DNA of 64,000 bases, from contig NIVC01001175.1 in NCBI GenBank assembly GCA_002269645.1, positions 141,709 to 205,708 of the forward strand, written 5' to 3'. Below the pieces are notes generated by a model. That model made no database searches and was not told where the DNA came from. It worked only from the letters and a program-made list of their open reading frames with translations. A program made the position numbers and the translations under genes. This document shows, piece after piece, positions 1-64,000 of the stretch. Each line of letters opens with the position of its first letter. Positions within the stretch are counted from its first letter, which is position 1. This DNA comes from Macrostomum lignano (lineage: Eukaryota).

Positions 1-561
1 TTTCATGCGCTCTCGTCCCATTTCTCTTAGGTCTTTTTGTTTGATGAGTCGCATCTGCCGGCGGCTCTCTAGCTATCTACTGTGACAGCGAGGCTCTCGC
101 TTGAAAAGCTGGGAACAGGCCGCGAAGATCTCTAAATAAACTTACCTGAAGTGTTTCTGAATTACGTCGTATGCTGGCACTCCACTGCAGGTGGTCTTAT
201 TGTAGTTCTCTCCCTATCCAGACCTTCAATAATAAGTGACAGAAAATCTGAGGCTGTTTCATTGTTGTTAGCAACGCTGAGATTTGCAGTATGCTTTTGT
301 AAAAGCCTGACAGCTAGGCTAATTTCTTTTAAAGGTAGTCGCTTTCCTTAGTTTTCTACCTAAGCTTTATTGCTTCACTTAATTGAAGTATTCTTGACAG
401 GTCTATTTTTAGCAAGAATTGTAACAGCTATTTCAGCCACGGTACAGTATTAGTTAGTACTAATATCAAGTAAGATCATGTAACATGTTGAGATTTCACT
501 GCATGTAGCTTACTTTTGATGGAAACAAAATCTAGATATCAATATCAATGCAGGAGTAAGT

Positions 562-2160
562 ACAGTCTTAAGTACAGTACTCAAGTACAGCCTCAAGTAC
601 AGTACTCAAGTACAGCCTTAAGTACAGTACTCAAGTACAGCCTCAAGTACAGTACTCAAGTACAGCCTTAAGTACAGTACTCAAGTACAGCCTCAAGTAC
701 AGTACTCAAGTACAGCCTTAAGTACAGTACTCAAGTACAGCCTCAAGTACAGTACTCAAGTACAGTACTCAAGTACAGTACTCAAGTACAGCCTCAAGTA
801 CAGTACTCAAGTACAGCCTCAAGTACAGTACTCAAGTACAGCCTCAAGTACAGTACTCAAGTACAGCCTCAAGTACAGTACTCAAGTACAGCCTCAAGTA
901 CAGTACTCAAGTACAGCCTTAAGTACAGTACTCAAGTACAGCCTCAAGTACAGTACTCAAGTACAGCCTTAAGTACAGTACTCAAGTACAGCCTCAAGTA
1001 CAGTACTCAAGTACAGCCTCAAGTACAGTACTCAAGTACAGCCTCAAGTACAGTACTCAAGTACAGCCTCAAGTACAGTACTCAAGTACAGCCTCAAGTA
1101 CAGCCTCAAGTACAGTACTCAAGTACAGCCTCAAGTACAGTACTCAAGTACAGCCTTAAGTACAGTACTCAAGTACAGCCTCAAGTACAGTACTCAAGTA
1201 CAGTACTCAAGTACAGTACTCAAGTACAGCCTCAAGTACAGTACTCAAGTACAGCCTCAAGTACAGTACTCAAGTACAGCCTCAAGTACAGTACTCAAGT
1301 ACAGCCTCAAGTACAGTACTCAAGTACAGCCTTAAGTACAGTACTCAAGTACAGCCTCAAGTACAGTACTCAAGTACAGCCTTAAGTACAGTACTCAAGT
1401 ACAGCCTCAAGTACAGTACTCAAGTACAGCCTCAAGTACAGTACTCAAGTACAGTACTCAAGTGCAGCCTGAAGTACAGTACTCAAGTACGGCCTCAAGT
1501 ATAGTACTCAAGTACAGCCTCAAGTACAGTACTCAAATACAGCCTCAAGTACAGTACTCAAGTACGGCCTCAAGTACAGTACTCAAGTACAGCCTCAAGT
1601 ACAGTACTCAAGTACAGCCTCAAGTACAGTACTCAAGTGCAGCCTCAAGTACAGTACTCAAGTACGGCCTCAAGTATAGTACTCAAGTACAGCCTCAAGT
1701 ACAGTACTCAAGTACAGCCTCAAGTACAGCCTCAAGTACAGTACTCAAGTACAGCCTCAAGTACAGAACTCAAGTACAGCCTCAAGTACAGTACTCAAGT
1801 GCAGCCTGAAGTACAGTACTCAAGTACGGCCTCAAGTATAGTACTCAAGTACAGCCTCAAGTACAGTACTCAAATACAGCCTCAAGTACAGTACTCAAGT
1901 ACGGCCTCAAGTACAGTACTCAAGTACAGCCTCAAGTACAGTACTCAAGTACAGCCTCAAGTACAGTACTCAAGTGCAGCCTCAAGTACAGTACTCAAGT
2001 ACGGCCTCAAGTATAGTACTCAAGTACAGCCTCAAGTACAGTACTCAAGTACGGCCTCAAGTACAGTACTCAAGTACAGCCTCAAGTACAGTACTCAAGT
2101 ACAGCCTCAAGTACAGTACTCAAGTACAGCCTCAAGTACAGTACTCACGTGCAGCCTGAA
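562..2160. repeat. Minisatellite built from 13-bp (caagtacagtact) and 12-bp (caagtacagcct) monomers
   Basis: Direct tandem periodicity; the ORFs at 1462-2191 are translations of the repeat. Confidence 0.95.
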
Positions 2161-2823
2161 GTTATCGTATCATTTTAAAGAGATTTTTTAGAGTCCACCA
2201 TAGATCTTGTTTATGATCTTTGGAGTCCACTAACTAATCTAGCGCGATCGCCGTCTTTATTGTCTATGGCCACGACTTGCTAACCCCGTCGCTCTGTTTA
2301 CAGAACCAACCTTCGCGAATATTTCATGAAAATATCGGCTGTTATCCTCTATGATATTTAAACGGCACCCTCTGATTTCCAATTTACGCCCTTAAACATG
2401 GGTATTAATATACTATTGACAGAAAATAACAAATTAAAAATAAAAAGAATAAATTAAAGACGAAAAACAGATCTATTGTGCCTTTCAGGTCTAATCTATT
2501 AAGAAAAACTGTGATTTTTGTCAAATGAAGGATCAACTTTATTTAATATCTATGAAATAGCGGTAGTCTCTATAGCGCACACAGATTGATCATCTAAAAA
2601 CATTTATTGTGCTACAGAAGTACTTTGATTAAATACGAGTCGTACTTATAAAAAACTTATCAAAATCATCAAGGTTTTGTTGTCGAAATTAGTTCATAAA
2701 AAAAGAGAAATTAAAGAGTGTAAACTTTCGGGCAACTGGTCAGCTGGTACAGTGTTCCCTACAGACTCTGATGAAGAGTATTGTTAAATCTGCAATTTGC
2801 GGTCGCACATGCAGTTGAATTGT

Positions 2824-3368
2824 TTAGAAGCTGCGCAGCATAGCGGCGATCAGGAGCGGCAGAGCCAGCGTCAGCGGCACGGCGGCGCGCACGGCACCGA
2901 AGGCGGAGTTGCACTGGTCGCTGGCGCAGGCAGAGCAGCCGTACGAGGATGGCAAGAGGCTGCTGCACGTGCCACAGCCGCCGACGTATTGCTGCAAAAG
3001 AGAATTCAGTGCAAGCAGCAGGTCAGCCATTTTGATAGATTAGAAGGCTTGAACTACTAATGTAACTGCCTACCGTGCCGGTGTACGATTCCGCGAAAGT
3101 GATGCTCGATGCCGCTGTCGTAGTGGTGACGGAGTACTTGAAGCAGGTGGAGTAGCTGCTGCCGCACTCCAGAGCCAAGGGAGTGCCACCGGTGATGCCG
3201 CTGTAGCTGTACACCAGGCACTTGATGGCCTGGCCAGCGCCTGAGGGAGTGACGAAGGTGAAACGGTGCGAGTCCCGCAGTGCAACTCAAGCACAACTTC
3301 CCTAATCACTTACCGATCATGGAGGCCAGGACCAGCAGTCCCAGGCAGATGTAACTGGACTTGTTCAT
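2824..3368 (-). CDS. Ly6/uPAR (three-finger) family GPI-anchored protein, 129 aa, 3 exons
   Basis: complement(join(2824..2991,3074..3240,3314..3368)). All introns are GT-AG and phases match (1,0). The product has a signal peptide (MNKSSYICLGLLVLASMIG), 8 Cys ending in CSACASDQCN, and a hydrophobic GPI-type C-terminus. Confidence 0.85.
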
Positions 3369-3463
3369 ATCGGTGCTGCTTGGTAAAGCTTGACTGATTC
3401 TGGGCGATTAATAGATGCAGGAGAAGGCGCGCTCTGGAGCGGAGAAGCGCGAGTTTGGGCGGC

Positions 3464-3471
3464 TTTATATA
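3464..3471 (-). promoter_or_regulatory. Candidate TATA box (TATATAAA) of the Ly6 gene
   Basis: About 95 nt upstream of the ATG in GC-rich context; position-based inference. Confidence 0.5.
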
Positions 3472-4074
3472 GACTTGCTGGGGCGGCACGCTCCCGCGGG
3501 AAAACGTGCGGCTGAGGGTGGGTTGGTCAGAGACTGCAAATCCTGCGTTTTAGGGCAGGTTGGGGTGTAGGGTAGAGTCTTAGGGCCCTGTTAGTAGCAC
3601 CTTTGTATCTTCTTACTCCGTTGCTACCGCGTTCCTAGCAACTGGCGCAACCCCTCCTCCTACTTAAATGCTTTGATTGTGTGAGAATGCTTTGATGCTT
3701 TGATACTTTGAACACAACCACTACGTCTGCGCTACGGGGCCAGAGAGAAGTGGGTGAGGGGATGAAGAACGCCTTGAGTGCAGATAGCAGGCATTTTTAA
3801 AATGAAAAAATGAATACTTGCACAATGCCGCGAGAAACACAATACCGCTGGGCCAAAACTTTCTTATTAGGGGGGGGGGGGTTGGCTGAGATTGAATACT
3901 ACTGGCATTGGATACCATGGCAACGCAACTTCTCTTCTGTATTCTCTGCTCCCTCTCTGCTGTCTGCCTCTCTTTTACTCATTCTGTGAGTCTTTTAATC
4001 TCTTCCAAAGGCGCATTGCTGTCGAAGTAGTTTAGCCATTCTCAAAACTAGTTTGACAATCACTTCGATCTGTA

Positions 4075-6160
4075 TGAGGATCACTCCAATCTGTGTGGGA
4101 GAGTCACTCCAATCTCTGTGTGAGAATCACTCCAATCTGTGTGAGAATCACTCTAATCTCTTTGTGAGAATGACTCCAATCTGTGTGGGAGAATCACTCC
4201 AATCTCTGTGTGAGAATCACTCCAATCTGTGTGAGAATCACTCTAATCTCTTTGTGAGAATGACTCCAATCTGTGTGGGAGAATCACTCCAATCTCTGTG
4301 TGAGAATCACTCCAATCTGTGTGAGAATCACTCTAATCTCTTTGTGAGAATGACTCCAATCTGTGTGGGAGAGTCACTCCAATCTCTGTGTGAGAATCAC
4401 TCCAATCAGTGTAAGAATCACTCCAATCTCTGTGTAAGAATCACTCCAATCTCTGTGTCAGAATCACTCTAATCTGTGTGAGAATCACTCTAATCTCTTT
4501 GTGAGAATGACTCCAATCTGTGTGGGAGAGTCACTCCAATCAGTGTGAGTCGTGTGAGAATCACTTCAATCAGTGTGAGAATCGCTCCAATCTCTGTAAA
4601 AGAATCACTCCAATCTCTGTGTGAGAATCACTCCAATCTGTGTGAGAATCACTCCAATCTGTGAGAATGAGATCTAGAGTGTGAGAATCACTCTAATCTC
4701 TTTGTGAGAATGACTCCAATCTGTGTGGGAGAGTCACTCCAATCTCTGTGTGAGAATCACTCCAATCAGTGTGAGTCGTGTGAGAATCACTCCAATCAGT
4801 GTGAGAATCACTCCAATCTCTTTGTGAGAATGACTCCAATCTGTGTGGGAGAATCACTCCAATCTGTGTGAGAATCACTCTAATCTCTTTGTGAGAATGA
4901 CTCCAATCAGTGTGAGAATCACTCCAATCAGTGTGAGAATCACTCCAATCTCTGTGTGAGAATCACTCCAATCTGTGTGAGAATCACTCTAATCTCTTTG
5001 TGAGAATGACTCCAATCTGTGTGGGAGAGTCACTCCAATCTCTGTGTGAGAATCACTCCAATCAGTGTGAGAATCACTCTAATCTCTGTAAAAGAATCAC
5101 TCCAATCTCTGTGTGAGAATCACTCCAATCTGTGTGAGAATCACTCCAATCTCTGTGTCAGAATCACTCCAATCTCTGTGTGAGAATCACTCCAATCTGT
5201 GTGAGAATCACTCTAATCTCTTTGTGAGAATGACTCCAATCTGTGTGGGAGAGTCACTCCAATCTCTGTGTGAGAATCACTCCAATCAGTGTGAGTCGTG
5301 TGAGAATCACTCCAATCAGTGTGAGAATCACTCCAATCTCTGTAAAAGAATCACTCCAATCTCTGTGTGAGAATCACTCCAATCAGTGTGAGTCGTGTGA
5401 GAATCACTTCAATCAGTGTGAGAATCGCTCCAATCTCTGTAAAAGAATCACTCCAATCTCTGTGTCAGAATCACTCCAATCTCTGTGTGAGAATCACTCC
5501 AATCTGTGAGAATGAGATCTAGAGTGTGAGAATCACTCCAATCAGTGTGAGAATCACTCCAATCTCTGTAAAAGAATCACTCCAATCTCTGTGTGAGAAT
5601 CACTCCAATCTGTGTGAGAATCACTCTAATCTCTTTGTGAGAATGACTCCAATCAGTGTGAGAATCACTCCAATCTGTGTGAGAATCACTCTAATCTCTT
5701 TGTGAGAATGACTCCAATCTGTATGGGAGAGTCACTCCAATCTCTGTGTGAGAATCACTCCAATCTGTGTGAGAATCACTCCAATCTGTGTGTAAGAATC
5801 ACTCTAATCTGTGTGTAAGAATCACTCCCAATCTCTGTGTGAGAATCACTCCAATCTGTGTGTGAGAATCACTTCAATCTGTGTGTAAGAATCACTCACA
5901 ATCTCTGTGTGAGAATCACTCCAATCTGTGTGAGAATCACTCCGATATGTATGTGAGAATCCTCCAATCTGCGTGAGAATCACTCCAATCTGTGTGAGAA
6001 TCACTCCGATGTGTATGTGAGAATCCTCCAATCTGCGTGAGAATCACTCCAATCTGTGTAAGAATCATTCCAATCTTCGGGAGAATCACTCCAATCTCTG
6101 TGTGAGAATTACTCCAATCTGTGTGTGAGAATCACTCCAACCTGCCTGAGAGTCACCCCA
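4075..6160. repeat. Minisatellite, ~20-22-bp unit (gtgagaatcactccaatct+)
   Basis: Direct tandem periodicity with length variants. Confidence 0.95.
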
Positions 6161-8222
6161 ATCTGTATAATATATAAATGTAAAATCTGTATAAAATTTC
6201 TATAATGACACACGGAAGCAGTTTAACCGATATATTGTTTTATAATTTGTAGCTAGCTGTTCCATTGTTACCTAATATGAACTCGTACCTTATTAGCCTT
6301 ATGGCAATGCTATTGCTATATTTTATTTAGTAAATTTGTTTTTTTGTTGAATTCAGATTCTGTTGACTTGCTAGAAGTTGTGGAAGGCATGACTGTAGCT
6401 TGCAGTTGTTAATTTAGAATGGAGAAAGGAGAACCCTTTTTAAAGACCATAGGCCTACTAGTGAGGTGGGGGGGAAGATTTAAAATTTGAAAGTTGGTAA
6501 TTTTGAAAAGTTGGGTCTCTTCGAAACCGAACGGCGTTGAGTTCGCACGAATTAAATCCGGAAAATCGCGCAGACGAATCACAACGAGTTTTCTCCTTTG
6601 TTACTCCGACAGCCGGGTTCCTCAAGTCCGGGGGGAGGGTAGTCGTCGTCGTAGCAGAGCGGTCATTAGAGTGGCACGGTCGTTCAGATGATAGACACCG
6701 TAGATTTTGAATTAGACGTTGAATTCGCTGAATTGCTTACTGTCAGTAGGGTAGAGCTGCCACCACCGTAATTTACGTATTACGGAACGTTGAAGTCTCA
6801 GACTTTCTTTGAGTTGAGAACTTGGTTGTTTTACGCCCCACGGGCAAATGACAATATAGACTAACGAGGCTTCAGTTAATTGATAAGAAAATTAAACAGC
6901 ACTTATTAAGGTTTATTAAGTTTAACGGCGAGTAAATGTTAATGGTTGACACACGATGGAATCTAGTGATTATTAATGCGACAGAGTGCTAAATTTGGAA
7001 CGGCGAGACTGAACCGACGTGCCGGGGTGCTAAATTATTACCACAAAATCCAAAATCCTAAGCTTAATTAATGAGCGGATAAACGAAGTTTCCGAAGCAA
7101 TAGAAGGAAAAGTTAAAAGTGGAAAAAGTGGAAAAACAAGAGCAAGAGAGAGCGAGGGCACAGCGAAAGCATGCTTGAACACTAAAATTTCCCATACATT
7201 AAATATTGAGCCAAAATTGTATGGGCATCAATTGGGATAAGCAAAGGCCAACACTGGGGCCATAACCGGAACCTAACAGTGGTACATTGATTGGCACAAC
7301 AAAATAATAGACAAAAATTAGACACAAGTAAATGAGAGCACGGGGGTGGGGCCACAAGGGGGACCCCAGACGGGAAAGAACAGACCACACAAGGGCGCAA
7401 CAGCGGGACCAACCAAAGGGGCAAACCCGGGAACAGGAGATGGCGGGACTACGTCATTTCACCTCATGGTGGACAAAGTGGGCCAAAACCCAGGAAACAA
7501 CACAAAAACACCGTGGTAGCCCCACCTACCACACTAGCTTAAAAGCTTTGTTACGTCCTGATACAACGCCAACTTTTAGTGGTCCTTGCGCGCAAGCGTG
7601 TTTAGGACTCACCGGAAGTGAGAGCGTTTCCGCCTCCGCCCCCGCCAGCAGCCAGAAGAACGTCGGAGTCGAGCTCGGGGCCGGCCGCGTACACGAACGA
7701 ACCTATTTGTGATGCTTGCATTTCGAGTCCAGATGGAGACAAAAATTGGGATCCAAACCACAAGTGGTCTTCTTTAGTTTCGTCTTACTGTCGAATAACA
7801 ACTTCATTGATATACTTCAGGAATGTATGATAGAAGCGTTTTCGGTTTGGATCTTTATCGGAATAAGTGTATCTCAATGAAAATATCTGACTCACGGATA
7901 CCCTACATACCCTGGCGCACAATGAATTAAGACCACCAAGTAAAATTATTTATTTCCCATACTGGTCTTTAAACTAAGTTCGTGTGCTAAATTGTAAGCA
8001 AAACTTGTAGGAAAATTGCTTTATGCTATTTGTATAGTATTTTGGTTCAATTTCCAGCAGTTTTTATTTTTAGTTCAAAAACTGATATTTGAATGGGAAG
8101 TACAGCTTTAGGTTAAACATAGTAATAAGACCATGTATAAATACTAGGGAAATAAGTAAAGCAACCGTCACTGTTATCCAACTAACTACTCTAATACTTT
8201 GTAGCATGTCCTTTTGACTTAA

Positions 8223-8813
8223 TCACAGCACTGCACCGCCTAGGCATGCTGTACACCAGCTTCTGGCACACTTCTGCCGCAATGGCAGTCCACGAGTCCT
8301 CAATGATGCGGTACAGCTGATCAAGAGAAGCTGGCTACTGCCTCTGGATGTCTCACTCGACCCAGTTCTCAGATTATCAATCGGATTGAGGTGTGGTGAC
8401 TGCGCTGGCCAGTCCATGGTGCGGAGTTTGTTCTCAACAAGCCGTGCCTTCACAAGCTTGGGGGTGTGCTTTGGATCGCTGTCCTGTTGAAACTGCCAGC
8501 TGTTCACTGCACCCAGTGGCAGCACATCTGCTGCCTCTGGTAGGTGGCTGCCAAGGATGTCACGGCACTTCGGACTGTCCATGATGCCCTCAATGCGAGA
8601 TATTGACCCCGGTCCAGCTCTGGAGAATGCAGCCCACACCATGACATTGCCACCTCCATGCTTCATGGTACCAACGGTGCACCTGGGATCGAATTCCTGA
8701 CCAGCTCGGCGGCGCACATACTGGCGGCCATCAGAACCGTGCGGGAAAATTTTCTCTCGTCACTCCAGATGGCCTCGGCCCAGTCCTGGGGTGTCCAGCT
8801 TGCATGCTGCTTC
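8223..8813 (-). pseudogene. Tc1-family transposase catalytic domain, 5'-truncated and frameshifted
   Basis: Motifs QHASWTPQDWAEAIWSDERKF, KHGGGNVMVWAAFS, FQQDSDPKH and WPAQSPHLNPIDNL (catalytic E reads D). The DNA-binding N-terminus is absent. Confidence 0.85.
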
Positions 8814-9105
8814 GTATCGGAGACCGAGCCTCATTACGCAATGATAGAACTTGAACTGCTGGCTGCTGCTGCTTGGGCAGCGAAGAAATGCCGTCTTTTT
8901 CTCGAATGATTGAAACACTTCAAAATAGTAATCGATCATAGACCGCTGGAGCCGATCTTAAATAAGTATACTTTGGACCAAATCGATAATCCAAGGTTGC
9001 AGCGACAGCGCCAGAAGTTAGACTGTTTCAGACTGTTTCCAGTATACAGCCAGATGGATTAAAGGCAGTATTCACAAGGACGCAGATGCACTATCAAGGG
9101 CCCCA

Positions 9106-10404
9106 GTGGATCAGGCTAAGAGTGATGATGAAATTGCAGAGGATCACAAGGAGAGTCTTACTCTAGCCATTAACGAGTTGTCTGCTTCGGACAGTAAAGT
9201 ACTGCAAGTGTCCAAAAGCGATTCCGAATATCAAGAACTGAAGTTGATGATTCTCGATGGATTTCCTGACGAGAAAGATAATTTTCCGCTGTCTCTGAGG
9301 CCATACTGGAGCATGCGTGAGAATTTCGCTGTTGAAGCAAAACTAATACTAGTTGGAAAGAGATTATTGATACCGAAAGAGATGAGACGAGAAGTGCTCG
9401 AACACCTGCTAAGTATGCACCACGGAGCAGCAAAGATGAAGGAGAGAGCGCGCCTGTCGTTTTATTGGCCTGGCATTGACAACGACATTGTGAATGTAGC
9501 AAAACACTGTGTAAGATGTCAAGAGAATCTTCCGAGTCAGCAGAAGGAGCCAATGTTTAGGGGAGAAGAGCCCGATAGAGTGTTCCAGCCCCTTCACATT
9601 GATCTGTTCGAATTTGGAGGGAAGAGTTTCTTGGTAACAGCCAATGGCAAGTCCGGATGGGTGAGACTCGACAGTCTGGGTTCTCACGCGCCAACATACA
9701 AAATTATAAATTACCTGAGGCAGAGATTTTGCCAGAAAGGAGTTCCCGATGTCATTTGGAGCGACAACGGACCGCAGTTCACGGCAAAGCCATTCCAGCG
9801 ATTCCTGGAGCGATGGGAAGTTGAGAGTCGGACGTCATCTCCAAGGTATCCGCAAAGTAACGGAAAGGCGGAGGCCGCAGTAAAGGCCATGAAAAAAACT
9901 GATGAGAGGCAGCTGGAACTCCATCTACGTGAGCCAGACTGGGACAAACTGAGCAAAGGACTCCTGATCTACATCAACTCACCTCGATACGATGGCCGAT
10001 CACCAGCACAAATAGTGTTCTGACACCCAGTCAAGGACACATTACCAATTCATCGGCGTGCATTTGCCAAAGAGTGGCAACAAGCAGCTGACGAAGTAGA
10101 AGCAAGGGCAATTTCCAAGCACGAGAAGGTGAAACAGCACTACAACACGTCTGCAAAGGAGTTACCGAAATTGAAGGTGGCTGATCGCGTGGCAATTCAA
10201 GACTCACAGACCAGGAAATGGGACCACTACGGAGTGATCGTTGAGGTAATGCGCAACAACGACTTCCTAGTCAGACTAACCAGCGAAAGAGTTCTACGTA
10301 GGAACCGGAGGTTTCTGGCGAGGCGATTGCCCATGATGGTTGAGAACCGACAAAGGAAGCCAGAACCACAAGGCGCAGGACTAGGGACCAGTGGAATCGA
10401 ATAG
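9106..10404 (+). pseudogene. Gypsy integrase (HHCC zinc finger + DDE core + C-terminal domain), stop at 10021-10023
   Basis: HHGAAKMKERARLSFYWPGIDNDI..CVRC, LHIDLF, SDNGPQF, SNGKAEAAVK, and C-terminal VLRRNRRFL in ORF 10129-10404. Confidence 0.88.
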
Positions 10405-10537
10405 AATGAACCTCGTTGCAGCCGGCGAATCAGGAGACCCCCGGAGAGGATCCAAGCCGATCCCCGCAAAAAGTCCTATACGTGAACAATTTAATTTGAA
10501 AAGGGGGTATGAGGGCTGCTGACTTTAAAGGGGGAGA

Positions 10538-10657
10538 TGTTGTATTGTTGTCTGTTGTCTATGTTATACCCAAGAAATACGAGCGTATATCGTATTGAGC
10601 TCGAGCTCTCAAGTGAGAGAGCTAAGTTTTTCTGTTCGCTCAACTCGCATCGCAACA
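10538..10657 (+). repeat. Putative 3' LTR (120 bp, TGTTG...CAACA)
   Basis: Follows the PPT and has 5-bp terminal inverted repeats. The right boundary is inferred; no second LTR is available for comparison. Confidence 0.6.
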
Positions 10658-11264
10658 CATGGAATGGTACTTTATAATTTTTAGATGTTTTTCACGAGGG
10701 AAGGGACTCCAATTGAGCACACTCAATTGCGAGTAATTGCCCAACGCATCACTCATTTAATTAATTGATACCATGTTTTCTATAACTGATTAGATTAAAA
10801 TGCTCCCGCAATCTGTGTAGGTTATGAAGTTAAAAGTTCAAATTTATGTTAGGCGGTCTTAATTCATTGTGCGCCACTGTACATGTTTGCGCTCAGCTCT
10901 TAATTCGCTTCCAGTGAAGTTAGTTTTTTTTCACTGGCAGCGTTGCGAAACAGGTTCCCTTTAAGAACCCTCGATCACCAGGAAGGACCCTGGTCTCAGC
11001 TCACCTTCACCAGACTGCTGACACTTTGACAACCCCGACAACTGAGTTCCGCGTGCGCGCTGCACCCTATTAAACCCGGCAAAACTCAAACTTTTTCTTC
11101 CGTAGTCACTGTGTGTTTCCCAGTTGGCTGTTTGATAAGGCACAAATCTGTAACTGCGTGCTTACAGAAATGTATGAGATAAGGATCAATGTTTGCAAAA
11201 TTTTCCCTGCGACCAGAACACAGTGGCTGTTTGATAAACACTTTATCATTTTTAATTTCACTAT

Positions 11265-11520
11265 CGGACTCGACTTTGGGTTCGATTTCCGATCCCACTG
11301 GAACAATTTGAGTCCCTGAGCTGAGGACACTTAACTCTGCATTGCTTCAGTTCACCCAGCTGTAAAATGGGTGCCAGCATTAGCTGGGGTAATTAAGGGT
11401 GTGTGGCGACCCCCCAGCAGTCCTTGGACTGAACAGCCGTACGCAGCCTTCAGATGCGCCGCGCAATTGCTGCGGCTGAGCTGTCAGTAGCACGTCTGCC
11501 ATAAGGGCAGTTGTAATAAA
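11265..11520 (+). mobile_element. tRNA-derived SINE family A, 5'-degenerate copy
   Basis: Shares cttcagttcacccagc...cagtccttggactgaacagccgtacgcagccttcagatgcgccgcgcaa with the copies at 41.5 kb and 48.8 kb, and its 3' part with the 13.1 kb copy. Confidence 0.75.
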
Positions 11521-12224
11521 AAAAATATTGAACATAATTAACAGTGCAAACTATAGGCTCTGACCGTAGAAGGAGGCGCTGAAGCTTCCAGGTTCCGGGT
11601 AATATCTGTCGAAGCTCAAGGATATTAAGGCAGAGTCTGGTTGCAGAGAGATGTTAAAATCTTACCGTAATGTGCTACTTAAAGTAAAAATCTAAGAAAA
11701 ATCAATCTAAATCTGCAGCCAAATCTTTTAATTTTTTAATGAGTCGTGTAAACAGTGGCAAAAAAGCCTACATAGGACTAAAGTTTGTTTGATCAAGTTA
11801 CCAGAATTCAGCAGCTTCCATTGCTTCTGATTCGATCTCGCTTTTGGTCAACTTCAGATAAAGTCAAGCAAGCACCCCCTGAGACAAGCAGAAAGCTCAC
11901 GAACACCTTTCGAGACCACAGCCAGATGTCGGAAAATCACAGGAGCACGCATAGGTTTCAAAGTTAGTTTAATGCCGAAAATTTGTATATAGCTACATAG
12001 GCATTTGTTCCCCAGTGTCTAGAAGTGGAAGTTTTGAGTGACTGATCACCACTCTTAAACTCTTCACTGTGGTTTCGGCGAAGCTGGCAGACACGCAGAT
12101 GCCAGCAAGGGAGCCGATGACAACCGCTAAGAATTGAGAATAATCTCTGCGTGATACGTTAAGAGAATTTTCTAGAAAAAGATTCAATGGGAAACTTGAC
12201 TTTACACTAGTGACAGAGTATAGT

Positions 12225-12370
12225 ACCTGTGGGTTCGAATCAGAGTGCGGTCACACTTCAACTAAAGTTGGCCCCGTGCGCTTCACGACAGCCAATGACG
12301 GCCAACCCTCGAGGCACAGAAAAGTATGGCCACTGTACACTTTAAGTGGCACTGTACATGCTAGAGGTCG
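12225..12370 (+). mobile_element. Possible SINE family B fragment
   Basis: B-box-like ggttcgaatc, and ggccaaccc..aggcacag shared with 44133-44420. Confidence 0.4.
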
Positions 12371-12397
12371 GCCTCTCTCTCTGGAAGAACATGTCGA

Positions 12398-13080
12398 GGT
12401 TGTAGACTAGTAGGGGGGTTGTAAACTAGAAGTACGCTCGTAGGAGGGTTGTAGACTATCTAGTAGTTGGGTTGTAGACTAGAAGTACGCTCGTAGGAGG
12501 GTTGTAGACTAGTAGGGGGGTTGTAGACTAGTAGGGGGGTTGTAGACTAGTAGGGGGGTTGTAGACTAGTAGGGGGTTGTATACTAGTAGGGGGTTATAG
12601 ACTAGTAGGGGGTTGTAGACTAGTAGGGGGGTTGTAGACTAGTAGGGGGGTTGTAGACTAGTAGGGGGTTGTAGCCTAGTAGGGGGTTGTAGACTAGTAG
12701 GGGGGTTGTAGACTAGTAGGGGGTTGTATACTAGTAGGGGGTTGTAGACTAGTAGGGGGGTTGTCGACTAGTAGGTGGGTTGTAGACTAGTAGGGGGTTG
12801 TAGACTAGTAGGGGGTTGTAGCCTAGTAGGGGGGTTGTAGCCTAGTAGGAGGGTTGTAGACTAGTAGAGGGGTTGTAGCCTAGTAGGAGGGTTGTAGACT
12901 AGTAGAGGGGTTGTAGCCTAGTAGGAGGGTTGTAGACTAGTAGGTGGGTTGTAGACTAGTAGGGGGTTGTAGACTAGTAGGAGGGTTGTAGCCTAGTAGA
13001 GGGGTTGTAGCCTAGTAGGAGGGTTGTAGCCTAGTAGGAGGGTTGTAGCCTAGTAGGGGGTTGTAGACTAGTAGGGGGGT
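12398..13080. repeat. 19-20-bp minisatellite (gttgtagactagtaggggg)
   Basis: Direct periodicity; the unit resembles the 5' end of SINE family A. Confidence 0.93.
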
Positions 13081-13084
13081 TTTT

Positions 13085-13312
13085 AGAGCGTCGAACTCCC
13101 GATTCCCGATCCCACTGCAAGAATTTGTGCTGTAAAATGGGTGCCAGCATTAGCTGGGGTAATTGAGGGTGTGAGTGGCGACCCCAGCAGTCCTTGGACT
13201 GAACAGCCGTACGCAGCCTTCAGATGCGCCGCGCAATAGCTGCGGCTGAGCTGTCGGTTGCACGTCTGGCCCAATTGGGCAGATGTAACCAGTTATTATT
13301 ATTATTATTATT
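13085..13312 (+). mobile_element. SINE family A copy with (att)n tail
   Basis: Remnant head gagcgtcgaactc, shared body, (tta)n tail. Confidence 0.75.
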
Positions 13313-13914
13313 TTGCGTTAAGCATTGTTTGGGAACTGTATTATACACCGTTGCCATGACTACAGCATTACAAGGATATGCAGCGCTGATTGCCAACCTG
13401 ATATTATTTACTTCCAAAGAGTCAGGCGCACTGCGGATTTAAGCCGAAGCGAATTTCAGTAGATATTCTGTCCGATTAACTGTTTTGCTCTACAAAAGCA
13501 ATTCAATTCAACCGGATTAGCAGTCACTGCAAGCAATGTATCTACTTAAATTTCCAAATTCTGACAGTCATGCGAGCCAAAAAATATGATTCCCAAAATT
13601 TTATCGACAGAGCTGATTGACCTTAAGTGGAATTTCAAATCAGAATTCATATCGCATTTATGAGTCATAGCAACAGGGTGGGAGCTTGCGAGTACTGAGT
13701 GCGACAGTCTAATAAGCGTGGTCAATGAAGGAAGAATATGTGAATATTGAAGTAATGACGTGGACCAAACTAGCTTTACCTGTTAACAACAACAAAAGCA
13801 TTTTTTGGCTTCAGCTGCAACAGCGAAGTTGTCATTCTTGTGTCTTGTGTTCTCCGGTATTCTTTGGTTCGTGCAACCAAAGAGTTCTATAATTAGCATC
13901 TGGAGAATGCTTCT

Positions 13915-14392
<478 letters not shown>

Positions 14393-15508
14393 TTCTTACT
14401 GTCTTAGTTCTATGGCAGAGTATTTTGAGAAGATTCTTAAAACAATTATTGGTAAGGTACGAGTAGTTGCTCCTAAAAATTACAAAGACGTGGGTAGGAA
14501 TTGATGACAACGAGATCAATGAGAACTCTCAAAGTAAACACCATTTATTTATATATCACTCACTGTTAGGATAAAGCTATTAGATAAAATTTGATTAGTG
14601 CACAGTTTTAATTAATCAAAGTTATTCGAAAAAAATTAAAAAAGCCACCATTTTCATTGTTGTTTAAGAGAGATGAAATTTTTCTTTACTGACTTTTTGG
14701 ACCGAAAGAAGGCCAAAGTGGTTGGCAATTGACGACAGTCAAAGATGCATCGAGATTTAATGAAAGCTTTCAAGAAAGAAAACCTGATTTAATGTGGTGC
14801 TTTACATTGAATAAAAACTTGAAAAGAACGCAATGTACTTTAACTGGGAACTCTGGAAGGGTAAGAAAGGTAGCAGTTTATGTGAATAATATCTTTTCTA
14901 ATTACACGCAAAGTTTGGTTAATACATTCAAATGGCGCTAGAGATCGATCGATACAAAAATGCCGAATGCAATGGTCGATGCGGATATCACTGGATTTCA
15001 GATTTCGAAGTCAGTTCTTTGTATTGTGAAATATTTTCGGGCTTAACAGCATGTGGTGAGTTTGAACTTGCTATGTAAGCAGGAGTTGTGCTTTTGAGTT
15101 ACATTCAAGTCTGGTAGGGTATTAATGTTTACTGTTGAAGTTCATAGACTTGCTACTGTCTTCACTGCTGCAGGTCATAGACCTGCTACTGTCTTCACTG
15201 CTGTAGGTCATAGACCTGCTACTGTTTTCAATATTGTAGTTAGTTCATAGAAAATTCCATGATCAGTAGGATGTCGTAGGGATATCCGAGTATGTAAGGA
15301 TCACTATTTAGTGCCGTTTAACACACAATCGATAATAATAGTAATGAGCAATCAGAGTGAAATGAAAACGCATCTGTCAGTAACCGACACTATATTGGTA
15401 CATTCGCGATAGAAAAATGTTCACATGTAGGTCATTACAAAAATATCTGCTCAATTCAATTGTGAAATTTAAGCTCCTTCGTACTTAATTATTAATATTA
15501 ATTAATAC

Positions 15509-35199
<19,691 letters not shown>

Positions 35200-36694
35200 C
35201 TCGCAGTCTGAAGTGTGTCCCCAGCCCGGGCAGCTGTCCCCTGCCCTGCCTGTGCACTGCTGAAGAGGCCGCTCGTGACTAATTGGCGCAGAAGATCCTG
35301 GCAGAAGAAAAAGAGAAAAAAATCAGGCAATAGCGGCAGTTTTTTTAGTTTATGCGACAAGAGAAAATACGTTTGCATGTTTATATGTAAGGGGATCACC
35401 CTGCTTTCCCAAGTCCGCAGTTTCATTTTGGTCGCTAGAGCGGCCTCGATCTGTTTACGCGTGTTGCAGCAGCAGAAATTGAGCAAAAATATGTTATGCG
35501 CACTTCAATGGCTGCTGCTGCAGGGGGCTGCGGGAAATTTGGGGAAGCCAATGAAGCCAATGTTCTTGCGAAAGGCGTCTTGCTAGAAAGCTATTTTTGA
35601 TCTTCTAAGTTTCCTGCTTCTGAAGTTGCAGAAATTGCCTTCGATAGCCCGTGTTTTACTTGGGACGAAAGCTTTGCAAATTTATTTTCCTGAAATTTTC
35701 TTCTTTGAGTCGCCTCAGGTGCGATTCGACCACGTCATAGGCCAGAACTGGATTCCGCGTTCTCACTCTCTGTAAACTGGTCTTTACCGCTGATGCTACA
35801 GATGGACCCCATCTGTAGACACGAATCGAACCAGTGGATCCGACAAACTTTCGAATTTCTAATTAAATCATATAGTTACTGGCATCCAGGATATGAAGGG
35901 TTCGGGTCTTTTAGACACACAATGCACGCACCAAGAACTAAATATGATACTCGCAGTAGCCTATGTGAAATCTGACGGCAGAATACCAAAAAAGAATTTT
36001 GTGAAATATTTATTAAATAAAATTAGGTCAGATTATGTGTGTTGCTGCTCAGACTTCTGACTTAAGCGAAAATTTTGTAAAAAGCGAAAAACTGTTTAAT
36101 ATAAGGCATGCGTTAGAAAGAATTTAAGGTATAAACGCTACCATAAAGAATATTGCGACATGTTAGAGGTGTTCTAATTAAATGCACATAGATTGCAGAT
36201 GTTTTGTAAATAATATAATTACTTGATGGCTCAGCTCTGTAGGTACTGTAGTAAAAAGCAATCCCTGAAACTCAACCCAAAGTAAGAATACTACAGTTTC
36301 TAGTTAGCTCACTGATTGCTGAATTAGTGAATATTATTTTCTCGATAAACTCTTTCTAAACTTGCACACCCGGGGTTTTAAAGTTTGCAGGCAGACCTTC
36401 ATAAGTCACGAAGCCGTCCGAAACGCTTTGGCTAGAAGCGAAAAAATGATAAGTCGCGTCAGGAACAGTTGAAAGGCGAAGACCTGTCAAAATGCTTTTA
36501 ATACACGAAAGGTAGCAATTAGAAAGAAATCGGCCTAAGAATCTTCACGGGGAGCTAAGAGCAACAAAAGGATTAAAACAATATTTTTGCATTCTAAACT
36601 GCTTGTATTAAAATGAAAATTTATGATTTTGTATGAATATGATTTATATCAACTTATTCCGTAGAGAAATTGAGCGGAAAACACCACAAACTAA

Positions 36695-37640
36695 ACACTT
36701 CACTGCTAAACACTACACAATAAACACTACACACTACACACTAAACACTTCACTGCTAAACATTACAGAATAAACACTACACAATAAACACTACACAATA
36801 AACACTACACAATAAACACTACACAATAAACACTACACAATAAACACTACACAATAAACACTACACAATAAACACTACACAATAAACACTACACAATAAA
36901 CACTACACAATAAACACTACACAATAAACACTACACAATAAACACTACACAATAAACACTACACAATAAACACTACACAATAAACACTACACAATAAACA
37001 CTACACAATAAACACTACACACTACACAATAAACACTACACAATAAACACTACACAATAAACTCTACACAATAAACACTACACACTACACACTAAACACT
37101 TCACTGCTAAACATTACAGAATAAACACTACACACTACACACTACACACTACACACTACACACTACACACTACACACTACACACTACACACTACACACTG
37201 CACACTACACACTGCACACTACACACTGCACACTACACACTGCACACTACACACTGCACACTACACACTGCACACTACACACTACACACTACACATTACT
37301 CAACTACACACTACACACTGCACACTACACACTGCACACTACACACTACACACTACACATTACTCAACTACACACTACACACTACACACTACACTCTACA
37401 CACTACACACTACACACTACACAGTACTCAACTACACACTACACACTACACACTACACAGTACTCAACTACACACTACACACTACACACTACACACTACA
37501 CACTGCACACTACACACTACACACTACACACTACACACTACACACTGCACACTACACACTACACACTACACACTACACACTACACACTACACACTACACA
37601 CTACACACTACACAGTACTCAACTACACACTACACACTAC
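36695..37640. repeat. 14-bp (aataaacactacac) and 7-bp (actacac) tandem repeats
   Basis: Direct periodicity. Confidence 0.95.
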
Positions 37641-40265
37641 GCAACTGTGCACTAGATATTAAACACTAGAGACTACTTCTTAGAGACTAGAGATTAAAGA
37701 CTTGAGGCTTGCCCTGTACAAGCAGATGTTGATTCTATTAAAAAGTACTGCATATCACATTAGCATATTTAATATAACTAAGCACACTTACTTCAGTCTG
37801 ACTCTGCAGTTATAACTTCAGGCTTTCATTATAAAGGCCGCTTGACGAATACTTAAACCTTGCCAGCTCTGCGCCAAAGTTTGACTTAGCTATTAACAGT
37901 ACTTGCGATGAATAGTTGGACTTAATGCTGAGTGGACAGAAAAGTCCAAGCTTTCCGGTCACATCTTGAAGAGGAGATCGAGCAGTTTCTCTCTTCTACT
38001 TCTAGAAGACTTATTTACCGACCCGCGGTGAATAGATTGAAAGAATTTCGTTAAATATTCGTCTTCCGGACTGATAACAATTCCGGAGATAGTGGGGCAG
38101 GGTTAGAGAGGGGATTAGGCTGCAGTCCTGTGGGGATTTGTTCAGTTGGGGAGCCAAGCTTAAGGGGAGGGAGGGGCAGCGACCGAGTTCTGACCGAGAA
38201 GGAATTGGTCGGTCGGTTACCAATGGCGGAGATCGCCCCTAGTGCGCAGCAGCACCAACAACAGTTGCGCACAGATGGTGGCCTACATGCGGGTCGGAAC
38301 AGGTCTAAGCGAGGCATTCTTCAAATCCGCGATTTCTTTTCCGTTGCATTTACTATTGATTTACAACACAACCACTATCGCTTGTAAATAACTTATGAAA
38401 AGGCCCAGCTCTGTTAGTTTGTTTACGCGGAAAAGCACTTTTGAAACATTTCTGAATTTCAAGAGAACACCCATTCGCTGTCTTGTATTTTAGTTCTTTA
38501 AAAGTTTTCACATTTAATCTTCAATCCTAGTGCAACAAAAAAATTAGACGCCCTAAATTCACTCAAAAATCTTTTCATCCTACGGCTGATATTATTTACT
38601 TAGGACTTTAACACTAAGTCCCTTAGGACTTTTAATTGGTAGGGGCGCAAACACTTTGGTGGGAGGCGATTGGCAGGGCATACGCCACTGCTTGATGCAT
38701 CTCCGGAAACCAATATCGTCCATCCGTGCAGGAACTCTCAGTACAGTAGGATTGCCGCTTTTCGAACTCGACTTTGTCGGCCAGCAATTCGCGCTCTCAT
38801 TCTTCTTCAGCATGCATAATTTACACTTCAACCCCGAGCAAAACTCATCTCTATGTAGAGAGGAGAGGGTGAGACGGCCAACGAGATGCATGTTGCAGCT
38901 CTCTCGGGGGGTTGGGGGGGGGAGAAGTGGTTTTTTCTCCGCAAAAACCGACCGTATGCCGTTTGCATGTAAAGTGTTTTTTAAGCTGACGCGGCATTGA
39001 GATATGGAGGCGGCATCGCGTGCTGAAACAATGTGGGCAGTGCGAATGACGGGGAGCAAGTCGGCCATCTGTCTCTCTTGGCTCTGTTGCAATGTCTTGC
39101 TGTGCCCACCCAATGCGGAATAGTGCAGCAACTACAGCTGATGCGCCACTTTTATAAATTGGCTTGAAACACGAGGCACTGTGGCTATGTTATTGGCTCC
39201 GGCTACAAGGTTATGCCGGGCGGAGAAGGGGAAAAAGCTAAAGTATGCAAGAGGGTTGTCGTGTTGCTTTGTATGTCTAGCATATAGATAGATGGAGAAA
39301 AAGCATGGTGGAAAGATTGGGGGAGCTGCTGCTATTGCGCACCAAAGATTTAAGCTGCCTATAGACAGGTGAGGCAAAATGCCAAGCACCACAGACCCTT
39401 TCCATGGCGATGTTCGCGCAGCCAAAACCCGAACAGACCCGCCTTCATCGGCCCCAGGTGCTCGCGAACGATTTCCTTGGACCTCGTCAACCGAACTACA
39501 TGGAAGAATATAGCAGACTTCGCGTTAGCAACTATACAGTCCGCTGCAGGTGCAACGGGGGGGGGTTCGATTGCGTTAGAAGATAAAATTTGCCAGATAG
39601 ACAACTAACGGTCCGGCGCTACCGCTGGCGCACAATTTAGCGCACGTCAGTCAGGGCATTCGGACGATTGTCCTTTTACAGCCGCTGCGAGGCTAAATAT
39701 AGGCTGCAGAAGGCGGAACAGGAATTCTTTGAAGCATAAAAATATCAAGTATTTAATAAAGAAGTCATACATGTATGTGCTAAGCAATTTAGATAGGAAA
39801 TCCCTGAGTAGATAAACCGATCATGAAAAGCTGGGGCTGTTTCGTAAACGACTTTTAGTGACTGACTCAGTTTCTTGACCTCAACTACCAATACTACTGT
39901 GCTTAATTTTGCATAAACTATTATGTTATTAGTCAAAGAGCGCGTCAATTTCATCTGGTACATCAACTAAATCAATCACCTGTCAACTTTTCTGTCATCG
40001 CCGACGCTCATGGCGTGTCCACCAAGCCAGCTGGTCCTCAGAGACGCAGACGCTCTTACCATAGACGATTAAGCAGAACAGCTGAGGGCTTATAAACTTG
40101 TAGATTGTTTGGCCGGAATTTAAAAGTAAGCCTTCTTCTTTAATTTGTAGCTTGAAACTTGCAAAATCTATGAAACGCCCACTGAAATAGAAAGATTTTC
40201 GGATGCTCGGAACTATTCTAGAACGCTAACGAGTGCGTCATTGAAGGAATCCAGCACGCTGACGA

Positions 40266-40981
40266 GTGCGTCAATGGCTGCAACACGAGTGCGTAGCGCA
40301 CAAGTCAAAGTGCTTGATTCCCATTCTTATTTGATCCAACATGTGTGGCTAAAGTAAACAAGGGTGGAGCTGGGGGTGTGGAGTTAGACTTGAACCATAG
40401 ACAAAATATGCGCGAGCTAGTCTGAACATTGTCGGCTGATTTTCCATGCAAGAATGGCATTCTTGCACTCTTTTGCGTGCAGGAATGGATGTCTATGGTA
40501 AAATCTCACTGAAAAAGCATTAGGCGCAGAAATGCATTCCTGCACGGTTTTGTGCATTCCTGCACGATGAATCATCCGACAATGGAATTCCTTCACGTTC
40601 ACTCGTGCGTGAAGGACATCGTGCACTCGTGCGCTAGCGCGCACTCGTGCAGATGTCATTCCCGCACTCGTGACCGTGCAGGAATATATCATTCTTGCAC
40701 GATGGAAAGAAGATTATGCTTGTAGTCTATGGCTGTTATGCTAAATATAGAAACATTGCGCATTACATTCTTGCACGATTGACATTCCTGCACGGAGTGC
40801 ACATGTAAATTCAAGGTGCTTTTACCATAGACACTTGCATTTCTGCACGCATATGGCGACTTCCAAAGCATTCTTGCACGCTGGATCAAATAAGAATGCA
40901 AAATCGCGAGTTTGCATTTGCGTGAATCAAATTAGCTCATTTTACTCTGCGTGCGTGAATGATGTTTTGCCATTGACGCAC
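40266..40981. mobile_element. Foldback/MITE-like imperfect palindromic element
   Basis: Nested perfect inverted pairs: 40266-40278/40969-40981, 40322-40338/40882-40898, 40491-40503/40820-40832. About 11 copies of cattcYtgcac. Confidence 0.6.
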
Positions 40982-41498
40982 GAGTTCCCATAGACAATTT
41001 CATTCCTGAGAAAATCACGTGGCGTATTGTTTAAGCTGCCCGCAATCCACAGGTTACTGTGCAACGTGCGTGGCATTTTCAAAGCAAACTTCATCGATGC
41101 AATGCATTCCGAAATGCACCGGATGCAAGCTGACATTTACCACCGGGAATGGGGTACCGAGGCGGCCGATAAACCAGCGTACTTGCACAGATCCCAGCGC
41201 TAAGTTGCACCAGCTGGACTTTTTATTCGGTAAAGACGATCGCAGCCTCTCCAGAGAACCGAAAATCTTCCATCCTGTTGACCGAAATTGTTCTAAACAA
41301 ATTTGTGCGCTAGAGCAAAATAATTAAGAAACTGTTTTCAAGTTTACTGTTCACTCGAGTTGTTGTGCACGTAGCAATTACAACTTTAGCACAATGACAC
41401 CAATTTCTTAAAAATGGGGGTTTCAAAAGGGTTTCATATGGTAGCTTTGGTATGAAGCTCCTCCATCTTACATGCATAGCTAGCGGAGCTTAGCCAAT

Positions 41499-41805
41499 GG
41501 GGTTGTAGCCCAGTGGTTTACGACTGAATGGTCGGGGGTTCGACTCTCGACCGATTCGGAACAGTTTGTGCCCAATTTTGTTATTTGACACTTAACTCTA
41601 CATTGCTTCAGTTCACCCAGCATTAGCTGGGGTAACTGAGGGTGTGTGTGGCGACCCCCCAGTCCTTGGACTGAACAGCCGTACGCAGCCTTCAGATGCG
41701 CCGCGCAATAGCTGCGGCTGAGCTGTCGGTTGCACGTCTGGCCCAATTGGGGCAGGTGTAATCAATTATTATTATTATTATTATTATTACTATTATTATT
41801 ATATA
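41499..41805 (+). mobile_element. tRNA-derived SINE family A copy
   Basis: A box tagcccagtgg, B box ggttcgactct, shared body, (att)n tail. Confidence 0.82.
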
Positions 41806-43012
41806 GGTAGCGAAGCTCATAGAAAATGAAAATTAACAAAGCAAAATTAACAGCTGGTAAATATTCGCTTTAAACATAAAGATAGTAAAAATAAGCCCTC
41901 CAAGTCTGTTAGGAAATCTTGGTGTCTATCTTTAATAACATGGTAATAAGGACGCACTTTTCAATCTTTAAATCACACTTGAGTTTTCATATCTTTTTCT
42001 CTTACTCTTAGTAGGCCAGTTAAGCGTTTTTTCTTTGTTTATTATGCGCTCGTTTTTTGAAACAATTTTTACATCTTTTAAAGGACTTTTTTGCCTGAGT
42101 TATTTGTCCGCAAACGCTCGGTGATCAATTTCTGTCCTCAAAGACCCAGTGAACCTTCTAATCAAAGGCTAGAAAAATGGTCGACAATGAAATTTTTGTT
42201 AAAATATTAGCTCGTAAATTCTGAAACGAAAGTATGAAATTCAAAGTGATAATTATTGACCGGCAATTTTATAAGGGACAAAAACTCAAAGCTTTCCACC
42301 AGACACGAGTTGTAAAGTTCAAATTTTTGCAGTAAATATGGCGGCCACAATGAAAAGTGATTACAAAATATCAGCACTTCACAATTATCGAATAGGTACG
42401 AACAGCTAATTGACAGCTCCAGCCATCTAACTATTTAAAACTCTACTAAATTTAACAAAAACATTATGACAGAATGCCTACTATTGAGTCATTAACGTTA
42501 AGCTATTTAATAATTAATAACAATCAATAAATATATTTTACAGCAGTTCTCTTAGTTTTTATAAACGAAGGAGATTACAGACAAATTATGAATTAAAGCG
42601 GGGCCAGAATGAAAAAAGGAGCGTTTTGATTAAATAAGCACAAATCTGCGTCAAGCCAGTAAATTGTTTTAATGGTGCGTTTATTAAAACGAAAGAATCG
42701 GAATTTTTTTTAAAAAATTAAAAGACAATAAGTTGAGAAGTTCAGTTATAAGTGAAAAAGTTTAAAAAGTTTAAAATAATTTTATGTGTTAGTTTATCTT
42801 ACAAGCATTTCTTGGTAGCCAATAGTCATTTCTATAGCCATGCAATCTCGAAAATGATGCCATCTCTCATCACTCTCTCAACCCATCGAACGTCCTTCAT
42901 TCAATCATTCGTAATGTCTGCAGAAAAAAAAATTGTCCCGGAGCTAAATATTTGAACAGTTGATTTTCGAGCTTCAGACACAGCAGCAGCTTCTCTTTGA
43001 ACGCAGTTCAGC

Positions 43013-46000
43013 TCAGTGCATCCACAGACCGGCCCAGAAGGCGGCGGCCAAGGCCAAGAACACGCAAGCGTAGGCCACCAGCCAGCCTTCGCTGACGTGC
43101 TCGAGCTGCTTGCCTTTGATCTTCGGCTCCGGCTCGCTGCTGGTGGCAGCCACGGATTCGGTGGACTTGTCAGTCAGCTCAAAGCGTCGGCTGATGGCGC
43201 CCTCCAGCTTCTTGTTGCGGACGGCGCCTTTTGGAAAGTGGAAATGGAAGGGCAGATTAAATTAACTATTTTCCATGCGGACAGCTCAGTCTATGAGAAT
43301 TACCCACAGGAATTTTTCCCGCGTGAGTTTTTCCCACAGCGAGATTTCCCCGCCGAGATTTCCCCGCCGAGATTTCCCCGCCGAGATTTCCCCGCCGAGA
43401 TTTCCCCGCCGAAGTTTTCCCACAGAGATTTCCCCCACCGAGATTTCCCCACCGAAATTTCTCCACCGAGATTTCCCCACCGAGATTTCCCCACCGAGAT
43501 TTCCCCACCGAGATTTCCCCACCGAAATTTCTCCACCGAGATTTCCCCACCGAGATTTCCCCACCGAGATTTTCCCACCGAGGTTTTCCCGCAGGGTTTT
43601 TACAGTCGGAATTTCAAGTCAAATCATATCGGATTGGAAGTCTAATTTAGTCTAGTTTTTTATCTAGTCTAGTTTATGTCATGTCTAGCCTAGCCTAGTC
43701 TAGGTTAGTTCTAATCTAGTCCAGCACTGTCGATAGACTGCATTTGACTTGAAATTCCGAGTGTAAAAACCCTGCGGGAAAACCTCCGGGAAATTCTCGT
43801 GCTCCCGTAAACTGGGTGTACAGTGATTGTCTACTGCAGCTGTCCATGACAGAAACCCTGTGGGCACTCAGAAGCATGCGGCACTCACGGATGCGCAGGC
43901 ACTCGAACAGAATCATGGCGATAATCTGCATTCCCGTGTAGATGGCCAGCACGATGACGGCCCAGAAACGGAACTCCGGCCTGAGACTTTCGAATGTGGC
44001 GCCCAGCCAAATGGCGACGGCTGAAATGTTTGAAATTTAAGTAAGCGTCGTTTACTGAAAAGCTACAGATAGAATTTTTTTTTAAATAGGGAGTAGTAGC
44101 TAAATAAGTACACCTTGATTATTTTATAAAATGGGACCGTAGCCCAGTGGTCTGGCGCAATGCTTACATGTATGTGCCAGCGGCCCAGGCTCGATTCCAA
44201 GTGCAGTCACATTAATTTGAGGCTAAGTTGGAATCTTGGCTTGGCTCTACTCGTGCAATTAACTCTCATGATGGCCAACCCCCAAGGCACAGTGAAGTGT
44301 ACATGTACATGCCTAACGATTAACAAAGGTAGGGCCGCTGTACACTCCTGTAAGTGTGTGCCTGTGCGAATGACTGCGTACGTATCCGCGCGCTTGTGTG
44401 CCTGCTAAGGGAAGTCGGCAAAATGTGCAATAATGCCTCTCGTCGGTTGTGTGACAATGTCGCTTAAAGTGCACTAGAATGAATCCAGCCCCTGCAGCTA
44501 AATAAAACTTAAACTAAGATTGAGGAACAATTAATAAAGTAAGTGCCCACATGAAGAGCCATGCTGCCCATTGGGGCCTAAATGATCACCGGAGCGTCAA
44601 ACAGAGCCCATCTTCAACAGCATGAACTCTTGCTGGATGCAGGGATCGCATCCCAATACCCAGTCAAGCCTGCGACTTACTGGCGAAAGCCATCGCCAAC
44701 AGGCCGTTCCAGCGATGCAGCCGGTTAAAGATCGACCTGTGCTTGGTGCCCGGGTGCGGCCGGAAAATGCCGGCAATGATGTTGATGAGGCCGAGCGACA
44801 TGCCGATGACGCCGAAAATTCCGTGCACCTGGGAGTCGGTCTCCCACTCGCCCTGCTTCACCAGGATGTAGATGAAGCCAGCCAGCGCGATAACGTAGCC
44901 AATGACCATTGCGCAGACGTGGATGAGGAACCAAAGTTGCTTCTTGACCAGCTTCTGCGTCAGGACCGGGCGAGAGTGCCGGGCAACGACGATAGACAGG
45001 CCGCATAGGAAGAGCCAGAAGGTGGTCATGAGGGTGCCTGAGGTGCGATGCACGGGCTTTTTGGATAATTTGATAAGGATAATGACAAAGATGATCGCAA
45101 TAACAACTCACCGTGAGTCTGCACTTTCGCCTCGATACCGCTAAAGTACACGGTGGCTTTGTTGCCCATCGGAGTGAGTCGCACCGGAGATCTCAATGGA
45201 AGATGCGTGTGCTTTCCGATATTTGGGGTGTCTGCAATGGCGAGTTTCAACCGCTTGAGATACGCTATTGATTTGAACAGCTTTCAACTACTTATCCGTT
45301 CCTCGTGTAAACGGATGGCTAACAAAAAACGTAAACATGATCAAAGTTGGGACACTAAACGTCACAGCGAATTTAGTTGAGAAGCACTTACTCGCCAAGT
45401 TCATTCCCTGACCCAGTATCACGAACTTGCCCTCGCCGGACATCTTTCTAGTGACAGAGATCAGCGAGCTCGACTTGCTGGACATGTTGTACTTGTAGTA
45501 GGAGAAGGTTGCGTCGACAGGTCGAACAAACTGGCAGCTGATTCTGTTCGGCTGAACAGGCAGGCTGGCTGCGTCTCCGGTGCCCAAATCAATTCGAGTC
45601 TTCATGTCGGTGATGTCCGACTGTAATGTAGTTGGCGCATTTTTGTATAAAGAGTGATACAAAAATTCCTATTCCTGTATCCATTGTGTATTTTTGCGTG
45701 TGACCTCGCCTCGATCAAGCATATCTTCCAACTGTTGCTATTTTTAGCCCCTGCTGTATGTGTTTAGTCATGAGTTTCGTCTTCGTTAGTAATTGCCATG
45801 CTAGCAATTAGACAATTATACCTTTAAGCTTTAAGCTTAGCCTAAGGCTTCTCCAGCACACCCAAGTTCTGTGTCTCAAGCTACTGAGTGAGCAGACTGA
45901 GTCACACAGCTACAGCTGAGGTTGCTGCAATAGAGAATTAAACTTTTGTTGCCAAAATATACTCGAATAGAGATTTCTTACCCTGTACAGCGGAAAGACG

Positions 46001-49000
46001 CACTTGTCAGCAACAATTCCGAAATCCAACCGAATTTTCGATCTCTTTGAATTGTAGCCGCAGCTGAAAACCTCGAGCTTGTCCTGTCGAATAAGAAGTT
46101 TGTCAAGTTTAATAGTTTTCTTTTCAATGGCTGTTTTGGAAAGTTGTGTGTGTTGGCACTGTAAACCAATCGGTTACAAACATTTTTGTGTGAAGCGGAG
46201 TAGCTTGGCGGTTAACGATTCTGACTCTGTAGTCATACATGCGCAAGGACCAACCCCAAAGCACAGAGCGTACATGCCTGATGATTAAAAAGTCCGGATC
46301 GCTGTACACCCTGTGTATTCAATACCTTTTAGGATCAATCTACACTTGGTCCCAAAAAACACTCCACAACAAAAAGGTAGGTTAAATTTAAGCATGGAGC
46401 ATACATGCGCGATGGTGGATGCGAGTGTGGATGGACTTCTTCGGAGACCAGACCTCACCCGACTGCCCATTGGCTGATTCTGATGCTCCTCAACTCCGCA
46501 ACAATCTTACCCTACCCCAACTCTATGACTCGATATTTGACATACCAGTATGACTGCGCATTGCTGTGGTGTTGTAAGCGATCCTAAGATTACTAAGCAA
46601 TGTAGCGATTCTTTCTGATTGTTTGGTGTGTGCTATATAGTCGAATTAGACCAGAATGTCTCAAGTTCGGGTACCTGTAATAAAAGTGTCTCAAGACCGT
46701 TCTCACCATCTCATCAGAGTCGCCCAGGCCCACAGCCAGCCAGTCGAATGTGTGGCCGAAAATCTCAAACAGCAGCTGGTTGGACGCTGGCATCGGGGTG
46801 ATCAACACGCCGTAGCGGCAGCCGCCGCGGGTGTCGCATGACGGCGGGTAGAGAGCGCAGGTCTTGGTGGAGCCGCAACCGAACATGGTCGGCATGGACT
46901 GCAGCGTGTCCTGTGGGAGGGACGCGTACCAAACTGAAGTTAGAAAATGTTTTAATATCATTTGGCTAGACCCACGGGCCACATGCGGCTAGCGAAGCCT
47001 CTCTATCCGGGTTTTTGGGTCCTTTGAAACTTCGCAATAGCAATCCGTCCGCTCAAGGTTGGTGTCTCTTTTCAGCTCTCTCTCTCCTCTCTTCTCTCCT
47101 CTCTTCCCTCCTCTCCCCTCTCCTCTCTCTCCCCTCTCATCTCTCTCCCCTCCCCTCTTCTCTCCCCTCTCCCCTCTCTCCTCTCGTCTCTCCTCTCTTC
47201 TCTCCCCTCTCCTCTCTCTCCTCTCTTCTCTCCCCTCTCCTCTTTTCCCTCTTCTTTCTCCTGTCTCTTCACTCCCTTCTTCTCTCCTCTTTTATTTTAT
47301 CTTTTCACTCATCCCAACTATGGCCTCTACTCTCATCTCTCATCTCTCATCTCTCATCTCTCATCTCTTATCTCTCATCTCTCATCTCTCAACTTCTATT
47401 TGCTCTCCATTCCACTCTCATCTAGCCCACAGCCAAGAGTTGGATTATTTATCTGACCTTTGAGGTAAAAAAACCTTGCCTACCCCTGATTTGAGTGCTT
47501 TGTTGTTGATCTCTACAGTATTCTAATCTTTACTTAAATGTATTTGCAGTGCTTTAACAAATTAATAAATTTAGCTAAGTTGACAAGGCCCAAACTGAAA
47601 TTTGATTGCTGATCATTTTAGACGTTAGTTCCAGAAAAATGTACATTTTGAGTTGGGTATCGAAATGAAATAAAATAACGCGTTTGTTACATTCTGATAC
47701 TCGTACAGCAGTGATTGACTTCTAGTGATCCTTGATCGAAACCTTGAACCAGCAGTCTCAGTGCAGTCGGCACTGTCGCGACTCTGATCATATTTCATGT
47801 CATATTTGTTCGGAAAAAATTCTATAATTGACTCACATTTCCCAAGGAGAAACTGGCGGGCCCAGCTGAGTTGGGAATGATGGCGCTCTGGATTTCTGTC
47901 TGGTACTTCTCAAATTCAATCACGACAGTGGCGCTGGAGCAAAAAATCAAGAAAGTTATTCGATATTATTTTATAGGAAAGTACAATATGCACTTTTGTT
48001 TATGCGAACTCACGAGAACATTATGGGGCCTTCGTTGGTGGCAGGCGCGGTCCAAGTGCACGTAACCGAGCTGTACATGTCTTTGCCTGCCGTCGAGTGC
48101 CCGACGCAGTTGTTTTCCTGAAAATTTGTCGAGGTAAAACGATGCTTCTAAGGATTTTCTTATCGATTTAAAATCGCGACTATTTGTCATCGAAAGCGAT
48201 GCAGTTCGCCTCACCCCGCCTGGCGCGTACACAGAGAAGTATCTTGGCGGGACAGTCATGCCGGCGGAGGTTGAACAGGCGAAGCTGCCCAGCAGGGGGC
48301 CGAGGTTGGTGTTAGTATAGCCGTTCGATGCTCGGACTGCTTTCATTACGAAGCCGGCGAATTTCGTTGAGCTCGAGACTCCGGCCAGGGTCACTGCGAA
48401 GACAGGTTTTGTGGGAAGCTCAGTTCATGTTAAACTGAGGCATTTACTTTTTGAAATAAATTTTGCGTAAGAATAGTTTTACCTGTCAGAGTGTCCCCTA
48501 CACTCCAGCTGGTCTTACTGACGGAGATGCTGAACTGCTCTTTGCCAGCGATGCCCGGATACATGTTCATCGCATCCACTGGCATCTTGCCCTTGCTGTG
48601 AAATGGCTGCTGGTTGAGGCACGCGAATGCCGGCGGTCCAGATGGGAATGCTGCAATAACAGGATCTCAGGTGTTAGAGACTCAATCTACACTTATCTTT
48701 ATTGAGTTCGTACCCCGTTTGTTTATTTTATTTTATTATCAAATAAAATAAGACTAAAATTCGACTAAAAGAAGGGGTTGTAGCCTAGTGGTTGGAGCGT
48801 CGGACTCATGACTGAATGGTCGGGGGTTCGATTCTCGACCCAATTTGAACAATTTGTGTCCTTGAGCAAGACGCTTAACTCTGCATTGCTTCAGTTCACC
48901 CAGCTGTAAAATGGGTGCCAGCATTAGCTGGGATAACTGAGGGTGTGTGTGGCGACCCCCCCCCCAGTCCTTACGCAGCAGCCGTACGCAGCCGATGCGC

Positions 49001-49196
49001 CGCGCAATAGCTGTGGCTGAGCTGTCGGTTGCACATCTGCCCATTCGGGCAGGTGTAATCAATAATAATTATTTTTATTAATATTGTAATTATAAAACAT
49101 TGTTGAGAAACTTTAAAAAAATCTTCTAATCTCACCATCAACAAAGACGGCTGCCACCACAGACACAAAGATGGCGAATAGCGTGGCGGTACACAT
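43013..49196 (-). CDS. FRRS1: Ferric-chelate reductase 1-like protein (signal peptide, reeler, DOMON, cytochrome b561), ~656 aa
   Basis: complement(join(43013..43227,43889..44020,44681..45037,45112..45231,45392..45620,45982..46063,46652..46674,46707..46910,47837..47933,48014..48117,48215..48393,48483..48650,49136..49196)) = 1971 nt in one frame. Reeler: FPSGPPAFAC, FAGFVMKA, TWTAP. DOMON: GCGSTKTC, WLAVGLGDSDEM, ISCQFVR, GKH. Four b561 His: QTHG, WFLIH, VHG, RLHRW. The two exons between 45982 and 46674 are tentative. Confidence 0.85.
43340..43590. repeat. 15-bp minisatellite (ccgagatttccccac)
   Basis: Direct periodicity, intronic. Confidence 0.9.
44133..44420 (+). mobile_element. Probable tRNA-derived SINE family B
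   Basis: A box tagcccagtgg and B box ggctcgattcc at tRNA-like spacing; partial similarity to 12225-12370. Confidence 0.5.
47075..47390. repeat. CT-rich low-complexity tract and (ctcatct)n
   Basis: Composition. Confidence 0.85.
48774..49080 (+). mobile_element. Near full-length tRNA-derived SINE family A copy in FRRS1-like intron 1
   Basis: Head ggggttgtagcctagtggttggagcgtcggactcatgactgaatggtcgggggttcgattctcgacc (A and B boxes), shared body, AT-rich tail. Confidence 0.85.
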
Positions 49197-49708
49197 TGGA
49201 ACTAGCAGATAGTGGCAAAGTCTTGAAGCTTGAATGATAGCTGCAATTCCTTACTCTTACAAGGTTTGCAGGAGGAGCAGAAACTAGCTATTAATATGCT
49301 CTCGTAGAATCCGTCTCGTGAGAAGTGGAGGCTGGGCGGTGGACCACTTCTAACCCCAAAGCAACAATTGTAAACGCCTCTCGGCTTCTCGGTCTCTGAT
49401 CTATCTTTCTGTCTCTCACAAAGATTTGTAAGAATAGAAGCATTTGCAATCTTTCAACGCAGTGCTGGACAGAAGAAATGGGTGGGGTGAGAGGGGTTAT
49501 TACTGCATGGCATGCAGTTTTTTTTAACCCAAGCCCACCTTTCGGCAGCAAACTATCAACAAACCTAATTTTGCATTCCCGCTGTTTATCTCTGCTCTGT
49601 CTTTGCATTCTTTCTTTGTCTGACAAGAGTCTGTGAACTCGTAGGCTGTTAGCATGCTCTACAATTAAGGAGCTTCTTCATACAGTACAGACAGTAGTAG
49701 GGCGAATT

Positions 49709-50150
49709 ATGATACTGCCGCACTAGCACTGGCGAGATAGGCGGCAATGCAAATGTATAGGGAAAAATACACTGCGGAGATATGAGCCCTATCTCTGTGC
49801 ATTGGGGACGGCTAAGCACTGCAGAGATATGAGCTCTATCTCTGTGCATTGGGGACGGCTAAGCACTGCAGAGATATGAGCTCTATCTCTGTGCATTGGG
49901 GACGGCTAAGCACTGCAGAGATATGAGCTCTATCTCTGTGCATTGGGGACGGCTAAGCACTGCAGAGATATGAGCTCTATCTCTGTGCATTGGGGACGGC
50001 TAAGCACTGCGGAGATAGAGGCGATTCATGATACTGCCGCACTAGCGCTGGCGAGATAGGCGGCAAAAAGGATATAGGAAAAATACACTGCGGAGAGGAT
50101 CCTATCTCTGTGCATTGGGAACGGCTAAACATTGCAGAGATAAGAGGGGT
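49709..50150. repeat. Subterminal repeats of the Maverick: ~5 x 47-bp hairpin-forming units within a duplicated ~120-bp block
   Basis: The unit core atctctgtgcattggggacggctaagcactgc begins at 49791, 49838, 49885, 49932 and 49979. The block at 49709 recurs at 50028. Confidence 0.9.
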
Positions 50151-50358
50151 GGCCAATCTCTGTGCTCTGTGTTAGGGTAAGGTTATAAAGTTTTACAACT
50201 GCACAGAGGACGGCTGGTGTTGCTTACCTGGATAAGGGGACGGGGGGATACACTAATTACAGCCAGTGGCCTCTATAACGGTAAAGTAATTATTACCTGA
50301 GCATGGCTGGATGTTCATATACGATATGATAAGGAGAGGGCATGCATGTACAAATTAC

Positions 50359-50366
50359 TATATAAG
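50359..50366 (+). promoter_or_regulatory. Candidate TATA box (TATATAAG) for Maverick ORF1
   Basis: About 100 nt upstream of ATG 50468. Confidence 0.5.
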
Positions 50367-50467
50367 CAGCCACGCAAGTACAAATAAACAAATAGACAAA
50401 AACAAATTGTATAAAAGGATTTTTAAAAACCTTACTACTTCTAAAAAACAACTCTTTCTCTTTCAAA

Positions 50468-51841
50468 ATGAAAACTTTTAAAAGTTGTCATAGAGACCTC
50501 TATGAGGTCTGTATAAGCTGCGAAGTGTGCCTGCTTGGAGGCGTGTCCCCAAGACACCACGAGAATGAGAACTGTCTGGTCTCATGCTGGTTGGCATGCG
50601 ACCAGTGCGGCACCGTCGAAGCTCTGCAGGAGGGAAAAATTCCAGCATATCATCGAGGACACAAGATCGTCAGCGATGACAAGAAAAAGCAAGAAAGTAA
50701 CCGCTGGAAAGTAATCCGCGCCATCAAAAAGAGCAACGAGAGAGAAAAGAAGAGCCAGCAGAAAAAGGGAGCCAACAGGAGTCTGCTATCAGCTCACTTG
50801 AGTCAAGTAATTGACTCTACATTGAAGAGGATGAGGCCAAGCGGGTCTTCAGCAGCTGCAGAATTTGAAGTTGAGCTGTCTGCTGGAGTCGAGGCTGCTG
50901 GAGTCGAGGCTGCTGGAGTCGAGGCTGCTGGAGTCGAGGCCGCTGGAGTCGAGGCTGCTGGAGTCGAGGCTGCTGGAGTCGAGGCTGCTGCTGTCATAAA
51001 CTTCATAGAGGAAGATGTCCTGGATCAGTTCCTCAGGGAATTCAACGCTGGTCAGCAGCAGCAGCAGCAGCAACCTGTCTCTTCGGTTCCGGTGATTGCT
51101 GGAAAACAACTTCATCTAATTGAAGACGACCACGAAATGGAAATCCTAGAAGAGGAGGGCAGCGACAATGAGTCGCATAATGCAATTGTGCCACCTGCAG
51201 CTCCAGCCGCCCCAGCTGCTCTGGCCGCCCCAGCTGCTCTGGCCGCCCCAGCTGCTCTGGCCGCCCCAGCTGCTCTGGCCGCCCCAGCTGCTCTGGCCGC
51301 CCCAGCTGCTCCAGCCGCCCCAGCTGCTCTGGCCGCCCCAGCTGCTCCAGCCGCCCCAGCTGCTCTGGCCGCCCCAGCTGCTCTGGCCGCCCCAGCTGCT
51401 CTGTCCGCCCCAGCTGCTCTGTCCGCCCCAGCTGCTCTGGCCGCCCCAGCTGCTCTGGCCGCCCCAGCTGCTCTGGCCGCCCCAGCTGCTCCAGCCGCCC
51501 CAGCTGCTCTGGCCGCCCCAGCTGCTCTGGCCGCCCCAGCTGCTCTGGCCGCCCCAGCTGCTCTGGCCGCCCCAGCTGCTCTGGCTGCCCCAGCTGCTCC
51601 AGCCGCCCCAGCTGCTCTGGCCGCCCCAGCTGCTCCAGCCGCCCCAGCTGCTCTGGCCGCCCCAGCTGCTCTGGCTGCCCCAGCTGCTCCAGCCGCCCCA
51701 GCTGCAGCCTCTACAATTCCAGCTTCTCAATCCGAAACTCCACCCGTGCCAGCTGGAGTTGCCTTCTTTCTGCCTCCTGTCGGCGGGGCTGGGTACGAGG
51801 TAACGATTTTCGAAAATCGTATTAGAATTGTGCCGCTGTGA
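50468..51841 (+). CDS. Maverick accessory protein: Cys/His-rich putative zinc-binding N-terminus, basic region, AGVEA and APAALA repeats (457 aa)
   Basis: Open ATG-initiated ORF with non-repetitive N- and C-termini and in-frame 15-bp and 18-bp repeats. No family recognised. Confidence 0.6.
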   Translation: MKTFKSCHRDLYEVCISCEVCLLGGVSPRHHENENCLVSCWLACDQCGTVEALQEGKIPAYHRGHKIVSDDKKKQESNRWKVIRAIKKSNEREKKSQQKKGANRSLLSAHLSQVIDSTLKRMRPSGSSAAAEFEVELSAGVEAAGVEAAGVEAAGVEAAGVEAAGVEAAGVEAAAVINFIEEDVLDQFLREFNAGQQQQQQQPVSSVPVIAGKQLHLIEDDHEMEILEEEGSDNESHNAIVPPAAPAAPAALAAPAALAAPAALAAPAALAAPAALAAPAAPAAPAALAAPAAPAAPAALAAPAALAAPAALSAPAALSAPAALAAPAALAAPAALAAPAAPAAPAALAAPAALAAPAALAAPAALAAPAALAAPAAPAAPAALAAPAAPAAPAALAAPAALAAPAAPAAPAAASTIPASQSETPPVPAGVAFFLPPVGGAGYEVTIFENRIRIVPL

Positions 51842-52734
51842 CTAAGCAATTTTTGTACTTTTTTGCTTTCTGTGTGGAGTGAGAAATCTACCCATTTATT
51901 GCAATTATTGCTAAAACTTTATTTCAACTAGCTTTTTAAAGTTGAAAGTAGGTACATTAATTAATGATTTGATCATCTCATAACTCTGTATTCGCTTCTA
52001 GGAATCTTGCTTATAAGTTTTCAGTTTTCATTTCCAAATTAGTTTTAAAAAAAGCTCGTAGCTCGTAGTGGCAACCAATATTTTTTTGGTATCCGAGGTA
52101 AAAAAAAATTATTTGAAAAGTAGGTGAAACATTATACAGTTGAATTTAACAAATTAAAATCAACATAACATACTTTCAATAAATTGGTGATGGTTTCGTA
52201 TGCTTGGTGCGATTGATTAGGTATAATTTTCTTTCTACTGCTTTGACGCGGTGTTTCCTCATTCTTTAATTATTGAACTTTTCAGCTATATTTCTGCTTC
52301 TAAACTCTCGTCTGTATTTGTAATTCATTGTTCCATGCATTGTTTATTGACTATGATTGCACCATGTGAATTCGATATTTTTTTAAAAAATATATATATA
52401 ATGTCAGCATTTTTCCACTCGGTGATTGGTTTGTTAATTAACTATTGGCTTCATTTTGCATTTTTTACCGATTGAGTCTGCGTAGGAGGCAAATAGAAAC
52501 GAACTTTTACGAATAGGGATCAATAGAATATGCATGCAGAGAGCTAGCTTAAGGGAGAACCAAAAAAATATAACCAGCATCTACTAGCTTGTAAGTGTGG
52601 ATATTGTACCAGTATTGCAGCAATAAAGACTTACGAAAAAAGATTTCAAATATTCACTCCCAGTTGCTTATGACACTCAGTTGCAGCCAGTAAACACTGT
52701 CAGCTTTTAACTGCTTGCCTTTTCTATGGTTGAG

Positions 52735-53100
52735 CACTCCTGGATGGAGCAGGAGAATGACCACTCATGGATGGAGAATGACCACTCATGGATGGAGAAT
52801 GACCACTCATGGATGGAGAATGACCACTCATGGATGGAGAATGGCCACTCGTGGATGGAGGATGACCACTCGTGGATCGAGTATGACCACCCTTGGGTGG
52901 CCATGACGTCAGCAGCGAGTCAGCAGCCAGCAGCGAGTCGGCAGCCAGCAGCGAGTCGGCAGCCAGCAGCGAGTCGGCAGCCAGCAGCGAGTCAGCAGCC
53001 AGCAGCGAGTCAGCAGCCAGCAGCGAGTCAGCAGCCAGCAGCGAGTCAGCAGCCAGCAGCGAGTCAGCAGCCAGCAGCGAGTCAGCAGCCAACAGCGAGT
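52735..53100. repeat. 21-bp (gatggagaatgaccactcatg) and 18-bp (gccagcagcgagtcagca) tandem repeats, possibly coding (ORF 52726-53106)
   Basis: Direct periodicity; both unit lengths are multiples of 3. Confidence 0.85.
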
Positions 53101-53544
53101 CGGTGACTGATGCACACCAAGGTAAGTGCCTTTATTTATCCTTTTCAACTTACTTAAAAATTTTCTTATCAATGCGATGTATATTATGCAGTCTAAAATT
53201 TTAGTCCAAAGAATGGGAGAAGGGGAGATAAAAGACTTTATACCGGTAGGGTTGTACATGTATGCTTGGGTACAGACGTTTAGTTTAGTATCTTTGATAT
53301 TTGAAACTATAGGCAGCAAAAAACAAAAATATTATCCTAAAACCACAAACCAGGTTCAACAGTCAGCTTCAGCAGAGTTGCCCAAGCCTATGATCAATCA
53401 CTGGAAATACTGAGGCTCAGATCGAGTCACCCAGACACGCTTCCGTCAGAATTTTTTGTCCAAGCTGGAGACAAAATTATTGAGGCAGTTCAGCAAAGAA
53501 TTTCAAGACATCATTACAAAGTTCAGCTAAAGGCGAATATTCGA

Positions 53545-56500
53545 ATGGTCCGAATAAGAGATGGGGAGATGCTTGCCGAAGAGGACAGATGGATAAGCTG
53601 TAAAATGCAGGCCCTAGACCTAGGTGGTGAAGCAGGCCGTTTAAACAACTGGTTGATTGAGCAGGAGCAGGAGTTGGAGAGGATCTGTAGTATGATTAAT
53701 ACGAACGGCAGTGGCTGGACAATTAAACAAATTAATTTTCTAGACATCAACCTTGCCAGGTACAATCCAATTCGATTTCGCCAGGGCAGAGCCGTTAGAT
53801 TCAATCTTCCTGCCAGTTTGAAGAACAAAAAGGCTGTTATCAATCCACCGAGCACAGGCAAAGACTGTTTCCTGTACGCCTGTCTCGCTGCACTGCACAG
53901 CGCCGATCCGAAAGTTCAGAAATCGCCCAACAGAATATCCTCTTACGATGAATGGTTGCGTGAGCTGGACTTTGCAGAAATCTCCATGCCAGTGAGTGTC
54001 GCTGATATCGATCGCGTCGAGTCTAACAATCCAGGAATTTGCATTTCTGCGTTCTCTTGGCAGCAGGGCAGTGTGACTCTTCTCCGTCGCCGCAAGCATG
54101 AGTCAGATGACCGAAGACACCTCATGCTTTTGCTAGTTAAAGACAGCTACGGATCGGAGCACTGGTGTGCAATTACTAATTTTGACAGGTTAATGAACAG
54201 TCGTAATGGTCCCGCCATGAGGAAGTGGTGCACGAAATGTTTAACATCATTTTATAGCAACGAGAGGCTTCAAGAGCACAGGAACGAATGCAGCATTACT
54301 GCAGAAAATCCTGTCAAAGAAACGCTTCCAGTTCCAGGACAGAATGAAATAAAGTTCCGAAACTGTCAAAACACTGTCAGTCCACCATTCGTTGCCTATG
54401 CCGACCTGGAAGCCATTTTGCGAGCGAACACAGACCCTGCTAACCTGATCTCAAAGCATGAACCATGTGCAGCAGCTTTTCTTGCAGTGCCTCGTGAAGG
54501 CATGACAGGACCTCCGCTTAGGCCAGAAGGAGACATGTACAAGGTCTTTTGCAATGCGGACCCTGATGAGTGTATCCTTGGTTTTCTCAAATCTCTTGAA
54601 AGCCTGGCTCAGGATATATTTCACTGGAACCAGAAGCATAGCCACCAGCCGGCTGACCGATCATCCGCGACCGTCATGGATGATTTCAATTCTGCTGAGG
54701 TATGTCACTACTGCAAGAAGAACTTTAAAAGTTCTACAGATAAACATTTTGACCACGATCATTTAAATGGACAGTACAAAGGTGCAGCATGTCAAGAATG
54801 CAACCTGCGAGCACAGCTCCGACGCCGGTTTCTGCCCCTGGTTTTTCACAACTTAGGCGGCTACGACCTTCATCTTCTACTTTCCACTGCGCTTGGGAGC
54901 ATGAAAAATTGGAAACTTAGTGTTGTTCCGCAATCATCCGAGCGATACTTGTCACTAAGGGCGGAATTCCCTGTTGCAAGTTACGTAAAGAACGGAAAAG
55001 TTGTGCCAATCATGTTTACAATTCAGTTCATCGACTCGCTCTGCTTTTTGAAGGGAAGTTTGTCCAATTTGTTTGCTAATCTTCCCGAAGCTGAATGCAA
55101 GCTGACAATGCAAATGCTTGAGTCAAGACCACATCTTTCAAGAGAGCTACTTCGAAAAAAAGGGATTTTCCCATATGATTACCTCACAGGATTTGAGATT
55201 CTCGAGCAGTCGGTTTTGCCGCCTAAAGATGCTTTTTTTAATCGACTTTCCGATCGGGGAATTTCCGACGACGACTACAATAGAGCAAGAGCGGCATGGG
55301 CGGCATTTCAATGCAAAAGTTTGAAGGATTATATGCTCGCCTATCTTGAAATGGATGTAAGGCAGCTGGCTGACATTTTCGAGACATTCCGACAGGCCAG
55401 TCTGAAAGAGGACGGATTGGATCCGGTACACTACTTTACTACTCCTGGTTTGTCTTACGACTCAGCTCTAAAGTCGACTGGAGTGGTTCTAGAGCAGCTG
55501 ACTGATGCTGACATGTATCATCTGTTTGAGAAGGGAATACGAGGAGGCATGTCCTTCATTAATGTGCATTGCGTCAAAGGTAATAATCCTAGCTTGCCAG
55601 GTTATGATGATCAGCAAGAGAGTGTAAGCCTCATGCCGATCGATATGAACAACTTGTATGGCTTTGCCCTGTCGCTTCCGCTTCCATGCAGGGAATTCAG
55701 GTGGGTACCGGAACAGGAAATCCAGTTCTGGGACTCCAATCGGTTTCTGTCACTCAATCCAGAAGCCGAGATCGCCTACCTTGTTCAACTCGATCTAGAA
55801 TACCCAGCTGAGATTCACGATTCGACTCAGGAGTTACCGTTTGCACCTGAAAAATCAAAACCACAGCCAGATCAATTCTCGCCGTACATGGCCGAACTAT
55901 GGAAAGAGATTGCTGAACAGCGAACTGGCAATGCTGAAGCTAAGTTTCAAGCAACGGAGAAGCTTCTACTCACCTGTACCGACAAGGATTCTTACGTAGT
56001 TCACAGCACCGTTTTAAGATTTTACCTGCAACACGGAATGCGGATCAAGTGCGTCAAAAAAATGATTTCGTTCAAGCAGGAAAATATTTTCGCGCCGTAC
56101 ATTGCCAGCAACAATGAAAAAAGAGCTTTGGCAACTTCCGAGTTTGCTAAGGATTTTTACAAATTGAAAAACAATTCTCTCTTTGGAAAAACTATGGAGA
56201 ACGTTCGAAAAAGATGCGATGTTCGAATTTGCACTAACCAGACTCAAGCAGAAACTTGCGCCTCTCGACCAAACTGTGCCGCATTCTCGATTATCAATGA
56301 GTCGTTGAGCATTTTTCAGCTCAAAAAAGATAAAGTCACGCTTGACAAGGCCATTTTCGTTGGCCAGGCAGTTCTCGATCTCTCTAAGATGGCCATGTAC
56401 AGCCTACTATATGACAGGCTCCGACCGCTGTTCTGTCATTCAGACGGTTCCAGAGACATGATGCTTTGCGGAGGTGATACTGACTCATTTTTTCTAGCTT

Positions 56501-57003
56501 TCAAGAATCATGATTTAACATCGGAGGTAATCCCGAAGCTTAGAGAGGAAAAAATACTTGACACATCCAACTATTCTCGAGACCATCCGCATTTCTCTGA
56601 AGAGTTAAAAGGAAAGCTGGGCTGCGTTAAAGATGAATCTGCTGGTGGAATTTACCAGGAGTGGATTCTTTTGCGTCCAAAACTTTATTCGTTTCTCCCT
56701 GCCGAGAATTCGAGTGCAAAGATCAAGAAAACTGCCAAAGGCGTGAAGCAGTCAGTAGTAAGACAGCAAATTTCGCATGCGAACTATGTCGACGCGTTCG
56801 AGTCCAAGCAAGAGCAGATGGTTGCCATGACAGCGATTGTTTCCAAGAAACACGAAATCTTCACGTCGGTCATGGAGAAAAGAAGCCTATCGGTGTGGGA
56901 GGATAAGCGAGTGTGGCTTAGCAGTAATCGAAGCCTGCCCTACGGACACTATGCGCTGACGCCCGCATCCCACGATCAGCTGAAGCGCATCCGACTGGTC
57001 TAG
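53545..57003 (+). CDS. polB: Protein-primed family B DNA polymerase (Maverick/Polinton type), 1152 aa from the first ATG
   Basis: Exo I YADLEA, Exo II FHNLGGYD, FIDS, Exo III YLEMDV, Pol A IDMNNLYG, Pol B KLKNNSLFGK, Pol C GGDTDS, KDE, KTAKGV. The frame is open from 53341. Confidence 0.96.
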   Translation: MVRIRDGEMLAEEDRWISCKMQALDLGGEAGRLNNWLIEQEQELERICSMINTNGSGWTIKQINFLDINLARYNPIRFRQGRAVRFNLPASLKNKKAVINPPSTGKDCFLYACLAALHSADPKVQKSPNRISSYDEWLRELDFAEISMPVSVADIDRVESNNPGICISAFSWQQGSVTLLRRRKHESDDRRHLMLLLVKDSYGSEHWCAITNFDRLMNSRNGPAMRKWCTKCLTSFYSNERLQEHRNECSITAENPVKETLPVPGQNEIKFRNCQNTVSPPFVAYADLEAILRANTDPANLISKHEPCAAAFLAVPREGMTGPPLRPEGDMYKVFCNADPDECILGFLKSLESLAQDIFHWNQKHSHQPADRSSATVMDDFNSAEVCHYCKKNFKSSTDKHFDHDHLNGQYKGAACQECNLRAQLRRRFLPLVFHNLGGYDLHLLLSTALGSMKNWKLSVVPQSSERYLSLRAEFPVASYVKNGKVVPIMFTIQFIDSLCFLKGSLSNLFANLPEAECKLTMQMLESRPHLSRELLRKKGIFPYDYLTGFEILEQSVLPPKDAFFNRLSDRGISDDDYNRARAAWAAFQCKSLKDYMLAYLEMDVRQLADIFETFRQASLKEDGLDPVHYFTTPGLSYDSALKSTGVVLEQLTDADMYHLFEKGIRGGMSFINVHCVKGNNPSLPGYDDQQESVSLMPIDMNNLYGFALSLPLPCREFRWVPEQEIQFWDSNRFLSLNPEAEIAYLVQLDLEYPAEIHDSTQELPFAPEKSKPQPDQFSPYMAELWKEIAEQRTGNAEAKFQATEKLLLTCTDKDSYVVHSTVLRFYLQHGMRIKCVKKMISFKQENIFAPYIASNNEKRALATSEFAKDFYKLKNNSLFGKTMENVRKRCDVRICTNQTQAETCASRPNCAAFSIINESLSIFQLKKDKVTLDKAIFVGQAVLDLSKMAMYSLLYDRLRPLFCHSDGSRDMMLCGGDTDSFFLAFKNHDLTSEVIPKLREEKILDTSNYSRDHPHFSEELKGKLGCVKDESAGGIYQEWILLRPKLYSFLPAENSSAKIKKTAKGVKQSVVRQQISHANYVDAFESKQEQMVAMTAIVSKKHEIFTSVMEKRSLSVWEDKRVWLSSNRSLPYGHYALTPASHDQLKRIRLV

Positions 57004-57585
57004 TGCGGGTGTTTAACAGACTGTTTAGTACTTTTTCTTGCTTTTAGAGTTGTTTAAATTGCCAAATTCTGTTTTAAATGTAGTGACTTGCATGTAGTAA
57101 CTTTTACAAATTTGTATGCTTGGCTAATTGCGCTAGATTTAGCTGTCAATTTGTTTTTGCGGCGTGAAATATTGATATCAATTTAAGTTTTACTTTTTAT
57201 AAAGCTGTGTGGCAAGTGCGCTCATACAATATTAATTCATTTTTGTTTGCTTTGTGTACTACTTGTTTAAAATGTGTTTTTGGTTTTTATCTGACACAAA
57301 TTGTTCCTGTAAATTCAATCAGCGTTTTAATCATATTTTCTCTATCACTTTTCTATTTCTCTTCTCTCGGTGCACATCGTTTGTTATAACGATGGTAGTA
57401 TTGTTTACTTTCGGATTTGATATGCGTTTTGCGATACTTTTGGTGATGGGCTAAATACGTTTTTGAAGTGTTCCATAGCTGTCTGCCTGGGAAAATGAAT
57501 GTAAAGAATACCAAGTTTATCCTTTTATTCACTTTTCACTAATCATTGAAATATTTGCGGCAAATTGCTTGACTTGACTTTATTT

Positions 57586-58158
57586 TTATTCAATGGAAAG
57601 AACTACATTGAGTAGACGCATGCTATCGGTATGCAACTGATTCAAGGACCGAGCTCCACTGAGAACAAAAGAGCCGCTGTGAAAAAGCAGACATTTACAA
57701 AAGTTTAAATTGAAAATTAAAGCAGAAAAGGATTCTGGTTCATATTCGGCGTTTGGGATAATTGATTTTAACATTAATAAGGAAAGTGCGGAATGAACTG
57801 GGAGCTGTCCATGAGCAGTAATAGTTTTAATTCGAACACAAATTGTTTGATGAGGCAGCAGTTGAGCCGGCACTCTCCGATGCAGCATAGCCACGAAGCG
57901 ACGGGCAGCCCTTTTGGCGTCTGCGTGGGTCTTGGCACCGCAGATGCTCAGTTGCCCAGTAGGGTAGAGTAGGAGAGTCACTCTGGGAATCCGCATCCGC
58001 TTGATGAGCACCCGGGGCCAGACGGGCCGGTAGATCACATGAGCCATGCTGAGAGCCAGTTCCCGTAGAGGCAGCTGAGCGCCCCTGCCACCATCCAGTC
58101 TCAGATCTACTCCGCCAACCAGATTGGTCACTCTTAGGGCTGTAGCTGGTGGGCTCAT
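57586..58158 (-). CDS. Divergent TATA-binding protein (TBP)-like protein, core only, ~190 aa, intronless
   Basis: Two TBP repeats: TNLVGGVDL..YRPVWPRVLIKRMRIPRVTLLLYPTGQLSICGAKT..AARRF and EYEPESFSALIF..LLFHSGSFVLSGARS. First ATG is at 58158 (the track start at 58197 is TTG). AATAAA overlaps the stop. Confidence 0.82.
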   Translation of the reverse strand: MSPPATALRVTNLVGGVDLRLDGGRGAQLPLRELALSMAHVIYRPVWPRVLIKRMRIPRVTLLLYPTGQLSICGAKTHADAKRAARRFVAMLHRRVPAQLLPHQTICVRIKTITAHGQLPVHSALSLLMLKSIIPNAEYEPESFSALIFNLNFCKCLLFHSGSFVLSGARSLNQLHTDSMRLLNVVLSIE

Positions 58159-58678
58159 TTCGATCGTCAACTTCTTCACCAAATCTGCTTCTGCCAACTT
58201 TACTGCTCGTGTGCCACGGACACTGCTCGCTTCTTAAGTTGATGCAGAACTTTGGCTTAAGCCAACTGTAGTGCAGCAACGAATTTCTCACTGCACAGCC
58301 AGTATCTGAATCTTCAGTCGAGGGTGCTCCCAAATCTTCTAGGTTATAAACCTGTCTTCCAAGCAGCTCAGTCAGAAAAATCGACTTCCTTTCCCCATTT
58401 GACCAGATCGGACCACTGGCAATGCTCAGAATGTCTTCCGCCAGTTCCATGTACGGACGGGTTCCATCATTCCACTTAAACTGGTGCAGACTCTTAGATA
58501 GCTGTCTGTAGTAAACTCGCATGTCAGGTGAGACTCTCTCCCATGGATACGGAGGTGCGTACACATGGTGAGCAATGTGGTAGCTCCCCGCTCTGATTTG
58601 AACAACTGCCAACTCCTTCACAACAAATTTTTTGCTTGTGCTGTTGCACGGGAATCCTTGGAAGTCAATGTAGTTCAT
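57827..58678 (-). CDS. Maverick-associated RNase H/DEDD-like fold protein
   Basis: N-terminal YIDFQGF..FVVKELA..HHVYAPPYPW..HQFKWNDG..NLEDLG resembles, from recall, an ORF common in animal Mavericks. The C-terminal ~110 aa overlap the TBP-like gene and may be read-through. Confidence 0.55.
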   Translation of the reverse strand: MNYIDFQGFPCNSTSKKFVVKELAVVQIRAGSYHIAHHVYAPPYPWERVSPDMRVYYRQLSKSLHQFKWNDGTRPYMELAEDILSIASGPIWSNGERKSIFLTELLGRQVYNLEDLGAPSTEDSDTGCAVRNSLLHYSWLKPKFCINLRSEQCPWHTSSKVGRSRFGEEVDDRNEPTSYSPKSDQSGWRSRSETGWWQGRSAASTGTGSQHGSCDLPARLAPGAHQADADSQSDSPTLPYWATEHLRCQDPRRRQKGCPSLRGYAASESAGSTAASSNNLCSN

Positions 58679-58707
58679 GATGCAGCTTTCCTTCGAAAAT
58701 TTCGGAG

Positions 58708-59400
58708 TCAGTCCACCTTCTTATATACTTTTCTGGCAGGCAATTTCAGCCAGGCTGTGTTGCTCCCGTACCCCTTGACTAGACTCTCCTGTTCTTTCTC
58801 CAGTTCACCCCCTCTGCTGGTTGCCATTTTCTTCTTAACTGATTTACCAACAGCGGAAAGCGGAACATTAAGCTTTTTCTGCTGCAGAAAATCGATGAAC
58901 TCGTTCCACCCAACTGGTTCACGCTCACATGGCGAATCCCTCACTGTGTGCTGAATCAAGTCCAGTATGTTTGAGGAAGGGATTGACGTGCCTGCGATTT
59001 CCACCTCCCCGTTTTCACAAACTCGAATCAGCTCTGGATTGGTGGACAGGATCGTCCACAGACTGCGAGCCCTGGTTTTGAATTTCTGTGGCACCGACTT
59101 GCTGATCTTCTCTTCCCAGGTGCTTATCTGGGGTGTCTCTGTTTTCATCAACTTGGCTTCAGTATTGCGTGCTCCTTCTTTTCCAGCGTGCTTGCGCTTG
59201 GCCAGCAAACTTTGCATTGCACTTTGGTACATGGCGGTTTTCACATCTTCTGGACAATCCTCGGCATACAAGATGTCATCGCATTTCTTCTGAGCCTGCT
59301 TCAAGTCAGCTTCAGTGGTAGTCTCATTTGGCTTCAAATTCTGCATCAACATCTCATACTCTGCTTTAGGAATCAGAACCATTTCTGAAAATTTGTTCAT
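58708..59400 (-). CDS. Conserved Maverick protein of unknown function (230 aa)
   Basis: GEVEIAGTSIPSSNILDLI..PVGWNEF..NVP resembles, from recall, a recurrent Maverick ORF; located in the packed viral gene block. Confidence 0.65.
   Translation of the reverse strand: MNKFSEMVLIPKAEYEMLMQNLKPNETTTEADLKQAQKKCDDILYAEDCPEDVKTAMYQSAMQSLLAKRKHAGKEGARNTEAKLMKTETPQISTWEEKISKSVPQKFKTRARSLWTILSTNPELIRVCENGEVEIAGTSIPSSNILDLIQHTVRDSPCEREPVGWNEFIDFLQQKKLNVPLSAVGKSVKKKMATSRGGELEKEQESLVKGYGSNTAWLKLPARKVYKKVD
58720..58727 (-). promoter_or_regulatory. Candidate TATA box (TATATAAG) 42 nt upstream of ATG 58678
   Basis: Same octamer as at 50359; position-based inference. Confidence 0.45.
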
Positions 59401-59704
59401 TTTGCTTCTTCTTCTTTACCAGCTTAAGCAGAATCGGGAGTATTTTGATGAAGCCAGCCTTCAACAAGTCTGTCTTTCTTCTTTTGTGAGTAATTTTTCG
59501 AATTATCTCTTTTGACTTTGCAAGAACAGCTTTTTCATCGAGCGAAAACGATAGATTGTTTTGTAAGAGATTATGGCAGGCCTCGACAAGAAAATAACGC
59601 ACTTCTTTTGGACAATTTTTTATCAACAGCCGCTTGAAGCGCACGGTATATTTAGGTGACGCAAGAACCGCAAAAAGACTTGCATATGAATCAAGCACTT
59701 CCAT
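59366..59704 (-). CDS. Small basic Maverick protein, putative virion core (pVII-like), 112 aa
   Basis: EACHNLLQNNLSFS..K..LAKSKEIIRKI..KAGFIKILPILL pattern; ATG at 59704. Confidence 0.6.
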   Translation of the reverse strand: MEVLDSYASLFAVLASPKYTVRFKRLLIKNCPKEVRYFLVEACHNLLQNNLSFSLDEKAVLAKSKEIIRKITHKRRKTDLLKAGFIKILPILLKLVKKKKQNEQIFRNGSDS

Positions 59705-59745
59705 TGCGATGAAAACAATAGCTGATAAAAACAAGCTTCACTTTC

Positions 59746-60425
59746 TTAAGCAAATACAAGATGGGGTCGCTGGTTGGGCAGAATTCTGGCCCGCACTCGC
59801 AGCTCATCGGGAGTTGATGGGTGAAAGTCTAGGAACAGGTAGGCTCCCCTGCCCTGCGCGGTCACGTGCTTGAACACTGACAGCAGAAAGCCGGGCTTCT
59901 CTGTAAAGCACTGCCTGCCCAGTGCTGCAATCTGCAGCTGGTCTCGGGGTTTTTCAAGATAGCTAAGTACATTACATTCAAGCTCATTGTTCGCGACTCT
60001 TTTCCCTTGAAAAATATATTCTGAGTCAGCATCACCAAAAAGCACGGCAAGTGATGTGCGATTCCTGTGAAAAAATTTCGCATTGAAGCAGAGTTTGAAG
60101 TTTCCTCTATTAAGTCATCGAAAACAACCAGGTCATTGGGCCTAAGTGCTGCCTCGATGTTGGTGGGAAATCCCTGGCGCAGCTGCACACCTAGGCTGTT
60201 CAGTTCTGCATGGCCTGCCTGTGAGATCCCATAGTACCACAGAACTCTGCCAGGCTTCACATCAAACATGACGTCTCTGTACTGGATCAGGTGTTCGACA
60301 AAGGTTGTTTTTCCTGCATTGGTGGGCCCGCAGACAATCATGCAGCTTCCCTGCCTGAGGCGGATATCGTAGCAAACTTGCTTTTCTCCCATGTTTAATG
60401 CATAAATATTAGAAATCACGGACAT
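59746..60425 (-). CDS. FtsK/HerA-family (A32-like) genome packaging ATPase with one frameshift
   Basis: Walker A GPTNAGKT, Walker B VVFDD, LTQN. The KNP-RDQLQI motif is split by a missing base in the G4 run at 59946-59949. Confidence 0.9.
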
Positions 60426-60928
60426 CTTTTTCTTAAGTTGGCTTCAAACCTCTGTAAGATTCTATCATTCAAATGATTTTTCTCATTAGCATGCAAATGC
60501 TTCAAAATCCCCTCAAATGACCGATTGAACAGAAACTTTTGATAAGCAAAATAGATGCAAAACATTCCGCATTTATTAGAGTTAGCACATTGAACTCTGT
60601 TTATATTGCTTCGGAGCCAAAAGCCAGTTGTTTTAATCTCTCGAAACAAATTATAAACCAAAGATAAAATTTCAGGTTCCCAGCCGAGGGAGTTGAACAA
60701 CTCAATGCGATTTCCTTGCCCAACATAGCACACCACCCAGTGACCAAATGAGCCATTGTGCTGAAGTAGGACAAAAACAAACTTGTTTTCAAAGGAAATT
60801 GATGATCTAAATTTTCTTTTTACATTCAAGGGCAGAGAATTTTTATAGCGCAAATGTAAAGTAACTATGAGAAATTTTTGGTAAGGCAAAAATTTTCTGG
60901 CGAGATTAAGTAGTTGAATTGCATCCAT
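60416..60928 (-). CDS. Adenain-like capsid maturation cysteine protease (170 aa)
   Basis: GHWV (His), FNSLG (Asp position reads Asn), RVQ (oxyanion Gln), CGMFC (Cys). Confidence 0.88.
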   Translation of the reverse strand: MDAIQLLNLARKFLPYQKFLIVTLHLRYKNSLPLNVKRKFRSSISFENKFVFVLLQHNGSFGHWVVCYVGQGNRIELFNSLGWEPEILSLVYNLFREIKTTGFWLRSNINRVQCANSNKCGMFCIYFAYQKFLFNRSFEGILKHLHANEKNHLNDRILQRFEANLRKRCP

Positions 60929-60933
60929 GTCAA

Positions 60934-62214
60934 TTAAGAGGAATAGTCCAGCAAAAGCTCTCGGTGCTTGGTGACCTCAATCAGCGAGTCATACAGGCAC
61001 ATAGCAATCAGGGACACCGCTTCATTCAGAGCCTGTTGGAAGCGAATCTCCAGCCGCAGGTTGCCCTCCTTCTGTCCGTACCACAGAGCCGCTCCCTCGG
61101 GTGTGAGATCGAATGCAAACACCGTGGTGTTGTTGGAGAAGAGCTGGTAGGGGATCCACGGGACCGAGTTTGTGTGGCTTGCAGATTGACAGCTTTTCAG
61201 GTAGTGCAAGTATTCTCTTACGAAGGAATTGTTTTCAGGTGTGAAGGCGCCGTGGCACACGGTTTCCCCACCTTTCTTTAGAGCCAATCGGCTAAGGTTG
61301 AAGCTCTGGAACTGTAACGGGCTCGCGTGATGATGACCGTTGAATGCTCGGTGGCTCACGAAGGCCAGCATGATGAACTTCGGCAATTTTCCATGAGTGA
61401 ATCCTTCAATGTTTTTTGACTGAATACCCTGGGGTAGGATGAAGTTCTGCATTTCAGTTCGCTCGATGGGATACAGTGCATTTTGGTTTGTCAGCCCCTG
61501 CTCATGGCCAGGCTGATGTGGGGCATCACTTTGACTCGGCGAAGATGCAGAATGCTGTGAGAGATTTCCATTCGGTATGCCGCGTTGTTTGCATTCGGGG
61601 TTCTGATGGCAAAGGCCCATCGCTGGGGACCAGTTTGATGTGCAGGTGCAGATTGCTTAGCAGAAACACTGGGCACTGGAAAACATCGCTGAAGAGCGGC
61701 CCCGCATACTCCATCCATTGGGATTCCCTGTGGCTCTCCGTGTGCTCTTCAGCTGCCGAGTTCGGCTCCAGGAAGCCAGCAGGGTAAAGTTTTAGTTGCT
61801 GGGCATCGGATGAGCTCATTAGTGCTTTGAAGTACGCATGGTAGGGATAGAGCTGGTCTCCACCAGACACCACTCGCTGGTTAATGCTCACAATTACATC
61901 TGAGAAGGCTGTAGACAGAACAAAATTTTCTGGGTGCACGTCACTGTCTCTGCGCTCGGTGATGATGCCATCTCCATCTCGAACATCCTCCCTCAGCAAA
62001 CCCCCATCCAGTCTCACAAGGCGGCAGCGAATATAAAGAAAAGAATTCAAGCAGATCTGTATTCATCGGCAGATTGGTGGCAGTCAAATTCAATGGGAGA
62101 GTTTGCAACAATGGAATTAACTGGGTGAATATCAACATAAGTAGCTTTTTCAATGCAGGTTTGTAGAACGGGCGTCTTAAATAAATCAAGTCTGGGATTG
62201 AATCCGTAAGCCAT
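60934..62214 (-). pseudogene. Double jelly-roll major capsid protein, three apparent frameshifts
   Basis: LDLFKTP..PIEF, YPYHAYFKALM, LHIKL, RRVKVMP, YPIERTE, GKLPKFIMLAFV, VFAFDLTP, GNLRLEIRF. Frame changes near 62055, 61627 and 61507. Confidence 0.88.
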
Positions 62215-62216
62215 GT

Positions 62217-62591
62217 CTATGACAGAGAGTCGAGCACGCGTTTCACAGTTTTCTTGCTGACTTTTTGCTTTCGCTTTCCTCCGCCTGCTCTATTCTTCTT
62301 TGCTTTCGTCTTCCTATTCTTAAGCTTTTTCCACTAGCCTTGCTCGACCTCTTACTGCGATTTCCACCAGTTGCCTTCGGTGCCCTTCTTTTTCTTCAAT
62401 CGTTTCGGACTTGCTTCAGTATTTCTTTTGCGCCTGACGTTGCTAAGCGTCGAGGCTGATGATGATGATATAGCCGCTGGCGGAGGCTGGTATGTCATGA
62501 TCCCTGGGAAGCTCCCACAGCCATAGAGTGCAGGCTTTTCGTGTCCTGTCCTCACCCCCGAATATTGCTGGATTAGCTGCTGGTAGTTCAT
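62217..62591 (-). pseudogene. Lys/Arg-rich Maverick ORF (putative core protein), frameshifted
   Basis: MNYQQLIQQYSG..LYGCG start and a highly basic C-terminal segment (KNRKTKAKKNRAGGGKRKQK) in another frame; stop lies 2 nt before the MCP ATG. Confidence 0.5.
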
Positions 62592-63401
62592 TGAATGCGT
62601 TTCTCCTGAATTGAACTGTAAGCAGAACAGGGCTGTGAGTCTGTGCAATCAGTGGGCAACCATAGATGTCCCGCAGCTGAACTCGAATGCTGTGAAGAAG
62701 ACTGATTCGTTGAATCGGGAAGAATATTGTTTTCTTAAATATTTTTGTTTGATAGTTGCCCCATTCAATGCCGGCTTTCATTCCAACTGTTCTCACAAGG
62801 AGCTCCAGTTGCAATTAGTTGACTCAACGATACTGCAGTGCACATTGATTAAGCTGGTGCGCGGCAGCCAATGCAATGCTCGGATACGCGGCTCCCTGGC
62901 TGGATTTTCACAGCCTGGTTTCCAAATCCCAGCCAATGCAGAATTTTACTAGATGGAAGAAACAGCTCTGCTCTCGCAGTGTTGTTGTGCACCACAGTTC
63001 GTGAGTTGCGGATTTCGAACTTCATACCAAATTCCCTGTTGCCACTACGCCCCATCAGGCCGACTCATCAGCCTCCATCTCAGACTCCCTGTCACTCATT
63101 GCATCAAAGAACAGCGAATCAGAGTTGGCCAGCAGCTCATTCAGCGCTCCACCAGCTCCTCCACTCTAGCAAAGCGTCCGGGTTGAAGAACCAGGGCCTC
63201 ATGCTCTCTTCCATCTGAGACAGTGAAGCAGTAAGGCTCGTCAACATTGAACCATGCAGCAGGCAGATGGATTTCAGCCAGACCTGCCTCATAGTCCACA
63301 TTTCGATCCAAGTAAATAGGTGAAGGCAGGTAAAAATTAAAGTCACTAGGAGTACCTTCAGCATGCTCACTGTTAATCAAAATAGTTCGCATTATAATCA
63401 T
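62588..63401 (-). pseudogene. Minor capsid (penton-like) protein, several frameshifts
   Basis: N-terminal FNFYLPSPIYLD..YEAGLAEIHLP..WFNV; C-terminal SIRVQLRDIYG..VLLTVQFRR. Confidence 0.75.
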
Positions 63402-63428
63402 AAACTACATGATGAGGGCTGTGCAAAG

Positions 63429-64000
63429 CTAAACCTTTCTTAAGTCTTTTCATCCACCCAGCCAGTCGAGTCGTAGCCCGCCCATTTCACCAGATAGCGA
63501 ATTTTCCCTTCCGCTTCTCCGTTTTCAGGATCTTCTCAATCACATACAGCCGCTGTGAGTCCGGGACAGCCTGCAGCTCGTGCTCATGGAAGAGTCCTCG
63601 AATCTCTTGCCCCCGCATGTCTTTAATCTTGTACATGTAGGGATAATGTTTTGGGCTCTGCTCACCACGGTGTACACTTCCTCACTCCAGCTCGCTTTGT
63701 ATCCCTTTTTGAATATCCGTGGAGCATTGAAATTCTCACTGACTGGTTTTCAGCGAACTTAGGCTTCTTTAATTTTTCTAGAGTCTCGACTGCTTTTCCA
63801 TCGTACAGGTTCATCCACACTTCAGATTCATTCTCTTGCAGACACTAGTGGGTGCCATTTTGATGCTTCTGTGGTAGGTATTGTTGTAGGATTTTACCAA
63901 GCTTAGGCAGCACATCAAAGCCAGGCAGTGTGCTCTTGTAGGTGAAGTAGCGCCACATTCTACTTTTCAGAGTTCGATTCCATCGCTCAATGACAGCTGC
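63429..64000 (-). pseudogene. Retroviral-type (c-)integrase C-terminal half with chromodomain, frameshifted, continues beyond the window
   Basis: Manual translation: VIERWNRTLKSRMWRYF, SYNNTYHRSIKMAP, FKKGYKASWSEEVY, YVIEKIL..YLVKWAGY. Confidence 0.85.

Follow-up and report, generated by a model that had tools for sequence, protein, structure and literature searches.

A young Maverick of Macrostomum lignano encodes a TBP and carries a matching TATA-like word before many of its genes

The window analysed here, a stretch of 64,000 nt of the Macrostomum lignano genome, contains a Maverick/Polinton (polintovirus) whose TBP gene is long-held and fast-evolving in the Mavericks of this animal. The presence of this TBP, together with a matching word before many of the particle-building genes, suggests that the element runs its own gene switch. 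As judged from the sequences, we give about even chances to a model in which the viral TBP and the TATA-like word would form a late-gene switch operating through host TFIIB and Pol II. How integrated Mavericks turn on their capsid genes, and hence whether and when particles form, is an open question, and a named activator with a short candidate promoter makes it testable in an animal in which RNAi and transgenesis are available.

Results

A young Maverick copy cut by the end of the contig

An earlier note on this DNA had proposed a Maverick/polintovirus, and this identity was confirmed by the terminal inverted repeat (TIR), the pPolB, the protease, the match of the major capsid protein (MCP) and the integrase of a sister copy. 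The element is real, and its AGTAGT terminus was found at 49,693, where the note had placed it.

49,693-50,016, plus strand: left TIR, beginning AGTAGT, with a 47-nt repeat in 5.3 copies and a patchy match on to about 50,165

The (AGT)2//(ACT)2 ends that characterise Maverick/Polinton TIRs (PMC8097293) were present at the left end in the window, and 6 sister pairs had them on both sides, with a single imperfect right end. A 6-bp target-site duplication flanked 3 of these 6 pairs (in one case beside an additional terminal triplet), the other 3 being mismatched. Paired copies measured 16.5-16.9 kb in 4 pairs and spanned about 20 and 26 kb in two others, and the element size falls in the Maverick range of about 13-25 kb. 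For the first 100 nt of the element, 40 of 41 matches in its own genome had 99-100% identity (40 of 131 candidates scored); the copy is young and the family amplified recently.

The contig stops at the end of the window and cuts the integrase there, so that about 2.4 of 16.7 kb are absent from this copy (2,373 nt by comparison with a sister copy, which has a PC4-like gene and the right TIR in that part). Frameshifts affect the MCP, the basic protein, the penton-position gene, the integrase and the ATPase; the breaks in the integrase and capsid genes resemble the sequencing errors that arise near the end of a contig. Judging from the gene content and the 6-bp duplications, the element probably integrates by means of its rve integrase and replicates by protein-primed synthesis, a mechanism that is established Polinton biology. 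Five features go beyond what the earlier note described: the family-wide ancient TBP, a promoter-like word, an intron in pPolB, the PC4-like gene and a module-swap junction.

Gene content of the two strands

50,468-51,841, plus strand: 457-aa ORF, Oncoid-position accessory gene, with three CXXC followed by low-complexity 15- and 18-nt repeats and TATA-like words upstream
52,726-53,121, plus strand: pPolB exon 1, rich in repeats, with a frame break near 52,900 in the window copy
53,122-53,353, plus strand: pPolB intron, GT..AG, 232 nt, its spliced joint seen in an assembled contig
53,354-57,003, plus strand: pPolB exon 2, with an open frame of 1,152 aa starting at its first Met (ORF 53,545-57,003)

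The Oncoid class is described in section 3.2 of PMC8502044 by paired CXXC with LXCXE or CR1 and a site upstream of PolB; the 457-aa ORF agrees in position and make-up and has three CXXC, with no LXCXE present. The pPolB matched PF03175 (Pfam, E 2.1e-12) and contained all 8 motif patterns sought. As regards the OTU-pfam03175 PolB class of Alpha adintoviruses and group 2 Polintons, to which it may belong, it has the PF03175 match and Cys/His motifs. By motif, and following the domain order in passages of PMC11161782, exon 2 would comprise putative terminal-protein, OTU, zinc-finger, exonuclease and polymerase parts. The intron had an identical length in 7 of 7 copies, and its splice joint was found in a single contig, which came from run X1 (one run out of 4, as contigs and not raw reads). 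As to expression, none of the listed holders was registered as RNA. Exon 1 was open to a Met in all 6 sister copies checked; since its frame is broken near 52,900 in the window, pPolB can be called intact, as it had been, for the second exon only.

On the minus strand, the gene order from integrase to the TBP gene was as the earlier note had given it.

57,827-58,678, minus strand: RNase H-fold, Maelstrom (MAEL)-like ORF, 283 aa (Atlas lead 0.88 to PF13017)
58,708-59,400, minus strand: conserved Maverick ORF, 230 aa, function not assigned, with homologues in families B, C and D
59,366-59,704, minus strand: basic ORF, 112 aa (an ORF call; pVII-like in the earlier note)
59,746-60,425, minus strand: putative packaging ATPase with Walker A/B motifs, its frame interrupted near 59,940
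60,416-60,928, minus strand: adenain-like cysteine protease (Pfam PF00770, E 7.2e-5, over cut-off)
60,934-62,214, minus strand: MCP, double jelly-roll, in three pieces in the window copy
62,217-62,591, minus strand: basic core-like protein, broken in the window copy
62,588-63,401, minus strand: minor capsid (penton)-position gene, assigned by position, broken in the window copy
63,429-64,000, minus strand: C-terminal part of the rve integrase, including the chromodomain, with a broken frame and truncated where the contig stops

The integrase of a sister copy has both rve and chromo domains (PF00665, E 3.2e-13). The MCP assignment comes from a relative 80% identical to it (P0158), which scored 0.98 in Atlas against a cluster where 65% of the members have PF21738; there was no direct Pfam match, and a PDB profile search gave 0 matches. 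Profile scans returned only weak P-loop matches for the ATPase, which we tentatively take to be A32/FtsK-like from motifs and gene context. Its break near 59,940 was present in 11 of the 19 copies covering the site and missing from the other 8, and a signalled frameshift was considered. Neither the 'pVII-like' nor the 'penton' ORF matched a family in Pfam, NCBIfam or PHROGs, and these labels are presumptive, given by position; the 230-aa ORF had no match in the family-database scans either. The MAEL-like ORF also scored 0.94-0.96 in Atlas to unnamed arthropod clusters. Published maps of animal adintoviruses carry the labels MAEL and SSDBP, and the accessory set, which had been called unusual, is so for the TBP only, as the Cys-rich protein would fit the Oncoid class and the RNase H-like protein would fit MAEL.

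A two-lobed viral TBP under purifying selection

57,586-58,158, minus strand: TBP, 190 aa, two lobes

What had been labelled TBP-like is a true two-lobed TBP, matched by PF00352 (E 7.9e-25) in two Pfam stretches and by 35 PDB TBP sequences in alignments spanning both lobes. Its stop codon overlaps AATAAA signals, and the final 332 nt of the MAEL-like ORF overlap its N-lobe in a different frame. A dual-coding role for this tail was rejected at the protein level, dN exceeding dS in that frame; separately, the frame is stop-free beyond expectation (P 0.013, 0.015 and 0.002).

The genome holds at least 152 matches to the TBP, 33 of them near-full-length at 99-100% identity (150 of 231 candidates scored), and the frame was open in all 28 fetched stretches covering the gene, some copies being counted twice. 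Among 6 subfamilies (15 pairs), dN was 0.01-0.08 against a dS of 0.06-0.68 in the N-lobe, and 0.18-0.40 against 1.3-2.8 or saturated values in the C-lobe; the TBP is under purifying selection. Three other Maverick lineages of the genome carry divergent TBPs (17-37% identity), with the gene at 7 of 7 loci of family B. Eleven of 14 elements chosen by a distant capsid query had a TBP, and three of those eleven were recovered with a profile built without them (E 1e-20 to 1e-23). The A1 and A3 profiles matched each other with 97% probability, and 3 of the 6 family C/D proteins scanned were over the Pfam cut-off.

Passages of PMC11131425 describe host cargo in Mavericks, and the gene could accordingly be read as a host TBP or TLF that was captured not long ago and is carried as a neutral passenger. 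This reading is largely refuted, and we find it scarcely credible: besides the purifying selection, the viral protein is just 29% identical to host TBP, the lineages bearing it have capsids 26-45% identical, and relatives are present in unrelated metagenomes. In a quick-mode tree, moreover, 15 A/B-type TBPs formed one group apart from both host genes (SH-aLRT 88), this tree having long branches, with 12 of 145 added rows and the C and D types omitted from it. A Tyr-Pro signature occurs in 1 of 145 other TBP matches. The six metagenome loci are weak matches (23-33%) with no Maverick gene nearby, and no relative in a Maverick context was found outside the genome in viral contigs (A1, A3, MCP and pPolB queries) or phage records; P0009, P0014, P0155 and P0156 are therefore kin by sequence only.

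A recombination junction lies near 57,810, between the two lobes, and the C-lobe moves with the pPolB module. The crossover fell inside the TBP gene, between the lobes, in 3 of 3 subfamilies compared, and pPolB was 46-49% identical where the MCP was 85-99% identical. In family D the TBP gene adjoins pPolB.

A TATA-like word ahead of gene starts

A strand-specific TATA-like word, CTTAAGAA in the family of the window and TATAAGAA, TATAAATA or TATAAGYA elsewhere, precedes many starts.

58,231-58,238, minus strand: CTTAAGAA, 80 nt ahead of the TBP start
58,718-58,725, minus strand: TATAAGAA, ahead of the MAEL-like start
59,743-59,750, minus strand: CTTAAGAA, 46 nt ahead of the 112-aa ORF
60,430-60,437, minus strand: CTTAAGAA, 45 nt ahead of the conserved ATPase Met
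62,317-62,324, minus strand: CTTAAGAA, inside the basic gene, 110 nt ahead of the MCP start
63,437-63,444, minus strand: CTTAAGAA, inside the integrase gene, 44 nt ahead of the penton-position start

In TBP-bearing elements 35 of 70 gene starts had the word ahead of them, against 3 of 22 in six TBP-less elements, which are possibly incompletely fetched; it was noticed by eye and the size of the search interval and the cross-family pattern were fixed afterwards, which biases the comparison toward TBP-bearing elements. TAAGAA sites lay 25-160 nt ahead of a start in 9 of 9 cases in A (P 3e-7), 8 of 10 in A2 (P 5e-5) and 5 of 7 in B (P 0.005), and the window element has 10 sites on the minus strand and 0 on the plus strand. 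In a best-word permutation A reached P 0.001 and A2 0/1000, while de novo best words in B, C and D were not significant (P 0.20-0.99); whole-ORF word counts were marginal (P 0.05, 0.02 and 0.16). Three of 10 family A starts have no word within 110 nt, and the distance of 110 nt ahead of the MCP likewise speaks against a promoter role.

Several sites coincide with basic C-termini, and the word might merely reflect stop codons and gene ends that encode Leu-Arg-Lys and Lys-Lys; on this view the TBP is functional, and the packed genes yield long transcripts that splicing or trans-splicing resolves. Trans-splicing is known in M. lignano (PMC8629364), and the D-type TBP frames open at acceptor-like pyrimidine tracts. 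No spliced-leader-like end was recognised by eye in the assembled contigs. When gene tails were recoded with the peptide preserved, two subfamilies still retained an excess (5 of 8 against 1.1 expected, and 6 of 9 against 1.5; P 0.0004), whereas the same control was not significant in family B (2 of 6, P 0.20). The word also occurs in intergenic DNA, and its spacing is kept between families A and B, the MCP word standing at 110 and 105 nt, respectively, and the basic-gene word at 148 nt in A with a matching place in B. We regard the by-product explanation as quite improbable.

Contact residues and a candidate late-gene switch

TBP and TFIIB are a textbook pair. The TFIIB side was kept in the 12 aligned TBPs, every one of which has Glu142, Phe144 and an acidic residue at position 140. 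According to passages of PMC7221094, the stirrup glutamates contact TFIIB, and most viral TBPs differ there and bring their own TFIIB. On the contigs fetched as Mavericks, 0 of 15 PF00382 matches were found (23 of 23 candidates scored), a search that a very divergent TFIIB could escape, and the element ORFs included no viral RNA polymerase. The DNA side has drifted further. At the intercalating positions the window TBP has Trp (alignment uncertain), Tyr, Phe and Phe, which differs from the four Phe of a canonical TBP, though all four residues are aromatic. In the alignment, Trp, His or a non-aromatic residue replaces the first N-lobe Phe, and Tyr the second in 10 of 12 proteins; Thr/Ser stands in for the C-lobe Asn, and in family C the last Phe has become Cys.

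In the model that we prefer, the plus-strand genes would be read first by host machinery. The viral TBP would then bind the word (CTTAAGAA in family A) some 45-60 nt upstream of the integrase, capsid and packaging start codons, and its acidic C-lobe stirrup may recruit host TFIIB and Pol II. Since the word precedes the TBP gene too, such a late-gene switch could amplify itself. Against this model stand the worn DNA-contact residues and the words of B, C and D, which come so close to the canonical TATA box that they could serve host TBP.

The same two observations fit an unlikely but serious alternative, in which the words are real promoters read by host TBP/TRF and the viral TBP acts otherwise, most simply as a decoy binding host TFIIB or Brf1 via the conserved stirrup and dampening host transcription or defence; the better conservation of the TFIIB side is in line with it. 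Nevertheless, the key aromatic positions are mostly kept, the words are scarce in TBP-less families, and CTTAAGAA of family A differs from TATA at the first two bases. In family A, furthermore, Ser/Thr replaces a Pro with a reported preference for T at position 1, B and C being also without this Pro yet keeping TAT.

The TBP could also act on DNA outside transcription, for instance by bending the terminal repeats when the element replicates, integrates or is packaged. Such a role would accommodate the drifted DNA contacts, the C-lobe that travels with pPolB and the position of the family D gene. It leaves unexplained the invariant TFIIB-contact acids and the words before starts, and the TIR of the window element has no TAAGAA; we therefore consider it very improbable.

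Returning to the switch model, a wider version of it, which we hold tentatively and as rather more probably wrong than right, would posit a broad animal Maverick clade with a long-held TBP and a co-evolving variant TATA box acting as a one-protein late switch. The family A promoter would be unreadable by host TBP, leaving capsid genes silent until the viral TBP is made, and the gene would have been overlooked owing to between-lineage identities down to 15-23%.

Comparison with known systems

The element resembles animal Mavericks/Polintons (adintoviruses, Polintoviricetes; PMC8502044, PMC8097293) in its (AGT)2 TIRs, 6-bp duplications and size of about 16.7 kb, in its pPolB, rve integrase, putative ATPase, protease and capsid genes arranged in convergent modules, and in its Oncoid-position, MAEL-like and ssDNA-binding accessories. 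It differs from them in encoding a TBP and in the TATA-like word ahead of late genes, and its pPolB has an intron, unlike the intact vertebrate elements, in which none was seen (PMC8097293).

We found no prior report of a TBP in animal Mavericks: the label is absent from the text of the animal adintovirus maps and from four other Maverick/PLV papers, the search having covered openly readable text. The label was known earlier in non-animal relatives, being given to MELD/polinton-like viruses in the legends of Figs 5 and 6 of Starrett et al. (10.1101/697771). Judged by those legends, the two cases share a TBP-like gene carried by a linear dsDNA virus of medium size, accompanied in Fig. 5 by an adintovirus-like PolB, but the elements of Starrett et al. 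come mainly from non-animal datasets and the legends propose no promoter or function.

As in the large dsDNA viruses treated in passages of PMC7221094, the TBP is virus-coded and two-lobed with a diverged N-lobe partner surface. Those viruses mostly have a viral TFIIB partner and diverged stirrup glutamates, whereas the Maverick TBP keeps the glutamates and no TFIIB was found with it. A precedent for the switch logic is herpesvirus ORF24 with its TATTWAA late promoter (passages of PMC12529657). Our model shares with the beta/gamma-herpesvirus TBP mimics a viral TBP-fold protein, a variant TATA word, host Pol II and late genes; KSHV ORF24, however, is large, works in a six-factor viral complex and binds Pol II directly, whereas the Maverick protein consists of no more than a TBP core of 190 aa, whose homology to TBP is evident in the sequence. 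If the model is true, it would be a minimal viral TBP using host TFIIB, unlike the giant-virus pairs and the herpes mimics, and its lineages would provide a natural series of TBP-promoter variants. Finally, as in the pPolB exchange between Polintons (PMC10748475), a replication module has been swapped against a shared capsid module, but in Macrostomum the crossover fell repeatedly inside the TBP gene, between its lobes.

Extent, copies and surroundings of the element

The element, whose left terminus AGTAGT lies at 49,693, qualifies as a Maverick on most of the features examined; for the penton and the ATPase, the tests gave no clear family placement. The last base of the window is also that of the contig (205,708 of NIVC01001175.1), and about 14.3 kb of the element are contained in it, 2,373 nt being absent by comparison with a sister copy, among them the integrase start, a PC4-like gene and the right repeat. 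Paired copies (n = 4) measured 16.5-16.9 kb, and 6-bp duplications were found in three of six copy pairs. The first 100 nt returned 41 matches in the Macrostomum lignano assembly, 40 of them at 99-100% identity (40 of 131 candidates scored for this count). The gene order described in the earlier note was borne out.

At least six Maverick families are present in the assembly, represented by numerous near-identical copies. Many of these are located at contig ends, and two loci, L005 and L007, have a right flank in common and differ in their left flanks; these positions and flanks suggest assembly joins between Maverick copies.

Features of the window and of the missing right end
8,223-8,759, minus strand: presumably a Tc1-like transposase fragment
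9,022-10,023, plus strand: presumably a Gypsy-like integrase fragment
29,705-35,322, minus strand: host SK potassium channel gene (PF03530), its exons lying amid long simple repeats
44,664-46,961, minus strand: exons of a host cytochrome b561 gene (PF03188), which we take probably to include a DOMON-like part
48,770-48,960, plus strand: tRNA-like 5' sequence recognized by eye, suggesting a SINE
Beyond the contig end (sister copy L003, 7,619-8,395), minus strand: PC4-like gene (PF02229, E 5.5e-8 in the sister copy)

The cytochrome b561 gene either has the Maverick about 2.7 kb upstream of it or contains it in an intron.

Reading frames of the window copy

Between 53,545 and 58,700 the window copy was 100% identical to two sister copies, and from 58,701 to 64,000 it showed 1 mismatch and 21-22 gaps against its closest sisters. 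Because gaps crowd the contig end (against one sister, 22 of the 23 columns with gaps fall within the last 2.5 kb) and short-read contigs from four runs, which drop rare variants, carried indel differences from the window at the majority of the 12 sites listed out of 30, the breaks in MCP (major capsid protein), basic protein, penton and integrase are most likely contig-end errors. The apparent ATPase break near 59,940 is a different case, being common to 11 of the 19 copies covering the site and absent from 8. The pPolB (protein-primed DNA polymerase B) gene contains a 232-nt GT..AG intron, whose spliced form appeared in one contig from one of the four runs. It had been called intact, which fails for the frame upstream of this intron, open to a Met in all six sisters but not in the window copy.

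Accessory genes

The Cys-rich gene, placed by the earlier note outside the standard core, and the RNase H-like gene are not new. The former fits the position of the Oncoid class described in section 3.2 of PMC8502044, as far as that source is accessible; the latter gave a Maelstrom lead scoring under the 0.9 mark of Atlas, a protein-cluster resource, and published animal maps already bear the names MAEL, SSDBP and dUTPase (Fig. S2 text of the same source).

Among the TBP-bearing lineages, families A (to which the window element belongs) to D, further genes were seen. The PC4-like gene, which gives the TBP-carrying element a further factor of general-transcription or ssDNA-binding type, also occurs in families A and B, in the latter on the opposite strand and adjoining TBP. 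Family D carries dUTPase and PLA2-like genes (L074:2,665-3,733) and a family C copy a Fic-domain gene (L072:1,912-2,691). In families A and B the MAEL-like frame contains no stop for some 110 codons where it overlaps the TBP N-lobe (window 57,827-58,158), its tail peptide not being conserved despite this; a similar overlap exists in family C.

A TBP gene in several Maverick families

The TBP-like gene of the earlier note was confirmed (Pfam E 7.9e-25; 35 PDB sequences matched). It had at least 152 matches in the assembly, in subfamilies at 99-100, about 89, 74-83 and 38% identity, and all seven elements sampled from them were Mavericks with the MAEL-like/TBP overlap. Both TBP lobes are under purifying selection. 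Near 57,810, between the lobes, identity to three sister subfamilies falls from 88-100% to 55-73%; this recombination junction also divides the capsid module (MCP 85-99% identity) from pPolB (46-49%), whose exchange is already known (PMC10748475, accessible part).

Further families were found through a distant capsid query. TBP was detected in 11 of these 14 elements, the proteins so represented being two of C type and four of D type; contig starts truncate two of the three elements where it was not detected, the third having no such explanation. Pfam placed three of the six proteins over its cut-off and two just under, and was blank for one. The C and D types share 17-24% identity with the A and B types and 15-19% with each other. 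TBP was not detected in six elements of two PF21738-type families (14-19 kb searched in each). Among metagenome relatives, known by sequence alone, P0014, P0155 and P0156 are 60-63% identical to family B; another, P0009, reaches at most 54% with anything in the assembly.

Since the D-type TBP frames (L074, L084, L086, L087) lack a Met and start at acceptor-like pyrimidine tracts, they are probably spliced or trans-spliced. In L087 (3,940-5,346, minus strand) the frame extends into deoxynucleoside kinase sequence (PF01712, E 1e-24), which could reflect either a gene fusion or an assembly error.

TBP residues and a promoter-like word

Across 12 aligned TBPs, Glu142 and Phe144 were invariant and position 140 acidic, the key N-lobe aromatic was Tyr in 10, the other 2 having Phe, and the last Phe was kept in 10. 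In the accessible text of PMC7221094, whose position codes we matched to alignment columns by inference, the two acids contact TFIIB and are ~40% conserved among viral TBPs, Phe-to-Tyr changes TATA binding, and viral TBPs are mostly accompanied by a viral TFIIB. None of the 15 TFIIB matches in the assembly fell on contigs fetched as Mavericks. Viral and host TBP share 29% identity.

A short TATA-like word before gene starts was first spotted by eye and tested afterwards. All eight CTTAAG of an 8.3-kb block in family A are found no more than 110 nt ahead of a start, and TAAGAA is strand-specific and enriched by position in A, its subfamily A2 and the held-out family B. This enrichment withstood a control in which gene tails were recoded with synonymous codons in A and A2, and was lost under that control in family B. 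Corresponding words occur at similar distances in B (CTATAAGAA), C (CTATAAATA) and D (TATAAG(C/T)A), de novo significance being reached in A and A2 only. A single pattern, derived from the family words themselves, preceded 35 of 70 starts in eight TBP-bearing elements, against a background of 4-11%; in three TBP-less elements it preceded 3 of 22, the background there being 9-12%. Starts had been placed by first Met or homology, some possibly wrongly. Viral TBP would bind the candidate word before integrase, capsid and packaging genes and, once bound, would recruit host TFIIB and Pol II; we give this reading, the likeliest, about an even chance. Of its two main rivals, that host TBP reads the words and the viral protein acts as a TFIIB decoy appears rather unlikely, and that the word is a coding by-product we consider quite improbable.

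Comparison with known systems

A literature search, with subscription papers and Repbase outside its scope, returned no report of either a TBP gene or a late promoter for animal Mavericks. The term 'TBP' is absent from the main texts, as accessible, of PMC10748475, PMC8097293, PMC11131425, PMC11161782 and 10.64898/2026.06.19.733378, and from the readable supplement of PMC8502044. In the accessible part of 10.1101/697771, TBP is labelled in mid-size linear DNA viruses, as here, but theirs fall under non-animal datasets (legends of Figs 5 and 6). KSHV ORF24, acting at TATTWAA promoters, attains by other means the outcome proposed here (PMC12529657, accessible part).

Follow-up and report, generated by a model that had tools for sequence, protein, structure and literature searches.

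Mavericks (Polintons) carry pPolB, integrase, ATPase, protease and capsid genes in two convergent modules, with AGT-repeat termini and a length of about 16.7 kb, and the element described here from the flatworm Macrostomum lignano resembles them in these respects, its capsid genes being putative. Within the parts of that description available to us, vertebrate Mavericks have no TATA-binding protein (TBP) among their core genes and no intron in PolB, unlike the flatworm element (PMC8097293). The herpesvirus vTBP of beta- and gammaherpesviruses (ORF24 in KSHV) offers a likeness in its virally encoded TBP fold, its use of host Pol II and a proposed non-canonical TATA box before virion genes, as far as the sections of PMC12529657 available here describe it. 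According to the same sections its box is TATTWAA, and ORF24 has polar residues at V122 and V161 (Table 1), as do the element TBPs. ORF24 is otherwise a large multidomain protein of a six-member complex that binds Pol II directly, and it keeps the four phenylalanines of the DNA face without the TFIIB-contacting acids, whereas the element TBP keeps the acids and has an altered N-lobe Phe pair. A vTBP has a Pol II-binding domain at its N terminus and a DNA-binding domain at its C terminus; the element encodes a bare 190-aa core instead, and a Pfam scan of the neighbouring ORFs found no family matching the vTBP activator complex. A non-canonical TATA box in front of late genes does appear to be a shared trait, with a different motif.

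The TBPs of NCLDVs and other large viruses are likewise two-lobed, and the eukaryotic N-lobe basic patch is not family-wide among them; in the portions of PMC7221094 at hand they mostly have Phe at L5.1 (90%), a stirrup that is about 40% conserved and a viral TFIIB alongside. The element TBPs differ in having an L5.1-type Tyr in 16 of 16 proteins, a conserved stirrup and no accompanying TFIIB that we could find: a PF00382 search for the virus-encoded TFIIB of an NCLDV-type orthogonal pair gave 0 of 15 matches at element positions, although a very divergent TFIIB could escape a profile search.

A TBP label has been placed on another element before. The MELD-virus map of Starrett et al. (2021; PMC8502044, Fig. 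5 legend) gives a TBP label to an adintovirus-like PolB element, so that the earlier note's suggestion of an undescribed module is not supported in the strict sense. In the accessible text of that paper TBP is a label only, with no residues, promoter or mechanism, and the labelled gene may be a homologue of the present family. In the literature searched, Maverick, Polinton and TBP occurred together only in two versions of Starrett et al.; the terms TBP and TATA are absent from PMC10748475, 10.64898/2026.06.19.733378 and PMC8097293, and TBP, TATA and Macrostomum gave no match in the available part of the Starrett supplement. A TBP in such an element is not wholly undescribed, and the literature searched yielded no description of the family, a box or a mechanism in Mavericks.

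The TBP-like gene and its element

The window, that is, the whole 64,000-nt stretch that was analysed, holds the following features (evidence in brackets).

49693–50146, plus strand: left terminal inverted repeat, beginning AGTAGT (sequence, sister copy)
50468–51841, plus strand: repeat-rich ORF of 457 aa, behind canonical TATATAAG (50359) and TATAAAAG (50410) (ORF list, sequence)
52726–57003, plus strand: protein-primed PolB (PF03175, E = 2e-12) with an upstream exon (Pfam, spliced contigs)
53122–53353, plus strand: GT-AG intron of PolB (removed by splicing in run contigs, X1 and X2)
57579–57590, minus strand: two AATAAA poly(A) signals, one over the TBP stop (57585–57590) and one just past it (57579–57584) (sequence)
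57586–58158, minus strand: TBP-like gene, two lobes, 190 aa (ORF list, Pfam, AlphaFold model, alignments)
57827–58678, minus strand: ORF of 283 aa, with a core of about 155 aa resembling unnamed arthropod clusters and a low-complexity tail in the +1 frame over TBP lobe 1
58708–59704, minus strand: two conserved ORFs of 230 and 112 aa without assigned function (ORF list, Pfam)
59862–64000, minus strand: virion block with packaging ATPase, adenovirus-type protease, putative major and minor capsid genes and integrase

The element has the hallmarks of a Maverick: a pPolB (PF03175) together with a retroviral-type integrase recognised by similarity, and AGT-ended terminal repeats, of which the left lies in the window. 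The window's contig ends at 64000; on contig C530 there is a sister copy with both terminal repeats, their AGT ends and a 6-bp target duplication. The protease matches PF00770 (E = 7e-5) and a P-loop ATPase is also seen. The integrase resembles an ORF of the sister copy and carries motifs that we take to be diagnostic; the capsid genes, which had no family match, are named on position and on motifs that we likewise assume to be characteristic. The ATPase, both capsid genes and the integrase are fragmented in the assembled copy, and some of these breaks may be assembly errors since contigs from sequencing runs differ from it by single-base indels within the virion block. The core of the 283-aa ORF may be Maelstrom/DEDD-like, which we mention only as a lead. 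The upstream exon of PolB is repeat-rich and its spliced intron measures 232 nt (window 52726–53353), an arrangement unusual compared with vertebrate Mavericks as described. Left of the element lie exon-like pieces of a host membrane protein (44664–46961), which by eye we take to be cytochrome b561/DOMON-like.

The TBP-like ORF has the extent first reported and runs from ATG to TAA on the minus strand. The same report set it between pPolB and the virion genes; it does stand tail-to-tail with pPolB, but belongs to the virion block as its final gene, on the same strand. Both proposed TBP repeats were recovered as two PF00352 stretches (E = 7.9e-25), and 35 of the 36 PDB sequence matches to the protein are TBPs. 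An AlphaFold model (pLDDT 86, from an alignment of 12 sequences) predicts two repeats forming the saddle fold, and the top Foldseek matches to it are all TBPs, archaeal and eukaryotic (TM 0.78); viral TBPs are a poorer structural match, the best BFVD matches being at most 20% identical. The match of this ORF to TBP is far beyond chance. With about eight residues ahead of the first strand, and an in-frame stop immediately 5' of the ATG in 6 of 14 lineage-A1 copies examined, the protein lacks an N-terminal extension, as had been proposed; the reported AATAAA at the stop is present, with a second behind it. A near-identical protein (99%) is on file for Macrostomum lignano under the name hypothetical protein, and 'TATA-box-binding protein' is the automatic name of a truncated form.

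The PolB intron is spliced in contigs of X1 and X2, which come from different studies, and not in a comparison run, which indicates that the element is transcribed; that X1 and X2 are RNA is itself deduced from the spliced junction, none of the runs being recorded as RNA. Contigs from four runs cover the TBP gene without a joint, in agreement with the claim of an intronless, uninterrupted gene, and this coverage could include read-through because the contigs carry no strand, start or level.

Copies, clades and the DNA-binding face

The genome holds 152 matches to the TBP gene, with identities from 100% down to 74% in lineage A1 and 38% in lineage A2. Among the 150 matches listed at least 99 are near full length without a stop, a count that haplotype duplicates may inflate. 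Among ten A1 copies, dN/dS is below 1 for lobe 1 in 45 of 45 pairs (0.05–0.56) and for lobe 2 in all 30 estimable pairs (0.01–0.32; 15 pairs saturated), the pairs not being independent. The check on selection suggested in the earlier note thus revealed purifying selection in a many-copied gene.

Searching the genome with capsid and ATPase queries uncovered a second, distant set of Mavericks, clade B. All five clade-B families whose left part was examined contain a TBP-like frame (hmmsearch E from 9e-12 to 7.5e-3); the sixth locus lacks the left part in the sequence examined. Profile-profile comparison of the clade-B frame to TBP gave a probability of 98.9%, and of four frames tested in Pfam two scored above the cut-off, one below it and one, the weakest case, had no match. 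The frame sits upstream of PolB, in an early block without boxes. These genes probably have an upstream exon, since their frames start at apparent splice acceptors (L106:1600–1630, L110:530–550). Element TBPs are retained in lineages 16–40% identical, and metagenome and run assemblies unrelated to one another also contain relatives of A1 and A2. Purifying selection together with conservation in two distant Maverick clades supports a functional TBP homologue.

In a tree that took in 43 of the 85 full-length outside matches, clade A (A1 and A2) forms one group (100/96) and clade B another (100/100). Neither is sister to the host TBP or to the host TRF2-like gene, which gives no support to a recent capture from the host. 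The joint branch of A, B and P0058 reached only 92/56, with long branches, and the union of both clades is weak. The host TBP (L050, contig C70) and TRF2-like gene (L051, contig C350) have a core in one open, intronless frame, with three matches each. These cellular proteins resemble the element TBP in fold, stirrup and C-lobe Phe pair, while the element protein is only about 29% identical to host TBP, branches separately, and has an altered DNA face and no N-terminal extension.

For some relatives (P0002-4, P0009, P0010, P0172-4 and the P0058 family) a place in a Maverick is only a possibility. A tblastn search found no Maverick genes near 32 metagenome loci whose TBPs are 23–33% identical, and scanning viral contigs for the context of outside TBP relatives found nothing. 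P0058 and P0188–P0212, a family of short, divergent TBPs found in metagenomes and in two Mytilus records, have Thr in place of the C-lobe Asn, as the window protein does, and may represent another mobile-element TBP family. In clade-B Mavericks a deoxynucleoside kinase gene (PF01712) adjoins TBP, and at least one family has a dUTPase (PF00692); the loci for these genes are L102:1837–2457 and 6809–7387 and L100:1213–1650. At one clade-B locus (L105:8869–10000, contig C362) TBP lobe 2 shares a single frame with a deoxynucleoside kinase-like domain, either a fusion or an assembly error.

The 190-aa protein keeps N12, V14, L63, E140, E142, F144, L157, F159 and V165 and is altered at P48, Y65, S71, T112, T114 and S145. 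Of the canonical four intercalating phenylalanines, lobe 2 retains F144 and F159 and lobe 1 has P48 and Y65; of the dyad Asn pair, N12 is kept and the second is T112. The initial reading of the acidic YEPE stirrup, of both second-repeat Phe and of the Asn-to-Thr change was borne out, as was Tyr in the first repeat. The Trp reported there was not: sequence and profile-profile alignments to host TBP and to a profile of 71 cellular-type TBPs, all 71 with Phe at the first N-lobe position, put Pro48 at this site and Trp47 one residue earlier, at the Arg position just ahead of it.

Yeast numbers are used for comparison across proteins, and some of them are our own extension, presumed correct, beyond a published table. 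The remainder follow Table 1 of PMC12529657, the part of that source used here, placed by motif on the host TBP. All 16 element TBPs aligned (12 from clade A, 4 from clade B) keep F190, F207 and an E/D-x-E motif that would form the acidic C-lobe TFIIB stirrup, and all 16 share four changes on the DNA face, F116 to Tyr, V122 to Ser/Thr, N159 to Thr/Ser and V161 to Thr/Ser, at positions near-constant among the 71 cellular-type sequences. Pro replaces the first N-lobe Phe throughout clade A (12 of 12 proteins), a loss that could weaken DNA bending, and the DNA-facing positions are invariant inside clade A. A Pro common to both clades was rejected, clade B aligning Phe or Tyr there in an uncertain alignment. 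N69 is missing from the clade-B stretches. A basic N-lobe helix (K82, R86, R87, R94), which in canonical TBPs serves regulators, is present in the window copy and is not kept in A2 or B.

The tail of the 283-aa ORF overlaps TBP lobe 1 in the +1 frame for 332 nt in the window, and this frame is open in 12 of 12 copies tested (332–335 nt in A1, 389 nt in A2). The chance of such an open overlap was 0.003–0.008 and <0.001 by recoding and 0.004–0.008 by codon shuffling. The amino acids of the tail drift nonetheless (57827–58158) and are not conserved across the two lineages, which are 37% identical. No slippery site or splice linking the overlapping ORF to TBP was found by eye or in run contigs, and open frames fusing the two occur in single copies only. 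Between subfamilies, identity falls from about 95% to 50–80% at the TBP lobe junction, with PolB at just 40–55%, which suggests that lobe 1 moves with the virion module and that the replication side carries lobe 2 along. A recurrent recombination breakpoint lies about window 57820 and in L032–L041, with chimeric TBPs joining virion and PolB modules of unlike ancestry. In one A2 copy (L052:2200–3900) the ORF upstream of TBP is broken by a retroelement-like insertion.

A candidate late-promoter box

The virion block of the window contains eight (T/A)TAAGAA sites on the gene strand and none on the opposite strand. Five lie 10–78 nt before a mapped ORF start, two before inferred starts and one is stray. 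All are on the minus strand.

58231–58238, minus strand: candidate box CTTAAGAA, 78 nt 5' of the TBP ATG, within the upstream ORF
58718–58727, minus strand: box TATATAAGAA, a canonical TATA overlapping a late-type box, 45 nt 5' of the 283-aa ORF
58832–58838, minus strand: stray TTAAGAA inside the 230-aa ORF, with no gene start behind it and absent from some subfamilies
59743–59750, minus strand: candidate box CTTAAGAA, 44 nt 5' of the 112-aa ORF
60430–60437, minus strand: candidate box CTTAAGAA before the packaging ATPase, with in-frame ATGs 10 and 43 nt downstream
62317–62324, minus strand: candidate box CTTAAGAA, next ATG 108 nt downstream, the inferred major capsid start
62732–62738, minus strand: box TTAAGAA, next ATG 74 nt downstream, for a small gene inferred between the minor and major capsid genes
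63437–63444, minus strand: candidate box CTTAAGAA, 41 nt 5' of the putative minor capsid ATG

The late blocks carry a TATA variant that changes with clade, TTAAGAA in A1, TATAAGAA in A2 and TATAAGC in clade B, with box forms CTTAAGAA, TATAAGAA and TATAAGCA, respectively, against the canonical TATAAAAG. Common to all is a TAAG core with G at TATA position 6, a position that we take from general geometry to lie under the altered N-lobe. Boxes stand mostly 35–110 nt ahead of start codons. In A2, TATAAGAA or TATAAAAG occurs at the corresponding places. In clade B, TATAAGC emerged de novo as the top strand-biased 7-mer (30 versus 0, in 6 of 6 loci), typically 43–60 nt before small genes and 124–166 nt before the capsid gene. 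All 4 clade-B proteins retain P191, and their box begins with T; in A1 P191 is lost, and C comes first in 8 of 13 boxes. According to the relevant part of PMC12529657, a Pro here favours T as the first box letter.

Box counts exceeded those of synonymous-codon shuffles in six of eight late blocks (0 of 300 shuffles), with 0–1 on the opposite strand; the other two blocks showed no clear enrichment (21 and 27 of 300 shuffles). The A1 motif was picked after the window had been inspected, and CTTAAGAA shows no enrichment when the window is taken as a whole (5 seen, 3.15 expected), its signal lying in clustering and strand. No late-type box occurs in five of five early blocks, which is weak evidence because only 0.6–1.6 sites are expected. 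An exact box is lacking before the protease and 230-aa genes, and none was seen in the terminal repeat. Two box sites lie only 8–14 nt before the first ATG, and TAAG could be a start-site motif instead of a TATA box.

Possible roles of the element TBP

We posit that the TBP gene encodes a late-gene specificity factor of Mavericks that uses host TFIIB and Pol II, like the herpesvirus vTBP without being one, and place the probability of this reading at roughly 0.6. The element TBP would bind its box through its DNA face, which is remodelled and more polar (Tyr, Ser/Thr, Thr/Ser and Thr/Ser at F116, V122, N159 and V161), the kept acidic stirrup would recruit host TFIIB, and host Pol II would thereby be brought to the genes for capsid, ATPase and integrase. 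Towards the termini, genes would depend on host TBP and ordinary TATA boxes. In clade B, a TBP made from the box-free early block beside PolB would provide an early-to-late switch; in A1, a TBP gene itself behind a box would give positive feedback. Redirection of Pol II to viral promoters, one of the two roles first proposed, is favoured over a decoy since a candidate target box precedes the virion genes; the TAF side of the decoy idea, extended to Mot1, finds no clear support, the basic N-lobe helix not being kept across clades.

The box may also be read by host TBP, because a search of viral contigs for a TBP-less Maverick as a control found none. The element protein could then be a general supplement, adding TAF-free activity in cells, those of the germline for instance, that are short of host TBP or have it tied up, which we consider unlikely. 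Presumably the positions named G(-26) and T(-30) in TBP structures fall on positions of the box. According to the titles of 1qn5 and 1qna wild-type TBP bound such variants, the A2 TBP gene itself stands behind canonical TATAAAAG, and the TFIIB stirrup is kept, all of which a supplement would accommodate. It would have no need, however, for the same four DNA-face changes in 16 of 16 proteins at near-constant positions, and the box sequence changes with clade.

A decoy that shuts off the host by sequestering TFIIB (or Brf1/Brf2) without productive DNA binding, some other factor reading the box, is in our judgement rather improbable. The stirrup is the most conserved partner surface, and the Pro of clade A and the missing N69 of clade B would fit a protein that no longer binds DNA productively. 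The DNA-facing positions are, however, not free to vary within clade A, an integrated, transcribed element would pay for poisoning Pol II, and TFIIB contacts TBP mainly when TBP is bound to DNA.

Service to another polymerase or process, either Pol III recruitment via Brf1/Brf2 or terminal-repeat binding in replication or packaging, seems more doubtful again. The stirrup is also used by Brf1 and Brf2 (as stated in the available part of PMC7221094) and lobe 2 moves with the PolB module in recombinants, but the boxes precede protein genes, the element has a spliced PolB mRNA as well as poly(A) signals, both typical of Pol II, and the terminal repeat has no visible box. A functionless passenger pseudogene of host origin, for which nothing speaks except some broken copies, is refuted by purifying selection and by retention across divergent lineages and unrelated assemblies, and we give it almost no credence.

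Returning to the late-gene specificity factor, a self-encoded, altered TBP with a matching box suggests from sequence that these Mavericks switch on their own late genes rather than relying on host machinery alone. A wider proposal, which we advance tentatively and think somewhat likelier to be wrong than right, is that animal Mavericks run their own early-to-late cascade through a one-protein orthogonal promoter system, in which a minimal TBP would plug into host TFIIB and Pol II at a clade-specific box, TBP residues and box letters would co-evolve, and the lobes would be reshuffled between replication and virion modules. A new finding is that a second Maverick clade of this genome, distant from the first, also has a predicted TBP, in five of five families checked. 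Unlike the giant-virus and herpesvirus versions, element TBPs appear to keep the contact with host TFIIB, and the three boxes and three protein lineages form a natural series of altered-specificity TBPs. The box also offers a motif for finding Maverick late genes. Maverick virions are unobserved in animals, and an element with its own TBP and a cognate box brings the timing of Maverick capsid genes within reach of experiment, in a tractable host that expresses copies. If true, a promoter cascade of their own would amount to direct evidence, from sequence, that elements never seen as particles have a viral life cycle.
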